Position numbers and translations under genes: made by a program
Source of the DNA: Chloroflexota bacterium
GTDB taxonomy: Bacteria; Chloroflexota; Chloroflexia; QHBQ01
Length of the DNA stretch: 64,000 bases
Reading direction: 5' to 3'
Assembly (NCBI GenBank): GCA_043754535.1
Contig: JAYUUN010000093.1
Coordinates: 19,590 to 83,589, forward strand
In this document: piece after piece, positions 1 to 64,000 of the stretch
Numbering within the stretch: position 1 is the first letter of the stretch
How the letters are laid out: each line of letters begins with the position of its first letter
The notes under the pieces: generated by a model
Databases searched by the model: none
What the model was told of the DNA's origin: nothing
What the model saw: the letters and a program-made list of their open reading frames with translations, nothing else

Positions 1-7
1 CTCAGGC

Positions 8-1324
8 TTAAACCCAGCCCCGTCGCTTGAAGAAGATGTACATCCCCAGCGGCACTCCGATCAGCGTAGCATAGATCAGGAGGCTGTACCAGGCTGCGTC
101 GTTGGGCAGGCTGGCGAGGTTCATGCCCGCGAAGCCAGTGATTGCGGTGATCGGTAGGGCCAGGGTGGTAATTACCGTCAGCCGCTTCATCACCACGTTG
201 AGGTCATTGCTGACGCTGCTGAGGTAGGCACTCATCACGTTGCTGGCACTGTCGCGCTCGGTGTCTACCATCTCGTAGACAGAGACCATCAGGCTGTATA
301 CATCACGAAAGTAGATCAGGTTCTGCTCGTGGATACCGGGGTACTGGTGGCTGATGATCATGTTCAGCACTTCGCGCATCGGGTTGGTTAGCTTACGCAT
401 CGCCATCAAGTTGTTCTTCAGGGTGAAGATACCATCCAACACCTCGCGGCGGGGGCGTTCGATCACCACGTCCTCCATCTGGTCGATCTCTCCTTCCAGA
501 GCGTCAAGCGTCTCAAAGTAGGAGTCGGCAATGTCGTCGAGCATCGAGTAGAGCAGAAAGTCGAGGCCGCGACTAAAGGCGGGTTCGCCAGCAGGCAGGT
601 TCGCCAGCAGGTTCGCATCTGGGCGCGGGCCGTCGATAATGCCTACCTTCGGCTTGAACTTGATCAGGGTGGGCATCGGGGCCACGCTCACCTTGCTCTC
701 CTTCTTCGGCTTGTTGGGCTGCTGCGGGGCCGGGAGGTCGGCTGGCTCGTCCGCCACCTGCTCCCCCTTTGGGGGGCTGCTGAGCCAAAGGTTATCTTGC
801 ACCTCACCACTACGGGTGTCGAGCAGGTTGACCTTGCTCACGTGGTTGTTGCGGTGGCCGCTGCCGTTGCTGCTGCCGTTGCCCTTGCTACTGGCTGGCG
901 CAGGGCTGGCTTGCTGGCTGCGCTGCACCGCCTGGTCGAAAGTGCGGGCTACGACATTGCAATCCAGATCGTGGACGGTGATCAGGTAGTCGGGGGCAAG
1001 GAAGAAGTGAACCTCCGACGCTTCCAGGCAGGGGACGCTAACCTCAGACTCGCCCTTGTCAGCCTGCAAGCGCAGTTCACGGGTGACCAAGAAGATGTAG
1101 CCCTCATACTCGTCGAGCTTGGGCCGCTGGTTCTCGCCGAGCAGGTCTTCCAGGGCGAGGGGGTGGAAGTGGAACAGTTGGCCCAGCCAGGCCACATCCT
1201 GGGGGCCGGGTTCGGTCAGGTCGAGCCAGAAGGGAACACCCGCCTGCCGCTGAGCCACCCACTGCTGGGCCTCGTCGCCTACCAGCAGTTGGCCTTGACT
1301 GAGAACCTTAATCGCCATTGCCAT
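8..1324 (-). CDS. corA: CorA-family Mg2+/Co2+ transporter, with an extra ~100-aa low-complexity insert in the cytoplasmic domain
   Basis: 438-aa ORF. The C-terminus has two TM helices with the GMN signature (FAGMNLASLP). The N-terminal cytoplasmic domain is interrupted by a Ser/Pro/Lys-rich segment (QQASPAPASSKGNGSSNGSG...KPKKESKVS). Confidence 0.85.
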   Translation of the reverse strand: MAMAIKVLSQGQLLVGDEAQQWVAQRQAGVPFWLDLTEPGPQDVAWLGQLFHFHPLALEDLLGENQRPKLDEYEGYIFLVTRELRLQADKGESEVSVPCLEASEVHFFLAPDYLITVHDLDCNVVARTFDQAVQRSQQASPAPASSKGNGSSNGSGHRNNHVSKVNLLDTRSGEVQDNLWLSSPPKGEQVADEPADLPAPQQPNKPKKESKVSVAPMPTLIKFKPKVGIIDGPRPDANLLANLPAGEPAFSRGLDFLLYSMLDDIADSYFETLDALEGEIDQMEDVVIERPRREVLDGIFTLKNNLMAMRKLTNPMREVLNMIISHQYPGIHEQNLIYFRDVYSLMVSVYEMVDTERDSASNVMSAYLSSVSNDLNVVMKRLTVITTLALPITAITGFAGMNLASLPNDAAWYSLLIYATLIGVPLGMYIFFKRRGWV

Positions 1325-1405
1325 AGCATCTCCAATCTAACTGCACAACAGGAGCGAGTAGAGCTACAATACTGCACCTGATCATTATAACACCGACTGG
1401 CAAGC

Positions 1406-2773
1406 TCAATCGTGGCGCAGTGCTGCTACCGGGTCGAGGCTGGCCGCTCGGAAGGCGGGGTAGAGGCCCGCCAGCAGGCCGATCAGGGCAGCAAAGGCCA
1501 CAGCCCCGATCACCAACGCTGGGTTTAGCTGAAAGAGAGAGAGCTTGCCGACCAGCCCCTCGGACAGGGGGAAGGCCTGCTTCCGCAAGTAGTCGCGGGC
1601 GACGGCGTTGAGTACCTCGTTGAGCAGCCAGCCACCCAGCACCCCAACCAGCCCACCTAGCAGCCCGATCATGCTTGCTTCCAGCATAAAGAGGCCAAGA
1701 ATGTCGCCCCGGTTCGCCCCTAGAGCCTTTAGCACGCCGATCTCCCGCGTGCGCTCGTAGATCGCCATGATCATAGTGTTGACGATGCCCACGCTGGCAA
1801 CGAACAGGGCCAGCAGCCCCACGCTGCTTGCCATAACCTGCAAAATGGTGAAGATGCGGTTCAGCGCGTCGAGCAGAGCCTGCACCGTGTTGCTTCGCAG
1901 GCCGAGGCTGTCGATCTGCGTGCTGAGTCGGGTCGCGTCGCTGATGCTGGCTGCCTTGACCGCCAATGCGTCGTAGCCGTACTTCACCAGGTAGTCTGGC
2001 TCGTGGAACCACCACTGCTTGACCCGCAGCTTGAGGCCGTTGCCCAATTGTGCGCTAACTCCGCGCCCTGGCACTGCTACGCTGGTCACGCCCACGATGC
2101 GGCTGGCAAACTGCTGCTGCTCACCACGAGGGTCGGTGACACTGAGGCTCGCTGCTTGGCCGATCAGGGCGGCAAAGGCGGCTGAGTTGTCCACCAGCGT
2201 GCTGCTGATCACCCCCAATTGGCGCAGGCCGCTGACGCTGATCACCAGCCCGTCCTCGTCGGGGCCGAGATCGCGCCCGGCAACGAGCGGCGATTTGCTC
2301 TCCCCACTATCGCCAGAAAAGAGGTTGGCGAGGTTGAGGTTGCCCGCCCCCGCATCGCTAGTCCCGTTGAACGGGGAGCGGTGGCCCTGCACCTCTAGCA
2401 GCAAGCCGTCAGCGGGGATACCGCTGGGGAGATTGAACTGCCGGGTGACGCTGACTACACCTGGTAGGGCGGCGATCTGGACGATCACTGGCGGGGTGAG
2501 CAGGGTGTTTTGGGGGCGTGCGTCGCTCTGGTTAGTGCGAGGCCGCTGACTACCGAACACGCCGCCGTTGCTCGTCGTCGGGTTAACGTAGATCGTCTCC
2601 AGACCGAGGTTGCTAACCGTGCGGCTGATCTCTGCCTGCACGCCCACACCGAGGCTAACCATGGTCACAATCGTGACGATGCCAATGAACACGCCAACGG
2701 AGGTGAGGCCGGTTCGCACCTTGCGCCGCCCCAGGTTGGCGAAGGCACTGCCGATCATGTCGCGCAGCTTCAT
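1406..2773 (-). CDS. ABC transporter permease, FtsX/MacB-like
   Basis: 455 aa with an N-terminal TM helix, a large extracytoplasmic domain and a C-terminal FtsX-type TM block. It sits immediately downstream of an ABC ATPase, overlapping it by 4 bp. Confidence 0.8.
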   Translation of the reverse strand: MKLRDMIGSAFANLGRRKVRTGLTSVGVFIGIVTIVTMVSLGVGVQAEISRTVSNLGLETIYVNPTTSNGGVFGSQRPRTNQSDARPQNTLLTPPVIVQIAALPGVVSVTRQFNLPSGIPADGLLLEVQGHRSPFNGTSDAGAGNLNLANLFSGDSGESKSPLVAGRDLGPDEDGLVISVSGLRQLGVISSTLVDNSAAFAALIGQAASLSVTDPRGEQQQFASRIVGVTSVAVPGRGVSAQLGNGLKLRVKQWWFHEPDYLVKYGYDALAVKAASISDATRLSTQIDSLGLRSNTVQALLDALNRIFTILQVMASSVGLLALFVASVGIVNTMIMAIYERTREIGVLKALGANRGDILGLFMLEASMIGLLGGLVGVLGGWLLNEVLNAVARDYLRKQAFPLSEGLVGKLSLFQLNPALVIGAVAFAALIGLLAGLYPAFRAASLDPVAALRHD

Positions 2774-3468
2774 GAAGCCACCCCTTCGACGATAGAGCCG
2801 TCACGCATCTGGATCACCTGATCGGCATAGCTGGCAACCTTGGGGTCGTGGGTGACGAGGATCATGGTCAGGTTCTGCTCGCGGTTGAGGCCGCGCAAGA
2901 GGGCCAGCACCTCCGCCCCAGTCTTACTGTCCAGGTTGCCGGTCGGTTCATCGGCAAGCAAAATGGCGGGTTGGTTGGCAAGGGCGCGGGCGATGGCAAC
3001 GCGCTGCTGTTCGCCGCCAGAGAGGATGTTGGGCCGATGATCGAGGCGGTGGCTGAGGCCAACCTGGGTGAGCAGTTCGCGGGCGCGCAGCCGTCGCTGG
3101 GCCGCATTGCTGCCCGCAATCATCAGCGGCAGTTCGACGTTCTCCCAGGCAGTACGGGTGGAGAGCAGGTTGAAGCTCTGGAAGATGAAGCCGATCACCC
3201 GTTGGCGATAGTGGTTGAGCGCGCCGCTCCTGGCCCTGGCAATGTCCTGGCCTGCCACCCACAACTGGCCGCTGGTCGGGCGTTCCAGGCCGCCGAGTAG
3301 ATTGAGCAGCGTACTCTTGCCGCTGCCACTCGCGCCGATGATTGCGGCGAAGCAGCCACGCTCGATCACAAAGCTGATGCCATTCACTGCCGCGACAACG
3401 TTGTTCCCCATCTTGTAGCGGCGCACCAGGTCTACCACTCGAATCAGCGGCTCTGCCTGTCCGTTCAA
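2770..3468 (-). CDS. ABC transporter ATP-binding protein (MacB/LolD-type)
   Basis: Walker A GASGSGKST, ABC signature LSGGEQQRVAIARAL and Walker B ILLADEPTGNLD are all present. Confidence 0.9.
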   Translation of the reverse strand: MNGQAEPLIRVVDLVRRYKMGNNVVAAVNGISFVIERGCFAAIIGASGSGKSTLLNLLGGLERPTSGQLWVAGQDIARARSGALNHYRQRVIGFIFQSFNLLSTRTAWENVELPLMIAGSNAAQRRLRARELLTQVGLSHRLDHRPNILSGGEQQRVAIARALANQPAILLADEPTGNLDSKTGAEVLALLRGLNREQNLTMILVTHDPKVASYADQVIQMRDGSIVEGVAS

Positions 3469-3576
3469 TCTCGCTCCCCCTCCCTAGCAACACTGCTGCA
3501 TTATAAACCTTGTTGGCCCTGGCTGCAAAGCAAAACAGCCTCCCCCCTTGCGGGAGAAGGCTGCGCTGCTGCTTGC

Positions 3577-5238
3577 TTACTTCAGGCCGAAGTAACAGAT
3601 GCTCTTTTTGCTACCGTCGGGGGTCTGGAAGGTCATGGCGTAGACCCCCTTTGGCGCACGGCTGCTGAGACCCCTGGTGGCGCGCAGGCCAACCCGCCCG
3701 CTGCTATCCACCGAGAGGGTAGGCTCCTCGTCAGTGCCGAACAGGTCGCGGGCAGAAACCACGCTCTGATCGGGGGCCGTGAGGTAGAAGCGCACATCGT
3801 CACCGGGGGCGAAGCCAATGCCAACGAAGGCGACGGCAACGCCGGGATCGGCGCAAGGCGGGGTGGCGTTGGTGTTATTGCCGCTTGGCTTCGGCACCTG
3901 GCTACACACGTCGGTGTTCGCCCCAGGGACGGGGGTTGGCTGGCCTGCCCCGCCACCGCTGCCGCTGGCTGGTAGTACCTTGAAGCGAGCGATAGCCGTC
4001 ACCTTGCTGCTTGAGCCATAGAAGGTGTAAGCCCACACGCCGGTAACGTCGAAGATGGCGGGGTCGAGCGGCAGTTCACCGCTGATGCGCCCGCTGGCGG
4101 GTGCTCCACCAGGAACCGGGCGGGAGGTGCCAACTACGTCGCCGTCGGGCGTGGTGATCCAGAAGGAAATGTCCTCACCGCCCTTGAAGCCGTAGAAGCT
4201 GACCTGGATCGTCGTACCCTGGCGGGCGCAGTTGGGACTCACGGTTGCATTCTCGCTGGCGGGGATGCCGCTGCAATCAGGCTGCTGAGCGACCGGGGTA
4301 GGAGGGATCGGGGTAGAACCGGGGGTGGTTGTGCTACCAGCCTGGGTGGGCGGATTGCTCGGCTTGCCTGCGCCGTTGTACACCCAGTCGTAGTAGTGGC
4401 CGCCGATGTTGCCCATCTGCACGCGGTAGGCTGCCTGCTCACCAGGTACGTAGGTGACCACGCGCCGCTCGAAGACCTGGATCAGCACGTCGCTTTGGGT
4501 GCCGCCGATCTTGACGTTGGCCCAGTAAGGCTCGCTGATCGGGAAGCCAGTGGTGTAGAACCAGGGGTCGCTGAGGCGGCCATTGACCGTCTTGCCGCCC
4601 TCGGAAACCGGGCCGCTCTGGTTGAGGAAGTCCCAGATTACGGAGGGGATGTTGTGGCCGGTCTCGCTAGCGAAGTGGACGTACTTAGTGGCAGTCATGT
4701 TGTCATAGGCGAGATTGGCACCCACCTTCGCATCCTTGCTGATCGTCTGTACGGCATAGCCGCCGCTGCGGTCGCCAACCTTGCCAGTCAGAGTGTTGAA
4801 GCTGGCGTAGGTGGGGGCATTTGCGTCGTTGCCGTCGGAGGCGAGCGGGATGTTAGCCGGGTAGATCGTCTTGAAGTTGCCGTCACCAATCTGCTGGCGG
4901 CCCTCAACCATCTCGGCGGCCAGACGGCCATTAACTACGTAGAACTTGCTGCCGGCCTGTTCGCTGGCATTGATCTCCATGCGGCTCTTGTCGAAGTATT
5001 GTACGTCGCGAGCGACCCCATTGTAGGTCTCCTTGACCACGCGGCTGTTCTCGACCGGCCCCCAGTAGTAGCCACGATTGACCCCAGGCTGGCCTACCAG
5101 CGAGTCGGTGCGCTGCCAGGTGGCCTTGAAAGCGTCGTTGGCAAAGGTGGCCTGAGCCTGGGCCTGCACGTTGTAGCCAGGCGCGATCATCGCGCAGAGC
5201 AGAATAGCTACCAATATAGCACTAATACGTTTACCCAT
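3577..5238 (-). CDS. secreted hypothetical protein with a signal peptide and Pro/Thr-rich linkers
   Basis: The track ORF is 3577..5283. I moved the start to the ATG at 5238 (MGKRISAILVAILLCAMIAPG...AQA signal peptide, GAGG/AAGGAG upstream). Two Cys-containing C-terminal modules are separated by PT/PG-rich linkers (NPPTQAGSTTTPGSTPIPPTPVAQQP; GGGAGQPTPVPGANT). Confidence 0.5.
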   Translation of the reverse strand: MGKRISAILVAILLCAMIAPGYNVQAQAQATFANDAFKATWQRTDSLVGQPGVNRGYYWGPVENSRVVKETYNGVARDVQYFDKSRMEINASEQAGSKFYVVNGRLAAEMVEGRQQIGDGNFKTIYPANIPLASDGNDANAPTYASFNTLTGKVGDRSGGYAVQTISKDAKVGANLAYDNMTATKYVHFASETGHNIPSVIWDFLNQSGPVSEGGKTVNGRLSDPWFYTTGFPISEPYWANVKIGGTQSDVLIQVFERRVVTYVPGEQAAYRVQMGNIGGHYYDWVYNGAGKPSNPPTQAGSTTTPGSTPIPPTPVAQQPDCSGIPASENATVSPNCARQGTTIQVSFYGFKGGEDISFWITTPDGDVVGTSRPVPGGAPASGRISGELPLDPAIFDVTGVWAYTFYGSSSKVTAIARFKVLPASGSGGGAGQPTPVPGANTDVCSQVPKPSGNNTNATPPCADPGVAVAFVGIGFAPGDDVRFYLTAPDQSVVSARDLFGTDEEPTLSVDSSGRVGLRATRGLSSRAPKGVYAMTFQTPDGSKKSICYFGLK

Positions 5239-5513
5239 CTGTACCTCTATACTCCTTCTTAAAGATGAGGGTGGCTGACCCACGGTGGCTCATCGCCGGA
5301 GTGGGGACGGATGGTAGGGTACAGAGTGGGCGGACACCACCGCTTGCTCTATACTGACTGGTTGACTGCTGCTGCCAGCGCAGCAAGTGGCTGCCCGCCT
5401 GGTTGGTAGCTACAGTGGTTCAGGAGCGGCTAGCCTCATTGTAACAGATAGCCTTTGTTTAGATCAACCAAAGAACATACGACTCGATCAGCGACAAGGT
5501 TGCACAATCTGGT

Positions 5514-6476
5514 TTATGAAGCTAAATACTGGACGAGGCCAACATCCTCCAACGCCCAGAACAGGCGTGGCCCCCGCGAGGGGACTGGCAGACTGGCTAG
5601 CTCTGGGTGGCTGCGGGCGAGGTGCGCCCGTGCCGCCTGGATTGCCAGGGGTAGGGTGGCATCCACTGCAAAAACACGCTTGTCGGCAAACACACGCTTT
5701 GCCTGGGCCGCGTTCAGCACTACCTCCACCTCGATCACCCCTCGGAATGTCGGCTGCTGGGCGGTCGGCGTGCCAGCGAAGGGCAGCATTGGGGCTGTAG
5801 TGGTCAGCGCAGCCCCCGCAGAGCAGAGGGTGGCTTGCAGCCGCCGATCCTGCCCTTCGCCTACATCTTGGCGCAGGTAGCGCAGGAAGCAGGCGTTGAC
5901 GCTGAGCCTGTAGCTCTGCACAAAGGCGGTGTAGTCGCGCACGGTGAGGGGCTGGGCGAAGACGATCTGCATCGGTGTGCTGCCCTTTACCTGATCCAGC
6001 AGCTTGAGGTTGCGGCTAGCGAAGGCGTTGAGGTCGGCCAGCCCACCGCTGCTGATGTCCGAGGCCAGCCAGTTGATGCTGATCGAGAGGCTATCGCTGG
6101 TCACTGCGGCAGCATAGCTCCAATCGGCGAACTGCTCACCCCAGCCTTCGATCTGTGCGGCAGGGGTTGGCAACCCTGCTGGGGTGGCAGTGACTGTCGG
6201 GCGCGGGGTAGGGGTGGCGGTCGCAGTTGCCCGCATGGTGGGGGTCAGCGTCACCGTCGGGGTGATGGTAGCGGTCGGGGTGATGGTGGGGCTGGCGGTT
6301 GGCGGCACTGGCGTATAGGTTGGCCGTGGGGCAGCCAACTCGGTCAGCACTGCCAGCGAGGGGGTAATATAGGCGACCTGCACCATCGCTGTTTGAGTAG
6401 CCAGACTGGCAGGTGGTGGGGTGCCGCAGCCAGTCAGCAAGCAGCAGATGGCAAGCAGGAGGGGGATGGTGCGCTT
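5514..6476 (-). CDS. lipoprotein (hypothetical) with a Pro/Thr-rich linker
   Basis: AAAGGAG lies 6 nt upstream of a GTG at 6476, giving (M)KRTIPLLLAICCLLTGCG with an LTGC lipobox. A long PT linker follows (PTYTPVPPTASPTITPTATITPTVTLTPT...). The track start at 6506 is probably too far upstream. Confidence 0.5.
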   Translation of the reverse strand, partial: KRTIPLLLAICCLLTGCGTPPPASLATQTAMVQVAYITPSLAVLTELAAPRPTYTPVPPTASPTITPTATITPTVTLTPTMRATATATPTPRPTVTATPAGLPTPAAQIEGWGEQFADWSYAAAVTSDSLSISINWLASDISSGGLADLNAFASRNLKLLDQVKGSTPMQIVFAQPLTVRDYTAFVQSYRLSVNACFLRYLRQDVGEGQDRRLQATLCSAGAALTTTAPMLPFAGTPTAQQPTFRGVIEVEVVLNAAQAKRVFADKRVFAVDATLPLAIQAARAHLARSHPELASLPVPSRGPRLFWALEDVGLVQYLAS

Positions 6477-6550
6477 CACGCAGCACTCCTTTCGGGCAGG
6501 ATGCAACTATTATAACGGATCAGCCGCCAACAGGTTGCAGGTCAGCCGTT

Positions 6551-6561
6551 TGTGGTAAAAT
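6551..6561 (+). promoter_or_regulatory. extended -10 promoter element TGTGGTAAAAT; the start codon lies 9 nt downstream (leaderless-type)
   Basis: It matches the recurring TGTG(G/C)TATAAT motif of this window. The ATG of the PxpC-like gene is at 6570. Confidence 0.45.
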
Positions 6562-6569
6562 CAGCTACC

Positions 6570-7463
6570 ATGCTAACCATCCTTTCCGGCTGGGCCAGCG
6601 TGCAGGATAGCGGGCGGCCCGGCTACGCTGCTCTCGGTCTGCCCGCCAGTGGTCCGCTCGATCCCTACGCCCACGCCGCCGCTAATCGGCTGCTCGACAA
6701 CCCCACTGGAGCCGCCGCGCTGGAGGTGATTGGCGTGGCTGCCTTCAGCTTGCGCGTAGCGACGAAGTGCGTGCTGGCAGTAACAGGGGCCGACCTACAA
6801 CTGTGGGTGGAAGGTCGTCCGTTGCCAGCCTGGTACAGCATCTTCCTACGTCCTGGCAGTGTGCTGGAACTGCGGGGACGGCGCAGGCTGGCTGGCAACG
6901 GTGGGGTAGCTTACCTGGCAGTCGCTGGTGGCCTCCAATGCCCCCCTTACTGCGGTTCCCAGAGTACATACGTGGGGGCGGCTGGGGCATTGCCGGGTCT
7001 CTGTGGGCGGTTGCTGCGCCCAGGCGACGAACTAGCCTGCGCTAGCAGCGGCTCGGCTCAAGCGGGACGGCGGGCGGCAGCATGGCACGAAATCTACCCT
7101 GGCCCTGCCAGCCTCGCTGTCGAATGGGGGCCACACGCGGGGCTGCTGGGGCGCAAGGGACGGGCGGCATTGCTTGCCAGCGAGTATACAGTAGCAGAAG
7201 GCAACCGCATGGGTTGGCGGCTGGCGGCCCCGCTCGCTATCCCCCAGCGGGCCGGGGGCGGAGAGATGATCTCGGCCCCAACCCTGCGCGGCGGCATCCA
7301 GTTGCCCCCTGGCGGCCAGCCGATCATCCTCGGCCCCGACCAGCAAACCAGCGGTGGCTACCCGCTCGTCGCTGTCGTCCACCCGACAAGCTGGCCCGCC
7401 CTCGGCCAACTGCTGGCGGGCGACCGACTGCGCCTGGTGTATCGGGGGGCGGGGGGCGGATGA
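6570..7463 (+). CDS. pxpC: 5-oxoprolinase subunit C / allophanate-hydrolase-subunit-2 family protein (KipA/PxpC-like)
   Basis: The N-terminus MLTILSGWASVQDSGRPGYAALGLPASGPLD matches the TVQDxGRxG...G.P.SGxxD signature of the biotin-dependent carboxyltransferase (AHS2) family. No pxpA/pxpB partner lies next to it. The track GTG start at 6552 lies inside the -10 element. Confidence 0.65.
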   Translation: MLTILSGWASVQDSGRPGYAALGLPASGPLDPYAHAAANRLLDNPTGAAALEVIGVAAFSLRVATKCVLAVTGADLQLWVEGRPLPAWYSIFLRPGSVLELRGRRRLAGNGGVAYLAVAGGLQCPPYCGSQSTYVGAAGALPGLCGRLLRPGDELACASSGSAQAGRRAAAWHEIYPGPASLAVEWGPHAGLLGRKGRAALLASEYTVAEGNRMGWRLAAPLAIPQRAGGGEMISAPTLRGGIQLPPGGQPIILGPDQQTSGGYPLVAVVHPTSWPALGQLLAGDRLRLVYRGAGGG

Positions 7464-7477
7464 TGGTTCCGCTAATT

Positions 7478-7506
7478 TTGACTTTTGTTGCAGCGGCGTG
7501 CATAAT
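7478..7506 (+). promoter_or_regulatory. sigma70-type promoter, TTGACT-17-CATAAT
   Basis: The -35 box is 7478..7483 and the -10 box is 7501..7506. The downstream gene starts at 7603. Confidence 0.45.
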
Positions 7507-7602
7507 TGAGCTAGTAGCAGGGCAAGAACAAGCGTGCCAACCGTAACTTTTGGTGGCTGCCCCCGTATATATGTAGAGATGGGTTTAGAGAAGGAGATAG
7601 CG

Positions 7603-8754
7603 ATGGGCGAGCAGCGCGACGATGAGGATGTTGACCTGCGCGACTCGGAGCGCGATGATGGCACGGTGGAACAGGATCGCTACAGCAGCGAGTACGAAAG
7701 CCGCCGCACCACCCGTGGGCAGCGGGCGATCCGCCGCACCAGCAATGAGGTGCAGGATGGCGAGTACCGGGTGATCAGCGAAGGGCGGGCTGACCCAGAG
7801 CCTACGCGCAACCCCCAGTATGCCCGCCCCAGCACGCGCCCCCACCCGGCCACTGCCGAGCAGTACGATGACCTGGCAACAGTGCGCCCCCGCCAACCGC
7901 GCAGACGTGGCCCCGACGAGTACGACGACTACGAGCCGCAACCCCGCCGCGCTAGCCGCTCGCGCAGCCTGGATGAGGAGCCTGAGTTGGAGCGCGGCTA
8001 TGCTACGCCGCCGCCCCGCCGCCCCGCCAACTACGACCGCCCTTATGCTGGGGCGCAGCCAGCGGCAGCCCGCTTCAGTGGCTGGTCGCTGGTAGGGGTT
8101 GGCTGCTTTGGCGTGATGGTAGCGGTGATCATCCTGATCGCCGTCACTGCGGCAACCGGGGTCAACATCGTAAGCAGCATCGGCAGCTTCTTCGGCAGTG
8201 CCTTCAACACCAAAGTGACGACTGGTGTTGACCTCAGCAGCCAGACTGTAGTACGAGGGTTGGCCGCCCAGAACCAGCTAGTCAGCGTTAAGATGACCCT
8301 GGAGAAGGTAGTCACTGGCACACAGACAGGCGATGGGATGCTGGGTGGCTTGCGCAATGCCGAGGTGCTGTTCATTGCGCGGGGAGAAGTGCAGGCGGGC
8401 GTAGACTTGAGCAAGCTAAAGGAGAATGACGTGGTAGTTAGCCGATCAGTGAGTGGCACTACCTCGCTGAACGTCGCCACTATTCACCTGCCACCCGCCG
8501 AGATCATCTCCTTCAAGCTGGATGAGCAGAAAAGTCACGTCTTCGACGTAAAGACAGACAGCCTCCTGCCATTCCTCGCCAGCCCGATCCCAGAACTCTA
8601 CGACTACGTGCGGCGGGAGGCGGAGACAGCGATCAAGCAGGCTGCTATTGAGGATGGTATCCTCAGCACGGCCAATGACAACGCCCGCCGCGACGTGGAG
8701 TTGCTGTTGCTACGGCTTGGCTTCCAAGAAGTACGCTTCAGGTTAGTAGCATAG
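7603..8754 (+). CDS. membrane-anchored protein with an acidic disordered N-terminus and a DUF4230-like C-terminal domain
   Basis: AGAAGGAG lies 5 nt before the ATG at 7603. The protein has a highly charged N-terminal ~190 aa, one TM helix (LVGVGCFGVMVAVIILIAV), then a beta-rich region (GEVQAGVDLSKLKENDVVVS...IHLPPAEIISFKLDEQKSHVFD) that I recall as DUF4230-like. That recall is from memory and unverified. Confidence 0.5.
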   Translation: MGEQRDDEDVDLRDSERDDGTVEQDRYSSEYESRRTTRGQRAIRRTSNEVQDGEYRVISEGRADPEPTRNPQYARPSTRPHPATAEQYDDLATVRPRQPRRRGPDEYDDYEPQPRRASRSRSLDEEPELERGYATPPPRRPANYDRPYAGAQPAAARFSGWSLVGVGCFGVMVAVIILIAVTAATGVNIVSSIGSFFGSAFNTKVTTGVDLSSQTVVRGLAAQNQLVSVKMTLEKVVTGTQTGDGMLGGLRNAEVLFIARGEVQAGVDLSKLKENDVVVSRSVSGTTSLNVATIHLPPAEIISFKLDEQKSHVFDVKTDSLLPFLASPIPELYDYVRREAETAIKQAAIEDGILSTANDNARRDVELLLLRLGFQEVRFRLVA

Positions 8755-8757
8755 ACT

Positions 8758-8794
8758 GCCCCTGCTCTTTCTATCGGAGCGGGGGCTTTTTGTT
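8758..8794 (+). terminator. intrinsic terminator (10-bp stem, T-tract)
   Basis: gcccctgctc-tttctatcg-gagcgggggc followed by tttttgtt. Confidence 0.6.
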
Positions 8795-8821
8795 GGCGGC
8801 AAGAGAAGTTGGCAGGCAAAA

Positions 8822-8856
8822 GAAAAAGCCCCCGCTGGTGCAGGGGCTTCTCGGAG
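8822..8856 (-). terminator. intrinsic terminator for the leftward LysM operon
   Basis: On the minus strand: gcccctg-caccag-cgggggc followed by tttttctttt. Confidence 0.55.
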
Positions 8857-8875
8857 GGCATCACGGGCGGCAGCC

Positions 8876-8923
8876 TTAGAGGCTGACGACCTCTGTGATG
8901 CCCTGTTGCTTACTACTGTCCAT
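8876..8923 (-). CDS. tiny ORF (15 aa, MDSSKQQGITEVVSL) with a near-perfect Shine-Dalgarno sequence
   Basis: AAGGAGGTGA is followed 8 nt later by the ATG. The ORF lies between the LysM gene and its terminator, and a TATAAT-like box on the minus strand sits near 9024..9029. I cannot tell whether it is coding. Confidence 0.25.
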   Translation of the reverse strand: MDSSKQQGITEVVSL

Positions 8924-9108
8924 TGGCATCACCTCCTTTATCCTATACGGCTCTAGAGGATTTCGTTGTATTGGCTCGCGGGCGGCGTTAACCACTCGCT
9001 AACCTGTTGTGATTATACAACACTCCTGGCCCGCTGTCAACAGTTGCGCTCTACATCTTTAGGCCGATCCGCAGGCTCTAATCTTCGTTTAATCCTACGT
9101 TCTATAGT

Positions 9109-9519
9109 TTAGGGGATACGGGTTGCAGTCGGGCCAGCGGGGGCAGCAGTAGGCTTGACCGGGTTGTTGCCCCGCCGTGGGGGGATGATCAGCTTCTGGC
9201 CGATGCTCAGGTTATTGGGGTCACTCAGGTTATTGGCAGCCACCAGATCGTCAACCGTCACATCGAACTTGAGCGCAATTGCACCGAGCGTGTCGCCCGC
9301 CTGCACCGTGTAGTAGGTGGCGGCGATGGTTGGTGCAGAGACCGGGCTGGTAGTTGGCGTAGGTAGCGGATTAACCTCGTTGACCTGTACGTAGTTGGCG
9401 GGCGTGCCAGGGCCGGGGCCACTGCCGCCGCTGCAACCCGCCAGCAGCAGGCAGAGCAGGAGGGCGAGGGGGGGTTGCCAGCCCAAAGGTGTCTTCTTGC
9501 GGGTCACGCTGTGCCTCAA
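9109..9519 (-). CDS. LysM-domain lipoprotein
   Basis: The signal peptide has an LLAGC lipobox. The C-terminal LysM motif is YYTVQAGDTLGAIALKFDVTVDDLVAANNL...GQKLIIP. Confidence 0.75.
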   Translation of the reverse strand: MRHSVTRKKTPLGWQPPLALLLCLLLAGCSGGSGPGPGTPANYVQVNEVNPLPTPTTSPVSAPTIAATYYTVQAGDTLGAIALKFDVTVDDLVAANNLSDPNNLSIGQKLIIPPRRGNNPVKPTAAPAGPTATRIP

Positions 9520-10091
9520 TGCTCGCTAGAGTATTCGCCAGTGGATGGTAGGCCAGGTGTAGGCTGCGGTGGGCCGTTGGTTAGTGGCACCTGCAAGATC
9601 AGGCCAGGGTAGATCGCGGGGTTGTTGCGGTCAAGCTGCGGGTTAACCGCCAGGATGTCGGCGGGAGTCGTCCCCAGGTTTGCGGCAATACTTGCCAGCG
9701 TGTCGCCTTGCTCGACAACGTAAAGCAGGGTAGAGGGGTAGATCAAGATTGGCTCTTGACCAGCAATGTAGGCAGTAGTCTCCGCCCCACCTCCACCAGT
9801 GGCATTGCTGCTAGGCTGTGGATTGACGCTGACCCCAGCGAGAGGCACTACCGCTGCCTGCCTTTGCGGGGTGGCAGTTACCTTTGCTGCTGGCCGGTTA
9901 GCCACCGTAGCTGCCTGGCCGACGGTGACGATTTGCAGCCCCTTGCCCCAGTTGCTGATCACGGTCGTCACCGCGATGGTGCCAACTACCAGCAGGATAG
10001 ATAGCACTGCGACGTTGCCGAGGCAGCTACTCAGTAGACTCTTTCTCTTTGACTTGGGCTTGCCGCCGCCACCGCCGCCATGTTCAGCCAT
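9516..10091 (-). CDS. LysM-domain membrane-anchored protein
   Basis: It has a basic N-terminus, one TM helix and a LysM motif (YVVEQGDTLASIAANLGTTPADILAVNPQL...GLILQVP). It overlaps the downstream LysM gene by 4 bp. Confidence 0.7.
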   Translation of the reverse strand: MAEHGGGGGGKPKSKRKSLLSSCLGNVAVLSILLVVGTIAVTTVISNWGKGLQIVTVGQAATVANRPAAKVTATPQRQAAVVPLAGVSVNPQPSSNATGGGGAETTAYIAGQEPILIYPSTLLYVVEQGDTLASIAANLGTTPADILAVNPQLDRNNPAIYPGLILQVPLTNGPPQPTPGLPSTGEYSSEH

Positions 10092-10226
10092 TGCCTTGCT
10101 CCTCTAGATCGGGTCGCGTCTGCTCACAATTGGTAACGATCCCACCTGCTGCCATGTTATGTCTATCAGAGATGATTGTAGCAGAGAACAGGCCACCATG
10201 TCAATAGGTATGAGGCCGCACTTTGC

Positions 10227-10255
10227 TTGACAGCTTTGATGGTTGAGGGTACACT
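10227..10255 (+). promoter_or_regulatory. sigma70-type promoter, TTGACA-17-TACACT
   Basis: It lies 36 nt upstream of the asnB ATG at 10291. Confidence 0.5.
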
Positions 10256-10290
10256 TTGGCAGGCTTTCTTTAGCTGAGAGGAGCAAGGCG

Positions 10291-12237
10291 ATGTGTGGCA
10301 TTGCGGGGGTCTACAACTTGGGCGGCGGGCAGGCGACAGCCGCGCAACTGGCAGCAATGAGCGGGGTGATCCGCCACCGGGGGCCGGACGACGAGGGCTT
10401 CTACCAGTCTGCTGAAGGGCGGCTAGGCTTTGCCTTTCGGCGGCTGGCGATCCTTGACCTTTCGCCCAGCGGCCACCAACCAATGGCCGCCGCAGGTGGT
10501 CGCTATCGGATCATCTTCAATGGAGAGTTTTACAACTACAAGGAGGTTGCCGCTGAACTTGCGCGCAAGGGCTATAGCTTCCGCTCCACTGGCGACACCG
10601 AGGTGCTGGTCAACGCCTATGCCGAGTGGGGGCCAGCCTGTCTCAGCCGCCTGAACGGGATGTTCGCGTTCGCCCTCTGGGACGAGCAGCGGCAGCATCT
10701 GCTGATCGCCCGTGACCGCATGGGCATCAAGCCACTCTACTACTGGTACGACGCGGCCAGCCAATCATTGGTCTTCGGCAGCGAGATCAAGGCGATCCTG
10801 CAAGATTGCCGCGTGCCACGCGAGCCTGACCCCGCCGCCATTGCCGAGTACGCCCGCTTCATGTATGTTACTAGCGACCGCACCTGGTTCGCGGGCATCC
10901 GCCAGTTGCCGCCCGGTTGCTACCTCGAACTGGGGCCGGAGACCGAGGGCTTGCAGGTGCGCCGCTGGTGGGACTTGCCGAGCGAGGAGGACGGGCAAAA
11001 TCTACGAAGCGAGGATGAGTACATCACCGACCTGCGCGCTCTCCTACGCGACGCGGTGAAGTTGCACCTGCGGAGTGACGTGCCAGTGGGCGCGCACCTC
11101 AGCGGCGGGCTGGACAGCAGCAGCATCGTCGCCCTGGTCAGCAACCAGTTGCAGGCAAGTGGGGCTGGGCCGCTCAAGACCTTCTCTGGTGCCTTCGCCG
11201 AGGGAGCAGCCTACGACGAGCGAGCTTACATCAACCTGGTTGCCAACCGTTACCAGACCGACCACCACGAGACCATCCCCAGCGCAGCCGACCTGCCCGC
11301 TGTGTTCGACAAGCTGATCTGGCACATGGACTACCCGACTGTCGGCCCAGGACTGCTGCCCCAATACTTCGTCTGCAAACTGACGGCGGAGAACGGGGTA
11401 ATCGTGGTCAACGGTGGGCAGGGCGGTGACGAGTTGTTCGCAGGCTACTTCCGCTACGTGCCACCCTACCTGCGCGGCAAGCTAGCAACCCTGCGCCAAC
11501 ATCCCGCTGCTGCCGCCGGCTTGCTAGCCGACGCGGGCCGCATCGCCAGCCGCGCAGCACTGCGCGACCTGGCCCTCAATCGCACTCGACGCAAGATAGT
11601 GAATGAGGGCAATATGGCCCTGCTGGTCGCCGAGGCCCAGGCAGCCTTGCCAGAGCGCGACCCTGGCAGCAACCCTGGCAGCAACCCGCTGCAACGCGCC
11701 CTTTATTGGGATATGCGTAACTACCTGCCCGCTCTCTTGCACGTAGAGGATCGCACCAGCATGAGTGTTTCGCTTGAGAGTCGGGTACCGCTGCTCGACT
11801 ACCGCATCGTAGAGTTGGCAGCACGCATCCCTGCTGCGCTCAAGCTCAAAGGTTTGGAGACGAAGCGGATCATGCGGCGAGCGGTCGCTCCCCTACTCCC
11901 CCCGCAGATCGTACAGCGGCGCGATAAGAAGGGCTTCCCCACCCCGATTGATCTTTGGTTCAGCGGCCCGCTCTACGAGTGGGTATGCGACCAGCTAACC
12001 GACCTCAGCCCCACCGCCGCCGCGTTGCTCGACCAGCAGCACTTGCGCCAACTCCTACGTGAGCAGCAGCAGCATGACCACAGCCGCGCCCTCTGGATGG
12101 CCCTCAGCATCAACGCCTGGTGCCGCCAGTTTATAGACGACTTTGTGCCATTCAGCCCCACTTTGCTCCCGACGAAGGGGGGGCAAGAAGAGAGCTACCC
12201 CTTTGAAGGAGAGGAGAGGATGACTGCTGCGCGATGA
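10291..12237 (+). CDS. asnB: asparagine synthetase B family (glutamine-hydrolysing) amidotransferase
   Basis: The protein must start MCGIAGV, because the class-II glutaminase needs an Ntn Cys2; GAGGAG lies 7 nt upstream. The synthetase domain has the SGGLDSS PP-loop. The track start at 10243 is an upstream extension. Its position next to glycosyltransferases suggests a glycan-amidation role. Confidence 0.9.
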   Translation: MCGIAGVYNLGGGQATAAQLAAMSGVIRHRGPDDEGFYQSAEGRLGFAFRRLAILDLSPSGHQPMAAAGGRYRIIFNGEFYNYKEVAAELARKGYSFRSTGDTEVLVNAYAEWGPACLSRLNGMFAFALWDEQRQHLLIARDRMGIKPLYYWYDAASQSLVFGSEIKAILQDCRVPREPDPAAIAEYARFMYVTSDRTWFAGIRQLPPGCYLELGPETEGLQVRRWWDLPSEEDGQNLRSEDEYITDLRALLRDAVKLHLRSDVPVGAHLSGGLDSSSIVALVSNQLQASGAGPLKTFSGAFAEGAAYDERAYINLVANRYQTDHHETIPSAADLPAVFDKLIWHMDYPTVGPGLLPQYFVCKLTAENGVIVVNGGQGGDELFAGYFRYVPPYLRGKLATLRQHPAAAAGLLADAGRIASRAALRDLALNRTRRKIVNEGNMALLVAEAQAALPERDPGSNPGSNPLQRALYWDMRNYLPALLHVEDRTSMSVSLESRVPLLDYRIVELAARIPAALKLKGLETKRIMRRAVAPLLPPQIVQRRDKKGFPTPIDLWFSGPLYEWVCDQLTDLSPTAAALLDQQHLRQLLREQQQHDHSRALWMALSINAWCRQFIDDFVPFSPTLLPTKGGQEESYPFEGEERMTAAR

Positions 12238-13466
12238 AAATCCTTTACCTCAGCCAGTACTTCCCGCCCGAAGTGGGGGCGACCCAAACCCGTGCCTACG
12301 AGATGGCTCGCTACCTGGCCGCACAGGGGCATCAGGTGACGATGCTCACCGAGGTGCCGAACCACCCCAGCGGCATCATCCCAGCAGAGTATCGGCGGAC
12401 GGTAGCCGACTTCAGCACGCTAGAAGGCATCCGCGTAGTGCGCCTCTGGGTGCTAGCCAGCCCCAAAAAGAGCTTCTTGCGCCGCATCAGCTTCTATCTC
12501 AGTTACACCGCCATGGCGACCTGGGCTAGCCTGTTCCTGCGCGGCAAGTACGACGTGATCGTGGCAACCTCACCGCCCCTGTTTGTCGGGCTGGCGGGGG
12601 TGCTGGTCAGCTACCTGAAGCGGACGAAGCTGGTTTTTGAGGTGCGCGACATCTGGCCGGAGTCGGCGGTGATCCTGGGGGAACTGAACAACCCACGAGC
12701 GATCAAGCTGTCCGAAGCTATCGAGCAATGGTGCTACCGCCGCGCCCGCCAGATCGTAGTCGTCACCGAGGGCATCCGCCAGCGTCTCATTGCACGTGGC
12801 CTGTCGGCAAAGAAGCTGCACCTGATCATGAATGGCGCAAACGTCAGCCAGTTCCAGCCGCAGCCAGAGCAAGCCGCCGTCCTACGCCACAAGTTGGGGC
12901 TGGAGGGTAAGTTCGTTGTCCTCTATGCGGGCATCCACGGCATTGCACAGGGCATGGAGACGCTAGTAGAGGTTGCACGGCTACTGCGCGATGAAAGCAG
13001 CATCCACTTTCTTTTTGTTGGTGAGGGGCCGAAGAAGGAGGAAACTACCGCCCTGGTACGCGCCCTGGCCCTACCCAATGTCACTCTGGTGGGCGAACGT
13101 CCGCGTGAGCAGATGGCAGCCTACCTTAGCCTGGCTGACAGCAGCCTGGTGCCGCTAAAGAAAGTAGCCTTGTTCGAGGGAGCCTTGCCGAGCAAGATGT
13201 TCGAGGCACTGGCCTGCTCCACCCCAGTCATCCTCAGCGTAGGTGGCGAGGCTACTCGCGTGCTGGGGGAGATGCAGGCGGGGATCGCAGTTGAGCCAGA
13301 GAGCGCAGCCCAGATCGTCGAGGCGATTCGCTGGCTGCAAGCCCACCCGAACGAGGCGCGCTTGATGGGCGCAAGGGGCCGCGCCGCAGTCACTGCCCAC
13401 TATTCGCGGCAGGCGCAGGCCGCCGAGTTGACCTCCCTGCTAGAACAGGTAGTGGCCGAACGGTAA
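12234..13466 (+). CDS. glycosyltransferase family 4 (WcaI/WbuB-like)
   Basis: The N-terminus MKILYLSQYFPPEVGATQTRAYEMARYLAAQGHQVTMLT and the C-terminal GT4 EX7E-type region (VPLKK...FEGALPSKMFEALACSTPVI) are both present. It overlaps asnB by 4 bp. Confidence 0.85.
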   Translation: MKILYLSQYFPPEVGATQTRAYEMARYLAAQGHQVTMLTEVPNHPSGIIPAEYRRTVADFSTLEGIRVVRLWVLASPKKSFLRRISFYLSYTAMATWASLFLRGKYDVIVATSPPLFVGLAGVLVSYLKRTKLVFEVRDIWPESAVILGELNNPRAIKLSEAIEQWCYRRARQIVVVTEGIRQRLIARGLSAKKLHLIMNGANVSQFQPQPEQAAVLRHKLGLEGKFVVLYAGIHGIAQGMETLVEVARLLRDESSIHFLFVGEGPKKEETTALVRALALPNVTLVGERPREQMAAYLSLADSSLVPLKKVALFEGALPSKMFEALACSTPVILSVGGEATRVLGEMQAGIAVEPESAAQIVEAIRWLQAHPNEARLMGARGRAAVTAHYSRQAQAAELTSLLEQVVAER

Positions 13467-13477
13467 GCGGTGATGGA

Positions 13478-13488
13478 TGTGGTATAAT
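13478..13488 (+). promoter_or_regulatory. extended -10 element TGTGGTATAAT
   Basis: It lies directly after the GT4 stop, about 100 nt upstream of the 1410-aa gene. Confidence 0.45.
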
Positions 13489-13591
13489 GGCGGCAAGATG
13501 ATGGCAGTTTGTAGAGGCAGGCTTAGCCTCCCCAGGAGTGGGATCAGTATGGTTGAGCATGGCACGAGCAGCTTGAAGGAGATGATTGTAG

Positions 13592-16500
13592 ATGAGCCAA
13601 CGTGTCCGCGTCTCAGCGGTCAAACATTATGACCCCGCCAGCCCCGACCCAACAGATGAGGAGGAGCTAGCTGTCCTGCCAATAGAGGCTGGCCCACCCG
13701 TCAGCGAGCTAGAAGCTAGCAATGCGGCTAGCGAAGCTAATCAGCCCGCTGCGCACGCTGACCTGGATGCAACCACTGCCACAGTCGCCGAGCAGGTTGC
13801 CAGCCCCGAACTGGTTGAGGTCGAGACCACACCCACCAGCGAGTCGCTTGGGGCTGAGGTCACCGCCGAGCAAGTGCATCGCTCCTTGCTACCGGCTATC
13901 GTCATCCCCGCCCAATTCACCTGGCCGCTCTGGGTAGTGCGTCTGCTGCTGGTCGCGAGTGGGATTGGGCTTGGCATCTTCGGCCAGCTACGCTTGGAGC
14001 AGGCGCGGGCCGTCGCTTCGGTGCTGCCAGAGAACGCCTGGCTGCCCTTCATCGCTGGGGCGGTGCTGCTCGTCCTCGGTGCCTGGAACACGCCCACGCT
14101 GCTAACCGCAGTGCCAGCCCCCGCCCGCACCCTCTTTGGCGGCAATAGCCTCTGGTGGCTGGCGGGCGTGATGCTGGTCGCCGCGATTGCCTTCGTTGGC
14201 AACAGCCTGGTCTTCTTCAACAAGCTGAACACCATCACCGCCGACCCAGTGCAGACTCCAATCGACAGCGACCCTGGCACTCCCGCCTGGCTGTTCTTCC
14301 TGGCGGGTCTTGCCTGCTTTGGCCTGGCCCTGATCATCTGGGAGATCGGGGCGGGGCGGCGCGGTGGCGCACTCTCCGCCGACCCCGGCCCTGATCAGCT
14401 ACCGCGCTGGCTAGAAGGGTTGGTGCTGGCAGGCTTCTTCCTTGCTGCCCTCTTTGTGCGCTTCAACAACCTGGACAATGCCCCCCCTGGCCTCTGGTTT
14501 GACGAGGCGCAGAACGGCATCGTGGGCCAGCAGATCGTGGCTGGGGCCGCCGCGCCCCACCCGCTGTTCATCACCGGCTACACGCAGATGGGCGCGTTGT
14601 TCTTCTACCTGCAAGGGTTGCTGCTCAAGTTCTTTGGTGCGCAGATTTACCTGCTGCGGGTGTTGCCTGCCTTCGCTGGTGCAATCGCCGTGCCAATCAT
14701 CTACGTGCTGGCCTCGCGGCTCTACGGCTGGCGGACAGGCCTCGCTGCCGCCGCCTTCCTTTGCTTCAGCATCTGGAGCATCACCATGAGCCGCTTTGGG
14801 GTCGCCACCATCGTCACCACCACTCTCGACCTGGCGGTGATCACCTGCCTGGTGCTGGCCCTCCGCAGCGGGCGGCTGGGCTGGTATGGGCTGGCGGGGC
14901 TGCTGCTGGGCCTCAACCTGCATATGTACTATGGCGCACGGGTGCTGCCGCTGGTGATCGTCGCCGTCTTTGCCCACAAGCTAGTCAGCGAACGGTGGCG
15001 GTTCATCAAGGGCATCCGCTATGGGGTGCCGCTGTTCGTGATCGGCGCGCTGCTAGGCTTCGCCCCAATGGGCCTCTACGCCCTGCAACACCCTGGCGAG
15101 TTCTGGGGGCGCATCAACACCGTGGTCGCGGGGGGTGGTTCGGGAGCGGCAGGCATCTTCGCCAGCTTCCAGACTCCTGACGTGCAGATGAGCTTGCAGA
15201 AGCATCTGCTGATGTTCAACTGGGTCGGCGACGCGAACCCACGCCACAACTTCGCAGGGCTACCGATGCTGGACACAGTGGTGGCGGGCCTGTTCCTACT
15301 CGGCCTCGGCTACTGCGTCGCCCACTTCTGGCGGTGGCAGTACTTCTTCCCTGTCGTTTGGCTTGGCACTGAGATGCTGGGTGGTATCCTCTCGGTCTCC
15401 TTCGAGGCCCCGCAAGGCCACCGCACGATGGAGAATATGGTGACAACTGCGCTCCTGGCGGGCATTGCCGCTGGTGCCGCCCTCAATGCGCTGCGTAGCC
15501 CCTGGCTGGCCCGTCTTCGCACGCCACAACCAGCAGACCTCAGCCTCAAGCGGGTTGCCGCCGTTCCGCCAGTGGTGGTCGTTGACCAGCCACGCCGTCT
15601 GCGCCTGCGGATCGGGCAGGGGGTGGCAGCAGTGTTGGTGCTGGTGATGGCGGTGCAACTGGCGGGTACTGCCCTCGCCCGTTACGATCGCCAATCGCGC
15701 GCAACCCCTACCTGGCTTGAGATGTATGGCACCCAGTTGAGTGTCGCCCGCTTGCTGCTCAAGTACGACAAGGCTTATGAGTTCTACGTTTCGCCCCGCT
15801 ACATCGGCCTGCCACCGCAAGCCTTCCTTGCTCCAAATATCAACCCGCCGCGTACCTACGATGGTGCTTGGGCCTTGCCCTTCGATATCACAGGCCGCGA
15901 TGTAGGCATCATTGCCGACTTGGAAAGCTCGGCGGACATGGCCCGGATGTACAAACTCTACCCCAACGCCAGCTACACCGTCATCTACCCACCCAGCGAC
16001 CAGAACCCAGTGCAGTACGTGACCCTGCTCAAGGAGAGCGACCTGAACGCGATCAGGGGTGTTCATCTGCTTACCTACGCTGCCGACGCGGGCGCAGACC
16101 CTAAACCTACTAGCGACAAGTACGAGCCGAGCCTGAAGCACCAGTGGCTAGCGGCAGACGGTAAGTTCCCCCTGCGCGCGCGCTTTGAGGCCACTATGCG
16201 CCTGGCGAACAGCAGCACCGCCAGCTTCTATCTGGAAGGTGCGCCGGTCAGCGCGACAGTGACGGTGGATGGCTTCCCTGGGGGGACTGCTCGCTACGTC
16301 GCGGCTGGCTTGCACACTGTTGTGGTCGAGCAGACGGTAGCGGCGGCGGGTGGTCAGACGCACTTGCTGATGGATGCGAACGGCAGCGTTGGCCTGGAGA
16401 TAGCCCCGGAAAGCCTGTTCAAGCCGTCGGTGGAAGTTCGTGGCCTGACCGGCAACTACTACGCTGGCGGCAACGTGGCTGGCCCGCCGACGCTAGCGCG

Positions 16501-17824
16501 GATTGACCCGTTTATCTCCTTCTACTATCACCTGACCCCGATGGGCCGACCCTACGCCATCCAGTGGACGGGTAAGCTGTACATCCCAACCGACGGCAGC
16601 TACAACATCGCCACTGAGCAGATCAGCCGCTCGACCCTCGAAGTGGATGGACAACTGGGTATCACCAACAACGCCTTCAACAGCCTGGCCGAACAGTCCT
16701 TTACTCTCAAGCGCGGCTTCCACGACATTCGCCTAACCTTCTACGACACAGATGGTGGTTCGCATATGTTCCTCTACTGGACACCGCCCAGCGGCGAACG
16801 GACGATCATCCCTTCGGCCTTCCTCTGGCCGGTGCAAGGCAGCTACCCTGCGCTGGATGCACCAGGGTTGCCGACGCTGGCCGAGGCTACTGGCCGCCTG
16901 CCCCAGGACAAGCTGGCGAAGGATATGCCGCCCGCACCTACCCCTGTGCCGCAGCCAGCCCAACAGCCCCAGCAGCCCAGCGGACAGCCAACCCAGCCGC
17001 CAGCGGGCGAGAAGCTCGATCTACCCGCCGCCACTGTCCTTACTGCGCGGGCCACGATCAATCTTGAGGGAGAAGCTCCCGTGCGTGGGGTGGCGGCTGA
17101 CACGAAGGGTAACATCTATGTGCTAGCTGGTGGCGAGAGCAAGATACACAAGTACGACGCTGGTGGCAAGGAGCTAACCTCCTGGACGGTGGAGAAAGGA
17201 GGGCAGGTGGCTAAAGACCCCACAGCTATCTCCATTGCTGGCGAGCGCGTGGTGGTGCTGGACGCAGCGACCGCCAACCTCCTCAGCTACGACCTGAACG
17301 GCAAGCCGCTTTCGGTGGTGCAAGCCTGCGCCTGCTTCAACCCGCGCGACATGATCGCCCTGGTGGACGGTAGCTACTGGCTGGCGGACACCGGCCTCAA
17401 CCGCCTGATCCACGTGGACAACCAGGGCAAGGAGCTTGGCGTTGTCGGCCAACAGGGGAGTGAGGGCGGCCAGTTGCTCGAACCAGCCGCCGTCTGGCAA
17501 GACAGGGAGGGCAACCTCTACAGCTACGACAGTGGCAACAAGCGGCTGCAACGCTTCGACCGTAGCGGTCACTTCCTAGCCCAGTGGCCCTTCTACCCCA
17601 GCCCACCGCTAAACGGGACGCGCATCAGCGGCAACGACAAGTACATCTTTGTTACCGCCCCAGGCCAGAGCATGATCGTCGGCTATGACCACGAAGGCAA
17701 GGGGCCAGTGACCTGGCAGCCGAGCGGCAAGAGCGCACAACCGAGCGCGATCACCGCCACTGGCAGCGGCTTTGCCGTCGCTTACCCGAAGGAGCAGCGG
17801 GTTTTGCTATTCGACTTGCCCTGA
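13592..17824 (+). CDS. giant membrane glycosyltransferase: PMT/ArnT-like GT-C multi-TM domain + PA14 domain + NHL-repeat beta-propeller
   Basis: 1410 aa. The acidic N-terminus is followed by about 12 TM helices, with the GT-C 'DE' motif in the first external loop (GLWFDEAQNG). A PA14-like segment follows (GLTGNYYAGGNVAGPPTLARIDPFISFYYHL...IQWTGKLYIPTDGSYNIA...LYWTPPSG). Then comes a Pro/Gln linker and C-terminal NHL repeats (GNIYVLAGGESKIHKYD; GNLYSYDSGNKRLQRFD). Confidence 0.8.
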   Translation: MSQRVRVSAVKHYDPASPDPTDEEELAVLPIEAGPPVSELEASNAASEANQPAAHADLDATTATVAEQVASPELVEVETTPTSESLGAEVTAEQVHRSLLPAIVIPAQFTWPLWVVRLLLVASGIGLGIFGQLRLEQARAVASVLPENAWLPFIAGAVLLVLGAWNTPTLLTAVPAPARTLFGGNSLWWLAGVMLVAAIAFVGNSLVFFNKLNTITADPVQTPIDSDPGTPAWLFFLAGLACFGLALIIWEIGAGRRGGALSADPGPDQLPRWLEGLVLAGFFLAALFVRFNNLDNAPPGLWFDEAQNGIVGQQIVAGAAAPHPLFITGYTQMGALFFYLQGLLLKFFGAQIYLLRVLPAFAGAIAVPIIYVLASRLYGWRTGLAAAAFLCFSIWSITMSRFGVATIVTTTLDLAVITCLVLALRSGRLGWYGLAGLLLGLNLHMYYGARVLPLVIVAVFAHKLVSERWRFIKGIRYGVPLFVIGALLGFAPMGLYALQHPGEFWGRINTVVAGGGSGAAGIFASFQTPDVQMSLQKHLLMFNWVGDANPRHNFAGLPMLDTVVAGLFLLGLGYCVAHFWRWQYFFPVVWLGTEMLGGILSVSFEAPQGHRTMENMVTTALLAGIAAGAALNALRSPWLARLRTPQPADLSLKRVAAVPPVVVVDQPRRLRLRIGQGVAAVLVLVMAVQLAGTALARYDRQSRATPTWLEMYGTQLSVARLLLKYDKAYEFYVSPRYIGLPPQAFLAPNINPPRTYDGAWALPFDITGRDVGIIADLESSADMARMYKLYPNASYTVIYPPSDQNPVQYVTLLKESDLNAIRGVHLLTYAADAGADPKPTSDKYEPSLKHQWLAADGKFPLRARFEATMRLANSSTASFYLEGAPVSATVTVDGFPGGTARYVAAGLHTVVVEQTVAAAGGQTHLLMDANGSVGLEIAPESLFKPSVEVRGLTGNYYAGGNVAGPPTLARIDPFISFYYHLTPMGRPYAIQWTGKLYIPTDGSYNIATEQISRSTLEVDGQLGITNNAFNSLAEQSFTLKRGFHDIRLTFYDTDGGSHMFLYWTPPSGERTIIPSAFLWPVQGSYPALDAPGLPTLAEATGRLPQDKLAKDMPPAPTPVPQPAQQPQQPSGQPTQPPAGEKLDLPAATVLTARATINLEGEAPVRGVAADTKGNIYVLAGGESKIHKYDAGGKELTSWTVEKGGQVAKDPTAISIAGERVVVLDAATANLLSYDLNGKPLSVVQACACFNPRDMIALVDGSYWLADTGLNRLIHVDNQGKELGVVGQQGSEGGQLLEPAAVWQDREGNLYSYDSGNKRLQRFDRSGHFLAQWPFYPSPPLNGTRISGNDKYIFVTAPGQSMIVGYDHEGKGPVTWQPSGKSAQPSAITATGSGFAVAYPKEQRVLLFDLP

Positions 17825-17843
17825 ACCGCAGCGCGCAACTAGC

Positions 17844-17883
17844 AAAAAGAAACCCCGTCCCTCAACCAGGGAACGGGGTTTCG
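17844..17883. terminator. bidirectional intrinsic terminator between convergent genes
   Basis: aaaaaga-aaccccgtccc-tcaacc-agggaacggggtt. The T-tract is on the minus strand. Confidence 0.55.
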
Positions 17884-17893
17884 CTTGCCGCTA

Positions 17894-18961
17894 CTAAGCC
17901 TCACGCTCCGTCTGCTTCTCCGCGTAGATGGTGAGCGTCGCACCCTGGCGCAGGGCAGCGGCCAGTAGGGTTGCTGGTATGCTGACCACGCCTAGCAGGC
18001 CACCGAGCAGGATGGTAGCGGCCACCTGGGGCGCAAGGTTGCCAGCCCCCTCGTCGGCCCCGATCACCTTTGCGGTACGCCCACGCAGGAGATTGTAGAG
18101 CAGATTAGGGCGTAGGCCGAGGCGGTTGAGGGTCGATTGCACAAAGCTGAAGCTATCAAACTCCGGGGCGAAGAACTGCATCCTTCGTACCCGCAGGCCC
18201 GTGCGCTTGAGGGCGCGTCGCAGCGAGTGGGGGGTGAAGTGGTTGAGGTGGCGCGGCACATCCAGGTGGAACCACTTGTCGCCGCTGACCCGCGCTTCGA
18301 GGCTGGCGAAGTTCGGCACACCGATCAGGAAGATACCGCCAGGGCGCAGCAGTCGGTTGACCTCGCGCATGGTGGCGGCGGGGTCGATCACGTGTTCCAG
18401 CACGTGCCACATTACTACCGCGTCAAAGTGGCCGCTAGGGAAGTGCTGATCGGCAAGGTCGCCAACCTGCACTGGCAGGCCCAGCACCTCGCGGGGGTAG
18501 CTAGCTGATCCCTCGCTCAACTCCGTTCCCACAACATCCCAGCCCAGCTTCTGCAATTGGGCGAGCAAGAGACCACGCCCGCAGCCGACATCTAGCACCC
18601 GCCCTGGCTGGCCGCCGTTCATCAGCGTCAACTGGCGCGCGCGGTAGCGATAGAGGGCATCTTGCAGCCGCTCGATCACGCTGGGGAAGCGTTTGTCGCG
18701 GTGGGTGCCGTAGTAGCCAGCCGGGTAGTAGGCGGCCAGTTCTTTCGGCGCAGGGGTGGGCTGAGTCTGCGCCCAGCCATGCTCCGCATTGACCACGATC
18801 TCGAACTGCTCGTGAGTGATGTAGTCGGTGGCAGCGAACAGCCGCCGCGGGCTGGGGGTCTGCGGCTGGCTGGCCTCTTGCCTGGCACCGCTGCTCTCTG
18901 GGCTAGCCGCATCCGCTTCACTTAGGTTCATCGTTGCTTCCTCTGGTATGCTACTGATCAT
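17894..18961 (-). CDS. class I SAM-dependent methyltransferase (Methyltransf_11/23-like)
   Basis: Motif I is VLDVGCGRGLL and the acidic loop is DAVVMWHVLEHV. Its start codon shares one nucleotide with the stop of the upstream GT2 gene (TAATG). It is a paralog of the methyltransferase at 39740..40525. Confidence 0.8.
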   Translation of the reverse strand: MISSIPEEATMNLSEADAASPESSGARQEASQPQTPSPRRLFAATDYITHEQFEIVVNAEHGWAQTQPTPAPKELAAYYPAGYYGTHRDKRFPSVIERLQDALYRYRARQLTLMNGGQPGRVLDVGCGRGLLLAQLQKLGWDVVGTELSEGSASYPREVLGLPVQVGDLADQHFPSGHFDAVVMWHVLEHVIDPAATMREVNRLLRPGGIFLIGVPNFASLEARVSGDKWFHLDVPRHLNHFTPHSLRRALKRTGLRVRRMQFFAPEFDSFSFVQSTLNRLGLRPNLLYNLLRGRTAKVIGADEGAGNLAPQVAATILLGGLLGVVSIPATLLAAALRQGATLTIYAEKQTEREA

Positions 18962-19839
18962 TATTGGCTGATGGCGGCGGTATCGCGCCCCTCCACCTTG
19001 TTCAAGTCATCACCAGGGGGGGTGGCGGTGCCACCGGGGGTAAAGAGGCCCACACTATGATAGCGACTGACGATCTGTGAGAGCTTCTTGCTGAAGATCG
19101 GGTAGCGCATCAGGTGCAGCCGCTTGTGCAGCAGAAACTTACGCATCACGTCCAGGGTTGCCAGACCGTAAACTACGCTGCGGCGGAAGTTGACCGAGGA
19201 GGCTTCCTTGAAGTAGCGGGTCGGCACTGCGATTTCGGCGATACGGAAGTCGAAGGCGCGGGCCTGGGCGATCACCTCACTATCAAACACAAAGTCGTCG
19301 GAGTTGAGCAGGAAGGGGATCGTCTGCAACATCTGGCGAGTGTAGGCGCGGAAGCCGGTGTGCGCCTCGGAGAGACTAGTACCCATCACCAGGTTCTCGG
19401 TAGTGGTTAGGAAGCGATTGGAGATGTACTTCCAAATTGGCATTCCCCCGGCCAGAGCCTCGCCACTGAGCAGGCGCGAACCCAGCACCATGTCGGCGCG
19501 CCCCTCCAGCAGCGGCTGGATCATCTGCGGCACCAGGTCGGCGGCGTACTGGTTGTCAGGATGCAGCATCACTATGATGTCTGCCCCATCACGCAGAGCC
19601 TCGAAGTAGCAGGTCTTCTGGTTGCCGCCGTAGCCCCGATTCTGGATGTGGGTGATCACCTTGAGGCTGAGGCGGCGGGCGATTTCTACCGTCTCGTCGC
19701 TACTTACATCGTCCACCAGGATGATCTCGTCCACCACATCGGGGGGGATGTCGGCGACAGTGCGCTCCAACGTCTTCTCTGCGTTGTAAGCGGGCATCAC
19801 GACGACGACTTTGAGCTTGTTGCTGTTCATGGGCTGCAA
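18961..19839 (-). CDS. glycosyltransferase family 2, Dpm1/GtrB-like polyprenyl-phosphate sugar synthase candidate
   Basis: VVVVMPAYNAEKTLERTV...IILVDDVSSDET (DxD context) ...RGYGGNQKTCYFEA. Confidence 0.85.
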   Translation of the reverse strand: MQPMNSNKLKVVVVMPAYNAEKTLERTVADIPPDVVDEIILVDDVSSDETVEIARRLSLKVITHIQNRGYGGNQKTCYFEALRDGADIIVMLHPDNQYAADLVPQMIQPLLEGRADMVLGSRLLSGEALAGGMPIWKYISNRFLTTTENLVMGTSLSEAHTGFRAYTRQMLQTIPFLLNSDDFVFDSEVIAQARAFDFRIAEIAVPTRYFKEASSVNFRRSVVYGLATLDVMRKFLLHKRLHLMRYPIFSKKLSQIVSRYHSVGLFTPGGTATPPGDDLNKVEGRDTAAISQ

Positions 19840-19868
19840 ACTGTGTCCTTTCTGCGCAAGGCCGAAGC

Positions 19869-22679
19869 CTATTGTGGAGGGAAGACCTGGACGCGGCGGC
19901 TGTCCGACTCCAGGGTATAAACCTTGCCGCCTGGATCGGTAGCCACGTCGACCAGGCCCTGGAACTGCCCGGCCCCGCCACCAGGCAGGCCGAGGATGCG
20001 GGCGTTACCATTGTCGGTATTGATCGCTATCAGTCTGTTGCGCTCTGAACTGGTGACGTAGAGGATGTTGCCGTGGGCGGCTAGGTGTAGGCTGGTCTCC
20101 TGCTCGAAGCCGAGCAGGGGCCACTCGCGCTGAAAATTGCCCGCCCTGTCGAACTGAGCGATCCGCCGCTTGAGGTCGCTGACGTAGATTTGGCCGTTGC
20201 TACCAACCGCGCAATCTATCGGCTGGTAGAGTTGCTTTGGCACCGTGCGTTCCAGGTTATCGTTGCCGAACTGAGCGATCAACTTGCCAGTGTTGTCCAA
20301 CTTGATCACCCGATTGCCGCCGGTGTCGGCCAGGTAGATGTTACCTGTTGGGTCAGCGCAGAGGCCACGTGAGCCGTAACTCTGGGCGGCGTTGTTGAGG
20401 TTGAGGTTGCCCAGCAGCTTGCCGTCTGGGTCGTAGACAGCCATGCCACCGTTGGTGTTGAGGGCGATCAGGTGGCCCTGGGTAAAGAGCAGCGACACCA
20501 GCCGTCCGCGCTCGCTCTCACTCAACTCGGCGAACAGCCGCCAGTGGGCTGCTGGCTTGCCGTCAACGTTGATGCGCGTCACAGTGAAGTTCTCGCGGTC
20601 AGCAGTGTAGGCGTTACCCTGATCGTCGGCGGCAATCGCCAGCGGGATCGGGATCGCGTAGTCACCTTGAGGGACGGTGGTGGTCAGCGGCACAAACTGC
20701 GCGGGCGGCACCTCGCTGATCTGGGCGTAGGCATCCTTCAGGCCGAAGGTGTAGCTGTAGAACAGGTAGCTGCCGATCAGCAGCCCTAGCCCAGCCAGCA
20801 GGCTGATCAGCGAGTGGCGCAGCCCCCAGCGTGGTGGGATTGGGATGGTCGCAGGCAGCACGTAGGTCGCTGGTTCAGCCTCCACCACCGCTGCCCCCGC
20901 TGCCCCTGCTGTTTCGCCCAGGCTGGCTGCTACCCCCGGCTGAACCATCGGCACTAGCTGGGTGGCGGCTGGCACATCAGGCAGGCTCCCAGCACTAGCC
21001 ACCCTACTGGAAGCGAGTTGCGGACGGTAGCTGCGTTGCGCCCACCAGTAGAGTAGCAACCCCAGTAGCAGCACCGCCGCAATCGAGGTGAGGGCAGGAA
21101 CGCTCTCCTGCACGGCATTGCGGGCCGAGTAACCCTGACTGAGGAAACCCGCCTTGCTGCGGGCGAACACAAAATCGGGCAGCAGGCCGTTGCTGGGGAT
21201 CGTCTCGATCCACTGCTGTAGCCCTGGGTTGGGGATGCGCAGCAGTAGGCTCTTAAACAGGTCGAAGCCGTTGAGGGCGAAGCTAAACGAATCCTGGGGG
21301 TTGAAAATGAAGGCGGCGGTTTGTACCAGGCTGACTGCCAGCAAGCCAGCATAGGTCAGCTTGTAGATCAGCGAGGGGAGTAGAGTGCTAATGCGGGCGA
21401 AGCCGAGGGCGAAGGGTAGGGCGAACAGCGGCAGGATAGCAATGAAATAGCGGGCTGGTGGAGCCCAGATGCCCCACCAGTACTTGAAATTGGCGAGCAG
21501 GCCGAGGTAGGGAATGGCTACCGCCAGGATCACGATCAGGTCTAGCCGCCACCGCTTCTCCAGGCCCATGATGATTAGCCCTACCCCAGCAAGCAGGAAG
21601 ACCGGGGCGGTGGTGAGGAAGCCGAAACGCTGGTCGATGAACAGGCCGAGGCCAGAGAGGATGGTATCGGTCGCATCATTGCGTTCTAGATAGCCCGCCT
21701 TGATCGTGAACTCGTGAAAGAGAGTGTAGCTCCAACCGAAGATGCCCAGGGCAGAGACGAGCAGCACCAGCGGCAGGGTAGCATAGTGGCGCAACCAGGT
21801 AGCTAGCTTTGGCTTGCCACGCACGCTCATGTAGAAGTAGAATAGGGTGAGGATGCCAGCAAGCGGAATGTAGCGATAGTGTAGCCAGGGCAGTGAAGCA
21901 ATGCTGAGGGCGACCAGTGCAGTCTGCACCCCGGTGTTTTGCCAGAGGCGGATGCGACGAAAGGCGTAGATCACCAGCAGGGCGGCGGGCAGTTCGGTGA
22001 AGATCAGGTAGATGAAGGGGAAGATGGGCAGGGTAAGCATGAAGGTAGCAACAGTGAGGATAGCGATCCATCGCTTGTTGACCGTTTCGCGCACCAGCAG
22101 GTAGATGTTGGCGGCCAGCAGTGCGCCGAGCAGGTTGAGGAAGAAGACTACCGCCAGCCGCCCACCCAGGGCATAGGCAGGGGCGATCAGGATGCTAAGG
22201 CCAAGGCCATGCCAGGTGTAAGCCTCGTTCTGGCTACCATCGGCAGGCAGCGGCGTGGCAGGGTCGGTGCTGATGCAACGGCGACTGAGCGGCTCAATCT
22301 GCTCCCATTGCACTGGCAGTGGGTAGGTCATGTTCGGCCAGCCCTGGTAGCCCTGCGGACGGGCCACACCTTGCTGCCAGTAGGAGGGAGGATAGAAGCC
22401 TTGCTCGTCGCGCTGGCGGAAGTTATTGCACTCGTTGAAATCACCATCCTTGAGCAGGCTGATCGTAGTCATCAGGTAGGTTGGCTCGTCGCCAGAAACC
22501 GGGTCGAGGATGGTAGTGAGGCGGGGGGTGAGAGCGGCAAAGAGGGCAAGGGCGATTAGAAAGACGATAGCCATCTCCACGAAGCTGGGGCTGGCACTCG
22601 TCGCGGTGGGGTGGGAGCGCGCAGCAGGTGGGCTGGGAGCGGCCATGATGGTTATGCTGCTCTCTTGCGAAACACTCAT
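19869..22679 (-). CDS. GT-C (PMT/ArnT-like) membrane glycosyltransferase with a C-terminal NHL-repeat beta-propeller
   Basis: 936 aa. The 'DE' motif follows TM1 (DPVSGDEPTY). There are about 12 TM helices, and the C-terminal NHL repeats include GNIYLADTGGNRVIKLD, GQIYVSDLKRRIAQFD and GKVYTLESDSRRVQVF. Confidence 0.8.
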   Translation of the reverse strand: MSVSQESSITIMAAPSPPAARSHPTATSASPSFVEMAIVFLIALALFAALTPRLTTILDPVSGDEPTYLMTTISLLKDGDFNECNNFRQRDEQGFYPPSYWQQGVARPQGYQGWPNMTYPLPVQWEQIEPLSRRCISTDPATPLPADGSQNEAYTWHGLGLSILIAPAYALGGRLAVVFFLNLLGALLAANIYLLVRETVNKRWIAILTVATFMLTLPIFPFIYLIFTELPAALLVIYAFRRIRLWQNTGVQTALVALSIASLPWLHYRYIPLAGILTLFYFYMSVRGKPKLATWLRHYATLPLVLLVSALGIFGWSYTLFHEFTIKAGYLERNDATDTILSGLGLFIDQRFGFLTTAPVFLLAGVGLIIMGLEKRWRLDLIVILAVAIPYLGLLANFKYWWGIWAPPARYFIAILPLFALPFALGFARISTLLPSLIYKLTYAGLLAVSLVQTAAFIFNPQDSFSFALNGFDLFKSLLLRIPNPGLQQWIETIPSNGLLPDFVFARSKAGFLSQGYSARNAVQESVPALTSIAAVLLLGLLLYWWAQRSYRPQLASSRVASAGSLPDVPAATQLVPMVQPGVAASLGETAGAAGAAVVEAEPATYVLPATIPIPPRWGLRHSLISLLAGLGLLIGSYLFYSYTFGLKDAYAQISEVPPAQFVPLTTTVPQGDYAIPIPLAIAADDQGNAYTADRENFTVTRINVDGKPAAHWRLFAELSESERGRLVSLLFTQGHLIALNTNGGMAVYDPDGKLLGNLNLNNAAQSYGSRGLCADPTGNIYLADTGGNRVIKLDNTGKLIAQFGNDNLERTVPKQLYQPIDCAVGSNGQIYVSDLKRRIAQFDRAGNFQREWPLLGFEQETSLHLAAHGNILYVTSSERNRLIAINTDNGNARILGLPGGGAGQFQGLVDVATDPGGKVYTLESDSRRVQVFPPQ

Positions 22680-22804
22680 TCTGGCAAAATCCTCACGCTA
22701 GTCCGCGAAGCACCGATGGCATGGGGCTATGGGCTGCTGGCCGATGACCAATAACCAACAGCACAAGGCCAGAGTGAGATGAAGCCTCAAGCCCTAGCGA
22801 TAAT

Positions 22805-22815
22805 ATTATAGCACA
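22805..22815 (-). promoter_or_regulatory. extended -10 element TGTGCTATAAT on the minus strand
   Basis: It lies about 125 nt upstream of the GT-C/NHL gene start at 22679. Confidence 0.4.
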
Positions 22816-22966
22816 CTAGCCCGCTAGAAGCCGAGTCCTGTCGTACTACCGCTAATGCAGGATAAGAGGACAAATGGGGTTTGGTAAGGGGTTGGTAAGG
22901 CGATTTGGGCTGGGCCAAGCAAGCGGCAGCCTCAGCGCAACTAGTTAGTGGGTGGCTGCTTTCTGG

Positions 22967-24463
22967 CTAGCGACCTACCTTGTTGGGGCCGAGGCTGACG
23001 CGCTGGGCGCGGCTACCGTCGTGCGAGAGTAGTATGCGCTCGTCGCCAACCACAGTCTCTAGATGCACAGGCCGCCCCCACAGTTGGTGGATGTACTGCA
23101 AGACCTTCTCCGCATAGCTCGCATCCAATTCCTGGCCCTCGTAGTGGTGGCGCAGGTAGAGTTCGTGGTTGCGGTTGTAGTCGCCATCGTCAACGGTGAT
23201 GTAGGGCTGGCCGAAGTTGGTCATGCTAGCAACGATGCCATCGCGCACCTTCTCCCAGTTCTTCTCGACGATCACCCACTCGTTGCCCTGCTTGGCGTAG
23301 AGGTAGAGGTCTAGCTCGGCGATCAGTTCTTTGGTCAGGTAGTTGCGGAGGAAGGATACATCATTGTCCATCTCGCGCACCTCGAATATCTTGGCCCGAC
23401 CCTGGCCGGGAACGCGCTTGAGGCGGTCACGCTCCTCCTCGGTCGGTGCGTCCCAGCGGCGTTCGATGGACTCGTAGAGTTTGAGGCCCAGGTAGTAGGG
23501 GTTGAGTTGGAAGCGCGAGTGATGCATCACGCCCGCATTAACTTTGGCGTACTCAGTGTAGTCGTCGCTACTCATCTCAAACTCGCGCATGATGCTCTGG
23601 TGGTGGTAAGCGGCCCAGCCCTCGTTCATAATCTTGGTCTGCATCTGCGGCACAAAGTAGAGCATCTCCTGATGCACGATGCCGATCACGTCACGCTGCC
23701 AATCCTCAAGGTGGCGGGCGTGCTGCTGGAGAAAGAGGAGCAAGTCCTTCTCTGGCTGGGCCGGGAAGCGGCGACGCTCGCTCTCCTTCTTCTCCTTCTC
23801 TTTCTCCTTCTCACTCTTGAGCGGCAAAGCGGCTTGCTGGGCCGCCTCTGCCTCAGTCGGCAGCCCTGGTAGCGACCAGAGGTCGTCGTAAGCAGACTCA
23901 GCCACGTGCGGCTTCACCTGCTCGCGGCGGTTGCCCTCGCTCTCCTCACCCGCTGTGGCGAAGCTCTGGTGCGGATCGATGTGTTCGGAGATCGAGAGTA
24001 CCGCGTCCAGGAACTCCTCCACCTTCTTGCTGCCATGCTGGTACTCATATTGGCGGATACGCTCGGCATTGAGGCTGGCGGTCTCGATCATGTGGCGGTT
24101 GGTGCGCTGGAAGTAGATGTTGTTCTTAAAGAAGTCCACATGGCCGAGGACATGGGCGGCAACCAGTCGGTTGGCGGTCAGGCTGTTGTTCTCCAAGAGG
24201 AAGGCGTAGGCAGGGTTAGTGTTGATCACCATCTCGTAGATGATGCTCAGACCAAAGTCGTACTGCATCTTCATCTTGTTGTACGCCTTGCCATGCGTCC
24301 AGTGGCTGAAGCGACCGGGAATGCCATATGCACCGAACTCGTACATGATGCTGGCAGGCACCACCTCGAAGTGGACGGGGTAGAAGTCCAGCCCGTTGGC
24401 TTTCGCCATCTCGACGATCACCTCAATATCTTTGGTTAGCTGCTCGTAGTCTTGTTCGTTCAA
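22967..24463 (-). CDS. spoVR: SpoVR-family protein
   Basis: It aligns residue for residue with the B. subtilis SpoVR N-terminus (GLDFYP...FGAYGIPGRFSHWTHGKAY). It has a TTG start with AGAGGGT 6 nt upstream. Confidence 0.9.
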   Translation of the reverse strand: MNEQDYEQLTKDIEVIVEMAKANGLDFYPVHFEVVPASIMYEFGAYGIPGRFSHWTHGKAYNKMKMQYDFGLSIIYEMVINTNPAYAFLLENNSLTANRLVAAHVLGHVDFFKNNIYFQRTNRHMIETASLNAERIRQYEYQHGSKKVEEFLDAVLSISEHIDPHQSFATAGEESEGNRREQVKPHVAESAYDDLWSLPGLPTEAEAAQQAALPLKSEKEKEKEKKESERRRFPAQPEKDLLLFLQQHARHLEDWQRDVIGIVHQEMLYFVPQMQTKIMNEGWAAYHHQSIMREFEMSSDDYTEYAKVNAGVMHHSRFQLNPYYLGLKLYESIERRWDAPTEEERDRLKRVPGQGRAKIFEVREMDNDVSFLRNYLTKELIAELDLYLYAKQGNEWVIVEKNWEKVRDGIVASMTNFGQPYITVDDGDYNRNHELYLRHHYEGQELDASYAEKVLQYIHQLWGRPVHLETVVGDERILLSHDGSRAQRVSLGPNKVGR

Positions 24464-24467
24464 TGGT

Positions 24468-25080
24468 TTACCCTCTGGTTAGCCTCTGGTAGGCGGCACG
24501 AACTGCTACTTCTAGTTCGCTAGCTTGAACTTCGTAGCGAGCAAAGTTTTGTATGTTGTCTGGCTTCATGTGAATCTGGCCTTCGCCTACGTTACCTCGG
24601 TGCTGACCTTTTGAGTAGCCTCTAATCTGGGTTAGCTCATCTGCCTTGATCACCCAGAACCGGGCAACATCAAGCCAGACAGCTATAAAGACAAAAACTG
24701 AAGCCTGTGCAACCTTCAATTGCTGAAAGTTCATGTCGAAGTAATAGCCAGAAGTTGACAGGAGTGGAACACTCGCACCTTTATCCCCTTGCGGGGCTTG
24801 CCCCATGCTCTACTGGTTTTGACTTCTACTTTAATATTATCTAGAGTAGTATCGTAGCTGTTGCCCAAAGGTGGTGTCATGCCAGGAACGTTGCTCATTA
24901 CTTGCATAACCCCCACTTGCCAGTGTCGGTTGGAGCGGAGAACGCAAAAACGTGAGCGTAGGTCTGACTTTGATCAGCCATGTACTCCTGCTTCAGCCGC
25001 TCATACGCCGCTATGACCGCTGGATCAGCCAGTTGCTCAAACAGCGCATCCAGCCTTTGCCACAGTTCGTCAATCGTCAA
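24468..25080 (-). other. low-GC (~48%) 613-bp segment with three overlapping small ORFs in three different frames (60, 61 and 112 aa)
   Basis: Windows of ~60 nt here have 42-53% GC, against ~62% in the flanks. The three ORFs overlap by 19 bp and 76 bp. The first has a TTG start 9 nt after the methyltransferase stop and no Shine-Dalgarno sequence. The third ends 5 nt before spoVR, inside the spoVR Shine-Dalgarno sequence. The middle frame carries a D-x9-EVK pattern (SYDTTLDNIKVEVK). Confidence 0.3.
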
Positions 25081-25089
25081 GTGCTTGCC

Positions 25090-26064
25090 TCAATCGAACA
25101 ATGATAGCTGCCCACTATCATCCACAATGCTGTCAATGGTGCCGTCAAGTTCAGCCGCAAACGGATTACTGTTCTGCCAGCCGCGCTTGCCGCTAGCTCG
25201 CCAGCGTTCCAACCTGCGGATCGTGATCTCGCAGAAGACCGCATCGTTGTCCATCGTGAAGCAGCGGCGGCCCGATAGTTCAGCTTGCAGCAGGGTCGTG
25301 CCAGAGTGAGCGAAGAAGTCCAGCACGGTGTCGCCTGGCTGCGAACTGGCGTTGATGATCCGCTCGATAGCCTTGAGCGGCTTCTGTGCGTAGCAACCGT
25401 TGACGTTTTCTTCCAGCCGGTAGAAGACCTGCTGGACATCGAACCAGACGTTGCCTGCCCGGATGTAAGGCGACTTGCCACGCTCGGTGTTCTCGGTCAG
25501 TTCGCCTTCAACTTCCTTGTAGTAACCCTTGACTGCCTTCGGTATCTCGGTGTACTGCGGCGTGAAGAAGGGCTTGCCCAGCGTGTAGTAAAGCAACTCC
25601 TGCCGAACAGCCATCCAGTTGTGTTGCGTGCCGTAGCCACGCTGGTTACGCATGGTGATGAAGCTGCGTGAAGAAAACGGCGTGTTGCTCATCATCAGCA
25701 TAAACTGCGGCAACGGCTGATAGTGGTTGTCCTGATCCGCCCCCAGCCAAACATAGAGGCTGCTAGTAGGCAGCAGCACAGCAGCGGTGTTGTCCACCCA
25801 CTGCCGACACCATGCAGCGTACTCGTCGGCTGAACGGCTGGCGAAGGCAACGAGGTTGTAGGGTAGGTCCTGCACCGCCAGAGCCGCTTTGTCGTTGCCG
25901 CACAGCTTACTAACATCAGCGGCGGATGCGGCATCCAGGCAGCCAACGCGGTGGCCGCCAACGGCATCCACCCACACCTCGCCCGGACGCAGACGGCAGA
26001 AGTCGAGCAAGCGGATGCGTAGCTCCTGCTCCTTGTCCAAGCGTGGTAGTGGATTAGCGATCAT
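25090..26064 (-). CDS. beta-class N6-adenine/N4-cytosine DNA methyltransferase (motif IV before motif I)
   Basis: Motif IV is DLPYNL, a variant of DPPY. Motif I is QPGDTVLDFFAHSGTT, followed by ...AQKPLKAIERII.... The start overlaps the yeaH stop (ATGA at 26061..26064). No intact restriction enzyme gene lies adjacent. Confidence 0.8.
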   Translation of the reverse strand: MIANPLPRLDKEQELRIRLLDFCRLRPGEVWVDAVGGHRVGCLDAASAADVSKLCGNDKAALAVQDLPYNLVAFASRSADEYAAWCRQWVDNTAAVLLPTSSLYVWLGADQDNHYQPLPQFMLMMSNTPFSSRSFITMRNQRGYGTQHNWMAVRQELLYYTLGKPFFTPQYTEIPKAVKGYYKEVEGELTENTERGKSPYIRAGNVWFDVQQVFYRLEENVNGCYAQKPLKAIERIINASSQPGDTVLDFFAHSGTTLLQAELSGRRCFTMDNDAVFCEITIRRLERWRASGKRGWQNSNPFAAELDGTIDSIVDDSGQLSLFD

Positions 26065-27254
26065 CTTTGGGCAGCCTCCGGCATCCCCAGCGTGGGGTCG
26101 AAGAACTTCTTGAGGGCGGGGTAGACATCGCGCTTGTCGGTGATCGTCACGTTGATGAAGTGCTTGTTCTGCAACTTACTGAAGGCCGACATCAGCGTGC
26201 TGCTGCTGCCCCGGTAGCCTTCACGTATCTCGCCATAGCCGAAGATGTTGCAGATTTCGAGTAGCTTGTTGACCTGCTGCACACACAGTTCGTTGTCCCA
26301 GGGTAGGTTGTCACCGTCACTGAAGTGGAAGGGGTAGATGTTCCAGTCTTGTGGTGGATAACGGTCGGCAATCACCTTGAGGGCCAGTTCGTAGGCCGAG
26401 GAGACCTGGGTGCCGCCGCTCTCACCCTTGTGGAAGAAGTCATCCTCGCTAACTTCATGCGCTTCGGTGTGGTGGCTGATGAAGACGACACGCACGTTAT
26501 TGTACTTGGTTCGCAAGAAGCGCACCATCCAGAAGTAGAAGCTGCGGGCAATGTACTTCTCGAACTCGCCCATGCTGCCGCTCACGTCCATCATGGCGAT
26601 TACCACCGCGTTGGACTGGTAGCGCACTTGCTGCTCCCAGGTCTTGAAGCGCAGATCCTCCTTACGCACGTCATGAAAGTGGGCATCACCATGTGCGGCG
26701 TTGCGCTTGATATTCTCGCGGATCGTACGCCGCTTGTCGAGATTAGGCATCATGCCAGTGCGTCGCACGTCGGTAAACTTGATCGTCTCCGACTCCATCT
26801 CCTGCTGCTTGCGCTCCTCCAGGTAGGGGAGGCCGAGGTCGGCAAAGAGCAGGGCCGCCAGTTCATCGAGGCTAACTTCGGCCTCAAAGTAGTCGTAGCC
26901 TGGCTGGTCACCCGCTTCGCCCTGACCCTTGCCTGCGCCCTTGCCCTTCTTATCGCCCGCCTGCCCGATCACATCGCCGACGCGGGACTCGCCCTCTCCA
27001 CCACCCGCGTGCTGACCCGTGCCTGGGTCGTAGCGGAAGCGATACTCGTCGAGGCTGCGGATCGGCACCTTGACCGTCTTCTTGCCGTCGCTGAGGATGA
27101 TACTTTCGTTGGAGACAATATTGCCGAGGTTCTTCTTCAGAGCCTCCTTGATCTTCTCCTTGTGGCGTTGCTGATCAATCGGCCCCTTGCGATGCAGCGA
27201 CCAGTCGTGCTGCGAAATACTGGTGCTGCCAGGGGGGAGAAGGTTGTTGCTCAT
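26061..27254 (-). CDS. yeaH: YeaH/YhbH family protein (DUF444, vWA-like)
   Basis: Its position between prkA and spoVR, its length and its conserved C-terminal vWA-like region (MMDVSGSMGE...) all fit. The ATG at 27254 is the likely start; the track TTG at 27272 has no Shine-Dalgarno sequence. Confidence 0.85.
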   Translation of the reverse strand: MSNNLLPPGSTSISQHDWSLHRKGPIDQQRHKEKIKEALKKNLGNIVSNESIILSDGKKTVKVPIRSLDEYRFRYDPGTGQHAGGGEGESRVGDVIGQAGDKKGKGAGKGQGEAGDQPGYDYFEAEVSLDELAALLFADLGLPYLEERKQQEMESETIKFTDVRRTGMMPNLDKRRTIRENIKRNAAHGDAHFHDVRKEDLRFKTWEQQVRYQSNAVVIAMMDVSGSMGEFEKYIARSFYFWMVRFLRTKYNNVRVVFISHHTEAHEVSEDDFFHKGESGGTQVSSAYELALKVIADRYPPQDWNIYPFHFSDGDNLPWDNELCVQQVNKLLEICNIFGYGEIREGYRGSSSTLMSAFSKLQNKHFINVTITDKRDVYPALKKFFDPTLGMPEAAQR

Positions 27255-27348
27255 AACATACCTGCCTTGCAAAGGGGCGAGTAGCCACCCACCCCACGTA
27301 GAAGTTGCGTTTGACAGAGGGTACTGCCAAGCTCTGGTGGCTGCCCAG

Positions 27349-29244
27349 CTAGCGGTTCAGCAGGCTGCCAACGTACTTGAGCAGTTCGTTCGCGCTGGCG
27401 GGGGTGTAGCCGTGCTGCTCGACCAGACGGCTAACTACCTCGTTGACGCGCTTCAGTTGCTCTGGGTCGGGCGTGCGACTGTTGGTGGTGATCTTCACGA
27501 TGTCGCGCAGATCGGCGAACAGCTTGCGCTCAATCGCTTCCTTCAGCCGCTCGTGCGAGGTGTAGTCGAAGCTCTGCCCACGCCGCGCCAGGGTGGAGAT
27601 ACGGATCAGGATTTCTTCGCGGAACGCCTTCTTCGCGTTCTCGCTCACCCCGATCTGCTCCTCGATGCTCCGCATCAGTTGCTCGTCGGCATCCATCTCC
27701 TCCTCGGTGATCGGGTCCTTGAGCTTCTGCTTGTTGCAATATGCCTCTACGTTGTCCAGGTAGTTGTTCAGCACCGTCTTGGCCGACTCCTCGAACGAGT
27801 AGACGAAAGCCTTCTGCACTTCCTTCTTGGCGATCTCGTCGTACTCCTTGCGGGCCTCGGCGATGAAGTTGAGGTACTGCTCGCGTTCTTCCTTGTTAAT
27901 GCTAGTGTGCTGCTCGAAGCCGTCACGCAAGGCACGCAGAGCGTCAATCGGGGTGATGAACTCGATCCCCTCCTTGACTAGCGCGCTACTCAGGCGGTTG
28001 ATCACGTAGCGCGGGCTGATACCGCTCATCCCCTCGCGTTGGGCCTCCTCCTGCAACTCGCGCACATCCTTGCCCTTGAAGTCATCAAGCTCCTCACCAT
28101 CATACAGCTTGAGCTTCTTCATCAGGCTCATACCATTCTTCTTCGATGGCTCAAGCCTGGTCAGCACCGCGAAGATGCTGGCGACCCGCAGCGTGTGTGG
28201 GGCGATATGCACACCTTTGAGTGCGCTCTGCTGGATCAGCTTCTCGTAGATACGCACCTCGTCGCTGACTCGCAAGTTGTATGGCACCTTGACCAGGATG
28301 ATGCGGTCTTGCAACGCTTCGCTCTTGCGGTTGCCAACGAAGCTGCTGTACTCGCTCTCATTAGTGTGGCTGACCACTACTTCATCAGCGTAGATCATAC
28401 TGAAACGACCCGTCTTGATGTTCTGCTCCTGCGACAAAGTTAGCAGCACGTAGAGAAACTTCTCATCGCTCTTAAGGATTTCGATGAACTCCATCATGCC
28501 CCGGTTGGCAATGTTCAGTTCACCGTCGAAGCGATAGGCGCGAGGGTCGCTCTCACTGCCCACCTCACCAATGGTGCTGAGGTCAATCGAACCGACCAGT
28601 TCGGAAATGTCCTGCGACTTCGGATCGGAGGGGGTGAAGGTGCCGATGCCAATGCGTGCCTTCTCGCTGAAGGAGAGGCGGCGTACTGGCACCTTCTCCA
28701 TGCGTCCCTCGTAGGTATGTTCCAGGTCGTAGGCGCAGCGGGGGCAGAGATCGCCCTCGATGTAAACCCCATACTCGCGCTCGATGTCGGCGCGCAGTTC
28801 GCGCGGGATCAGGTGCAGCGGCTCCTCGTGCATCGGGCAATCGCGGATGGCATAGACCGACCCCTGCTCGCTGCGGGTATAGCTCTCCAGCCCACGCTTG
28901 AGCAGGCTGACCAGGGTAGACTTGCCGCCGCCCACCGGCCCCATCAACAGGAGGATGCGCTTACGCACTTCTAGCCGTTGCGCGCCGCTGCTGAAGTATT
29001 CCACGACCTGCTGCAACGACTTGTCCAGGCCGAAGATTTCGTCGTCGAAGAACTTGTAGTGCGCTTCACCCCGCTTGTTGGTCTCCACCCCACCGTTGAT
29101 GATCATGTCGTAGATGCGGGCGTGCGAAAGTTGCGCAGCACGTGGGTTTTTGGTGACAACCTCGAAGTATTCGGAGAACGTTCCCTCCCAGTTTAGAGCC
29201 TTCTCGATCGCCCGGAACTCTTCCAGCTTCTTGATGATGTCCAT
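27349..29244 (-). CDS. prkA: PrkA/YeaG serine protein kinase (AAA+ N-terminal domain)
   Basis: The ATG at 29244 with AAGGAG 8 nt upstream gives MDIIKKLEEFRAIEKALNWEGTF, which matches the B. subtilis PrkA N-terminus. Walker A is GPVGGGKST. Confidence 0.9.
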   Translation of the reverse strand: MDIIKKLEEFRAIEKALNWEGTFSEYFEVVTKNPRAAQLSHARIYDMIINGGVETNKRGEAHYKFFDDEIFGLDKSLQQVVEYFSSGAQRLEVRKRILLLMGPVGGGKSTLVSLLKRGLESYTRSEQGSVYAIRDCPMHEEPLHLIPRELRADIEREYGVYIEGDLCPRCAYDLEHTYEGRMEKVPVRRLSFSEKARIGIGTFTPSDPKSQDISELVGSIDLSTIGEVGSESDPRAYRFDGELNIANRGMMEFIEILKSDEKFLYVLLTLSQEQNIKTGRFSMIYADEVVVSHTNESEYSSFVGNRKSEALQDRIILVKVPYNLRVSDEVRIYEKLIQQSALKGVHIAPHTLRVASIFAVLTRLEPSKKNGMSLMKKLKLYDGEELDDFKGKDVRELQEEAQREGMSGISPRYVINRLSSALVKEGIEFITPIDALRALRDGFEQHTSINKEEREQYLNFIAEARKEYDEIAKKEVQKAFVYSFEESAKTVLNNYLDNVEAYCNKQKLKDPITEEEMDADEQLMRSIEEQIGVSENAKKAFREEILIRISTLARRGQSFDYTSHERLKEAIERKLFADLRDIVKITTNSRTPDPEQLKRVNEVVSRLVEQHGYTPASANELLKYVGSLLNR

Positions 29245-29786
29245 TGCTCTGTCTCCTTCGCAAGCGGGACGGTTGCCCAAAACCGCCGCGCTCACCTGCC
29301 TTGACTGTTGGGGACGGCCCCGCTGAACGGTATAATAATTATACGCCAGCTTGCCGACCGGGGTTGCACAACACTGCCTACCAACAATGCCACGAAGTTA
29401 AAGATCAGGTTAGAATTGCCTTGACCAGGTACAGAAAGAGGACACTGCCGCGCCACTGAGCGGCTCTTGCGAACCGTCGGTTGGCGACACTGCCCTCCTT
29501 ACCAAACTACTATACAGCGATCTTGCGGGCGCATACGCTTTGCCCTTCTAGCTGCCACTGCTGTGTTTCAAGGTTAAGATCATCTGGCTCTTTTACCCAT
29601 TCTTTGGCAAGGGGGCAGCTTAGGGACTGCCTACGTTACTCTTATCTTACCATACGCTGCAAATCTTGACAATAGCGCATTGGTACCGCCAGCTAGCAGC
29701 CAACTGATGACAATATGCAGGGAACGTGCCAGACGCAAAAGCCGCCCCGATGTTGCAGGGCGGCTGCGATGGGCCAAAAGCCGCAC

Positions 29787-30557
29787 CTACACATCCAACT
29801 CCATGTCCTCGTGGCTGATGATCAGCATATCTGCGCCAAGCTCCTCGATATGGGGGGCTAGCTCAGCTCGAATCTCGTCCTCATAATGCGGGTTGATGTG
29901 GGTGATCACGAAGGGAACGTAGTGACCGACCACCCGCTTGAACTCCTCCATCTCGCGGCGCACAAAGGTGGGGGTGAGGTGGCAAAAGGCAACCGCCGAC
30001 CCCTCCATGCGGTTGGGGTAAGTACATTCGGTGATCACCATCTGCGGCCTGATCCGCTCCCAGATCGGGGCCATGTAGCCCGCCGTATCGCTGCTGAAGA
30101 AGACGTTGTGTTCGCCGTACTCGACGAAGAAGCCGGTACTCGGCACTGCATGGATGGTAGGGTAGGAAGTGATGCGGTAGCCGTCAAACTCAACTGACTG
30201 GTAGGGTTCCAGGTCGTGGAAGATCAGGCTAGGAGACTTTGGCGAAGGTATCTCAACCAGCTTAGGCCAAACCGACTCGTTGAAGATGTGAGCCATCATC
30301 ACATCTTTGACCACTGGCAGGCAGTACACGTCAATCGTGGTGCTGTAGAGAGTGTTGAAGCCGATAATCGGCACATCCTTTATGTGATCGTAATGGTAGT
30401 GGCTGAGGAAGATGTAGCGTACCTGCTCCTGCTCGGCCAGGGTCAAGCCAGAAGCGATGCTACCTGCATCAAGGGCGATATGGTCGTCTACAAGAACAGA
30501 GAGGAAGCGACAGCCCTTTGCCTCACCCTGGTGTGCGCCAACGATCTTGAGCCTCAT
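29787..30557 (-). CDS. MBL-fold metallo-hydrolase
   Basis: It has the HYHYDH (HxHxDH) motif and the downstream His/Asp ligands. Confidence 0.75.
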   Translation of the reverse strand: MRLKIVGAHQGEAKGCRFLSVLVDDHIALDAGSIASGLTLAEQEQVRYIFLSHYHYDHIKDVPIIGFNTLYSTTIDVYCLPVVKDVMMAHIFNESVWPKLVEIPSPKSPSLIFHDLEPYQSVEFDGYRITSYPTIHAVPSTGFFVEYGEHNVFFSSDTAGYMAPIWERIRPQMVITECTYPNRMEGSAVAFCHLTPTFVRREMEEFKRVVGHYVPFVITHINPHYEDEIRAELAPHIEELGADMLIISHEDMELDV

Positions 30558-30727
30558 TCGTAGTTACGACCTTTCTGCAAGCTGCGTCTATTATAGCAGG
30601 ATCAGCATCTTGATGCAACGATCATGCCACCGCTTGCAGATCGTCAAGCGTAAATCCAACCTGGGCCGAGCAGAGTATTACTGGCAGCAAAGCAAAACCG
30701 CCGAAGCGGTTAGACTTGGCGGTGAAG

Positions 30728-30804
30728 TGGTAGCGCATAGGGGATTCGAACCCCTGGTCTCATCCTTGAGAGGGATGTGTCCTAGGCCGCTAGACGAATG
30801 CGCC
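30728..30804 (-). tRNA. tRNA-Glu (anticodon CUC)
   Basis: I folded the 77-nt cloverleaf by hand. The acceptor is GGCGCAT/ATGCGCT, then A, then CCA. The D-arm is GTCTAGCGGCCTAGGAC. The anticodon stem is CATCC/GGATG with loop CTCTCAA (anticodon CTC). The T-arm is AGGGG-TTCGAAT-CCCCT. Confidence 0.75.
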
Positions 30805-31095
30805 ATAACGTGCTGTATTATACCCGCTGAGTTGGCCGCTTGTCAAGCCTTAGCACAGCCACCCTACCAGTACCTTACCGCTGCTACTAGAGCAGTACAG
30901 CCTTCTTGCAGCAGGCGAGCGTATATTGTACAATACGGCCAAAGCGTAGTGAGCGCAGCCTTGCCACGCCCGCAATTGCAAACAGGTTTGCCGATGCCCA
31001 CAACTCGGCGCAGAATGGCATAGAGTTGGCCCAACAAGAGCGCAGGCCAGCGGATAGTAATTTGTAGATAGCAATGTGCGATCCAGGGAGAAAAG

Positions 31096-34000
31096 ATGAA
31101 CACACAAGGTGATAAGCAACATGGTGCAGAGCAAGTAGCAGAGGCCACCCCCCAACGTAGCTTTGGCACGGTGCGTACCCGCCATAGTGGCGCAGGCAGC
31201 AGCACCCAGGTAGAGAGCGTAGAGTTGGCGAAGGATGATGCCAGCCTCATCCGCCGCCGCGTGCGCGTAGCTCGTGCTAAGGACGATCTGCTGTTGGACG
31301 GTGGCCCGGTGCCACAGGGCAGCAGCGTCGCACTGGTCCAGCCAGTCAGTGGGCAGTCCTGGTTGACGGTGGAGAACTGTCTCTACCTTCTTTTCCTGAT
31401 CCTGACCTTGTTTAGCCGCTTTTGGGATTTGGGCCGCATGGCTTTGCACCATGACGAGAGCCTACACGCTACCTACAGTTGGTACTTCTTCAAGGGCAAC
31501 GGCTACACCCACGATCCGATGATGCACGGCCCCTTCCAGTTCCACCTCTGGGGGCTGTTCCAGTATATGTTTGGTAGCAGCGAGGCCGCGGTGCGCTCTG
31601 TTTCGGCCACTCTCGCTATCTTCGTGGTCATGTCGCCCTTCTTTCTACGCCGCTATATTGGGCGGCTGCCAGCATTGGCGACGACCTTCCTCTTTCTTGT
31701 CTCCCCTGGCTTCCTATACTTTGGCCGCTTTGCCCGCGAGGATGCCTTCCTGATGTTCGCCGAGGCTCTGCTGCTAGTCGGCTTGATCGGCTACATCGCC
31801 AGCCGCAAGACTCCCTACTTCTACACCTTCATCGTCGCCCTCAGCCTGTTGTTCTCGATTAAGGCGACCGCTTACATCACCACCCTGATTTTCATCATCG
31901 TGCTGGTCGGGCTATTTGCCTGGCAGTTCAGCAAGCGGTTGTTCTTCGCGGGTGCAGCCTACCTGGGCTTCGCTGCTGTGGTCTTCAAGTGGATGCAAGG
32001 GCAGACCTTCCTCAACGTCGCAACTGGCAAGGAGGAGTTCAAGTACGCCCTGCCCCCGCTCCCTTCTGGCTCGAACCCGACCATTCAGCTAATCCTCGGC
32101 TACTTCGGCAGCCTCTTTAGCTCCCCCCTTGCCCTGGTCCAGTTTGGGCTGTTCGGCCTGTTCCTGGTAGTCATGGGTGGCCTCGTCTACCAGAAGCGAC
32201 GCGCCTACTTCGGCGACCCCAACAACGCCTTCCTCAAGCGGATCGGCTTTAGCGTGGCAGCCATCTTCGGGGGCGCACTGGTCGGCGTAGTAGTCCTCGG
32301 CAACATCATGAAAGCCTTCACCCCGTTGCAGATCGCTGGGGGCGAAGTGTTCAACTACGTGATTGGCGGGGTGGTCGGCCTGTTCTTCGGCATCTGGCTG
32401 GCCCATTTCCTCTCGCGGCGAGCGAGCGTAGCAGGTGAGGAGCAGCAGAGCATCCTGCTGCAATACCCCACTGGCAGCATCCCCAACGTAGTCGGTTCGA
32501 TCACCAGCCGCCTGCACCTGCTCTACACTGGGCTGGCCGCCTTCTTCCTGATCTGGTCGTTCCTGTTCACCAGTATGTACGAAAACATCCCACAGGGTCT
32601 CGGCACCGGCAGCTTTGGGCTGATTGGCTACTGGCTATCACAGCACGATATACGGCGCGGCAACCAACCCTGGTTCTACTACCTGCTCCTGGTGCCACTC
32701 TACGAAATGCTGGCCGTCTTCTTCACCGTCGTGTCTATTTTCTGGGCCAGCTACGTTGGGATCAAGGGCCGCCGCGACCGCTTCATCAAGGCAGGGCTGA
32801 TCCTTTGGGTCGCCGCCTTGCCAGTTCTTTTCTTCGCCGTCGCCCAGGGTTCGAGCAATACGGGCGGCAAACTGCTGCTTGGTCTCGCTGCTGCACTGCT
32901 GGTGGCGGGTTTCGGCCTCTTTGCTTACACCTGGTATAGCGAATGGCGCGCCAATCGGGGTGATCGTGCCAGCATCGTGCCACAACACGTCCCCTTCAGC
33001 GACACCCGCTCGTTCCTGGTACTGCTCTCCTTCGTCTGGTTCCTCGGCACCTTCGCCATCTACAGTTGGGCTGGAGAGAAGATGCCCTGGCTGTTGGTTC
33101 ACATTGCCCAGCCCGCGATCATCGCCGGTGGCAGCTTCCTCGGTGGCCTGTTCCTTAGCATCTACGCCTGGCACAAGGTGCAGGCCGCCCAGCAAGTGCC
33201 GCTGGCAGAACCCATAGCTACTCCCACAGATGCACTCGGTGGCCGCCGTCCCAAGGCTGCCCTCGGTTTCGCAGCGGCTATGCCAAAAGCGATCAGCCGC
33301 CCACGCCAGTTGATGGCAGACGATGATGAGGAGAGCCGCGTCCTCTACGCCTGGCTAGCCCCTGGCTCCTACCGCCCTCTGGTCGCCTACGTCTTCCTCT
33401 TTACCATCCTGGTCTTCGGCTTCGGGGTGACAATGGCCGCCCGCAGCTACAGCCTGACGGTGGATCGCCAGACCCCAGAGTGGGGCGGGACCATTGTCTT
33501 CCCAGCCCTGATTTTGGTGCTGACTGTTGCCTACGCAATCTGGCGCGGGGTCAAGCCAGCCCTGCAAGCCTTGCTGATGGGTATCTTCCTGGTGCTGACC
33601 ATCTACTCGGTTCGCAGCGCAGTCGCCCTCAGCTTCCAGAACAACGATGTGGCTCCAAAGGAGATGGCAGTTTACACCCAGTCTTCGCCCGACGTAACCC
33701 ACGTGGTCAATCAGATCGAGCAGTACAGCCGCTATGCTTTTGGCGACAACTCGGTTCGCATCATCTACGACAGCGACACTTCCTGGCCGATGACCTGGTA
33801 TATGCGGAAGTTCCCCAACGCCCGCTTCATGCCCAGTGGCCCCAGCAGCCTGGCCGACGCGAAAGCTAGCAACGCCAAGCTACCAGAGTTCATTATCGTC
33901 GGTTCCTCCTACGCCGACCCTGCGCTGGGCAAGGGGGCCGACCTCTCGATAGACGCGAACTACATCAAGCAGAAGTACGTGCTGCGCTGGTGGTTCGACG

Positions 34001-34233
34001 AGTCGTTCTACCGCGTGTTCGCCCCCGACAATGCCACCCCAACCCAGACGATCAACGCGATGTGGGGGACGGTCTCGACCCTCAAAGACCCGGAGTACCA
34101 AAGCAAGCTGTGGCGTTACCTGCTCTACCGCGACGCGCCGATTGTCGGCAGCGGTGGCAGCTTCGACTTCCAGCTACTCGTCCGCCGCGACATCTACGCC
34201 AGCTACAACGAGCTAGCCAGAGGCAACAACTAA
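31096..34233 (+). CDS. large GT-C-fold membrane protein of the Chloroflexi/Archaea 'YYY'-type family
   Basis: 1045 aa with AGGGAG upstream. It has an HDE motif after TM1 (ALHHDESLHATY), more than 14 TM helices and the aromatic motif NQPWFYYLLLVPLYEMLAVF. It has no C-terminal propeller. Confidence 0.75.
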   Translation: MNTQGDKQHGAEQVAEATPQRSFGTVRTRHSGAGSSTQVESVELAKDDASLIRRRVRVARAKDDLLLDGGPVPQGSSVALVQPVSGQSWLTVENCLYLLFLILTLFSRFWDLGRMALHHDESLHATYSWYFFKGNGYTHDPMMHGPFQFHLWGLFQYMFGSSEAAVRSVSATLAIFVVMSPFFLRRYIGRLPALATTFLFLVSPGFLYFGRFAREDAFLMFAEALLLVGLIGYIASRKTPYFYTFIVALSLLFSIKATAYITTLIFIIVLVGLFAWQFSKRLFFAGAAYLGFAAVVFKWMQGQTFLNVATGKEEFKYALPPLPSGSNPTIQLILGYFGSLFSSPLALVQFGLFGLFLVVMGGLVYQKRRAYFGDPNNAFLKRIGFSVAAIFGGALVGVVVLGNIMKAFTPLQIAGGEVFNYVIGGVVGLFFGIWLAHFLSRRASVAGEEQQSILLQYPTGSIPNVVGSITSRLHLLYTGLAAFFLIWSFLFTSMYENIPQGLGTGSFGLIGYWLSQHDIRRGNQPWFYYLLLVPLYEMLAVFFTVVSIFWASYVGIKGRRDRFIKAGLILWVAALPVLFFAVAQGSSNTGGKLLLGLAAALLVAGFGLFAYTWYSEWRANRGDRASIVPQHVPFSDTRSFLVLLSFVWFLGTFAIYSWAGEKMPWLLVHIAQPAIIAGGSFLGGLFLSIYAWHKVQAAQQVPLAEPIATPTDALGGRRPKAALGFAAAMPKAISRPRQLMADDDEESRVLYAWLAPGSYRPLVAYVFLFTILVFGFGVTMAARSYSLTVDRQTPEWGGTIVFPALILVLTVAYAIWRGVKPALQALLMGIFLVLTIYSVRSAVALSFQNNDVAPKEMAVYTQSSPDVTHVVNQIEQYSRYAFGDNSVRIIYDSDTSWPMTWYMRKFPNARFMPSGPSSLADAKASNAKLPEFIIVGSSYADPALGKGADLSIDANYIKQKYVLRWWFDESFYRVFAPDNATPTQTINAMWGTVSTLKDPEYQSKLWRYLLYRDAPIVGSGGSFDFQLLVRRDIYASYNELARGNN

Positions 34234-34346
34234 ACCAGACCATGCCAGCCTGCCTCCTCCACAGTGGGGAGGCTGGCAGCAGCAAAGCAACAGTGAGTGC
34301 GTAACGCAGATATATTTCACCAAACAGGAAGCAAGGAGAGCTAGTT

Positions 34347-37300
34347 TTGGACATTACCAGCCCCCGGCCCGGTGGCGGCCAGCCGCACGATGATGGGCAG
34401 CAGCCTACTGCCGAGCCTGCGCTGCTCGACCGTTACCTCAGTCTCGCCCGCGTCAATTGGGAGGTCGTCTACTTTGTCGCGCTGCTGGTAGTGGTGGTAC
34501 TCACCCGCCTGCTAGCCCTTGACAACCGTGCGCCGCACCACGACGAAGGCATCCACGCTGTCTACAGCTACGGCGCATTCACGGGCCATGCACCTTACAC
34601 CTACGACCCAGTCTATCATGGGCCGTTCCTCTACCTGATGACCCAGATTGCGTTCCTTTTCTTCGGTGCATCTGACTACACAATGCGCCTGGCTCCAGCC
34701 ATCTTCGGCATCATCCTGGTGCTGCTGGTCTGGCAGTTCCGCATCTTCATCGGTAAGTGGGGAGCTTTGGCTGCCGCAACGCTGGTCACCTTCAGCCCCA
34801 GCATCAGCTACTACTCGCGCTCGCTGCGCCACGATATCTTCGCTACCGTCGCCACTGCCGTACTGATCCTGGCGATCTTCAACTTCATCCGCACCCATCA
34901 GAGCCGCTACATCTACTGGGCAGCAATCGGGGCGGCGGTGGGCATCAGCAGCCATGAGATGATGTGGCTCAACGGCTTCATCTTCGTCAGCTTCTTCGCC
35001 TTCGCTGCGATCTTCGAGATGGTTTACAACAGCCGCAAGCCAGTGGAGCAACGCCCGCTATTGCTCGCTGGGCAGGCATTGCTGCGCCAACCACGCATGA
35101 TCGCCGGGGCGGTAATCACCTTCGTTACCCTGATCGTCCTGTTCTTCAGCAACCTGCTGACCAACTTCGATAGCCTGGGCAAGTTCTTCAGCGGCCTAAC
35201 TTACTGGAATGGGCAGCAGGTGGAAGCGCGAGGCGGCCAGCCCTGGTACTACTACTTCATGCTCCTGTTCATCTACGAAATCCTGCCGCTCACATTTGGC
35301 ATTGCTGGTGGGGTCTACCTGCTCATTCGCCAATTGCGGCACCAGGTTGAGCCAGACGACAGCTACCCCAATCTGACCGACCCCGACGTGGCAACCGGCC
35401 CCAACCTGCCCACCCCGCGCTCGGTAATCGAACTGGTACTACCTGCCCTCGGCTACTGGAGCTTGAGCGCACTGATCGTCTACACGCTCGCGGGCGAGAA
35501 GATGCCCTGGCTGACCATGCAGATTGCCTTGCCGCTCTGCCTGATGGCGGGTATGGCGATTGGTCGTCTGCTCAAGGGGATGGATTGGCGCGGCTTCTTC
35601 AACGCGGGCGGCCTGTGGCTGGGCCTCGTCTTCATCGCTCTTGCCTTCGCCTTCATTGCCTTTGGCGACGCGTTGCGGGTGGTAGTGCCAGTAGACGCGA
35701 GCGGCACCGTGACCGATCAGGCGGCGCAGGCAGCCAAGCTGTGGCGATCACTACTCACTGCTGCCTTCATTGTTGCCCTCGTCGCCCTGATCCTCAGCTT
35801 CAGCAGCCGCCTGGGGCTGAAGCAGAGCGTGCTGGCCTTCAGCTACGCCCTCTGCGGGGTGCTATTGGTCTATACCGTCCACTCGACGATCAACCTCAAC
35901 TTCTACAACACCGCTACACCTGTGGAGATGTTGATCTACACCCAGTCCTCGCCCAGTACCGGCCAAGTAGCCGGGCAGATCAGCCGCCTCAGCCGCGACG
36001 TGACCGCCTTCACCAAGCGCGGCCCAGACGATCCGCTTGGTGGCCGCAGCTTGGACATCGCTATCGACAACTCGGTGGAATGGCCCTTCGACTGGTACTT
36101 CCGCGACCAGCGTGGCCTCTCCTACTTCAACGAGCGTTCGCCGCTGGCCCGCAATACTAGCGTGATCCTATCCCGCGTGGAGACGAATGGGGCAGATGTG
36201 GCTGGTGACAAGATGGTGGCCGACCTCAAAACCCGCCTCGGCACGGAGTACGTGGTGCGCCGCTACCCCCTGCGCTGGTGGTTCCCAGAGGAACTCTACC
36301 GCGACGCTAACTACAAGCCCCGCGATCTCGGCAGTGTAGCGGGCGAGTTGTTCAAGGGTGAGAACCTGCCCAAGTTCGCCAAATACTTCTTCTACCGCGA
36401 CCCCCAGTTCCAACTGGGTAGCACTGACTTCTACCTGTTTGTCAAGAACGACTACGCCCAGATGATCGGCTTCGTGCCAGAGGGTACTGTAGCCAGTTCA
36501 CCCGTAACCAGCGACACAGGGGGTGTCAAGCCGCCGACCGGCAAGACCTACGGGATGCTCGATCTGGGGGCGGAGGGTAGCGACAATGGCGCATTCAGCC
36601 AGCCGCGCCAGATCGCTCTTGCCCCCGATGGCACCTACTACGTGTTGGATACCAACAATGGCCGGGTTGAACACTTCACCGCCGACTACAAGTACATCGG
36701 CCAGTTTGGCAAGAAGGGGACGGCCAGTGGTGAGCCGAAGGATGCCGACCCTGGTACCGCCGATGGCGACACCCTCGGTGTGCTGGCGAACGGTGGCGGC
36801 GGCCCGAATGGGATGGCGGTGGACAAGGATGGCAACATTTACATCGCCGACACCTGGTTCCATCGCGTGCAGAAGTTCGACAAAGACGGCAAGTTCGTCC
36901 TCAGCTTTGGTGGCTTCGCGGCCACTGGCGGCAAGACGAGCGACAACAACAACGCGCCTGGCAAGTTCTGGGGGCCACGTGGCGTGGCGACCGACGCGCA
37001 GGGCAGCGTCTACGTGACCGACACTGGCAACAAGCGCGTGCAAATCTTCGACGGCACGGGCAAGTTCCTTCGCACTATCGGCGGGGTAGAGACGATTGAC
37101 GAACCAATCGGGGTTGCAGTTGACCAGGCAGGTAACGTCTACGTTGGCAGCACCCGCACACAGAGCATCGTCAAGTTCGACGCGGCTGGCAACAAGCAGG
37201 CCGCCTGGCGGCTGCCCGACAACGGCTGGCAGCCGGGTGCCTACATGGAGCCGCAGATCGCCCTCGACGCGGCGGGCAACATCTACACTACCGATCCCAG

Positions 37301-37472
37301 CAACGCCCAGGTAGTCAAGTTCCGGCCCGACGGCACAGTGGCAAGCAAGAAGGCGAAGGAGGCAGGGGTCAGCCTCAAGACTCCAACTGGCATCGTCCTA
37401 GACAAGGCTGGCAACATCTACGTGGTGGATACGACACAGCAGGGGGTGATCCGCTTCACCGCTATGCAGTAA
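34347..37472 (+). CDS. 'YYY'-type GT-C membrane protein with a C-terminal NHL-repeat beta-propeller
   Basis: 1041 aa with a TTG start and AAGGAG 8 nt upstream. The motifs are HHDEGIHAVY and GQPWYYYFMLLFIYEILP. The NHL repeats are GNIYIADTWFHRVQKFD, GSVYVTDTGNKRVQIFD and GNIYVVDTTQQGVIRF. Confidence 0.75.
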   Translation: MDITSPRPGGGQPHDDGQQPTAEPALLDRYLSLARVNWEVVYFVALLVVVVLTRLLALDNRAPHHDEGIHAVYSYGAFTGHAPYTYDPVYHGPFLYLMTQIAFLFFGASDYTMRLAPAIFGIILVLLVWQFRIFIGKWGALAAATLVTFSPSISYYSRSLRHDIFATVATAVLILAIFNFIRTHQSRYIYWAAIGAAVGISSHEMMWLNGFIFVSFFAFAAIFEMVYNSRKPVEQRPLLLAGQALLRQPRMIAGAVITFVTLIVLFFSNLLTNFDSLGKFFSGLTYWNGQQVEARGGQPWYYYFMLLFIYEILPLTFGIAGGVYLLIRQLRHQVEPDDSYPNLTDPDVATGPNLPTPRSVIELVLPALGYWSLSALIVYTLAGEKMPWLTMQIALPLCLMAGMAIGRLLKGMDWRGFFNAGGLWLGLVFIALAFAFIAFGDALRVVVPVDASGTVTDQAAQAAKLWRSLLTAAFIVALVALILSFSSRLGLKQSVLAFSYALCGVLLVYTVHSTINLNFYNTATPVEMLIYTQSSPSTGQVAGQISRLSRDVTAFTKRGPDDPLGGRSLDIAIDNSVEWPFDWYFRDQRGLSYFNERSPLARNTSVILSRVETNGADVAGDKMVADLKTRLGTEYVVRRYPLRWWFPEELYRDANYKPRDLGSVAGELFKGENLPKFAKYFFYRDPQFQLGSTDFYLFVKNDYAQMIGFVPEGTVASSPVTSDTGGVKPPTGKTYGMLDLGAEGSDNGAFSQPRQIALAPDGTYYVLDTNNGRVEHFTADYKYIGQFGKKGTASGEPKDADPGTADGDTLGVLANGGGGPNGMAVDKDGNIYIADTWFHRVQKFDKDGKFVLSFGGFAATGGKTSDNNNAPGKFWGPRGVATDAQGSVYVTDTGNKRVQIFDGTGKFLRTIGGVETIDEPIGVAVDQAGNVYVGSTRTQSIVKFDAAGNKQAAWRLPDNGWQPGAYMEPQIALDAAGNIYTTDPSNAQVVKFRPDGTVASKKAKEAGVSLKTPTGIVLDKAGNIYVVDTTQQGVIRFTAMQ

Positions 37473-37490
37473 GCAGCAAGCCTGAGCGCG

Positions 37491-37526
37491 CCCCCCTCCT
37501 GCTTGCAGGAGGGGGGTGTTCTTTTA
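37491..37526 (+). terminator. strong intrinsic terminator (11-bp GC stem, U-tract)
   Basis: cccccctcctg-cttg-caggagggggg followed by tgttctttta. Confidence 0.7.
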
Positions 37527-37532
37527 CCCAAA

Positions 37533-37541
37533 TGGTATAAT
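37533..37541 (+). promoter_or_regulatory. extended -10 element TGGTATAAT, 6 nt before the ATG (leaderless-type start)
   Basis: TGGTATAATcagcacATG. The shared AATCAGC sequence after the -10 box also appears at the pxpC promoter. Confidence 0.45.
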
Positions 37542-37547
37542 CAGCAC

Positions 37548-39743
37548 ATGAGAGATCGTCGCTTGCTCCTGCTACTCGTCCCGCTACTGCTCCTACTCCT
37601 GCTCTGGTGGGCAGGCACTGGCAGCACAGTACTGCGCGTAGCCAGCGGGTCAGCGGGCAGCAGTGCGCGCATCCTTGACCAGAAGGTTGGCCTCGCTGCC
37701 AGCCTCGACCTGGGCCAGCCGCCCGTCCTCTATCAGGCTGACGCACTGCTACACGGCAGTGGCTGGCTCGGCTGGCTGGCACGGGCGCAGGCACTACGCC
37801 CCAGCCTCGCCTGGCAAGATCGCGGGGCCGGGCTGGCTGAGGTGAGCGGGGTCGATCTCGCAGGCGGGGGGGTAGCGACTGGGCTGGTGTACGCTGGACT
37901 GGACGGTCGCCAGTACTTGCTGCTGCTGCAACCGGATGATCGCAGTGTCGCCTGGTGGTCACTGGTCAATGGTAAGCCTGCGGAGCAGCTAGCCAGCGCA
38001 ACCTACACCCCTAACTTTCTGCTGGCCCTACAAACGCTGCTGGGCGAAGTGGCCCTGGTCGGCCTCTACGCCTGCCTGCTGCTGCTGCTAGTGTTGCTAG
38101 TCGGTGGGCTGCTGCGGTTGGCTGGGGCGGGGAGTTGGTCGCTAGCGGCTAAACCACAATGGCAGCAGTGGGCGTGGCTTGTGCCATTGCTCATCTTCGC
38201 CGTCGCCTTGCTAGCTACGGGCTATGTCGCATACAACGTACTGGAGGCGGTGCCACACGTGCAAGACGGTGCAGCCTACCTGTTCCAGAGCCGCATCTTC
38301 GCTGAGGGCCGCCTGCGCGTTCCTGACCCCGGCCTGCCACTGCACGCTGCCCTCGACCACGCCTACGTCCTGTTCTACGACGGCGCGTGGTTCAGCAAGT
38401 ACCCGCCCGGCTACCCACTGGTACTGGCGGTCGGCACCCTGCTGGGCCAACCCGCGATTGTCGATCCGTTCTGCACTGCCGCCGCCCTGGTCTTCGTCTA
38501 CCTCAGCGGCAAGAGCTTGGTGGGGGTAAGGGTGGGGCTGCTGGCAACGGGGTTGGGCCTGACCTCACCCTTTCTACTCACCATGTCTGGCTCCTTCCTC
38601 TCCCACAGCCTGGGCTTGCTCTGTACTGCTGCCTTCCTCTACTTCTTCATCCAGGCAACGCACCTGGGTGCAGGCACGGTGATTGACCAGCCAACAACCC
38701 TGCAAGGTGGGCGGAGGGCCTGGCCCAGGCTGCAACCAGCCCTCTACCCACTACTCGCTGGCCTCAGCATAGGCTGGCTGGCGATCACCCGCGAACTGAC
38801 AGCGGTTGGTGTCGCTGCGCCGTTCGTCGTCTACGCCGTCGCCGACCTCTTGCGCCAGCGCGATGGACTGACCCTACGCCGCTACCTGTTGATGGTGGCG
38901 GGCGCGTTGCCACCAATCATCTTCCTCCTGCTTGACAACCGGGTATTGACCGGCGGCTTCCTAACCTTTCCCCACGACTTGCAGGGCGACTTCGACAAGC
39001 TCGGCTTCGGCCCTGGCATCGGCGGCACCGCTGGGGGCCACACCCCCGCCCTCGGCCTGGTCAACGCCGCCACCTACCTGCGGACGCTAGCCGAGGTACT
39101 TTTTGGCTGGCCCGCTCCCTTCACTTTCAGCTTTGCGCTGCTGGGTCTCTGCCTGCCCCCACTGGCAAGCAGAGCAAGTAGGTCGCAATGCAGCCTGGTG
39201 CGACCCGAAATCCTGCTGTTCGCCCCGATCCTCAGCCTGGCAAGTGGCTACTACTTCTGGTGGGCAGCAGCGCGGGTGTTCGGCCCCCGCTACTGGTACG
39301 AGATGCTACCCTTCCTCTGCATCCTCACCGCCCTCGGCGTATGCAAGCTGGCCGCCCTGTTCCCGGCGCAGAGGGGGAGGGGGACAGCCTGGGCAGCAGG
39401 GCTGCTGCTGGCCCTGCTGATCAGCTACAACCTGAGTGGCTATTTGCCTACTTACCTGGAGGGCTACCGGGGCTACAATGACCTAAGCGGGCTGGCACGC
39501 GATACAGTGCAAAGGGCAGGGCTGCGCCGCGCAATAGTCTTCGTCACCCTCGACCGTGATGCGCCGCGCAAGGATTACAGCAAGGTGTTTTGGCTCAACG
39601 ACCCGCTGCTGAACAAGGGGGGCGACGCAGTGATCTACCTGCGCGACCTGGGTGACGAGCAGAACCAGGCCGCCGCCCGCGCCCTCCCCGGCTGGCCCAG
39701 CTATCGGCTGGACGGCGACAGGTTGACCGCAATCACTCGCTAG
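37548..39743 (+). CDS. GT-C (PMT_2/ArnT-like) membrane glycosyltransferase
   Basis: 731 aa. I moved the start to the ATG at 37548 because the track start at 37503 lies upstream of the -10 element and overlaps the terminator. The motifs are YYFWW...RYWYEMLPFL and an Asp-containing first loop (HVQDGAAY). Confidence 0.7.
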   Translation: MRDRRLLLLLVPLLLLLLLWWAGTGSTVLRVASGSAGSSARILDQKVGLAASLDLGQPPVLYQADALLHGSGWLGWLARAQALRPSLAWQDRGAGLAEVSGVDLAGGGVATGLVYAGLDGRQYLLLLQPDDRSVAWWSLVNGKPAEQLASATYTPNFLLALQTLLGEVALVGLYACLLLLLVLLVGGLLRLAGAGSWSLAAKPQWQQWAWLVPLLIFAVALLATGYVAYNVLEAVPHVQDGAAYLFQSRIFAEGRLRVPDPGLPLHAALDHAYVLFYDGAWFSKYPPGYPLVLAVGTLLGQPAIVDPFCTAAALVFVYLSGKSLVGVRVGLLATGLGLTSPFLLTMSGSFLSHSLGLLCTAAFLYFFIQATHLGAGTVIDQPTTLQGGRRAWPRLQPALYPLLAGLSIGWLAITRELTAVGVAAPFVVYAVADLLRQRDGLTLRRYLLMVAGALPPIIFLLLDNRVLTGGFLTFPHDLQGDFDKLGFGPGIGGTAGGHTPALGLVNAATYLRTLAEVLFGWPAPFTFSFALLGLCLPPLASRASRSQCSLVRPEILLFAPILSLASGYYFWWAAARVFGPRYWYEMLPFLCILTALGVCKLAALFPAQRGRGTAWAAGLLLALLISYNLSGYLPTYLEGYRGYNDLSGLARDTVQRAGLRRAIVFVTLDRDAPRKDYSKVFWLNDPLLNKGGDAVIYLRDLGDEQNQAAARALPGWPSYRLDGDRLTAITR

Positions 39744-40525
39744 TCCTTCTTGCCGATAGCTACGATGGAGAGGCCCAGCGGCAGGTTGAGCTTCTCCTCC
39801 AGGCGGAAGATAGGCATCAAGAAGTTAAAGAGGCGCAACTGACCGCTAGGCAGCAAGGGACGGCGCAAGATGCGCGCGTTCAGCCACCAACCAAGGATAC
39901 CAGGGAGGTTCATCCGCCACGAGGTTTCGATGCGGAAACCTGCCCGCTCCATCAAAGCAACCACCTCGCTGTACTTGTAGCGACGATAGTGGTCAAGGTA
40001 GTAGTCCAACGTGCCATAGAGCCAGCGGCCAGCGGGGACGAGCAGTAGCAGGCGGCCACCCGGCTCCAGCACCTCATACATATGGCGCAGGGCTAGTTCG
40101 TCGTCGGGGATGTGTTCCAGGACGTTGACGCAGATCACCGTATCGAAGCGCAAGGGCTTGAGGCTGGCGACGAGTTCTGGGTTGAGGATGTCTCCAACAG
40201 CGGGTAGCACGTGGTCGGTATGCAAATAGCGGGTTTGCAGCGACTCGATGGCCTCTGGCACCGGGTCAACCGCCACCACCTTCTCGCGGTCTACAAAGTA
40301 GTAGGTGAAATTACCGATGCCGCAGCCCACTTCAAGGATGCGCTGCCCTGCATATGGGCGCAGCCGCTGCCAAATGAAATCGTTGTAGCGGCTGACCGAG
40401 GCCATACGCCGCAGCGTCTCTGAGCCAACCTGAAGATCGGCAACCGACTTCCCTTCGCGCAGTCGCCGCGCCCGCAGTTCCTCCGCTCGCTCCTGTTCGC
40501 GCAGATAAGCACGCAAGGCCCGCAT
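39740..40525 (-). CDS. class I SAM-dependent methyltransferase, paralog of 17894..18961
   Basis: Motif I is ILEVGCGIGNF, with ...VICVNVLEHIPDD. I set the start at the internal Met at 40525 because the track N-terminus would overlap the GT2 gene. Confidence 0.7.
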   Translation of the reverse strand: MRALRAYLREQERAEELRARRLREGKSVADLQVGSETLRRMASVSRYNDFIWQRLRPYAGQRILEVGCGIGNFTYYFVDREKVVAVDPVPEAIESLQTRYLHTDHVLPAVGDILNPELVASLKPLRFDTVICVNVLEHIPDDELALRHMYEVLEPGGRLLLLVPAGRWLYGTLDYYLDHYRRYKYSEVVALMERAGFRIETSWRMNLPGILGWWLNARILRRPLLPSGQLRLFNFLMPIFRLEEKLNLPLGLSIVAIGKKD

Positions 40526-40563
40526 CTTCACTGTTGATCGCTCCTCTCCGCCAGTTGTCTGGC

Positions 40564-41277
40564 TCAACCGACGAAGCGGTACTTGACCAACGCCCACAAA
40601 GCCTGCGGGCCGTCGCGCCAGATGTTCAGCTTCTTGCCCTCCTGAATATCGCGGCCATAGTAGGAGATCGGCACCTCGTAGATGCGGTAGCCACGCTTGA
40701 GCAGCTTGGCAGTGATCTCCGGCTCGAAGTTGAAGCGTTCGCACTGAATGTCGATCCCCTGGATCACCTCGCGGCGGAATGCCTTGTAGCCAGTCTCCAT
40801 GTCGGTGAGGATCGTATTGTAGAGGATGTTGGTGATCAGGTTCAACACCTTGTTGCCCATATAGTTGGCGAAGGCGAAGGCGCGGTGGGTGCCGAGGAAG
40901 CGCGAACCATAGACTACCTGGGCATTGCCGCGCATAATCGGGGCGATCAACTGGGGGTAGTCGGCGGGGTCGTACTCAAGGTCGGCATCCTGCACGATCA
41001 CGATCTCGTTGCTCGCGTACTTGAAGCCGGTACGCAGAGCCGCCCCTTTGCCGCGATTGCGGGCCTGGAAGAAGATACGCACGGGGGTCGCGTCGTCAAG
41101 GGGGAGATTACGCAGGATGTCGCGGGTGCCGTCGGTCGAACAATCATCTACGATGATGATTTCCTTCTCGAACGGGGTATCTTTGACCCGCTGGATAATC
41201 TGCTCGATAGTATCTCTCTCGTTGTAGCAGGGGATGACGATAGATAGACGCATCAGCGGCTTCGCTCCTCTTTGCAA
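40564..41277 (-). CDS. glycosyltransferase family 2, Dpm1-like polyprenyl-phosphate sugar synthase candidate
   Basis: LSIVIPCYNERDTIEQII...IIIVDDCSTDGT...VQDADLEYDP are the GT2 DxD/ED motifs. Confidence 0.85.
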   Translation of the reverse strand: MQRGAKPLMRLSIVIPCYNERDTIEQIIQRVKDTPFEKEIIIVDDCSTDGTRDILRNLPLDDATPVRIFFQARNRGKGAALRTGFKYASNEIVIVQDADLEYDPADYPQLIAPIMRGNAQVVYGSRFLGTHRAFAFANYMGNKVLNLITNILYNTILTDMETGYKAFRREVIQGIDIQCERFNFEPEITAKLLKRGYRIYEVPISYYGRDIQEGKKLNIWRDGPQALWALVKYRFVG

Positions 41278-41359
41278 TCATGAAAATAGCAGCGTTGTTG
41301 GGCTGCAATCGCAACAATGCGGCAATGATATACAATCTGGCTACTGGCTGTCAAGCCTG

Positions 41360-41791
41360 TTAGCCCGCCGCCAACTCTCGCGTGGCCTTGTAATTGGCAG
41401 GCAGCCTGCGGCCCTCTGCCGTCAGCAAGTGGCTCAGTTCGTCTACGGCCTGGCGCAGCAGCGTCTTGAGCAAGCCAATGTGGGTGCGCTTGCTAGACAT
41501 CACGATCAGCGTCCACTGGCCGCCAACCGGCTCGGCGATGATGTTCTCCTCTGCGCCATGCTGAAAGAGGACACGAAAATCCTTCTCCTTCAACAGCCGC
41601 CCCACCGCCTGCGAACTAGCAACTGTCGAGGCGAGCAGAGCCGCCAGACTGGCGACCTCCTGGCGGTAGTCGTCGCCCTGCGAGGAGACTACCTGGCCCT
41701 CCCCATCTAGCAGCATCACGTGGCTGGCCCCGGTATCATCTACCAGCCGCTTCAGATAAGCCGCCACCAAAGTGATGCGTTCCACTTCCAT
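41360..41791 (-). CDS. Roadblock/LC7 (MglB-like) domain protein
   Basis: AGGGGG lies upstream of the ATG at 41791 (MEVERITLVAAYLKRLVDDTGASHVMLLDGEGQVV...). The fold-family assignment rests on pattern similarity. Confidence 0.55.
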   Translation of the reverse strand: MEVERITLVAAYLKRLVDDTGASHVMLLDGEGQVVSSQGDDYRQEVASLAALLASTVASSQAVGRLLKEKDFRVLFQHGAEENIIAEPVGGQWTLIVMSSKRTHIGLLKTLLRQAVDELSHLLTAEGRRLPANYKATRELAAG

Positions 41792-41840
41792 CAGCTTCCA
41801 CCCCCTGCCCTTTCGCTCCGCACAACGTAGCCTCATTATA

Positions 41841-42650
41841 CTACTTTTGGCGCACCAGGTGTGGAAGCGGCACTCCCCCACCTGCGGGGCTGTTGTGCGC
41901 CCATAACTCCACCACCCAGTCTGTGCTGCCCACGAAGACGAATTCGCCGTTAGCTAGGCTGGGGTTGGCAGCGGCAGCGACTATCGCCTCGGCGAACTGG
42001 GCGACAGTGGGCAGGCCGCCAGCCTGCTCCTTGCGGGCGGCGATCAGGCCGGGATTCTGGCGTTGCATCAGCTTGGGGGTAATAGTCCCCTCGATCAGGT
42101 CGCCACTGACAAAGAGCAGACGCAGGCCAAGGCTGCTGAACTCGCCCAGGCGCGCTTGCAGGGCGCGTTCGCCCGCCTGCTTGCTCTCGGCCACCGCCTC
42201 GTAGCCAGGGTAGACTGGCTTCTCGCCGTAGAAGTGAGCCAGGTGGCTGGTGACGAAGATGATGGTGCTACCTGCGACCAGCAGTGGCAGAGCGAGGTCA
42301 ACCGCCCGCATCTGCCCCACCACGTTCAGCTTCATCGCGTAATCTGCCCCCTTATCCTTCTCCAGGCCACCGCTGGCGTTGAGGATCAGCAGATCAAGGC
42401 GGCCAAACTGGGCGGCAACGGCGGCGTACATGGCGGCCATCTCGCCCGCAGCGGTCAGGTCGGCCCTGACGACGAGCGCACGGCGACCAGCGGCCTCTAT
42501 CTCGCCAGCCACCTCCTCAGCCCGCGCCCGCTTGCTGCGGTAGTTGACCACCACATCTGCACCACGCCCCGCGAGCAGGCGAGCCACCTCTGCCCCGATT
42601 CCCCGCGACGCGCCAGTAACCAGGGCTATCTTGCCAGCAAGTTCGTTCAT
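41841..42650 (-). CDS. SDR-family oxidoreductase
   Basis: The cofactor motif is TGASRGIG and an N...Y...K catalytic region follows. Confidence 0.85.
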   Translation of the reverse strand: MNELAGKIALVTGASRGIGAEVARLLAGRGADVVVNYRSKRARAEEVAGEIEAAGRRALVVRADLTAAGEMAAMYAAVAAQFGRLDLLILNASGGLEKDKGADYAMKLNVVGQMRAVDLALPLLVAGSTIIFVTSHLAHFYGEKPVYPGYEAVAESKQAGERALQARLGEFSSLGLRLLFVSGDLIEGTITPKLMQRQNPGLIAARKEQAGGLPTVAQFAEAIVAAAANPSLANGEFVFVGSTDWVVELWAHNSPAGGGVPLPHLVRQK

Positions 42651-42663
42651 CCTCCCCTTCCTT

Positions 42664-43224
42664 TCAACAGCATACTAGCAACAAAGATAATCCTCCGCGC
42701 AAGCGATCCTGTCCGCAGAGGTCCAGATACTCGCAGCCACGGCAGCGGGCGGGCGCATCATGGTTGGGGGCCACGTCGACGGCGTGCTGCTCAGCCCGCA
42801 AGTCAGCCAGGGTCTCAAGCACCCACTCGCGCTCTGCTGCGCCATATTCTAGCTCGAAAGTCCGCTCTGGATAGCGCAGGATGCCGTATGGTGGGGTCAC
42901 ACCGTACTCCTCCTCCACCAACAGGCAGTAGACGAACAACTGGATGCGCTGGCTGTCGTAAGGTTCGCGGGGAGTGCGGCCCGTCTTGACCTCCACCGGG
43001 ATGATCGTTGCGCCGTCGCGCACCAGGTAGTCTGGCTTGCCACTCAGACCGTAGCGGCGGGAAACGAGGGGGGGAGCGGCTTGCTCTCCCGCGCGCACTG
43101 TGTCCTGATAGATGACCGCGCCAACCGGCAGACCGCTCGCCCGCTGCCCCAGCCCCGTCCGCAGGGCGAAGTAGAGGGCGGCGGCCAGCAGCAGCAAGGT
43201 GATAGCCAGCAGCAGGTTAGCCAC
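42664..43224 (-). CDS. standalone Cas4-like PD-(D/E)xK nuclease (DUF83-type) with an N-terminal TM anchor
   Basis: The N-terminal helix is LLLAITLLLLAAALYFAL. The nuclease motifs are D...EVK (IIPVEVKTG) and a QxxxY-like region (SQRIQLFVYCLL). Four Cys in the Cas4 pattern C...Cx2Cx5C (CRGCEYLDLC) fit an Fe-S cluster. No CRISPR array or other cas genes are present in the window. Confidence 0.6.
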   Translation of the reverse strand: MANLLLAITLLLLAAALYFALRTGLGQRASGLPVGAVIYQDTVRAGEQAAPPLVSRRYGLSGKPDYLVRDGATIIPVEVKTGRTPREPYDSQRIQLFVYCLLVEEEYGVTPPYGILRYPERTFELEYGAAEREWVLETLADLRAEQHAVDVAPNHDAPARCRGCEYLDLCGQDRLRGGLSLLLVCC

Positions 43225-43226
43225 CG

Positions 43227-43856
43227 CTATTCCCCCACCCGGCGGCTGAAGGCAGCCAGGACGCGGGCGACGACCATCTCGATTGCCACCCGATTGTGGC
43301 CGCCACGAGGGATGATCACGTCAGCGTAGCGTTTGCTCGGCTCCACAAAGTCCAGGTACATTGGGCGCACTGTCTTGAGATATTGCTCTATCACCTGCTC
43401 CGGGTCGCGCCCTCGCTCGCGCAAATCGCGTTGCAGGCGGCGGATGAAGCGCAGGCCTGCGTCGGTATCTACGAACACCTTGATCGCAAACAGGTCGCGC
43501 AGAGCGGGATCAGCGAAGATCAGGATACCCTCTACCAGGATCACCGGGCGCGACTCGATCCGTTCGCTCTGCTCTAGCCTAGTGTAGTTGGTGTAGTCAT
43601 AGCGTGGTCGCTCTATGGTCGCCCCCGCTTGCAGGGCGCGCACATGAGCGGCCAAGAGGTCAGTCTCCAACGCCGAGGGGTGGTCATAGTTGATATTGCG
43701 TCGCTCGTCCAGGGGCAGGTGGCTGTAGTCGCGGTAGTAGAGGTCGTGGGGTAGCAAGGCGACGTTCGTCTCGCCGACGGCAGCAACGATGGCCCGGCTC
43801 ACCGTTGTCTTGCCGCTGCCACTGCCACCCGCTACCCCGATCACCAATGGTTGCAT
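43227..43856 (-). CDS. udk: uridine kinase
   Basis: The P-loop is GVAGGSGSGKTT and the udk-type core follows. I set the start at the ATG at 43856 (MQPLV), because the -10 box lies at 43883..43888. Confidence 0.85.
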   Translation of the reverse strand: MQPLVIGVAGGSGSGKTTVSRAIVAAVGETNVALLPHDLYYRDYSHLPLDERRNINYDHPSALETDLLAAHVRALQAGATIERPRYDYTNYTRLEQSERIESRPVILVEGILIFADPALRDLFAIKVFVDTDAGLRFIRRLQRDLRERGRDPEQVIEQYLKTVRPMYLDFVEPSKRYADVIIPRGGHNRVAIEMVVARVLAAFSRRVGE

Positions 43857-43882
43857 CGTCCACACTACCTCCAAGATGGCGC

Positions 43883-43893
43883 ATTATACCACA
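43883..43893 (-). promoter_or_regulatory. extended -10 element TGTGGTATAAT for the leftward udk operon
   Basis: It is the left arm of a 16-bp inverted repeat whose partner is the divergent promoter at 43951..43966. Confidence 0.5.
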
Positions 43894-43950
43894 GCTCAGC
43901 GGCGGCGTGGGGCCAAGGTGCTACGAACGGGCGGCCAAAAAGCTGGGTGG

Positions 43951-43961
43951 TGTGCTATAAT
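43951..43961 (+). promoter_or_regulatory. extended -10 element TGTGCTATAAT for the comB-like gene
   Basis: GGTGTGCTATAATGCGCC is the mirror of GGCGCATTATACCACA at 43879..43894. Confidence 0.5.
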
Positions 43962-43991
43962 GCGCCATAGTATGAGAAAGGAGTATCTAGC

Positions 43992-45068
43992 TTGAACATC
44001 GAAATGGCCCTGCTCCCCAGTCTGGTACGCGAGGCCGACCAGCAGGTTTGCATCGTAGTAGATGTACTGCGAGCGACCAGCACCATCTCCGCCTTCTTCG
44101 AGCGTGGCATCAGCGAGGTCTACATTGGCAGCGACCTGGACGAGGTGGCAGCGATAGCAGATAGCATCCCTGGCTGCGTCAAGGGGGGTGAGCGCGGGGG
44201 GATGGCCCCGCCCGGCTTCCAATTCTCCAACTCGCCGACGCAGATTCTGGCTAGCCAGCTTGACCTGACTGGCCTCAGTGCGGCCTTCAGCACCACGAAC
44301 GGCACGCGAGCGATGGTCGAACTCTACCGCGCCGGTGCGCCAGTCGTCTTTTCGGGCTGCGTGCGGAACGGCCCTGCGGTCGCGGCGGCGGCTCTCCAGG
44401 CGGCCCGCGAGCGGGGCTGCCACGTCACAGTGGTTGCCAGTGGGCGCGAACATGGCAGCAAGATTTGCCTCGAAGATGTGATCGTCGGGGGCTACCTCGT
44501 CTACCTGTTGCGGCAAGAGGCGAAGCTAGACAATCGCCCAGCCAGCATGATCGCTCAACTGATCGCCCAGGACGACGACCCCGACTATGTAGCCCTTGAC
44601 CACTCGCCAGTCAAGGCCCGCCACTTCGTCGGCGACGAGGTAGCCGCCGAGTTGGAGGAGGAACAGCATGGGGCGATCACCCGCTACCCCTTCATCCCCT
44701 TCAATGCCGTGCCAGCCAGCCCCGCTAAGGACGCAGGTCAGGACAAGCAGAGCAAGGCTCCGTTCAAGTGGCGCAAGGGCAGTGCGGCAGCGCGGATGGT
44801 GGAGGAGGGCGCAACGCTGGCCCTGCGTCTCTACTTCAGCTACGTAGGTGAATATAATGACAACCCGGCCCGCCCATCGCGGCGCGCTCTGCTGGCAGCG
44901 ATCAACGAGTGCAGTGGGGGCCACCACCTCTTGCGCTACGGTTGGGCTGCCGACAGCGTAGCCGTCTCCGATGCTGGGGTATGCGAGGTCGCGCCCTACC
45001 TGACCGCCGAAGCTGGCCGCCTGGTATTGCGCCCCTACCAAGCCACCCCCGTCGAAACCCCGCAGTAA
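43992..45068 (+). CDS. 2-phosphosulfolactate phosphatase (ComB) family protein with a ~120-aa C-terminal extension
   Basis: The N-terminus is ...VDVLRATSTISAFFERGI...FSNSP.... It has a TTG start with AAAGGAG 9 nt upstream. Confidence 0.65.
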   Translation: MNIEMALLPSLVREADQQVCIVVDVLRATSTISAFFERGISEVYIGSDLDEVAAIADSIPGCVKGGERGGMAPPGFQFSNSPTQILASQLDLTGLSAAFSTTNGTRAMVELYRAGAPVVFSGCVRNGPAVAAAALQAARERGCHVTVVASGREHGSKICLEDVIVGGYLVYLLRQEAKLDNRPASMIAQLIAQDDDPDYVALDHSPVKARHFVGDEVAAELEEEQHGAITRYPFIPFNAVPASPAKDAGQDKQSKAPFKWRKGSAAARMVEEGATLALRLYFSYVGEYNDNPARPSRRALLAAINECSGGHHLLRYGWAADSVAVSDAGVCEVAPYLTAEAGRLVLRPYQATPVETPQ

Positions 45069-45239
45069 CTCCCCTATCTTCCCCTGGAGCGTCGCCGCCC
45101 CAACCCGCACGCCGCAGTGCGTCCCCTCTCCACCTGGCTATCAGCCTGCTGAGTGGCAGCAAGTACCGCATGATCTCTAGCCGCCGAGCCACTAGCCCTT
45201 GCACTCAGCACCCCTAACCGACTTCTAACCTACCGCAAC

Positions 45240-45269
45240 TTGACCAGGCGCAGGTGGGGCGGGTATAAT
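45240..45269 (+). promoter_or_regulatory. sigma70-type promoter, TTGACC-18-TATAAT
   Basis: It lies upstream of the PBP gene. Confidence 0.5.
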
Positions 45270-45413
45270 TAGCTGCGCTTTGCTTCAGTGTAGGGGCAAA
45301 CGTGCGCCACAAAGTAGCAGATTGGTTGCCAGTAGCTAGTCAGCTAAAATAGACGATGCTGTTTAGTGCTGTCGGGCCGTGCAAATTGAGCAGAGCAGAG
45401 CAGAAAAGGTTAA

Positions 45414-48344
45414 TTGATGAGCAAAGCAAGCAACAAGAAGGGTAGCAGCCAGAGTAAGCGCGCCCTCACCCAGCCGATCACCGCCGCTCACCCCAGCCCT
45501 ACCTTCGCGGCGACCAATGGTAACGGCCACCACGATGTCCCCTCCAACGGGGTTGACAGCAAGGGCGTGAACGGCCACCACGATGCCGCCCCTGAGGGGG
45601 TTAGCAGCAACAGCGTGAACGGCAACGGCCACCACGATGCCGCCAACCTTGCTGCTCAGCCCGAAATCCAGGCTGCCGCCCGCGAAGCTGGGGTAGAGAC
45701 GCTCACCTACCTGCCCGCACGTCGGCCCATGCGTCCGCAGGTTGGGCGCAGCCGCGGCGGGCGGCTGACTACTGCGCGCCACCCCCACCTTGAGCAGCGG
45801 TTGGAGGGTGCCTACGCCCGCCTGTCCCTGGACGACGGCCAGCAGGCCGCACCGCTGGCGGGGGCTGGTGGCCGCGGGCCGAACGGTAGCGGCAGCCGCC
45901 AGTACAGCCCCCGCCCGCAGAGCAGCAAGCAGCGCAGCAGCGGCCACAACTATCCACTCTTTCTCCTACGCGGGCGAGCCACGGCTAGCAACCGGCGTGG
46001 CGCACACAAGGGCGGGGGCGCAGTTGGCCTCCGCATCTTCATCATCCTACTGCTACTCGGTGGCGTGGGCGGCATTGGCATGATTGGTGGCAGCGTCGGC
46101 GGCTTCATGGCCTACGCCAATACCCTACCCTCGGTGGAGAAGCTCAAGAGCCTCGGTTTTGAGACCACGCGCATCTATGACCGCAATGGCGTGCTGCTCT
46201 CCGAACAGTTCGATGAAGGGCGGCGTACCTACGTGCCGCTGGCAAACGTCTCCAAGAACCTGATCTCAGCAACGATCTCGACTGAAGATGCCAACTTCTA
46301 CGACAACATTGGCATTGACCCTACCGCCCTGGTGCGTGCCGTCTTCATCAACTTCAGCGGCAAAGGCAGTTCGGGCGCGAGTACGATCACCCAGCAGGTT
46401 GTCCGCATGGTGATCATCCCAGAGGAGAAGTACAAGCAGAGCTACGACCGCAAGATCAAGGAAGCGATCCTGGCGATCCAGCTAAACCGGGCCTATACCA
46501 AAGACCAGATTTTGGAAATGTACCTCAACGAAATCTACTACGGCAAGCTGGCATACGGTATCGAAGCCGGGTCGCTGACCTACTTTGGCAAGCACGCCAA
46601 CGAACTTAGCCTACCAGAGGCCGCCTACATCGCTGGCCTCGGTCAGCTACCTGACTACTACGCCAACCACCCCGACGTGGCTAAAGACCGCCAGCGCATC
46701 GTCCTTGACCTGATGGCTAAGACTGGCAAGATCAGTTCAACGCAAGCCGACCAGGCTTTCAACACCGAACTGATCTTCAAAGAGGCGCGAGCCGAGGTTA
46801 AGGCTCCCCACTTCACCCAGTACGTGAAAGAGTATCTGGAGACTAAGTATGGGAGCGACTACATCCGCAAGGGTTGGACGGTCACGACTACCCTCGACCT
46901 GCGTATGCAGCAGGAGGCAGAGAACATCGCCCGCAATCGTATTGATGCCCTGCGCGAACTATCAGCCACTAACGCCGCTCTGGTCGCTATGAAGCCAGAC
47001 ACTGGCGAAATCCTGGCGATGCTCGGCAGTGTGGACTACAACGACGACAAGATCGACGGACAGGTGAACGTCGCCACTTCGCTGCGCCAGCCCGGTAGCT
47101 CGATCAAGCCAGTCACTTACGCCCAGGCGTTCACCAAAGGCTGGCTGCCCGCCACCTCGATCCTCGACGTGGATACGATCTTTGGCTACAAGGCGGCCAA
47201 ATCTTACCGCCCAAAGAACTACGACAAGGACGATCACGGCTGGGTGACAGCGCGGGTGGCTTTGGCGAACAGCTTCAACATCCCTGCTGTCAAAGCCCTG
47301 CAATACGCTGGGATCAAGGAGACGATTGCGCTGGCTCGTGCGATGGGCGGCAAGGATGCCTTCCCCAACCCACCCGAATACTATGGCCTCAGCCTGACAC
47401 TGGGTGGCGGTGAGGTGACGCTGCTTAATATGACCAACATCTACTCCACCTTCGCCAACATGGGCCGCGAGGTGGATGCCAACCCGATCCTCAAGATCAC
47501 CGACAGCCTGGGCAGTGTAGTGGAGGAGTTGAACCCGAAGCCAGAGAGCAAGCAAGCTGTCAGCCCCGAAGTCAGCTACCTGATCGCCGACGTACTGAAG
47601 GACAATGACGCACGCACTCGGATGTTCGGTGCGAACAGCCCCCTGCGCCTCATCTTTCCCGCTGCGGTCAAGACCGGCACGACCGACAACAACCGCGATA
47701 GCTGGACGATGGGCTACACCCCCAACTTTGCAGTTGGTGTCTGGGTGGGCAACAGCAACAACAAGCAGATGCAGGCAGTTACTGGCGCGAAGGGTGCCGC
47801 CTTCATTTGGCACGACTTCATGGAGGCAGTCTACAAGCGGGCCGACTTGCGGGCCATGATCGCCTACAACCTGCCTGGTAACACGCTGGCTAGCGACTTC
47901 AGCCGCCCTGCCAACATAGTCACCACCTCGATCTGCACCGTCTCGAAGGGGACGATCACCGATATTGCGATCAAGGGTCGGGTGCCTACCGGCTGCAAGG
48001 GCTACAAGGACCCGCCAGACAACAAGGTTATGGGTGACGCAGGCAGCGGTGACGGCAGCAAGACCACCACTGGCACGACTACCCGCCGCAAACCAACCGC
48101 CACGCCAACTCCAGCCGGTGGCAGTACTACTGGCGGCAGCACCGTCGGCAATGGTGACAGCAACAATAGCGGTGGCACCGTCTACGGCAATAGCAGTGGC
48201 AGCACGGGCGGCACCGTCAACGGCAGTAGCACTGGTGCGCCGCAACCAGCAGCCCCACCCCTGCTTCCTACCCCTGTTGAGCAGCCACAACCGCAACCCC
48301 AGGAGCAACCGCAACCGCAGCCCCAGGAGCAACCGCAACCGTAG
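45414..48344 (+). CDS. class A penicillin-binding protein (transglycosylase + transpeptidase) with a His-rich N-terminal tail and a Pro/Gln-rich C-terminal tail
   Basis: The transglycosylase motif is EDANFYDNIGID. The transpeptidase motifs are SSIK, SFN and KTGTT. The N-terminal repeats are NGHHD x3. The C-terminus carries (EQPQPQPQ) repeats. Confidence 0.85.
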   Translation: MMSKASNKKGSSQSKRALTQPITAAHPSPTFAATNGNGHHDVPSNGVDSKGVNGHHDAAPEGVSSNSVNGNGHHDAANLAAQPEIQAAAREAGVETLTYLPARRPMRPQVGRSRGGRLTTARHPHLEQRLEGAYARLSLDDGQQAAPLAGAGGRGPNGSGSRQYSPRPQSSKQRSSGHNYPLFLLRGRATASNRRGAHKGGGAVGLRIFIILLLLGGVGGIGMIGGSVGGFMAYANTLPSVEKLKSLGFETTRIYDRNGVLLSEQFDEGRRTYVPLANVSKNLISATISTEDANFYDNIGIDPTALVRAVFINFSGKGSSGASTITQQVVRMVIIPEEKYKQSYDRKIKEAILAIQLNRAYTKDQILEMYLNEIYYGKLAYGIEAGSLTYFGKHANELSLPEAAYIAGLGQLPDYYANHPDVAKDRQRIVLDLMAKTGKISSTQADQAFNTELIFKEARAEVKAPHFTQYVKEYLETKYGSDYIRKGWTVTTTLDLRMQQEAENIARNRIDALRELSATNAALVAMKPDTGEILAMLGSVDYNDDKIDGQVNVATSLRQPGSSIKPVTYAQAFTKGWLPATSILDVDTIFGYKAAKSYRPKNYDKDDHGWVTARVALANSFNIPAVKALQYAGIKETIALARAMGGKDAFPNPPEYYGLSLTLGGGEVTLLNMTNIYSTFANMGREVDANPILKITDSLGSVVEELNPKPESKQAVSPEVSYLIADVLKDNDARTRMFGANSPLRLIFPAAVKTGTTDNNRDSWTMGYTPNFAVGVWVGNSNNKQMQAVTGAKGAAFIWHDFMEAVYKRADLRAMIAYNLPGNTLASDFSRPANIVTTSICTVSKGTITDIAIKGRVPTGCKGYKDPPDNKVMGDAGSGDGSKTTTGTTTRRKPTATPTPAGGSTTGGSTVGNGDSNNSGGTVYGNSSGSTGGTVNGSSTGAPQPAAPPLLPTPVEQPQPQPQEQPQPQPQEQPQP

Positions 48345-48362
48345 CCACTGCGGGCAAGAGGA

Positions 48363-48400
48363 GAGGGTATCGCTATCACGCGATCCCCTCTTTGCGTTGT
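48363..48400 (+). terminator. intrinsic terminator between the convergent PBP and asnS genes
   Basis: gagggtatcgc-tatcac-gcgatcccctc followed by tttgcgttgt, with one mismatch. Confidence 0.45.
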
Positions 48401-48420
48401 GCTTGCAGAGCCGCCAACGG

Positions 48421-49851
48421 CTATGGGTACATCCGCTCCATCATCCGCGGGAAAGGGATCGTCTCGCGCAGGTGTGGTGCCTGGGTAATCCAGGCTACGC
48501 AGCGTTCGAGGCCCATGCCAAAGCCGCTGTGGGGGACGCTGCCGTAGCGACGTAGGTCGAGGTACCACTCGTAGGCTTCGCGGGGCAACTTGTGTTCGGC
48601 CATCCGCTGTAGGAGCAGGTCGAAGTCGTGGATGCGCTGGCTGCCGCCAATAATCTCGCCATAGCCCTCTGGGGCGAGCAGGTCGGCGGCCAAAGCCAGT
48701 TCGGGGCGGTCAGGGTCAGGCTGCATATAGAAGGCCTTGATGCTGGCGGGATAGCGGGTGACAAATACCGGGCGGTCGTATTGGCTGGCAAGGATCGTCT
48801 CCTCATCGCCACCAATGTCGTCGCCCCAGATTGCTGGGTTGCCCGCCGCTTGCAGCACCTTGATCGCCTCGTCGTAGGCCAGGCGCGGGAAGGGAGCCTT
48901 GACATTACGTAGCACTGCGAAGTGCTGCTCCAACCGCTCCGCCTGGGCCGCGTCCTCGTCCAGCTTCGCCACCTGCACCAGCGCATCCAACTCGGCCTCA
49001 CACTTGTCGAGCGTAGTCTGCACCACGTAGCTGACAAAGTTCTCCTCAAGCTCCAACAGTTGGTCGAACTCCATGTAGGCAGCCTCTGGCTCAACCATCC
49101 AGAACTCGGCCAGGTGGCGGCGGGTCTTGCTCTTTTCAGCGCGGAAGGTGGGGCCGAAGGAGTAGACCTTACCCAGCGACATCATCGCCGCTTCGATGTA
49201 GAGTTGCCCCGTCTGGGCAAGGTAGGCAGGCGCACCAAAGTAGTCTACGGTAAAGAGGTTGCCGCTACCCTCGGCGGCGGTGGGGGTAATGATCGGCGAG
49301 TCCACGCGGGTGTAGCCCTGCCCGTTGAGGAAGTCCTGGATTGCCCACTCCACGGTCGCCCGCACGCGGAGCAACGCCCGCTGGCGACGACTCCGCAGCC
49401 AGAGATGGCGTTCGTCCATCAGGAAGGCTACGCTATGCTTCTTTGCGCTGATTGGGTAGTCAGCAGCCTGCTGCACGATCTGGAAGTCCTTGACCGCCAG
49501 TTCGTAGCCGCCCACCGCCCGACTGTCTTCTTTGACCAGACCGCGCACTATGATAGAGGTCTCGTCACTCGCCTGCTCGGTGGCGGCCCAGACTTCTTCT
49601 GGCAGGTCGGGCTTGTAGGCCACCGCCTGAGCCAGACCACTACCATCGCGGACGATCAGGAAGGTGAGCTTCCCCTTACCGCGCTTGTTGTAGAGCCAGC
49701 CCCGCAGCGTTACTTCTGCGCCAACGTGCTGACCGAGGTCGGCAATGCTGCTGGTGGGCGCGGTGGGCGCAGCGGGCAGGCGCACCTTCGCCACTTGCGC
49801 GTCGGCAATGCGCGTCATCTCAATCTCATGCTGATCCTTCTGCTCGTCCAT
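48421..49851 (-). CDS. asnS: asparagine--tRNA ligase
   Basis: It has the class IIb core with FRAEKSKTRRHLAEFWMVEPE and a C-terminal GFGMGLERCV. Confidence 0.9.
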   Translation of the reverse strand: MDEQKDQHEIEMTRIADAQVAKVRLPAAPTAPTSSIADLGQHVGAEVTLRGWLYNKRGKGKLTFLIVRDGSGLAQAVAYKPDLPEEVWAATEQASDETSIIVRGLVKEDSRAVGGYELAVKDFQIVQQAADYPISAKKHSVAFLMDERHLWLRSRRQRALLRVRATVEWAIQDFLNGQGYTRVDSPIITPTAAEGSGNLFTVDYFGAPAYLAQTGQLYIEAAMMSLGKVYSFGPTFRAEKSKTRRHLAEFWMVEPEAAYMEFDQLLELEENFVSYVVQTTLDKCEAELDALVQVAKLDEDAAQAERLEQHFAVLRNVKAPFPRLAYDEAIKVLQAAGNPAIWGDDIGGDEETILASQYDRPVFVTRYPASIKAFYMQPDPDRPELALAADLLAPEGYGEIIGGSQRIHDFDLLLQRMAEHKLPREAYEWYLDLRRYGSVPHSGFGMGLERCVAWITQAPHLRETIPFPRMMERMYP

Positions 49852-49970
49852 ACTGACCCTCGCTCTGTCCTATATTGTGCTGGGCGTATTGTAGCATATG
49901 GTGGCTGGCAGGCACAAGCAAAGGGCCGGACGGCGTGCCATCCAGCCCCTTTACTTGCTTGTGGCTAAGA

Positions 49971-52337
49971 CTATTGGCCGATGATCGCCCTGTGGACGAT
50001 CTTGGCCGTCTCGCCACGCTTCACATTGTCGTTAGGTCGGTAGCAGAGGCTCGTGCCGCAAGCTGCACCGTTGATGATGCCCGCATGGTTAGCTGCCTCG
50101 ATATACGAGTAGAAGGTGCTGTTGCTCGGCACGTCGGCGAAGGTTGGTGAGGTCGGGGTGAAGGCTGGCACCGCCGCACTGATCACCACGATCTTAGCGA
50201 TCTGGCCGCGACTAGCCGTGCTGTTGGGGGCGAAGGAGCAGGTGGGGTTGCAACCAAAGCCGCTGATCACCCCAGCGTGATAAAGCGTCTCAATGTAGCC
50301 GTAGAAGGGGCTGCTGGGCGGCACATCGGCGAAGGTTGGTGAGGTCGGGGTGAAGGCTGCGATGCCTAGACCCAGGACGACGATCTTCGACAACTCACCG
50401 CGCCGCACGCTGGCATTTGGCTGGAAGCTGCCATTGGGGAAGCCGCTGACCACCCCGCGACAGGCAAGGAACTGGATGTCGCCATAGAAGATGTTGCTAG
50501 TTGGCACATCGGTGAAACTGATCGCGCAAGGGGTTGGGCTACCAGCAGCCGCAGTCGCAGTTGGGCTACCAGCAGGAGCAGTGGCGGTCGGGCTACCAGG
50601 GGCAGTGGTCGCGGTTGGGCTACCAGGGGCAGTGGTCGCGGTTGGGCTACCAGCGGCAGCGGTCGCGGTCGGGCTACCAGCGGCAGCGGTCGCGGTTGCA
50701 GTGGAGGCGGCAGCGGTTGCAGTCGCGGTGGAGGCGGCAGCGGTCGCAGTCGGGCTGGCGGGGCTTGCCGTGGGAGTGCTGGGAACAGGGGTGGGGATCG
50801 GCCCGCCGTTGAGAGTGAAGGCAGTCAGGCGCGAGGTGCCGCCACTATTGGCCGAGCCGTCGGTCATGTAGACGGTGCCATTGACTACCAGCGGTGACTG
50901 CCAGTGGATGCCGCCGATGCTACCCGTCCACAGCCGCTGGCCGGTGATTGGATTGAGGGCGTAGACGCTGTTGCTGCGAGCGTAGTAGAGGACGTTGTTG
51001 GCAACGAGCGGGGTGAAGCCAGCAGTGCTGGTAGTCCAACCAGTCGCCAGGATTGGCACCGTTCCGCTGAGGACGACCTTCAGGCCGCTGAGGCCGTTGG
51101 TGTTGGCAACGAAGACCCAGCTATCGTTGTTAGCCGGGTTGACCCAGCTTGCGGGCTGGCTGAGAACTACGCCCGTACCCTGCGGCAAGGCCATACGGTA
51201 GAGTTCGCCACCGACATTGCCGGGGCCACCCTGCCCACTAAGGTTGTCGAGGTTGAGCAGCATCACGTAGCCCTCTTTGCCACCCTGCACTACCAGGTTC
51301 TGGTAAGTGCTACCAGCAGGGGCGGCGACGATGGAGGGAGCGGTACTACCCAGGTCTTTGTCGGTGTTGTTGAGGTAGACGTAGTTGCTAGGCGTGTAGG
51401 TGTCTAGCGGCTGGCTGCTGCTGTTGCCTGTGCCATCTGGGTTGAGCGCAAACACGGTGTCAGCCCAGTCGCGGTTGCTTGCACCAGGGCTGAAGGGGCC
51501 GTTGCCAGTGGTCATGTAGACTTTGCCAGTAGCAGGGCTGTAAACCACACCAGGCCGCGCCCAGATTGCTGTCTGCACGCTAGCGCAGTCGTTCACCCCA
51601 GGGATGCCATTCTCAACGAAGTGGATGGTCAGGTTGCTGCAATTGGCGTTGAAGACCTTCTGCACCCCTGTGTTGAGGTTGATCGTTGTCACGTGGCCCT
51701 GGTAGTCGCCACCGTCACCAGGGTATCCACCGTTGACCACGTAGAGGTAGCTGGTGCCACTGATCGTGTTGACTGCCAGAGCCGAAGCACTCTTTTCCAC
51801 GCCCGGCTTGAGGGTGGCAACCTGGGGCCAGGAGTTGGTGATCGTGCCAGTGGTGGTGATCTCTACACCGTTGAAGACGTTGTGCTTGTGTACCTTGCCG
51901 TCTACGCCATAGCTGTAGACAAATTGGCGGTTGGGGTCAACAGCGGGCTGTGAGGTGGTGTAGCGCGGCCCAGTCTGCGAGGCCGCCGCCCAAACTTGCT
52001 GACCATTGCTGGCATCAAGGGCCAGCAGTTGGGAGCGGTGGGTGCTATCGCTACTGACTGTCAGGAACAGGATGTTGCGGGTACCGCTGATCGTATTGGC
52101 GGCCTCAAGGAAGACAGGCGCACTACCGTCGGCCACATCGGGCAGCGTCACCTGGAAGCGTTGCTGCAACTGGCTGACATTGGCGGTGGTTAGCGTGGTT
52201 TCCAGCGTGTTGTTGCCACGCTTGGTCGCGTCACCGTTAAACTGCGTCCAGTCGTAGGCCGAAGCCAGGGCCGGAACGAACACAAGGGTCAGGACGATGA
52301 ACAGCAGAGTAGCCCGCAGCTTGCTCTTATGGGACAT
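49971..52337 (-). CDS. secreted beta-propeller (PQQ/BamB-like repeat) protein with a Pro/Thr tandem-repeat linker and three C-terminal SLH domains
   Basis: The signal peptide is MSHKSKLRATLLFIVLTLVFVPALASA, with the ATG at 52337. The linker is (GSPTATxAxx)n. There are three SLH-like modules (FTDVP...F/Y...I..L...GVISG...F.PN...RG). The track start at 52397 has no signal peptide. Confidence 0.7.
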   Translation of the reverse strand: MSHKSKLRATLLFIVLTLVFVPALASAYDWTQFNGDATKRGNNTLETTLTTANVSQLQQRFQVTLPDVADGSAPVFLEAANTISGTRNILFLTVSSDSTHRSQLLALDASNGQQVWAAASQTGPRYTTSQPAVDPNRQFVYSYGVDGKVHKHNVFNGVEITTTGTITNSWPQVATLKPGVEKSASALAVNTISGTSYLYVVNGGYPGDGGDYQGHVTTINLNTGVQKVFNANCSNLTIHFVENGIPGVNDCASVQTAIWARPGVVYSPATGKVYMTTGNGPFSPGASNRDWADTVFALNPDGTGNSSSQPLDTYTPSNYVYLNNTDKDLGSTAPSIVAAPAGSTYQNLVVQGGKEGYVMLLNLDNLSGQGGPGNVGGELYRMALPQGTGVVLSQPASWVNPANNDSWVFVANTNGLSGLKVVLSGTVPILATGWTTSTAGFTPLVANNVLYYARSNSVYALNPITGQRLWTGSIGGIHWQSPLVVNGTVYMTDGSANSGGTSRLTAFTLNGGPIPTPVPSTPTASPASPTATAAASTATATAAASTATATAAAGSPTATAAAGSPTATTAPGSPTATTAPGSPTATAPAGSPTATAAAGSPTPCAISFTDVPTSNIFYGDIQFLACRGVVSGFPNGSFQPNASVRRGELSKIVVLGLGIAAFTPTSPTFADVPPSSPFYGYIETLYHAGVISGFGCNPTCSFAPNSTASRGQIAKIVVISAAVPAFTPTSPTFADVPSNSTFYSYIEAANHAGIINGAACGTSLCYRPNDNVKRGETAKIVHRAIIGQ
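50535..50760. repeat. imperfect ~33-bp tandem repeats (6-7 copies) encoding the GSPTATAAP-type linker
   Basis: ggttgggctaccag[cg]ggcagcggtcgcg units are visible directly in the sequence. Confidence 0.7.
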
Positions 52338-52652
52338 GGTACTATTCCTTTCTGTAAGCCCCTTCTGTAGGTAAAAGGGGCAATTAACGTCTGCCAAGTT
52401 TGATTATAGCCGCTGGCAGACCTGAGTGCAATGGCCTATTTGGGTGAATTGTCCAAGATTGCAGCAACGGTTGCAGCTTGTGGGGCGTGGAGGCAGTGGG
52501 CATATTGCAGCCAGCTAGCCAATCCGTCCGGTGGGGCGCAGCTAATCGCCGATCAGCCGTAGCCCATGCAGCCGCGCACGCCGCTAGCCCCGGCCTGAGC
52601 GCGACCGTGAACCCTCACCCACGGCGGCTGGCTTTGGAGGGCAGAGAGAGGA

Positions 52653-52663
52653 TGTGGTATAAT
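52653..52663 (+). promoter_or_regulatory. extended -10 element TGTGGTATAAT
   Basis: It lies about 45 nt upstream of the fnr-like TTG start. Confidence 0.45.
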
Positions 52664-52709
52664 AAAGGCACGATTGTGAAGGCTTTAACAGACCAGAGGA
52701 GGAAGCGGG

Positions 52710-53750
52710 TTGGACACAGCAGTGGTCGAACAGCAGGCGACGCAGCCTGCCACCGAGCGAGACGTTTACGACATCATCATCCTGGGCGGCGGGCCGACCG
52801 GCCTCTTTGGCGCGTTCTACGCGGGCCTGCGCGAGATGAAGACCAAGATCGTTGAGGGGCTGCCAGAGTTGGGCGGCCAGCTTACCGCGCTCTACCCAGA
52901 GAAGTTCATCTACGACGTGCCGGGCTACCCGAAGGTGCTGGCCCGTGACCTTGTAGCCCAGTTGGTTGAGCAGACTTTGCAGTTCGACCAGACCGTTTGC
53001 GTCGGCGAGCGCGCGATCAAGCTGGAGCGCGATGAGGCGAACAACCTTGTGGTGCTGACCACCGATAAGGCCGTCCACTACGCCAAAACAGTGGTGATCG
53101 CTGGGGGCGTGGGTGCATTTTCTCCTACTCGCCTGGACGCGCCGGGGGTGGGCGACTATGAGGGCAAGGGTGTCTACTTCTTCGTCAAGGAGAAGGCTCC
53201 TTTCGCGGGTAAAGAGGTGCTGATCGTCGGTGGCGGCGACTCGGCAGCAGACTGGTCGCTGGCCTTCAAGGACATTGCGAAGGTAACGTTGATCCACCGC
53301 CGCGACCACTTTCGCGCCCACGAAACCAGTGTGCGCGCAATGGCGGCAGCGAAGGAGGCGGGCGAACTGGACATCCGCACCTTCCACGAACTGAAGGAAG
53401 TACATGGCGACGGCGAGCGGATCACCGAAGTGGTGCTGCTCAACAACCAGACCCAGGAGACGATGACCATCCCGTGCGAAGTGGTGCTGCTCAACCTCGG
53501 TTTCAAGGCCGACCTCGGCCCGATCAAAGAGTGGGGTTTGGAGCTTGAGAAGCGGGCAATCCGGGTCAACGAGCGGATGGAGACCAACATCCCTGGCGTG
53601 TACGCGGCGGGCGACATCGCAGGCTCCAGTGTCAAGCTCAACCTGATCGCCACTGGCTTCGGCCAGGCAGCGACGGCGGTGTGCATCGCCAAGAACTACA
53701 TCGATCCTAAGTCCAGCATCTTCCCCGGCCACAGCAGCGAGAAGGAGTAA
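52710..53750 (+). CDS. ferredoxin--NADP+ reductase, thioredoxin-reductase-like (YumC-type)
   Basis: The two dinucleotide-binding motifs are IIILGGGPTG and LIVGGGDSA, with a C-terminal GDIAG. It has a TTG start with GAGGAGGAAG upstream. Confidence 0.85.
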   Translation: MDTAVVEQQATQPATERDVYDIIILGGGPTGLFGAFYAGLREMKTKIVEGLPELGGQLTALYPEKFIYDVPGYPKVLARDLVAQLVEQTLQFDQTVCVGERAIKLERDEANNLVVLTTDKAVHYAKTVVIAGGVGAFSPTRLDAPGVGDYEGKGVYFFVKEKAPFAGKEVLIVGGGDSAADWSLAFKDIAKVTLIHRRDHFRAHETSVRAMAAAKEAGELDIRTFHELKEVHGDGERITEVVLLNNQTQETMTIPCEVVLLNLGFKADLGPIKEWGLELEKRAIRVNERMETNIPGVYAAGDIAGSSVKLNLIATGFGQAATAVCIAKNYIDPKSSIFPGHSSEKE

Positions 53751-53843
53751 CCTCTCCGCGTAGGCGCACCGTGGTTGGCGCGGGGCAGTGGCCTGAAGGC
53801 TACTGCCCCTTCTTCGTACTGCAATCTCGGCTAATGGCACGTT

Positions 53844-54743
53844 GACTGTCACTGGCAGGTGGGTGAGCAGGAAGGAGCGGAGGGCGCGACCTGCTCGGCT
53901 AAGGTAGTGGTCGCGCCGCCAGAGCAATACGACTTCGCGGCTCAGGCGTTGGTCGCTGACGCTGAGGGGGGCAAGGTCGCCCACGCCAGTGAGGGCCAGG
54001 CGGGGAACGAGGGCGATGCCCAACCCCGCTGCTGCCGAGCGCAATGCCGTGTCAGTCTCTGCTCCATCAAGCGAGATGTGGGGGCTGAATCCAGCCTTGC
54101 GGCAAGCATCCAGGGTAGCGGCCCGCAGTTCGTAGCCGACTGGAAAGAGAATGAACGACTCCTGGCGCAGATCGGTCATCGCCACCCCCGGCTGAGCAGC
54201 AAGTGGGTGTTCGCGGCTGACGGCAATCACCAGTTCTTCGCTGAACAGGCTGGCAACTTCGAGGCTGGCATCTTCCTCACCGGGTGGGGGTGGGCCGGGG
54301 CGGGTAACGACCGCAAGATCGAGACTGCGCTCCTGCACCATGCGCTGCAGACGTTGCGCTCCAGCCTCGTAGAGTTGCAGTTCGACAGCTGGGTACTGGC
54401 GGTTGAACTGGGCGAGAGTGCGCGGCAACAGGTGGCTGCCAACCGTCGGGGGCGCACCAATCGCCACCCGGCCACGCGGCTCCCCCTCCCGCTCACTGAC
54501 TGCCTGCTCTGCCTCGGCGACCAGGGCGAGGATGCGGCGGGCATAGGGCAGCAGGGCTTCACCCGCCGCAGTAAGGCTAGTCAGCCGCCCACGCCGCTCG
54601 AACAGTGGCACCCCCAACCGCGCCTCCAACGCACGCACCTGCTGGCTGAGCGACGGCTGGGCCAGCCCCAGTTCCTCACCCGCCCGCGTGAAGCTGCCCA
54701 GCCGGGCGACCGTCTCAAAGTAGCGCAGGTAATGCAGTTCCAT
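53844..54743 (-). CDS. LysR-family transcriptional regulator; the 3' end is undefined because there is no in-frame stop until 52584
   Basis: The helix-turn-helix is MELHYLRYFETVARLGSFTRAGEELGLAQPSLSQQVRALE and a LysR substrate-binding domain follows. The reading frame stays open for another ~1.25 kb, running antisense through the fnr gene. The end coordinate is only the expected ~300-aa domain boundary. Confidence 0.6.
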
Positions 54744-54860
54744 CGCAGCTCCCACCTTCGCTCCACTGTGGAGAAGATGGCGCAATTATAGCACAAATCA
54801 GACTTCCCGACGACAGGTACAAGAAGAACTTTGCGAGTTCCTTACTCAACCACTCGGCCA

Positions 54861-54890
54861 TTGACGCAAGCGGGGGCGGTGTGCTATAAT
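54861..54890 (+). promoter_or_regulatory. sigma70-type promoter, TTGACG-18-TATAAT with a TG extension
   Basis: GGTGTGCTATAATG lies upstream of the thrS leader. Confidence 0.55.
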
Positions 54891-54896
54891 GTTGGC

Positions 54897-55223
54897 AATA
54901 AGTAAGCGATCACGTCGGACGAGTAGCCGCACCACCCGCGTCAGAGAGGGGCAGCCATTGGCTGTAAGCTGCCCCCGCGAGAGTAGCCGCCAAAACCACC
55001 GGCCAGCAGTGAGATGAACCCACTACTCCAACCGCCTTGCCCTTGCGCGGTACAGAGGGTGCTACTACTTTCACCGCCTTGACCCCGATAGAGGTCACAT
55101 TTGAGGGGCCACTTCTGTCCACTCCTGTCAGGAGCAGCAGGGTGCGCCCGAACGAGGGTGGAACCACGTCAGCTAGCAGCTTTCGTCCCTTGCCAACAGG
55201 CGAGGACGGGAGCTTTTTGTTTG
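54897..55223 (+). promoter_or_regulatory. T-box riboswitch leader with its terminator, upstream of thrS
   Basis: A T-box consensus-like sequence AACGAGGGTGGAACCACG lies at 55151..55168. The terminator hairpin is gctttcgtcc...ggacgggagc followed by tttttgttt at 55179..55223. The leader is about 330 nt long. I did not identify a specifier loop (ACC/ACU) with certainty. Confidence 0.6.
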
Positions 55224-55252
55224 CTCCGCAACAACCAGGAAGGAACTAGAGG

Positions 55253-57088
55253 ATGAACGCACAACAGGTGGGTGGCCTCAACGCCCAGGATATGGAGAAC
55301 AAGCATCTTGACCCGCTAGCTAGTGAGGATGTGGCCGATTACGCAAAGGACGAGCTAGGCAAGCTGCGCCACTCGGCGGCCCACGTGCTGGCGGGCGTGC
55401 TGAAGGAGTTGTACCCCGACATTCAACTGGCGATTGGTCCAGCTATCGAGAACGGCTTCTACTACGACGTAGATTTGGAACACCGCTTCACCGAGGAGGA
55501 CTTTGCCGCTATCGAGGGTCGGATGCGCGAGGTGATCGCTGGGGACTACCCCTTTGAGGGGCGCGTGGTCAGCCGAGCCGAGGCGTTGGAACTGTTCAAG
55601 CACGCCCCCTACAAACTGGAGATCATCAACGACCTGCCCGCCGACGCAGAGTTGCGCGTCTACCACCACTACAACTTTGAAGACCTCTGTCGGGGCGGCC
55701 ACACTGCCACCACTGGCGGCATCGGGGTAGTCAAGTTGATGAGCGTGGCGGGCGCATACTGGCGCGGCGACGAGAAGCGACCAATGCTGCAACGGCTCTA
55801 CGGCACCGCCTGGCGGGCGCAGGAGGAGCTTGACCAGTACCTCTACCGCATTGAGGAAGCGAAGCGGCGCGACCACCGCAAGCTGGGTAAGGAGCTTGGC
55901 CTCTTTATCATCAGCGACTTGACGGGGCCAGGCCTGCCGCTGCTGCTGCCGAAGGGCGAGGCGATCCGCTACGAGATGGAGCAGTATGTGCGCGAGGTAC
56001 AGCGCAAGTATGGCTATCAGTTCGTGCGTACCAACAACATTGGCCGCAAGGAGCTTTACATCCAGTCGGGCCATCTTGAGCATTACAAGGATAGTATGTA
56101 CCCGCTGATGGAGGACCCAGAAGACCCGGATGAGTCCTACGCACTCAAGCCGATGAACTGCCCTCACCACTTCGTCCTCTACAAGTCGAGCCTGCACAGC
56201 TACCGCGACCTGCCAGTGCGCTACGCCGAGTTCAGCACCCTCTACCGCTACGAGCGGAGCGGGCAGTTGACTGGCATGGCTCGCGTTCGCAGCCTCACCC
56301 AGGATGACGCGCACATCATCTGCCGCGAAGACCAGGTGGCTGCCGAGTTCGAGCGGCGGCTGAAGGTGGTGCGTGAAGTGCTGGCGACCTACGGCCTCTA
56401 CGACTACTGGCTGCGCCTCAGCCTGCACGACCCGAAGGATGCCAACAAGTACGGCGATACCACAGTCTGGCAGCAGGCCGAGGACACCTTGCGCGAGGTG
56501 ATGGATCGCCTGGGTATCCAGTACATCGCGGTTGAGGGCGAGGCGGCCTTCTATGGCCCGAAGATGGACTTGATGGTACGTGATGTGCTTGGTAGGGAGT
56601 GGCAGATGTCAACCATCCAGCTTGACCTGGTGCAGCCACGCCGCTTCAATATGGAGTATATCGGCGAGGATGGGCAGCCGCACATCCCGGTGGTGATCCA
56701 CAGTGCGGTGACCGGCTCGGAGGAGCGCACGATGGCGATGCTGATCGAGCATTACGCCGGGGCGTTCCCCCTCTGGCTAGCCCCGGTGCAAGCAGTGCTG
56801 ATCCCCATCTCCGACCTCAAGCATGGCGACTACGCCCGCGAGGTGGCCGAGAGGATGCTGCAAGTGGGCTTCCGGGCCGAGGTGGATGACCGTAAGGAGC
56901 GGATGCAAGCTAGAATCCGTGACGCGCAGTTGCAGAAGGTTCCCTATATGCTTATAATGGGTGACAAGGAGCGGGATGCTAACGCTGTGGCGGTGCGCCT
57001 TCGCAGTGGCGAAGATCTCGGCCCCGTCCCTCTCGACCAACTGATCGAACGGATGACCCAGGAAGTACGCGAACGTAAGCACAACTAG
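55253..57088 (+). CDS. thrS: threonine--tRNA ligase (catalytic core + anticodon-binding domain, no N-terminal TGS/editing domains)
   Basis: It has the class II motifs with ...CRGGH...VKLMSVAGAYWRGD... and the Zn-binding context. At 611 aa it is shorter than E. coli ThrRS. Confidence 0.9.
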   Translation: MNAQQVGGLNAQDMENKHLDPLASEDVADYAKDELGKLRHSAAHVLAGVLKELYPDIQLAIGPAIENGFYYDVDLEHRFTEEDFAAIEGRMREVIAGDYPFEGRVVSRAEALELFKHAPYKLEIINDLPADAELRVYHHYNFEDLCRGGHTATTGGIGVVKLMSVAGAYWRGDEKRPMLQRLYGTAWRAQEELDQYLYRIEEAKRRDHRKLGKELGLFIISDLTGPGLPLLLPKGEAIRYEMEQYVREVQRKYGYQFVRTNNIGRKELYIQSGHLEHYKDSMYPLMEDPEDPDESYALKPMNCPHHFVLYKSSLHSYRDLPVRYAEFSTLYRYERSGQLTGMARVRSLTQDDAHIICREDQVAAEFERRLKVVREVLATYGLYDYWLRLSLHDPKDANKYGDTTVWQQAEDTLREVMDRLGIQYIAVEGEAAFYGPKMDLMVRDVLGREWQMSTIQLDLVQPRRFNMEYIGEDGQPHIPVVIHSAVTGSEERTMAMLIEHYAGAFPLWLAPVQAVLIPISDLKHGDYAREVAERMLQVGFRAEVDDRKERMQARIRDAQLQKVPYMLIMGDKERDANAVAVRLRSGEDLGPVPLDQLIERMTQEVRERKHN

Positions 57089-57156
57089 CTGAGCAGGCTG
57101 TGGTGGGGGTTAGACCGCCCCCACCGCTACTCAGCACTTTATGAGGAGAAACAACG

Positions 57157-57444
57157 ATGTTTGGTAAGCTCATCCGCTTTACGCTCGGTGTGGTGATTGG
57201 TGGAGGGATCGGGGTGGCGACTGCCATGCTGCTCGCCCCCGCCAGTGGCGACGAGACCCGCGACACGGTGAAGGGCCGCCTCTCAGAACTAGGCGATAGC
57301 TTCCGCCAGGCGCAACTGGAGAAGGAACAACAGATGCGCGCCGAGTGGGAGGAGAAGATCAAGCTGGAGGAGATGCGCGAGCGCGAGGAGAAACACGAGA
57401 CTGCCCGCACCGCCAAGGCCAGCGCGAACGGCAATCGCGGCTAG
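57157..57444 (+). CDS. YtxH-like (DUF948) small membrane-associated protein
   Basis: One N-terminal TM helix is followed by a coiled, charged region (ETRDTVKGRLSELGDSFRQAQLEKEQQMRAEWEE). Confidence 0.55.
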   Translation: MFGKLIRFTLGVVIGGGIGVATAMLLAPASGDETRDTVKGRLSELGDSFRQAQLEKEQQMRAEWEEKIKLEEMREREEKHETARTAKASANGNRG

Positions 57445-57574
57445 TTCCAGCGGTGATTGGCCCCGGTCATCCAAAGACGCACAGAAGTGGGGAGCCAACC
57501 CGCCCCGCTCTTTGTAACCCAGACGCACTGTTTGTCGCTCAGCCGAGGAGTGAGCCAGGGGTAGGAGACGAACA

Positions 57575-58210
57575 ATGGCTGATGAACAGAGTAACCAGCC
57601 GCTTGACGTAGAGCGACTGACGATCAATACGCCAGAGGAGCGACGGGCGCAACGCCAGCACGAGCAGCAGGAAGCCCTGCGCCAGGGTATCCTACTTGGC
57701 ACCAACGCAACCGAACGCTGGGGCAGCCTTGCGGAGAAGCGCATCCACGACGCAATAGAGGCGGGCGCGTTCAACAAGCTGAAGGGTGAAGGCGCGCCGC
57801 TGCCACCCAGCGAGTATGACAACCCACTCTGCCCTGACGACCAGAAGATGGCCTTCTCTCTGCTCCGCAACAACGGGGTTGTTCCCGACTGGGTACAGCT
57901 TGCCCAGGAGATCGAGCGCGACCGTGAGGCAGCCACCAGCTTCGCCGACGATCACTTCGCCATGCTCCGTCAGCGGCTGGCGAACCTTAGCCGCCTACCA
58001 ATCCTCAAGATGCGGAACGAGGTGGATAGCCTCAAGCGCAGCCATGCCGCCGCTACAACCAACTACCGCACCCGCCTTGTCAACCTGAACGAGAAGATCA
58101 ACCGCTTCAACGCGATCTGCCCGGTTGCCAGTCTGTCGCAGGCTACCTGCGTGCTGGATACGCAGTTGCGCGATTGGGATCGCCGCACCCCCGCCTACCT
58201 GGAATACTGA
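57575..58210 (+). CDS. DUF1992 (DnaJC28-like) domain protein
   Basis: AEKRIHDAIEAGAFNKLKGEGAPLP resembles the ERRI.EA...G.FDNLPG.GKPL signature of DUF1992; the match is from memory. Confidence 0.5.
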   Translation: MADEQSNQPLDVERLTINTPEERRAQRQHEQQEALRQGILLGTNATERWGSLAEKRIHDAIEAGAFNKLKGEGAPLPPSEYDNPLCPDDQKMAFSLLRNNGVVPDWVQLAQEIERDREAATSFADDHFAMLRQRLANLSRLPILKMRNEVDSLKRSHAAATTNYRTRLVNLNEKINRFNAICPVASLSQATCVLDTQLRDWDRRTPAYLEY

Positions 58211-58211
58211 C

Positions 58212-58661
58212 CTACAGCAGACCTGCTGCCCTTGCCATCGGCTCATAAAGTTCTGGGTGATCGCGCAGGCGCAGGGGTCGCCCCTGCTTGTCGGCGAAGG
58301 CGTGGACGGTGAAGCCCTCGGCCACCCTTTGGCCGCTAGCCTGGTTGATGATCTCATACTCCATCCGCAGGCGCACGCGGCCCATCTCAGCCACCCAGGT
58401 ACGCACCGTCAGTTCGTCCTCGTAGGTACAGGGGAGAATATAGTGGCAATAGCACTCGGTGGCGGGCAGCAGGAGGCCGCGTTCCTCTAGCACACCGTAG
58501 GACACGCCACCAAAGTCGCGGATCAACGCACTACGCCCCACCTCGAACCAGATGAAGTAGTTGGCCTGGTAGACACGGCCCATGCGGTCAGTCTCAGCGT
58601 AGCGTACCCGCACCGTTGCTTCGCTAACCTGCTTGCCTACGCTCGAAATCGCCTGTTCCAT
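58212..58661 (-). CDS. acyl-CoA thioesterase, 4HBT/YbgC-like hotdog fold
   Basis: VRVRYAETDRMGRVYQANYFIWFEVGR is a typical 4HBT N-terminus with the catalytic Asp. Confidence 0.75.
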   Translation of the reverse strand: MEQAISSVGKQVSEATVRVRYAETDRMGRVYQANYFIWFEVGRSALIRDFGGVSYGVLEERGLLLPATECYCHYILPCTYEDELTVRTWVAEMGRVRLRMEYEIINQASGQRVAEGFTVHAFADKQGRPLRLRDHPELYEPMARAAGLL

Positions 58662-58757
58662 CTATACTCCTTCGCAGGGGGCGCAGAGGGAAAGCGAAAA
58701 GAGGAAAGGTGGGCTGGGCAGCAGCTACCTTCCCTCTCTCAGACTGCCCCTTTGCGC

Positions 58758-59849
58758 TCACAAGGCTGGCTGGGCCAGTTTGACATAGCGGCGCACGCTG
58801 TTGCGGTTGCGGGCATCGGGGGCGAGGCCCAACAGCAGCAGCAACTTCTCCACGTCTGCCCCCTCCTTCGATTGGTTGATCGCGTAGGTGTCGCGCAGGG
58901 TTTGCGGCGTGACTAGCTTCTTGAGGTCGGCATCGGTGGCGACGCGGGCTACCAACTTGTTGACCGACTGTGGCATCATCTCAAAGAGGTGGTCGCGGGG
59001 CTGGTACTCATCCTGGTAGCGTCTGAGGTCGGCTCCGAACTCCGCATCGGCGGCCAGCTTGCGCTCCTTGCCCTGCTTGCGCTGCTCGTCGTAGAAGACG
59101 TAGATGATCGGGCGGCTGGGGTCACTCATATCAACATGCTCGGCCTTGAGGCTAAGTAGCTCTCCCCGCGTCAGGCCCAGGCGCAGCAGGCAATAGACGA
59201 TCAGGTAGGTACGCAAGCTCTCCTCGCGGGCCATCAGCAAAATGCTGTCTTGCTCGTTGTCAAAGAGTGGCTGAGGGGTCTTAAGCGGTATGTAGTCGGG
59301 GTAGTAATTCGCGCTGGGGTCGTAGGTGAGGACGTGGGCGATTTTGATCAGGAAGCGGAACAGGCCACCAATGCTGGTCAGCCGCCGCTTGCGCGTAGAC
59401 TTGTTGGTGCTGAGGGAGAGGAAGTTGCCAATCTCAGCCGGGTTGATCTTGTCAATCGTTTTTGCGCCCACGTAGTCCTGAAAGAGCGCGAGGTCGTACA
59501 TATAGCTAGCGACGGTATTGTAGGGCCGCTTCTCCTGCTCAAGTTGCCGCCGATACCACCAGCGGGCCACTTCGAGCGAGGAGTTCGCTTCGAGGTTTGG
59601 CACGTCGGCAATAGGGCGCAGCATCTCCCCTTTGGGGCCAATAGTAAACAACTCTGGCTGGAAGTCCTGCATGGTAACGGATCGCTCTGGGATCGGCTGG
59701 CGGCCCTCTAGTACGCTCATATCTGGGGCGGGGCCAGGGGGCGGCGCGCCAGCGGCAGTGCGGCGCAACCGCTGCGGGCGACTGCCAATCACCACCAGAT
59801 CATCTTCTTTTGGCTGCGCCCGCTTGGGACGCAGATCGTCGCTGCTCAT
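58758..59849 (-). CDS. tyrosine-recombinase (Xer/phage-integrase)-like protein lacking both conserved catalytic His residues
   Basis: The C-terminus aligns to XerD box II: KLVTPQTLRDTYAI...GADVEKLLLLLGLAP...VRRYVKL. The Arg and Tyr are retained. His244 is replaced by Gln and His270 by Leu. About 100 aa at the N-terminus are disordered. Confidence 0.55.
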   Translation of the reverse strand: MSSDDLRPKRAQPKEDDLVVIGSRPQRLRRTAAGAPPPGPAPDMSVLEGRQPIPERSVTMQDFQPELFTIGPKGEMLRPIADVPNLEANSSLEVARWWYRRQLEQEKRPYNTVASYMYDLALFQDYVGAKTIDKINPAEIGNFLSLSTNKSTRKRRLTSIGGLFRFLIKIAHVLTYDPSANYYPDYIPLKTPQPLFDNEQDSILLMAREESLRTYLIVYCLLRLGLTRGELLSLKAEHVDMSDPSRPIIYVFYDEQRKQGKERKLAADAEFGADLRRYQDEYQPRDHLFEMMPQSVNKLVARVATDADLKKLVTPQTLRDTYAINQSKEGADVEKLLLLLGLAPDARNRNSVRRYVKLAQPAL

Positions 59850-59935
59850 CGTTCTACCTCCTCTTTACATAATTATACCCGACTTTCGGGATATGTCAAG
59901 GGGGGGCGAACAGAATTGCTGAATCTTCGGCTGGC

Positions 59936-62518
59936 TCAGGCTGGGCGGCGTAGGCGGCTGCTACGTGGTGGGTTGGGGATGATGCGCTGCTGGTTGCTGC
60001 TGCGTAGCGGGTTGCTTCGTAGCGAGCCACCACGGGCAGGCGTGGCTGGCGGAGGGCTGGCGGAGGGGGTGCTGGGCCGCTGGCCGCTACGCTGGGTGGT
60101 AGGCTGCGGAGGTCGGTTACTGCTACCGCTCTCGTTGGTCAGGCGGGTAGCAGAGTAGACCTCCTTGATCGCGCTGATGCGGGCCAACACCTGGCGCAGT
60201 TGCGACACGCCGCTCACCTCCAACGTCACCGTGACGCTGACTGTGCCGCGCCGTTCCTCGCGGGCGGTGTTGATCATCGCAATGTTTACCTTCTCCTCGG
60301 AGATGATGCCAGTGATCTTGTGCAGCACGCCCGAACTGTCGAGTGCATTGATCATCACGGCCACTGGGTAGCGTTGGCCGTGGGTTCCCCACTCTACCTT
60401 GAATAGGCGATCCGGGTCGAAGCCGCCGACGTTGGCACAGTCGGCGCGGTGGATGGTGATCTTGCTCACTTTGGTCGAGTAGGCTGTCACCTCATCGCCG
60501 GGCATGGGGTTGCAGCAATGGGCAGGCGACCAGGCGATGCTGCGCGAACCGTCAATGACCAGCTTACCCTGCTCCTCGCTGGGCAGCGATAGCTTGCTGA
60601 TCTTCTCCTTCGCCTCCTCCTCCTGTTCCCCTTCAGCCCGATCAAGCACAGTCTTGGGGAACTTATCGCTGATCATCTGGCCGGTGATCTCGCCATAGCC
60701 GATGGCAGCAAGGAACTCATCCGTGGTACGGAAGCGGGTGCGCGAGAAGTAGGAGGCGATATCTTCGTAGCTCAGGCGGGTAAGGCCCAGGCTTCGCAGT
60801 TCTGCGTCAAGGATGCGCTTACCTTCGGTGATGTTCTCGTCACGCTGCTGACGACGGAACCATTGCTTGATTTTAGCCCGCACCGAGGGGGATTTGACGA
60901 AGTTCTTGCTCTCGTCCAGCCAATCGCGGGTAGGGCCGGGACGTAGCACCTTGTTGGTGATCACCTCCACCACCTGGCCGTTCTGCAAGGGGGTACTAAA
61001 GCTCGCCGTCTTGCCATCCACAATCGCCTGGATCATGTGGTTGCCGATGTCGCTGTGGATGTGGTAGGCAAAGTCAACCGGGGTCGAGCCAGCAGGCAGT
61101 TCGCGCACATCACCGTTAGGGGTGAAGACGTAGATATAGTCCTGGAAGGCCTCCGATTTGAAGTCCTCAACAAACTGGCTGGGGCTACTCACGTCTTTCA
61201 TCCAGTCGATCAGGCGGCGCAGGCTAGCGATCTTGTCCAGCAGCTTTTCGTCAGCGGGTGAGTCCTCTTTGTACCGCCAGTGGGCAGCAAGACCGTACTC
61301 TGCCTCCTCGTGCATATTGCTGGTGCGAATCTGAATCTCCACCGAGCGACCGTCTGGGCCATGCACTGCCGTGTGCAGCGAGCGGTAGATGCCGTTGCGA
61401 GGCGAACCCAGGTAGTCGTCGAACTCAGCAATAATTGGCCGCCAGATGCTGTGGATGATGCCCAGTGCGGTGTAGCACTTGCGCCAGCCGGGGCTACTTT
61501 TGCCCACAGCAGAGCTTTCCAGGTCGCCCTCCTCCGAGGGGATGATCACCCTAATACCTAGCACGTCATAGATTTCGTCCGCGGGGCGGTTCTTACGCTG
61601 CATCTTGCGCCACACACCAAACAGGTGCTTGCTACGCCCCTTGACCACCACATCAATGCCGATGTCGGCCAGGCTGCTACGAATCTCAGCAATCATCTGG
61701 GCCAGATAGCGGTCGTCACCCGCCTTGCGCCGTTGCAGGTCGCTCTGCACCTGGGCGTAGGCTTCGGGTTCGAGGTAGCGGAAGCAGAGGTCTTCCAACT
61801 CGTTCTTGATCGCCGACATACCAAAGCGGTTGGCAAGGGGAGCGAAGATGTCAAGCGTCTGGTTGGCGATCCGCTTGTGCTTGTGGGCAGGCTGGGCGGC
61901 TAGCGTCCGCATATTGTGCAGGCGGTCGGCCAGCTTGATGAAGACGACCCGCAAATCTTCCGCCATAGCAAGGAACATCTTCCGCATATTCTCGGCTTGC
62001 TGATGTTCCTTTACCATCTCAGCCTGCCGCTCGGCACTGACTTCGGGGCCAGAGCCAACCCCACTGTGTTCGCCAAACTGCGACTTCTCCAGCTTGGTCA
62101 GCCCATCCACCAGTTCTGCAATGCGGGTGCCAAACTCCTTCTCAATGTGTTCCTTCGTGCAGGGAGTATCCTCGATCACGTCATGCAACAGGGCTGCCGC
62201 CAAAGCTTCGCGGTTGACCAGATGGACATCGCGCACCACGATCAGAGCAACCTCCAGCGGGTGCTGGATGTACGGCTCTCCACTACGGCGCGACTGGCCC
62301 TCATGGGCGGCGCGGGCGAAGTTGTAAGCCTGCTCTACTACGCTGAAGTCGGCATCTGGCTCGAACTGTTGGATTGCGGCGCGCAGGTCGTCAATGGTGG
62401 CGTGGCTGACTGGCACCAAGGGAAGGGGGAGGTCGTGCTTGACCTGATTGTGACTTGTTACCATCGCTGCACCTGCTTGCTGAGGGGGTAGCCAGAAGCG
62501 AGACAATGCCATAAGCAC
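59936..62518 (-). CDS. rel: bifunctional (p)ppGpp synthetase/hydrolase Rel with a ~75-aa Ser/Pro-rich C-terminal tail
   Basis: It has the HD hydrolase motif (HDVIEDT), the synthetase motif (DVLGIRVIIP), and the TGS and ACT regions. The start could be 62518 or 62464. Confidence 0.85.
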   Translation of the reverse strand: MLMALSRFWLPPQQAGAAMVTSHNQVKHDLPLPLVPVSHATIDDLRAAIQQFEPDADFSVVEQAYNFARAAHEGQSRRSGEPYIQHPLEVALIVVRDVHLVNREALAAALLHDVIEDTPCTKEHIEKEFGTRIAELVDGLTKLEKSQFGEHSGVGSGPEVSAERQAEMVKEHQQAENMRKMFLAMAEDLRVVFIKLADRLHNMRTLAAQPAHKHKRIANQTLDIFAPLANRFGMSAIKNELEDLCFRYLEPEAYAQVQSDLQRRKAGDDRYLAQMIAEIRSSLADIGIDVVVKGRSKHLFGVWRKMQRKNRPADEIYDVLGIRVIIPSEEGDLESSAVGKSSPGWRKCYTALGIIHSIWRPIIAEFDDYLGSPRNGIYRSLHTAVHGPDGRSVEIQIRTSNMHEEAEYGLAAHWRYKEDSPADEKLLDKIASLRRLIDWMKDVSSPSQFVEDFKSEAFQDYIYVFTPNGDVRELPAGSTPVDFAYHIHSDIGNHMIQAIVDGKTASFSTPLQNGQVVEVITNKVLRPGPTRDWLDESKNFVKSPSVRAKIKQWFRRQQRDENITEGKRILDAELRSLGLTRLSYEDIASYFSRTRFRTTDEFLAAIGYGEITGQMISDKFPKTVLDRAEGEQEEEAKEKISKLSLPSEEQGKLVIDGSRSIAWSPAHCCNPMPGDEVTAYSTKVSKITIHRADCANVGGFDPDRLFKVEWGTHGQRYPVAVMINALDSSGVLHKITGIISEEKVNIAMINTAREERRGTVSVTVTLEVSGVSQLRQVLARISAIKEVYSATRLTNESGSSNRPPQPTTQRSGQRPSTPSASPPPATPARGGSLRSNPLRSSNQQRIIPNPPRSSRLRRPA

Positions 62519-62869
62519 TGCCTCACACTACGTTGTATGAGCCAGAAATCGAGGGGAGGAGCGGAGAGCGGGAGACCAGCAGCAATCTGCTATGCTGGTG
62601 GCTCACCTATATAATAGCGCAACTAATTGCAAATGTCAACTTGTTTTCCACCAAAACCGCTAGGCAGCCGTCAGAACTAGGTTGCGAGCAGTTTTGGCAC
62701 ACGAAATCGGGTGGTTGAGGCTCTCTCACCATTCTCACACTCAAAGATCATGCCCAGCCCTTGACATTTGACCAGATTGTGATTAAAATAACTATTGGAG
62801 CGGCCAGGTTGTACAGCGTCTGGGCAGACGCTCCGCCATTATGACAGTGCGTAAGGAGAGGATTTTGCG

Positions 62870-63406
62870 ATGAACAGCCAGCAAGTTGAGGAATTGACAC
62901 GTATTCTTAGCCAGCACAACACCTTCTTTGTTGCCACCAGCGACGACAACCAGCCCTGGATCACCGGCCTCTACATGGGCTTCGAGTTCTTCCCAGTGGC
63001 GGGTGAGAGCGACCAGTTCGGCTTGCGCTTCTACGCTTCGGTGCTAAGCGACAGCCGCAAGCGCAAGAACCTGGCGATCAACCCCAAGGTCAGCTTCTAC
63101 ATCGGCCCCGATCAGCCCAGCGAGTGCATCCAGGGCATGGGTGAGATGTACATCATGGAGCAAAGCGAGCAGGAACACGCCTATCAAGTGTTGACTAGCA
63201 ACGCTCCCGCCGCCCAGTTCTTCATTGACAACCTGCCAGTCAGCCCAGCGATCATCAAGGCCACCGAGGTCAAGCTCGCCAATTACTACGAGGCCGACAA
63301 GAACCGCCGCTACTTCCTGGATGCCGAGACGGGCCACGAACTGCTCAACCCCTGGACGGGTGGTGGAGTGAACGCCGCCGAGGTGATCGAGGCCGCCGCC
63401 CACTAG
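62870..63406 (+). CDS. pyridoxamine 5'-phosphate oxidase-like FMN-binding split-barrel family protein
   Basis: The pattern FFVATSDDNQPW...YF resembles the PNPOx-like fold family. This is a weak pattern assignment. Confidence 0.5.
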   Translation: MNSQQVEELTRILSQHNTFFVATSDDNQPWITGLYMGFEFFPVAGESDQFGLRFYASVLSDSRKRKNLAINPKVSFYIGPDQPSECIQGMGEMYIMEQSEQEHAYQVLTSNAPAAQFFIDNLPVSPAIIKATEVKLANYYEADKNRRYFLDAETGHELLNPWTGGGVNAAEVIEAAAH

Positions 63407-63478
63407 CAGCAAGGGCGGGGTGGCCCACGCCAGCAGTACAGCGCAGCACAGTTTGCGCCAGCCGAAAGAGGTATCACA

Positions 63479-64000
63479 ATGAACGAGAACACGCAGAACG
63501 AGAATGCCGCTAGCGATCTCAACACCGCCGTCGCGCAGGCAGCGCAGGCAGGCAGCGAGCAGCCGAAGTTCAAGCCTGCCGCTGGCAGCGGCTTTGGCTG
63601 GATTAACGAGAGTGGCAAGGTAGAGAACAAGACGCTAGGCGAGCAGGTGCGCTTGCTGGCGAAGGCGACCCGCTCTGGGGTGGTACTGGTGATGATCCTA
63701 CCGGTGGTGCTGGGTACGTTGCTGGCAACCGCCGTCACCCACCAGTTCAACTTCTTCACCTTCGTGCTGACCGTAGTCGGCGCAGCGGCGGCCCACCTGG
63801 CCTCCAATACAGTCAACGACTACTGGGATTACAAGAGTGGGGCCGACACCCTGGCGACGGAGAGCGAAGGTGAAGTTGCCACCCACAGCGGCGTGCTGGT
63901 CAGCGGGGTGATGACCACTGGGCAGGTTGGCCTGCTCACCGCTATCCTCTTTGCGGTCGCCCTGGCCTGCGGGGTTGGTCTTGCTTTCCTCACTGGCTGG
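63479..64000 (+). CDS. UbiA-family prenyltransferase (MenA-like), truncated at the window end
   Basis: TM helices are followed by the NDYWDYKSGAD motif, which is the aromatic-prenyltransferase Asp-rich motif 1. It is not in the ORF track because there is no stop before the window edge. Confidence 0.55.
   Translation, partial: MNENTQNENAASDLNTAVAQAAQAGSEQPKFKPAAGSGFGWINESGKVENKTLGEQVRLLAKATRSGVVLVMILPVVLGTLLATAVTHQFNFFTFVLTVVGAAAAHLASNTVNDYWDYKSGADTLATESEGEVATHSGVLVSGVMTTGQVGLLTAILFAVALACGVGLAFLTGW

Follow-up and report, generated by a model that had tools for sequence, protein, structure and literature searches.

A low-GC island between a DNA methyltransferase gene and spoVR in a Chloroflexota bacterium is very probably the remnant of a Type II restriction endonuclease gene

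Based on the analysis presented here, the low-GC island that lies between a DNA methyltransferase gene (M) and spoVR in the 64-kb window (the whole stretch of DNA that was analysed) is very probably the dead restriction endonuclease gene (R) of a two-gene Type II M-R cassette that was horizontally inserted in the prkA-yeaH-spoVR operon, with the M being left behind as an orphan. The remnant of R is denoted by ψR. In the proposed pathway, which is given in the presumed order of events, horizontal transfer would first have placed a cassette, having M and then R on the same strand, in between yeaH and spoVR. R would then have been inactivated by a frameshift near 24795 and by deletions of about 34 and 7 codons, which are present in all of the sampled strains, and a second inactivating frameshift, located in a run of five or six G, would still be varying between the strains. 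The methyltransferase would have stayed intact, with its codon usage drifting toward that of the host, and ψR would have kept its low GC, or have drifted further toward it, because of no selection on ψR. Today, ψR most likely has no protein role and would behave as a transcribed spacer that is read through by the transcripts of the operon or of M to reach spoVR, with its 3' end supplying the ribosome-binding site of spoVR.

Composition, layout and homology of the island

The features are collected in Table 1. The start codon of M overlaps the stop codon of yeaH (ATGA). The stop codon of M is at 25090-25092 and the first of three small ORFs begins 9 nt later; the last of them has its stop codon at 24470-24468, 4 nt before the TTG start codon of spoVR at 24463, with the SD-like AGAGGG of spoVR (24478-24473) lying within the final codons of this 112-aa ORF. 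The same 498-aa spoVR is called in independent assemblies. It is noted that an earlier reading made from the letters of the window (called the sequence-only reading below) had described three overlapping ORFs of 60, 61 and 112 aa, with overlaps of 19 and 76 nt, which is exact on the ORF listing, and had placed the first 9 nt after the methyltransferase stop and the end of the last at the spoVR SD, both of which junctions are confirmed from the sequence.

The same reading had given the GC of the island as 42-53% against about 62% in the flanks. The low value stands on recalculation, which had been set as a possible refutation: the GC of 24468-25080 is 49.6%, compared with a mean of 61.0% (sd 3.2) over all 613-nt windows of the 64 kb (z = -3.6), and in 200-nt windows it is 46.5-49%. 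The island is the GC minimum, with 0 of the 62,163 non-overlapping 613-nt windows being as low and the next lowest having 51.9%. The GC of the flanking genes is 58% rather than 62%, with 61% being the mean of the 64-kb window, and the figures of that reading are thus about right. The second-lowest GC stretch of the window, of about 52%, is at 62319-62931.

Table 1. Features of the locus, in window positions
Feature	Position	Strand	Basis or remark
prkA	27349-29295	minus	same strand as yeaH, M, ψR and spoVR
yeaH (DUF444), host operon gene upstream of the insertion	26061-27272	minus	Pfam DUF444, 2.2e-112
M, beta-class N6/N4 DNA methyltransferase, apparently intact	25090-26064	minus	Pfam N6_N4_Mtase, 3.9e-25
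ψR, probable Type II (PD-(D/E)xK) restriction endonuclease pseudogene split over three frames	24468-25080	minus	stitched homology, PADLOC, GC
ψR fragment 1 (ORF1), N-terminal helical region, 60 aa	24898-25080	minus	alignments to the family
Frameshift 1, G5 run on the coding strand, polymorphic	24910-24914	minus	G5 vs G6 among assemblies
ψR fragment 2 (ORF2), 61 aa, catalytic-core motif YD-x8-EVK	24731-24916	minus	tblastn HSPs 24922-24806, second frame
Frameshift 2, approximate, at the GCAAGCCCCGCAAGGGG stretch	24790-24800	minus	frame change between ...SRAWGK and APQGDKG... vs L067 and the family
ψR fragment 3, C-terminal half, 112 aa (FDMNFQQxK ... GQHRGNVGEGQ)	24468-24806	minus	best preserved part
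spoVR, host operon gene downstream of the insertion	22967-24463	minus	Pfam SpoVR, 2.3e-140

The three frames were joined at their overlaps, giving a stitched ψR query of 204 aa. With this query, 361 matching proteins were obtained, whose length is about 240 aa (identity 40-46%, coverage 86-97%, best E 1.4e-34), and the alignments to this family are colinear through all of the three frames, including those by tblastn, with the first frame containing the motif ...YxxVF(E/A)xSAPxxxGxxW, the second YD-x8-(I/V)EVKxSRA and the third FDMNFQQxK...VWxD...W...GQHRGNVGEGQ. Because of the colinear alignment to one family of about 240 aa, the three ORFs are, as judged from these alignments, consecutive fragments of one gene and not three genes. 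One suggestion of the sequence-only reading, that the island is a decayed gene of about 200 aa, formerly a PD-(D/E)xK restriction endonuclease, which was acquired with the methyltransferase, is thus supported by the colinear frames, by the intact homologs adjacent to M genes and by the match to PDLC03414 described below. The PD-(D/E)xK-like motif that had been pointed out in the middle frame, which reads YD-x8-EVK, aligns with the family-invariant D...E-V-K and adds to this support.

The nature of the family is considered as follows. PADLOC PDLC03414 (REase_II, 'Type II restriction enzyme') is matched by intact members with E-values of 5e-83 to 5e-71, by the stitched ψR with 2e-26 and by the 112-aa ORF on its own with 4.7e-22. 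A DNA methyltransferase gene precedes each intact family member that was inspected, with both genes on one strand and 2-11 nt between them. The partner methyltransferase is an N6_N4_Mtase in L001/2 and L005/6 (57-61% identity to M of the window) and in L073/4 (72%), and in L003/4 (Azonexus) it is an unrelated gamma-class N6_Mtase/Eco57I/TaqI_C enzyme; five further intact M-R pairs (L112, L116, L133, L149 and L152) were found in the metagenome survey. With the AlphaFold2 model of the intact member P0001 (pLDDT 89, pTM 0.80), the top Foldseek match in the PDB is the homing endonuclease I-Ssp6803I (probability 0.99), where the best E-value is 4.5e-3, with none being <= 0.001, the TM-scores are about 0.3-0.5 and the nuclease matches are interleaved with low-probability acyl-CoA dehydrogenases. 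The other matches include MepB, the SPARDA nuclease, NaeI, EcoRV and the PrfA resolvase, all of which, together with I-Ssp6803I, we take to be PD-(D/E)xK-type nucleases. In the predicted fold, the family-invariant E (of FEISAP), D (of YD) and E-V-K would be placed as the PD-(D/E)xK catalytic residues.

No Pfam or NCBIfam family was matched by the three ORFs or the intact homologs, searching the PDB sequences with a profile of 54 sequences gave chance matches only (E > 0.7), and tblastn of an intact homolog against the PLSDB plasmids gave no match. All of the family members carrying a source name are annotated as 'hypothetical protein'; a restriction-enzyme family of about 240 aa would thus be situated outside the coverage of Pfam and NCBIfam, which leads genome annotation to say 'hypothetical'. 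From the PADLOC label, the gene context and the predicted fold with its weak Foldseek E-values, the family is probably a Type II restriction endonuclease, and the ancestral R would once have been a cutting enzyme. With the PDLC03414 / PD-(D/E)xK family the window copy shares the sequence match, the M-then-R order with the spacer of 2-11 nt and, of the family arrangement E...D-x8/9-E-V-K, the part from D onward, a nuclease fold being tentatively predicted for the intact members; it differs in having two frameshifts and two deletions and in having lost the first acidic residue. It is thus similar to the family across its length and has the methyltransferase neighbour, but it does not have an uninterrupted full-length frame, and because of the two frameshifts and the deletions of about 34 and 7 codons it is filed as a pseudogene of the family rather than as a member enzyme.

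Insertion into the operon and state of the methyltransferase

Immediate neighbourhood of yeaH and spoVR is seen in about 35 other genomes, which belong to several phyla and have tens to about 150 nt between the two genes; the nearest Chloroflexi-type relatives L007, L038 and L051 are among them, and in a fourth such relative, L041, the gap reaches about 380 nt. Between the two genes, the M-ψR segment of 1.6 kb is present in the window species only. Judged by this gene order, the M-ψR cassette has been inserted there. Neither convincing target-site duplications nor convincing inverted repeats were found on the two sides of the insertion, and a search for closer relatives with an intact R in the same operon, made among GTDB genomes with SpoVR and JGI metagenomes with the methyltransferase, returned only the same-species contigs and the related MAG L067 (GCA_038230695.1).

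The proteins of L067 are 90% (PrkA), 82% (YeaH), 69% (SpoVR) and 77% (M) identical to those of the window. In L067, a block of hicA-like, hicB, M and R is located between prkA and yeaH, that is, in a different slot of the same operon, and the DNA homology between the two cassettes, of 73.5% over 1051 nt, spans M and reaches the first part of R. The R of L067, in which one in-frame TAA is present, has its full length and none of the lesions of the window copy. The L067 cassette is also much less ameliorated, with a GC3 of 50-59% vs 76-84% in the host genes. The two cassettes could have arisen either from one ancestral insertion followed by rearrangement or from two independent insertions. At L067:1177-3360 and L067:3381-4586, the TAA of R is seen at the conserved QH-R-GN and yeaH is seen to contain an in-frame stop (GEF*KY); these stops may represent either real pseudogenes or errors of the MAG.

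M has 324 aa, is of full length relative to its homologs, retains 135 of the 138 columns that are conserved at >=95% among 119 homologs, and has a family-typical motif I (FAHSGTT). It was considered whether M is degenerate, since its motif IV is DLPYN and that of the three intact-R partners is DPPYN; this was rejected, DLPYN being the majority form in the clade, with about 82 of the 120 closest homologs having DLPYN and about 36 having DPPYN (70 and 33 by regular expression plus 12 and 3 by eye among the 15 unmatched sequences). As in the beta-class N6/N4 methyltransferases (PF01555), M has the N6_N4_Mtase domain with motif IV (D-P/L-P-Y) located N-terminal to motif I (F-x-H-S-G-T-T). It is not the orthologue of CcrM, a solitary beta-class methyltransferase (NCBIfam score 37.9 vs a cutoff of 830). 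As with solitary methyltransferases such as CcrM, most members of its clade are solitary. With the methyltransferase being intact and conserved and the adjacent endonuclease being degraded and more diverged, M has the features of an orphan and may still methylate DNA.

The host genes have a GC3 of 79-81%, M one of 73% and the ψR fragments one of 46-62%. Where R-M pairs are intact in other genomes, the GC of M resembles that of R, with both being below the host. Most simply, this is read as a cassette of low GC whose selected gene has been ameliorated and whose dead gene has not. It is also noted that 3 of the 4 SNPs in the methyltransferase gene among the strains are non-synonymous vs 4 of the 22 in prkA, yeaH and spoVR (Fisher p = 0.047, with small numbers), the non-synonymous changes being E186D, F269L (at an otherwise invariant Phe) and R287S. 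This is a weak hint that the methyltransferase may be under relaxed constraint. At all four SNP positions, 25206, 25260, 25507 and 25591, the window and L060 differ from the other strains.

A further proposal is that domestication has made the methyltransferase a stable member of the prkA-yeaH-spoVR operon, transcribed together with its other genes, and that ψR, in particular its preserved 112-aa 3' ORF, has been kept since the expression of spoVR depends on reading or translating through it. The overlap of the M start with the yeaH stop, the near-host GC3 of M and the occurrence of the 77%-identical M with its R in another slot of the operon in L067 would all be in line with this proposal, which we nevertheless regard as improbable. 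The domestication, if true, would mean that methylation is co-regulated with this stress/sporulation-type operon.

The operon genes of other genomes carry insertions of another kind. In-frame inserts of about 1.1-1.3 kb are seen in spoVR of L038 (L038:6819-8032), L041, L049, L051 and L057 and in prkA of L007 (L007:1498-2594), L041 and L051 (L051:1904-3081), the hosts being several Chloroflexi, Acidobacteriota and Sandaracinaceae genomes. Because Pfam found Intein_splicing and LAGLIDADG_3 in the two inserts tested, the inserts are considered to be inteins with homing endonucleases; prkA and spoVR of the window contain no inteins.

Lesions, strain variation and alternative readings

Fragment 1 of ψR has lost about 34 codons near 25020, and with them the invariant SVYPFNEYEY block, and FEISAP has become FAFSAP, where the conserved Glu is replaced by Ala; the fragment retains 10 of 30 highly conserved family positions. 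Fragment 2 has a 7-codon deletion near 24869. The window copy keeps D and E-V-K, without the first Glu of the triad. Fragment 3 contains no stop or indel; over 24764-24480 its identity to intact family members is 55-60%, and of 42 highly conserved positions it retains 34, compared with 21 of 46 in fragments 1 and 2 together (Fisher p = 0.0009; p = 0.07 with the deleted positions excluded).

Ten other metagenome assemblies, which come from various samples and assemblers and are 99.6-100% identical over the operon or have the same methyltransferase and pseudogene, belong to the same species, and the pseudogene has essentially the same length in them. Together with the window, they give 11 sequences that are identical at the site of frameshift 2. 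Seven assemblies could be aligned across the whole operon, and because only one 1-nt indel is found in ψR, these seven operon-wide contigs share both deletions. The G run is G5 in the window and 6 assemblies and G6 in 4, with the G6 allele fusing ORF1 and ORF2 exactly as in the stitched query. The distribution of G5 and G6 is independent of the SNP haplotypes, and this pattern fits repeated slippage in unconstrained sequence. The polymorphism within the species in ψR consists of 1 SNP and 1 indel, which is too sparse for a selection test.

The uneven decay along ψR is not predicted by a pure neutral-decay model, and it can be asked whether the 112-aa ORF is still working, either as a shortened protein that has taken on another role or as a frame that is kept open for translational coupling to spoVR. 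This would be consistent with its being the best preserved part, with all of the five lesions of ψR lying upstream of it and with its end being so close to the start of spoVR, whose SD it contains. However, in the AlphaFold2 model the segment contributes only a portion of the central sheet of the nuclease core and is unlikely to fold alone, its GC3 is 49% vs 80% in the host genes, no strong SD precedes its ATG, and it is uncalled in the seven same-species contigs with gene calls shown. Moreover, against R of L067, the closest relative, all of the three segments are equally diverged (44, 45 and 48% identical), the asymmetry in favour of the 112-aa ORF is non-significant once the deleted positions are excluded, and coupling to spoVR would explain the open frame but not the conservation of residues. 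We consider a working 112-aa ORF to be quite unlikely.

Somewhat less likely still is that the island is a non-coding regulatory element or sRNA, or carries a functional spoVR promoter, which was another suggestion of the sequence-only reading and which has in its favour the position of the island immediately upstream of spoVR, its being AT-richer than the surroundings and a single site on the coding strand, at 24880-24851, that resembles a promoter (9/12 match). The Rfam cmscan of 24300-25300 on both strands gave 0 matches at E <= 1, and over the whole window at the gathering score it gave tRNA only, the sole RNA gene detected in the 64 kb by Rfam and ARAGORN being a tRNA-Glu(CTC) at 30728-30804 on the minus strand. 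The count of promoter-like sites, 4, is not above that of the shuffled controls (2.3 +/- 1.7), the counts of terminator-like sites are also at the level of the shuffled controls, and the sequence of the island is fully explained as a protein-coding remnant. An incidental promoter inside ψR is conceivable. From the stop codon of M to spoVR, the coding strand is free of terminator-like sites, and transcripts may read through from M into spoVR.

That the three ORFs are independent small protein genes, as had also been suggested, has a vanishing probability: each is open, has 60-112 aa and has a possible start codon, but they are colinear pieces of one 240-aa family with no identity other than as endonuclease fragments, ORF1 and ORF2 are fused in the strains with the G6 allele, they have no Pfam matches of their own, and they are uncalled in the other assemblies with gene calls shown. 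Equally negligible is the chance that errors of assembly or sequencing have produced the frameshifts in an intact endonuclease gene, as might be suspected from the location of both at short homopolymer runs (G5; C4/G4): frameshift 2, being the same in 11 sequences from different samples and assemblers, is not a sequencing error, and even after the repair of both frameshifts the product would be short of about 34 and 7 residues, an invariant motif among them, and would have no conserved Glu.

Related methyltransferases and wider meaning

The wider clade of M was surveyed at 87 loci with enough flank, comprising M relatives (62-72% identity) or same-species copies. A complete R is directly downstream at 7 of the 87 loci, with more copies being cut off at contig ends, and no R at all is found within at least 900 nt downstream at 52; at about 12 loci there is a shorter convergent paralog of 186-187 aa, having D..EVK and QHxGNVGEGQ and preceded by an HTH C-protein-like ORF. 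Because of these counts, with 52 loci being without R, the loss of R appears to be common in the M clade, in which the window would represent an intermediate stage.

It was reported that 24% of orphan methyltransferases adjoin degraded restriction endonucleases and that the divergence of M and R is decoupled (Seshasayee et al. 2012, NAR 40:7066, PMC3424554). As in those orphans, here an intact methyltransferase lies beside a more diverged, broken endonuclease with a signature of horizontal acquisition, and the decoupling that is a hallmark of the degradation is also seen here, M being 77% and R 44-48% identical between the window and L067. The present case differs in that the lesions are placed with nucleotide resolution, polymorphism persists at one of them, and the cassette is inside a host operon.

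The decay of an R-M system to a solitary methyltransferase is a well-documented and ordinary route, and the current understanding is unchanged by the present case. What it would offer is a nucleotide-resolved snapshot of an R-M system becoming a solitary methyltransferase, with one frameshift fixed and another segregating, and an example of an operon that tolerates a selfish cassette of 1.6 kb between two of its genes. The points of mild interest are the polymorphic frameshift, the operon-internal location and the restriction-enzyme family that is missed by standard annotation.

Two groups of relatives met in the survey are described here. The orphan methyltransferases nearest to M of the window (69-71% identity), which have no R, are those of L068-L072 and L078-L081; in L068-L072, the loci with gene calls shown, the order of a PhaC-like hydrolase, an HD-domain (dGTPase-like) gene and the methyltransferase is conserved, with the methyltransferase start overlapping the stop of the HD gene (ATGA). 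The short convergent paralog is located at L142:1379-1942(-) and L131:4025-4585(-), and similar copies are found in L118, L119, L136, L138, L139, L141, L143, L145, L150 and L154. It overlaps the 3' end of a related methyltransferase gene, contains the motifs D..(I/V)EVKFS, NIQQVK and KQHEGNVGEGQ, and has upstream of it an ORF with an XRE-type HTH that is similar to controller (C) proteins. This paralog appears to be a second putative R family that is paired with the same M family.

Follow-up and report, generated by a model that had tools for sequence, protein, structure and literature searches.

CcrM, a beta-class enzyme of the PF01555 family, and Dam are regulatory orphan N6-adenine (m6A) methyltransferases. 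Methyltransferases can also be orphaned by decay of the restriction endonuclease gene, a well-known evolutionary route, and when restriction-modification (R-M) systems decay the endonuclease gene is usually the first to die. The methyltransferase (M) gene described here belongs to PF01555, as CcrM does, and lies in a stretch of 64,000 nucleotides of Chloroflexota DNA (contig JAYUUN010000093.1), which is called the window below. An original prediction, made from the sequence of the window, had cast it as a stationary-phase epigenetic regulator. The gene is very probably the survivor of a horizontally acquired, decaying Type II R-M cassette rather than a new epigenetic regulator. Its product gives only a weak, partial match to the NCBIfam CcrM model (37.9 bits vs. 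a cut-off of 830) and scores 62.5 against a cut-off of 292 for PRK11524 (YhdJ), so it is neither a CcrM nor a YhdJ equivalog. It further differs from CcrM and Dam in that it lacks the expected clade-wide conservation, its insertion being found in one species, and adjoins a pseudogene of a restriction endonuclease (R).

RsrI-type Type II R-M systems resemble the locus in the beta-class motif order of the methyltransferase (D(P/L)PY before DFFAHSG), in its length of about 320 aa, in the co-oriented arrangement of M followed by R and in a PD-(D/E)XK endonuclease. They differ in that R in the window is a pseudogene from a family without sequence similarity to solved structures, and the similarity to M.RsrI is so distant that its recognition sequence cannot be transferred. 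Like solitary methyltransferases derived from R-M systems, the locus has an intact M open reading frame (ORF) beside a degraded R gene. Unlike them, it has this remnant within a three-gene signalling operon that is conserved, and the population data given below suggest that the window copy is still decaying rather than conserved. The BisI-family enzymes NhoI and Eco15I are modification-dependent PD-(D/E)XK nucleases in which QxK replaces (D/E)xK (PMC11347163). Their identity to the R family of the window is only 9–15%, and the R family differs from them in having an invariant ExK and in being encoded beside a methyltransferase.

In most bacteria prkA, yhbH and spoVR form a single operon (bioRxiv 10.1101/072470). 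The features of this operon in the window, and of the genes inserted in it, are as follows.

27349–29295, minus strand: prkA, gene 1 of the operon, encoding the PrkA AAA+ protein (Pfam AAA_PrkA 2.5e-129, PrkA 5.3e-97)
26061–27272, minus strand: yhbH/yeaH (DUF444; TIGR02877 spore_yhbH 5.3e-164, over the cut-off)
26075–26079, minus strand: GGAGG, a Shine-Dalgarno-like sequence 10 nt 5' of the methyltransferase ATG and within the yhbH 3' end, read from the junction
25090–26064, minus strand: beta-class DNA methyltransferase (M) gene, 324 aa, ORF unbroken (PF01555 N6_N4_Mtase 3.9e-25)
25858–25869, minus strand: motif IV codons D66-L67-P68-Y69 of M; codon 67 is CTA in the window and CCA (Pro) in L101
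24468–25080, minus strand: pseudogene of a Type II restriction endonuclease (R; tblastn matches in different frames, PADLOC)
24910–24914, minus strand: poly-G tract at the first R frameshift; G5 in the window, L001 and L003, G6 in L002 and L004
24818–24853, minus strand: remnant of the PD-(D/E)XK catalytic motif of R (YD...VEVK), aligned with the invariant D112, E121 and K123
24793–24796, minus strand: CCCC tract at or near the second R frameshift, where one added base would restore the frame
22967–24463, minus strand: spoVR/ycgB, last gene of the operon (Pfam SpoVR 2.3e-140, SpoVR_C 8.7e-16)

The three operon genes share the minus strand, have family matches over the cut-offs and are contiguous in relatives. 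The longest prkA ORF has 648 aa; in public annotations of conspecific contigs the protein has 631 aa, corresponding to a start at about 29244. The placement of the methyltransferase between yeaH and spoVR, inside the operon, had been predicted and is confirmed, with every gene co-oriented and identified by family matches. So is the predicted overlap of its ATG with the yeaH stop: the plus strand reads tcat at 26061–26064, which on the minus strand is ATGA, an overlap of 4 nt between the methyltransferase ATG and the yhbH TGA. The argument for coupling depends on this start codon being the true one. Relatives align with the methyltransferase from residue 1 (the nearest starts MLTYPLPRLDKE, compared with MIANPLPRLDKE in the window), and thus the annotated ATG is upheld over a possible alternative start. 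On the other side, the R pseudogene begins 9 nt past the methyltransferase stop and spoVR starts with a TTG 4 nt past the stop of the R pseudogene, within a methyltransferase–spoVR gap of 620 bp. A scan of positions 22700–29800 for promoters and terminators gave counts no higher than in shuffled sequences, with seven terminator-like sites against an expectation of 6.4, and is uninformative. Based on the 4-nt overlap and on terminator-like sites at the shuffle level, the methyltransferase is probably co-transcribed with the prkA operon. Its transcript would arise by read-through from the prkA promoter, and its translation would be initiated through its own Shine-Dalgarno sequence in the yhbH 3' end and may be coupled to the end of yhbH translation.

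The match of the methyltransferase to PF01555 (89.5 bits vs. a cut-off of 26.7) covers profile positions 3–219 of 221, and PADLOC MTase_II models match it as well (best 1.3e-23). The order of its motifs is that of the beta class, with DLPY (residues 66–69) N-terminal to the AdoMet-binding DFFAHSG (residues ~249–255). By sequence, its closest solved structure is M.RsrI (7.7e-17 over a 242-residue alignment), and M.MboIIA is also among the closest solved relatives. The Asp-type motif IV and the similarity to these two proteins indicate that the enzyme is probably specific for N6-adenine. Avoidance of palindromes was considered as a guide to its target site and rejected, as many GC-rich palindromes are depleted in the window and no single site can be assigned. 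For instance, CGGCCG is observed 0 times vs. 42 expected, TGGCCA 0 vs. 41 and CGATCG 2 vs. 43, and CCGG, GCGC and other GC-rich palindromes are likewise depleted.

The original prediction had also held that no cognate restriction enzyme lies beside the methyltransferase. This is overturned by the stretch at 24468–25080, a frameshifted Type II endonuclease pseudogene. The stretch contains three short minus-strand ORFs in three frames (24898–25080, 24731–24916 and 24468–24806). In the Chloroflexia metagenome-assembled genome that carries the nearest relative of the methyltransferase, the M gene is followed 9 nt later by a 200-aa ORF, and the three window fragments all match successive parts of this ORF. 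A conceptual R protein, made by joining the fragments and adding one base at each of the two homopolymer tracts, retrieves 361 homologues. Nearly all are 238–249 aa long, and they come from many phyla and have no Pfam domain. The locus thus serves as a correction: its odd position in an operon invites a story of regulation, and the small ORFs next to it reveal a dying R-M cassette.

The R protein has no match in Pfam, NCBIfam or PDB sequence searches and is identified only by PADLOC and by fold comparison. Intact members of the family match the PADLOC model REase_II PDLC03414 ("Type II restriction enzyme") over its full length (4.8e-83). The same model is matched by the last window fragment alone (4.7e-22) and by the conceptually repaired window protein (3.4e-26). 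The residues D112, E121 and K123 (ExK) are invariant in the family, and an intact homologue resembles PD-(D/E)XK restriction enzymes in its fold; the family thus has both a nuclease fold and its catalytic residues. At nine other loci a member of the R family lies directly 3' of a methyltransferase, and at eight of them it is full length. In seven of these the partner is a PF01555 methyltransferase (L016, L018, L077, L085, L087, L096 and L180), and in Azonexus fungiphilus (L014) the full-length R follows an unrelated gamma-class N6_Mtase/Eco57I/TaqI_C methyltransferase. The ninth locus is that of the nearest relative (L019), which pairs a PF01555 methyltransferase with an R gene containing a stop codon. 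R-linked cassettes are well below their hosts in GC content (e.g. 40% vs. 65% in L016). The pairing downstream of a methyltransferase and the low GC content are the signature of mobile Type II R-M systems, so the window locus reads as an M gene adjoined by a dead R gene, and 24468–25080 appears to be the pseudogene of the cognate endonuclease.

Alternatively, the ~240-aa family could be another kind of methyltransferase-associated PD-(D/E)XK nuclease, for example one that acts in repair or nicking, and the methyltransferase would then never have belonged to an R-M system. Neither Pfam nor NCBIfam has a model for the family, and the PDB has no relative at the sequence level. Among the family's nearest structural neighbours, a homing endonuclease and resolvases of Holliday junctions stand beside restriction enzymes. 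Against this stand the full-length PADLOC match to a Type II restriction enzyme, the patchy distribution of the family across phyla, its pairing with two unrelated methyltransferase classes, the difference in composition between cassettes and hosts and the repeated loss of R where the methyltransferase persists. Patchy spread, pairing with two classes, host-unlike composition and repeated R loss are all typical of Type II R genes. A role other than restriction is therefore highly improbable.

The R gene of the window is not intact. Compared with its homologues it has two frameshifts and internal deletions of ~38 aa and ~7 aa. The larger deletion takes out the near-invariant SVYPFNEYE region, the PLYVKAL segment is gone and a Leu stands at the family-invariant R171, while the YD...EVK and SKGQHRGNVGEGQ motifs are retained. 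The same lesions occur in conspecific contigs from independent assemblies, which shows that they are real and not assembly errors. Among the six conspecific contigs that cover the R stretch (L100 ends before it) there are no substitutions; four have G5 at the poly-G tract, as does the window, and two have G6. In a five-sequence alignment of 671 nt the length of this tract is the sole variable column. The CCCC tract and the second frameshift are identical in all conspecific contigs covering that stretch.

The variable poly-G tract raises another explanation, in which the system is still an active defence and R works through a programmed or phase-variable frameshift, since G6 repairs the frame. 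It does so at the first frameshift only, and the second is present in every conspecific contig that covers it. In addition, ~38 aa (including SVYPFNEYE) and 7 aa are deleted, R171 has changed to Leu, PLYVKAL is lost, and for a contingency locus a homopolymer of 5–6 nt is short. Given the deletions and the fixation of the second frameshift, a phase-variable R is very unlikely, and a still-active defence has hardly any claim to credence. These lesions make the locus a remnant of an R-M system and not one that works. The original prediction had called the methyltransferase orphan-like. It is solitary in function today and is not an orphan by origin, given the dead R gene directly downstream.

A scan of one genome per species found 284 relatives of the methyltransferase, of which the best 80 are 62–77% identical to it and span Chloroflexia, Blastocatellia, Ignavibacteria, Planctomycetota and other groups. 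About 70 of these 80 genome loci are solitary, and the R-linked members are scattered over many phyla. The nearest relative (77% identical; contig JBBRMT010000134, the Chloroflexia genome called L019 here, also listed as L009) is R-linked, and its methyltransferase and that of the window are sisters in a neighbour-joining tree built without bootstrap. In L180 the methyltransferase is 72% identical and an intact R gene lies 3 nt downstream. The next-closest methyltransferase (P0003, 75% identity) is outside a prkA context, on a contig that stops directly after the gene. Solitary Chloroflexia copies often overlap a gene for an HD-domain protein by 4 bp. One HD-linked methyltransferase from the same metagenomes (P0004, 71% identical) was considered as a second copy in the same genome and rejected: its flanks have ~48–50% GC vs. 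61% in the window, which places it in another organism. In a plasmid collection nothing matched the R protein, and the matches to the methyltransferase were all distant (<30% identity). In the tree, which was not bootstrapped, the solitary members of Chloroflexia and of Blastocatellia cluster by taxon, which suggests that these copies have been inherited within their groups.

The composition of the inserted genes is foreign to the operon. GC3 is 0.46 in the R pseudogene, 0.73 in the methyltransferase and ~0.80 in the operon genes; in L009, hicB (0.53), M (0.59) and R (0.51) compare with ~0.8. A mosaic (recombinant) methyltransferase was considered as the cause of the higher GC3 in the window and rejected, because sliding-window identity is closest to L019 throughout. 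With the methyltransferase near the host value and the R remnant still at 0.46, the methyltransferase has probably long been functional in this lineage, which suggests that its expression and selection went on well after acquisition.

Polymorphism was assessed by comparing the window with seven independently assembled conspecific contigs (nucleotide identity >99%). In the methyltransferase there are five nonsynonymous sites (P/L67, N149S, E186D, F269L and R287S) and one synonymous site. The corresponding nonsynonymous/synonymous counts are 2/14 for prkA, 1/7 for yhbH and 0/4 for spoVR, or 3/25 for the flanking genes together, and the ratios 5:1 and 3:25 differ with p = 0.0011 by Fisher's exact test (only six methyltransferase sites). 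N149, at which two of the seven conspecific alleles have Ser, is invariant in 85 family members. The methyltransferase ORF is unbroken in all seven conspecific alleles, and the window allele retains the family-conserved residues apart from P67L. The methyltransferase is thus intact yet gaining amino-acid polymorphisms, one of them in a catalytic motif. In this small sample the pattern fits relaxed constraint after the loss of R, and some diversifying selection may also have acted on the methyltransferase.

One of these polymorphisms is the unusual motif IV. DLPY, as the original prediction had read it, is correct for the window allele (residues 66–69) and incorrect as a fixed feature, since L101 has DPPY. 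The nearest relative of the methyltransferase has DPPY. Among the 120 closest database proteins motif IV is DLPY in 82, DPPY in 36, DMPY in one and DFPY in one. Placed on the tree, all R-linked members and all solitary Chloroflexia members have DPPY, whereas DLPY is characteristic of a large solitary clade of Blastocatellia/Acidobacteria, in which it is fixed and the protein otherwise highly conserved. It follows from this distribution that the Leu of the window is an independent change, and the window DLPY appears to be a recent C-to-T polymorphism that is still segregating. It also follows from its fixation in a conserved clade that DLPY alone does not mean inactivation, and the window enzyme may retain activity. 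A literature search did not find "DLPY" together with "methyltransferase", and one for mutants of the prolines in DPPY gave nothing directly usable. The clade with fixed DLPY is a candidate for separate study.

The same observations bear on the possibility that the methyltransferase has been domesticated as a solitary enzyme and kept for stress- or starvation-timed m6A regulation through the prkA operon, with DLPY as a tuned variant. Domestication would agree with the ORF being intact in all alleles, with the tight packing of the genes (the ATGA overlap, the methyltransferase's own Shine-Dalgarno sequence and the 4 nt between R remnant and spoVR), with the shift in GC3 of the methyltransferase while the R remnant has kept its own, with the apparent inheritance of solitary family members within Chloroflexia and Blastocatellia and with the fixation of DLPY in the Blastocatellia clade. 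However, the insertion is present in one species and, in a different slot, in one relative, and 77 of 77 other operons are empty. The excess of nonsynonymous changes over the neighbouring genes, the replacement of a family-invariant residue in two of seven alleles and the segregation of both DLPY and DPPY also speak against it, and domestication is unlikely. A more specific version, in which the prkA operon captured the methyltransferase after the loss of R as a starvation-timed m6A enzyme and DLPY is a recurrent adaptive retuning, independent of that in Blastocatellia, and not damage, is decidedly doubtful. The proposal of a stationary-phase epigenetic regulator finds no backing in the relaxed constraint, the 0 of 77 operons and the adjacent R pseudogene, and no support for growth-phase regulation was found.

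The preferred account, decay of an acquired cassette, can be put as a sequence of events. A two-gene cassette, with a beta-class and probably m6A-forming M followed by an R of ~240 aa with a PD-(D/E)XK fold, would have been acquired horizontally and lodged, co-oriented, within the prkA-yhbH-spoVR operon of a Chloroflexia lineage. The R gene would have died first, through the two frameshifts, the two deletions and the substitutions at family-invariant residues, and the M ORF would have outlived it to become solitary. With no R partner to guard against, M would drift under relaxed constraint, and DLPY would be one of several recent polymorphisms. With R dead, methylation would protect against nothing at this locus, and M may be kept by neutral persistence or for a secondary role.

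Within this account, the only unusual feature is the landing site of the cassette. When the window YhbH was scanned against metagenome contigs, 80 loci were returned, three of them conspecific. Neither the methyltransferase nor R has a match at any of the 77 yhbH loci of other species (68–76% YhbH identity), and spoVR follows yhbH at ≤222 nt (median 59) in all 73 loci that reach far enough. Among the best 80 of the 284 methyltransferase relatives, prkA, yhbH or spoVR is near the methyltransferase only in L019. There the gene order is prkA, hicA, hicB, M, R, yhbH, spoVR, with the cassette in the prkA–yhbH slot. The methyltransferase is therefore absent from 77 of 77 related prkA operons, and L019 has the cassette in another slot. 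The arrangement had been thought undescribed; its rarity is upheld by the 77 empty operons, and its novelty is not, as relatives such as L180 have a normal adjoining R gene.

In the R gene of L019 an in-frame TGA replaces the invariant R196, and R171 has changed to Leu as in the window copy. The two loci thus offer a natural snapshot of R-M decay, in which the lesions that killed R differ between two sister lineages. The simplest reading of their history would be that an ancestor acquired the cassette once and that it was later rearranged within the operon, and two independent insertions could also have produced both loci. In a weaker variant of the domestication reading, prkA operon spacers may be a preferred site for the landing or relocation of addiction modules, since two related genomes have the M-R cassette in different slots and two genomes have hicAB in the prkA–yhbH spacer. 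Addiction modules (hicAB and M-R) have been inserted repeatedly into prkA operon spacers, and such insertions are a further candidate for separate study.

In the window, the beta-class methyltransferase of the prkA–yhbH–spoVR operon has DLPY at motif IV, with leucine at the first proline of DPPY. A large clade of solitary methyltransferases (copies without a gene of the restriction endonuclease family R alongside) was found in Blastocatellia and Acidobacteria, at 66–72% identity to the window protein (contig loci L021–L070 and others; database proteins P0009–P0120). Motif IV in this clade is DLPY nearly throughout, with DMPY, DVPY and DFPY occurring rarely, and DLPY is present in 82 of the 120 database proteins closest to the window methyltransferase. 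DPPY is kept by every R-linked member of the family and by every solitary Chloroflexia member. The conservation of a first-proline variant across the orphan Blastocatellia/Acidobacteria clade may make a separate study worthwhile.

Several Chloroflexia genomes, including Candidatus Chlorohelix, carry a solitary methyltransferase of this family in another gene context, in which it overlaps an HD-domain gene by 4 bp at that gene's 3′ end and the pair is preceded by an alpha/beta-hydrolase gene:
L005–L007, L010–L013, L020 and L054: overlap of the methyltransferase with the HD-domain gene (domains PF01966 and PF13286, HD_assoc).
This arrangement looks like a conserved housekeeping context of the orphan copy.

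Within the R pseudogene of the window, one short tract varies in length among conspecific contigs:
24910–24914: poly-G tract, G5 or G6.
The tract is G5 in the window and in four conspecific contigs (L001, L003, L099 and L101) and G6 in two others (L002 and L004), and its length is the sole difference between the window and these six contigs over the methyltransferase–spoVR stretch. Farther afield, three Planctomycetota loci (L090, L092 and L097) have distant R-family homologues (25–37% identity) immediately downstream of the methyltransferase but encoded on the other strand, the two genes being convergent. At a Terriglobia locus (L083), R is reduced to a 26-aa relic after the methyltransferase.

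The spacer between prkA and yhbH holds a HicA toxin gene in two related genomes:
L009:1176–1631 (spacer region): HicA (Pfam, 4.6e-20).
L166:5346–6000 (spacer region): HicA (Pfam, 1.2e-6).
In the first of these, HicA is followed by a HicB-like antitoxin gene (2.3e-9); in the second, a small ORF adjoining HicA resembles HicB and had no match in the Pfam search. Two further spacers are enlarged, to 671 nt (L103) and 828 nt (L176) against a median of 128 nt, and contain other small ORFs. The prkA–yhbH spacer appears to be a collecting place for small selfish modules.

At L009, gene calling splits yhbH (3390–4586) into one ORF of 233 aa and another of 154 aa, and a single tblastn alignment spans the break between them. 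The unbroken alignment suggests an in-frame stop, which could be either a real lesion in the operon of this metagenome-assembled genome or an assembly error. The SpoVR gene of a metagenome contig (L138:7117–9202) is broken by an in-frame insert of ~400 aa after the residues MNEGWA. Its first residue is Cys and its last two are HN, followed by Ser, and the insert resembles an intein carrying a homing-endonuclease domain. Directly upstream of prkA in the window lies a further gene:
29787–30557, minus strand: metallo-beta-lactamase-fold protein, 256 aa.
Its Pfam matches on conspecific contigs are Anti-Pycsar_Apyc1 (PF23023), Lactamase_B_2 and, weakly, PDEase_II, and the protein may be a cyclic-nucleotide phosphodiesterase.

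Across the window (1–64000), many GC-rich palindromes occur at counts far below Markov expectation (observed versus expected: CGGCCG, 0 versus 42; TGGCCA, 0 versus 41; CGATCG, 2 versus 43; TGCGCA, 6 versus 54; CTGCAG, 1 versus 28; GGCGCC, 0 versus 26), and CCGG occurs 155 times versus 328 expected. This depletion suggests long past exposure to many restriction systems.

Follow-up and report, generated by a model that had tools for sequence, protein, structure and literature searches.

Three adjacent plus-strand genes of an uncultured Chloroflexia bacterium, here named P1, P2 and P3, encode large GT-C-type membrane proteins that belong to two different families. P1 (31096..34233) and P2 (34347..37472) both come from the already-named 'Agl23/TIGR03663' family, of which they are diverged copies, whereas P3 (37548..39743) is a member of another GT-C family, which is uncurated and unlike that of P1 and P2. 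Together with A1 and A2, two further large proteins encoded in the window (the whole stretch of 64,000 nucleotides analysed here), they represent at least three distinct GT-C lineages. Judged from its sequence, the locus appears to be a typical cell-envelope glycosylation cluster rather than a new type of system, although this role is putative. All three ORFs proved real in the ORF check, with the lengths of 1045, 1041 and 731 aa given by the initial annotation, whose description of all three products as polytopic GT-C-type membrane proteins also held.

Two NCBIfam models had been proposed for these ORFs, and one of them applies. TIGR03663 (435 positions, curated cutoff 126.25 bits) matches P2 end to end with 265.5 bits and P1 with 169.6 bits in three separate stretches; P3 is not matched. 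The current NCBIfam name of this model is 'flippase activity-associated protein Agl23', which the NCBI names for these Chloroflexota proteins already follow. TIGR03662, the 'Chlor_Arch_YYY' family to which the proteins had initially been assigned, gave no match at E <= 5 with P1, P2, P3, A1 or A2 in NCBIfam release 20, in which the model is presumably retained. The same assignment found no backing from DUF2298, which we take to be its Pfam counterpart (none at E <= 0.01 in P1, P2 and P3), and the other unannotated ORFs tested matched neither model. TIGR03662 occurs in Chloroflexi and Archaea, often in the same genomes as TIGR03663. P1 and P2 also have a motif rich in tyrosine, QPW[FY]YY, but it is a signature of TIGR03663.

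P1 and P2 are true paralogs (~30% identity in four collinear BLAST blocks, E 1e-20), and both keep H-D-E in the first extracytoplasmic loop, RGxQPW[FY]YY..P.YE and AGEKMPWL. The HHDE motif lies where it had been reported, after TM1 of the first two proteins: in P1 at aa 118-121 (31447..31458, +), within the first extracytoplasmic loop, and in P2 at aa 64-67 (34536..34547, +), just behind the helix modelled at 38-55. Its four residues, as well as the longer string HHDESLH, are found in 25 of 26 P1-family sequences, the remaining row being gapped at HHDE, while none of the 28 sequences of the P2 family departs from H65, D66, E67 and H70. The second signature reads QPWFYYLLLVPLYEML in P1 (32665..32712, +; aa 524-539) and QPWYYYFMLLFIYEIL in P2 (35238..35285, +; aa 298-313); R521, G522, Q524, P525, W526, Y528, Y529, P534 and Y536 are invariant in the 26 P1-family sequences, and R295, G296, Q298, P299, Y310 and E311 in the P2 family. 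As invariant family signatures, HHDE and RGxQPW[FY]YY..P.YE are not compositional artefacts of TM helices, an explanation that had been considered beforehand. The N-terminal hallmarks of TIGR03663, presumably a DE dipeptide, an HGP tripeptide and conserved arginines, are likewise invariant or nearly so in P1 (D120, E121, H144, G145, P146, R211, R214; alignment A5) and in P2 (H65, D66, E67, H91, G92, P93, R158, R161; alignment A3). Because both copies have kept the full signature, neither looks degenerate, and because they share only ~30% identity and have separate orthologues across Chloroflexia, their duplication is ancient.

A shared soluble domain follows the membrane part in both paralogs, and P2 adds an NHL propeller. 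In P2, the GT-C membrane domain spans aa ~26-553 and the soluble domain, small and of alpha/beta type, aa ~571-707. A disordered linker leads on to the NHL beta-propeller, which has six blades (aa 753-1037; 36603..37457, +); this makes P2 the one protein of the three that had been credited with such a domain. This propeller would be placed on the extracytoplasmic side. P1, which has no propeller, carries a cytoplasmic N-terminal extension of ~87 aa, a soluble domain at its C-terminus (aa ~850-1040) and a family-specific insertion (aa ~280-505) that contributes extra TM segments and is kept among its orthologues (alignment A5); hydrophobic segments number ~19 in P1 versus 11 in P2. Predicted models of the membrane domains of P2 and P3 are structurally similar to solved GT-C enzymes, in agreement with the GT-C reading of the initial annotation. 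The Pfam PMT_2 profile (PF13231, gathering score 26.1 bits) gives 44.2 bits with P2, 20.9 bits with P1 and 17.0 bits with P3, the latter two below the gathering score; a PF13231 match has been precomputed for most P1 orthologues.

P3 begins with a TM helix and a beta-rich domain (aa 26-152), continues with a GT-C core (aa ~204-640) and ends with a small alpha/beta domain; its family is separate, large and absent from Pfam and NCBIfam. BLAST finds no similarity between P3 and P1 or P2 (E > 3), and the match between the P2-family and P3-family profiles spans only 91 columns. The motif said to be common to all three proteins is not shared by P3, in which W[FY]YY, QPW and HHDE are all missing; the string YE[MI]L is present in all three. 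The corresponding GPRYWYEMLP of P3 (39282..39311, +; aa 579-588) is not aligned with the P1/P2 motif in the profile alignment, and the family signature G-P-R-Y-W-Y-E-x-L-P is located towards the end of the TM domain rather than halfway along it. Only G579 and R581 of this motif are invariant, with E in 20 and M in 3 of 29 family members. The aspartate D240 (codon 38265..38267, +; motif PHVQD) is found in 29/29, and in the model it lies at the beginning of the first loop helix that follows TM helix 1 of the GT-C core.

Convergent with P3, and overlapping it by 4 bp at the stop codons, lies the gene of a SAM-dependent methyltransferase, MT_B (39740..40525, -; 261 aa, also in the public gene call; Pfam Methyltransf_23/11/12/25). 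It is accompanied by GT2_B (40564..41253, -; 229 aa), a soluble-type GT2 glycosyltransferase (Pfam Glycos_transf_2, 124.8 bits) with a promoter-like site at 41354..41325 on the minus strand, which fits 11/12 positions in a consensus scan. The top NCBIfam matches of GT2_B are AglJ (148.7 bits), dolichyl-phosphate hexose transferase (83), ArnC-type (72) and PpgS (67.6), all below their equivalog cutoffs. Because these best matches are polyprenyl-phosphate glycosyltransferases, GT2_B could be the maker of a lipid-linked sugar donor.

A companion module in the same window has a similar composition. A1 (13592..17824, +; 1410 aa) combines GT-C, PA14 and beta-propeller domains; it passes PMT_2 with 36.5 bits (PA14, 32 bits) and stays below the TIGR03663 cutoff with 26.9 bits. 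A2 (19869..22679, -; 936 aa) is a polytopic membrane protein and probable GT-C with a C-terminal NHL propeller (Pfam NHL, 57.8 bits) and a G-D-E-P sequence after TM1 that is invariant in four orthologues. NCBIfam gives no TIGR03663 match for A2, and its profile is weakly linked to the P3 family (hhalign probability 45%, E 2e-4, 264 collinear columns), compared with a probability of 7.6% for the P2 family. The count of five paralogs within 26 kb was therefore too high. Between A1 and A2 are MT_A (17894..18961, -), a SAM-dependent methyltransferase by Pfam, and GT2_A (18961..19839, -), a second GT2 (Pfam Glycos_transf_2) resembling polyprenyl-phosphate glycosyltransferases, with AglJ, PpgS and dolichyl-phosphate hexose transferase as top NCBIfam matches, all below cutoff. 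MT_A is 45-47% identical to the methyltransferase encoded directly downstream of the P2-like genes in two related loci (L004 and L005), and GT2_A is 67% identical to the GT2 that ends the L004 cluster.

P1 and P2 form a conserved pair that is probably co-transcribed. The 113-bp gap between them has no plus-strand terminator in a consensus scan, which does detect a terminator-like hairpin behind the stop codon of P2 and ahead of the ATG of P3 (37488..37519, +; 14-bp stem in which 10 pairs are G-C, loop of 4, tail TCTTTTACCC); an alternative P3 start, TTG at 37503, falls inside this hairpin. Separate transcription of P3 would not be universal, because in the related locus L007 the start of the P3-like gene overlaps the stop of the P2-like gene. 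The P1-P2 pair is recurrent across the class Chloroflexia: a P1-like gene is followed by a P2-like gene in L003, L004, L005, L007, L010-L012, L019, L023, L043, L046, L060 and L062, as well as in a Chloroflexus sp. (L028) and Ca. Oscillochloris fontis (L029), and in L003, L004, L005, L007 and L010 the P1 orthologue is directly upstream. P2-like and P3-like genes are adjacent in L007 and L010. The P3 family is also found away from P1 and P2 (L006, L008), in L006 as a P3/methyltransferase/GT2 trio.

A1-like genes share a cluster with P1/P2-like genes in L004, L005 and L007, where A2 orthologues without NHL domain lie between the P2-like and A1-like genes, and in L003 an A1-like gene ends ~6 kb upstream of the P1-like gene. 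In one relative (L007), the genes for all five large membrane proteins lie side by side. The dense expansion previously described goes back not to a local burst of duplication but to an old gene cluster that related Chloroflexia have retained. In a species-representative genome collection, TIGR03663+NHL genes occur at 540 confirmed sites, and the 80 loci listed are all from Chloroflexota. The restricted range that had been ascribed to the family is borne out to the extent that, of the bacterial genomes scanned, effectively those of Chloroflexota alone contain it.

We favour, with moderate confidence, the view that these GT-C proteins transfer sugars from polyprenyl phosphate to an extracytoplasmic envelope acceptor, in two functional units, the first comprising P1 and P2, the second P3 with the convergent GT2_B and MT_B. 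The GT2 enzymes would put a sugar on polyprenyl phosphate at the cytoplasmic face, and the lipid-linked sugar would arrive at the outer face, where the GT-C enzymes, through an acidic residue of loop 1, could move it to an envelope protein or wall polysaccharide. The use of such a donor is suggested by the adjacent GT2 genes and their sub-cutoff matches. Within their families, the acidic residues D120/E121 of P1, D66/E67 of P2 and D240 of P3 do not vary, or are found in every row without a gap, and in the models each directly follows the first core TM helix. By this topology, HHDE of P1 would be located where GT-C enzymes have their catalytic acidic residue, and the 'catalytic position' of D66 and D240 is likewise predicted from topology. 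By analogy with MIR, TPR and the periplasmic domains of PMT, TMTC, ArnT and PglB, the acceptor might be held by the soluble domain at the C-terminus and by the NHL propeller; modification of the sugar or product may fall to the methyltransferases.

The main alternative, which we regard as less likely, is that P1 and P2 are flippases or scramblases of lipid-linked sugars and not transferases, moving polyprenyl-P-hexose or polyprenyl-PP-oligosaccharide for P3, A1 and A2, or, in a variant, bifunctional GT-C proteins capable of scrambling as well as transfer. The current NCBI family name implies this. Agl23 of Haloarcula hispanica is an archaeal family member with genetic and in vitro data (PMC11182771; Lu et al. 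2020, doi 10.1111/mmi.14577), so that, contrary to what had been stated, the family is not functionally undescribed. [quoted passage not shown] 2024, PMC11182771); its described role is that of a hexose-P-dolichol flippase and not that of a transferase (PMC11182771).

Experimental data for the TIGR03663 family come from this archaeal homologue only. P1 and P2 are bona fide members above the curated cutoff. In addition, no Wzx/MurJ/GtrA-type flippase is among the genes annotated in either module, and the three other GT-C-type proteins of the cluster could serve as transferases. However, the fold is canonical GT-C with transferases as best structural matches, and no flippase-type fold appears in the structural match lists of P2 or P3. 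The invariant H-D-E of loop 1 and the large conserved extracytoplasmic domains, including the propeller, are expected of acceptor-binding transferases and needless for scrambling. As in the archaeal Agl22/Agl23 pair, a gene resembling a GT2 polyprenyl-phosphate hexose synthase is nearby. The proteins differ from Agl23 in being bacterial, in their size (~1,000 aa against a 435-position model), in forming a conserved paralog pair and in a conserved C-terminal alpha/beta domain, to which P2 adds the propeller and P1 an insertion of ~225 aa with extra TM segments.

It seems rather improbable that P1 and P2 work only as a heteromer in the manner of Pmt1-Pmt2 or EmbA-EmbB, with the acceptor-binding propeller contributed by one subunit and the extra TM insertion by its partner, since the adjacency of paralogs is equally expected for enzymes that act independently in sequence. 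The initial view of three recent tandem TIGR03662 paralogs within a five-fold local expansion for sequential transfers is refuted as stated and retains next to no probability: the genes are adjacent on one strand, share the GT-C fold and YE[MI]L, and have P2-like/P3-like neighbours in L007 and L010, but TIGR03662 is unmatched, P1 and P2 diverged long ago into lineages with their own orthologues, P3 is of a separate family by BLAST, profile, motifs and genomic placement, A1 falls short of the TIGR03663 cutoff and A2 has no match to it.

Compared with the protein O-mannosyltransferases (Pmt1/2/4, GT39), which are among the nearest known counterparts of these proteins, identity is only 10-12%, Pfam detects neither PF02366 (PMT) nor a MIR domain in P1, P2 or P3, P1 and P3 stay below the PMT_2 gathering score, and the accessory role of a MIR domain inserted in a loop is taken by an NHL propeller or a small alpha/beta domain at the C-terminus. 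From ArnT (GT83), the undecaprenyl-phosphate-L-Ara4N:lipid A transferase, the proteins are set apart by other accessory domains, the lack of a family-level sequence match, and a context without other arn genes or a lipid A pathway. Unlike that of bacterial extracellular NHL sensors such as M. tuberculosis PknD, the propeller here has a GT-C membrane domain, not a kinase, as its fusion partner. In precomputed lists, PF02366 is carried by some distant relatives of P2.

P1 and P2 are typical members of an abundant, already-named Chloroflexota gene family; P3, next to them, comes from another GT-C family, and all three sit in an old, conserved cluster. The three genes are consecutive plus-strand ORFs lying exactly where the initial annotation had placed them in the window (G+C ~61%): P1 at 31096-34233 (1045 aa), P2 at 34347-37472 (1041 aa) and P3 from an ATG at 37548 (731 aa); all of the peptide strings it had quoted were found in their sequences. 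P1 and P2 exceed the 126.25-bit cutoff of the NCBIfam model TIGR03663 with 169.6 and 265.5 bits, respectively, the P2 match covering model positions 3-431 of 435; P3 has no NCBIfam match. The Pfam model PMT_2 is reached by P2 (44.2 bits; gathering score 26.1), which also carries strong NHL repeats, and the scores of P1 (20.9) and P3 (17.0) fall under that gathering score. Even with NCBIfam hits accepted up to E <= 5, TIGR03662, the 'Chlor_Arch_YYY' model, matched none of these three proteins and neither A1 nor A2, the window's two further large membrane proteins; it was likewise absent from the other unannotated window ORFs tested. The proposed YYY-type assignment thus pointed to the right neighbourhood, with both models listed, but carried the wrong family name, since P1 and P2 belong to TIGR03663, now called 'flippase activity-associated protein Agl23' in NCBIfam. 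Relatives of P1 and P2 bear this label or 'TIGR03663 family protein' in public records, and others appear as 'glycosyltransferase family 39 protein' or 'predicted membrane-bound mannosyltransferase'.

The paralogy of P1 and P2 is evident from four collinear BLAST blocks, namely the N-terminal catalytic region (32% identity, E 1e-20), middle blocks comprising QPW[FY]YY..YE and then GEKMPWL, and a C-terminal stretch of ~240 aa (E 1e-19). An extra segment of ~225 aa in P1 (aa ~280-505), which is kept among P1 orthologues in the family alignment, carries additional hydrophobic segments; the whole proteins have ~19 (P1) and 11 (P2). Column counts place R-G-x-Q-P and the Y of YE as invariant in both the P1 and the P2 family; all P2-family rows and 24 of 26 P1-family rows have the E of YE, and the P preceding YE occurs in 26/26 and 27/28 rows of the P1 and P2 families, respectively. 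In the P1 family, neither the W of QPW[FY]YY nor any tyrosine of the [FY]YY run varies; in the P2 family they occur in 24/28 and 24-27/28 rows. H-D-E is fully conserved in the P2 family, and 25 of 26 P1-family rows contain it, with a gap in the remaining row. P3 shows no BLAST similarity to P1 or P2 (E > 3), contains none of W[FY]YY, QPW, HHDE or GEKMPWL, and belongs to a family with the signature G-P-R-Y-W-Y-E-x-L-P, in which G and R alone are invariant. Because of these column counts and the different signature of P3, the motif is not an artefact of transmembrane composition, and it unites two proteins: the shared motif of the initial annotation is real and common to P1 and P2, but it does not extend to P3. 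On sequence grounds, the tyrosine-rich motif is a signature of TIGR03663, and the relation of the P2 and P3 families, whose profiles align with 93% probability (E 2.4e-7) along a stretch of just 91 columns around TM3-TM5, is one of superfamily level.

The GT-C assignment itself held, as structural similarity to GT-C enzymes was found for P2 and P3. Searches against PDB sequences returned nothing at E <= 1 for the single sequences of P1, P2 (N-terminal 718 aa) and P3; the full-length P2-family profile found NHL proteins only, its TM-only version nothing meaningful, and the P3-family profile insignificant STT3A matches only (E 0.4-0.7), as well as a designed binder (E 0.095) that we discarded as an unrelated protein. 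In an exhaustive search, the P3-family profile matched 19,464 representatives (of clusters at 50% identity) at E <= 1e-3, 8,792 at E <= 1e-10 and 4,489 at E <= 1e-30; an apparent family size of only 40 matches was an artefact of the limit of a word-indexed search. P3 hence represents a large GT-C family that is captured by neither Pfam nor NCBIfam. Names in this family are sparse ('GT39 family', 'YncE'-type), and some members are fused to beta-propellers. Some members reach 1,050-1,200 aa, for example P0350 and P0426 (1060 aa, both annotated 'YncE beta-propeller'), P0364 and P0371; the annotation of P0350 and P0426 suggests that propeller fusions arose here as they did among TIGR03663 proteins.

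An unusually strong, G+C-rich terminator-like hairpin (37488-37519, plus strand; 14-bp stem, 10 G-C pairs, T-rich tail) lies between P2 and P3, and no plus-strand terminator was found in the 113-bp gap between P1 and P2. The longest ORF for P3 opens at a TTG at 37503 (746 aa), but this start falls within the hairpin and public gene calls prefer the ATG at 37548, which is backed by an identical public protein (P0001) and independent gene calls. In the related locus L007, the P3-like start and the P2-like stop share 4 bp, and the transcriptional linkage of P3 hence varies among lineages.

Downstream of P3 and convergent with it lie the SAM methyltransferase gene MT_B (39740-40525, minus strand) and GT2_B (40564-41253, minus strand), a 229-aa GT2 for which every top NCBIfam match is a polyprenyl-phosphate glycosyltransferase (AglJ, dolichyl-phosphate hexose transferase, ArnC-type and PpgS), all under equivalog cutoffs. 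A second, similar module at 12.2-22.7 kb comprises a GT4, A1 (13592-17824, plus strand; 1410 aa with PMT_2, PA14 and propeller), a methyltransferase, a GT2 and A2 (19869-22679, minus strand; 936 aa, TM domain plus NHL). In the A2 family, TM1 is followed by an invariant G-D-E-P. Its profile shows a weak but collinear alignment to that of the P3 family (45% probability, E 2e-4, 264 columns) and none to that of the P2 family (7.6% probability). Between the two modules lie SpoVR, DUF444 and PrkA genes, a DNA methylase, an MBL-fold gene and a tRNA-Glu.

The same locus is present in two JGI metagenomes, and the MAG 'Chloroflexia bacterium La1_metabat2.263' (L010) encodes a P2 protein that is 96% identical; the window is accordingly assigned to an uncultured member of the Chloroflexia. 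In more distant Chloroflexia, both modules form one cluster (L004, L005, L007). L004 has the order P1-like, P2-like, MT_A-like (the methyltransferase of the second module), A2-like (TM part only), A1-like and GT2_A-like (its GT2); L005 is similar as far as an A1-like gene, after which comes another gene of PMT_2+PA14+NHL type, and L007 reads P1-like, P2-like, P3-like, A2-like, methyltransferase, A1-like. L006 retains only a P3-like gene, a methyltransferase and a GT2, and L008 a P3-like gene alone. A family scan with one genome per species gave at least 599 pattern matches, at least 540 of which encode a P2 relative. All 80 loci kept are from Chloroflexota, spanning Chloroflexia, Anaerolineae, Caldilineales, Thermoflexus, a Dehalococcoidales MAG, Chloroflexus sp. 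and Ca. Oscillochloris fontis; a locus with frameshifts or stops was filtered out of the alignment. P1-like genes were scored by distinct N-terminal blocks per locus, as tblastn matches of P1 in 80/80 loci proved to be cross-matches to the P2-like gene. Chloroflexia-type loci are marked by an NHL-free P1-like gene directly upstream of an NHL-bearing P2-like gene; the majority of Anaerolineae loci carry one TIGR03663+NHL gene, sometimes with other GT-C genes near. One or two such genes, resembling the A1 membrane domain, lie a few hundred bases to ~8 kb downstream of the single TIGR03663+NHL gene in L015, L021, L025, L030, L031, L035 and L047 (Anaerolineae/Caldilineales). Multi-GT-C clusters are thus a general Chloroflexota theme rather than a peculiarity of the window. 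The window itself is an ordinary instance of a common, annotated gene family. Overall, the observation in the initial annotation was confirmed in part, and its interpretation is partly supported.

The envelopes of Chloroflexota are poorly understood, and clustered GT-C enzymes fused to propellers, with a predicted function, recur across the phylum. The ArnC/ArnT, GtrB/GtrC and Dpm1/PMT systems exemplify a classical three-part scheme. Applied to this cluster, with predicted donor, acceptor and activity, it is the best-supported reading: a GT2 would load a sugar onto polyprenyl phosphate in the cytoplasm, the lipid-linked sugar would be flipped, and a GT-C enzyme would pass the sugar to an acceptor outside the membrane. 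We favour it because the fold, the loop-1 acidic residues, the large extracytoplasmic domains and the adjacent GT2 genes all fit.

The main rival, which does not exclude a transferase role, is that P1 and P2 may perform the flippase step. No other flippase gene was found among the annotated genes of the cluster, and the archaeal homologue is reported to act in this way. The name of TIGR03663 derives from Haloarcula hispanica Agl23, which Chen et al. 2024 (PMC11182771), where they cite Lu et al. 2020, describe as a putative hexose-P-dolichol flippase. Agl23 suppresses yeast rft1-delta, does not resemble Rft1 and, when purified, moves M5GN2-PP-lipid across the membrane in proteoliposomes (Chen et al. 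2024, PMC11182771). Hundreds of bacterial proteins have been automatically named after this one archaeal study, in tension with the canonical GT-C transferase fold, invariant loop-1 H-D-E and large acceptor-type extracytoplasmic domains of the family; our literature search on bacterial TIGR03663 members or GT-C enzymes in Chloroflexi found nothing relevant. If a bacterial member transfers sugar, a widely propagated name would be corrected; if it scrambles, a GT-C fold would prove able to scramble lipid-linked sugars, with consequences for the long-running Rft1/flippase debate. The conserved pairing of P1 and P2 also makes a putative Pmt1-Pmt2-like heteromer plausible. It is unlikely that all elements hold jointly, i.e. 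that P1-P2, P3, A2 and A1, along with the two methyltransferases and the two GT2s resembling polyprenyl-phosphate sugar synthases, form a dedicated multi-GT-C machine building a lineage-specific, possibly methylated, outer-face envelope glycoconjugate, with TIGR03663 proteins as combined scramblase-transferases and P1-P2 as a Pmt1-Pmt2-like heterodimer that chooses its acceptor through the NHL propeller; if true, the scramblase-transferase reading would reconcile the archaeal 'flippase' data with the GT-C fold.

Several further features of the window were recorded. PrkA (27349-29295), DUF444/YeaH (26061-27272) and SpoVR/YcgB (22967-24463), all on the minus strand, constitute a conserved stress-kinase trio (block 22967-29295), with a DNA N6/N4 methylase (25090-26064, minus strand) inserted between DUF444 and SpoVR; in related genomes, the two glycosylation modules that this block keeps apart directly adjoin each other. 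The 538-bp gap ahead of P1 contains a tRNA-Glu(CTC) gene (30728-30804, minus strand), with a perfect 12/12 match to the sigma-70 consensus (TTGACA-18-TATAAT, 30846..30817) before it and a terminator-like hairpin (30711..30696) after it; Rfam yielded only tRNA over the window, and no riboswitch or leader upstream of P1 reached its family threshold. Directly upstream of GT2_B, on the same strand, lies a Roadblock/LC7 (MglB-like) protein gene (41360-41791, minus strand), then an SDR gene (41841-42650), an order also seen in the identical metagenome contig L001. An 808-aa protein (49971-52397, minus strand) combines three SLH (S-layer homology) domains with PQQ/BamB-like beta-propeller repeats; it is a candidate surface protein anchored to the cell wall, and could conceivably serve the glycosylation cluster as acceptor or partner. 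A 733-aa ORF (52584-54785, minus strand) holds a complete LysR-type regulator (HTH_1 + LysR_substrate) within its N-terminal ~310 aa; no family matches the other ~420 aa, and the ORF may be over-extended, fused or equipped with an uncharacterised C-terminal domain. Two ORFs at 3577-5283 and 5514-6506 (minus strand; 568 and 330 aa) match neither Pfam nor NCBIfam, and the adjoining 406-aa protein (7534-8754, plus strand), without an NCBIfam match, has a C-terminal DUF4230 in Pfam. A tyrosine recombinase/integrase gene (58758-59849, minus strand) adjoins relA/spoT (59936-62518).
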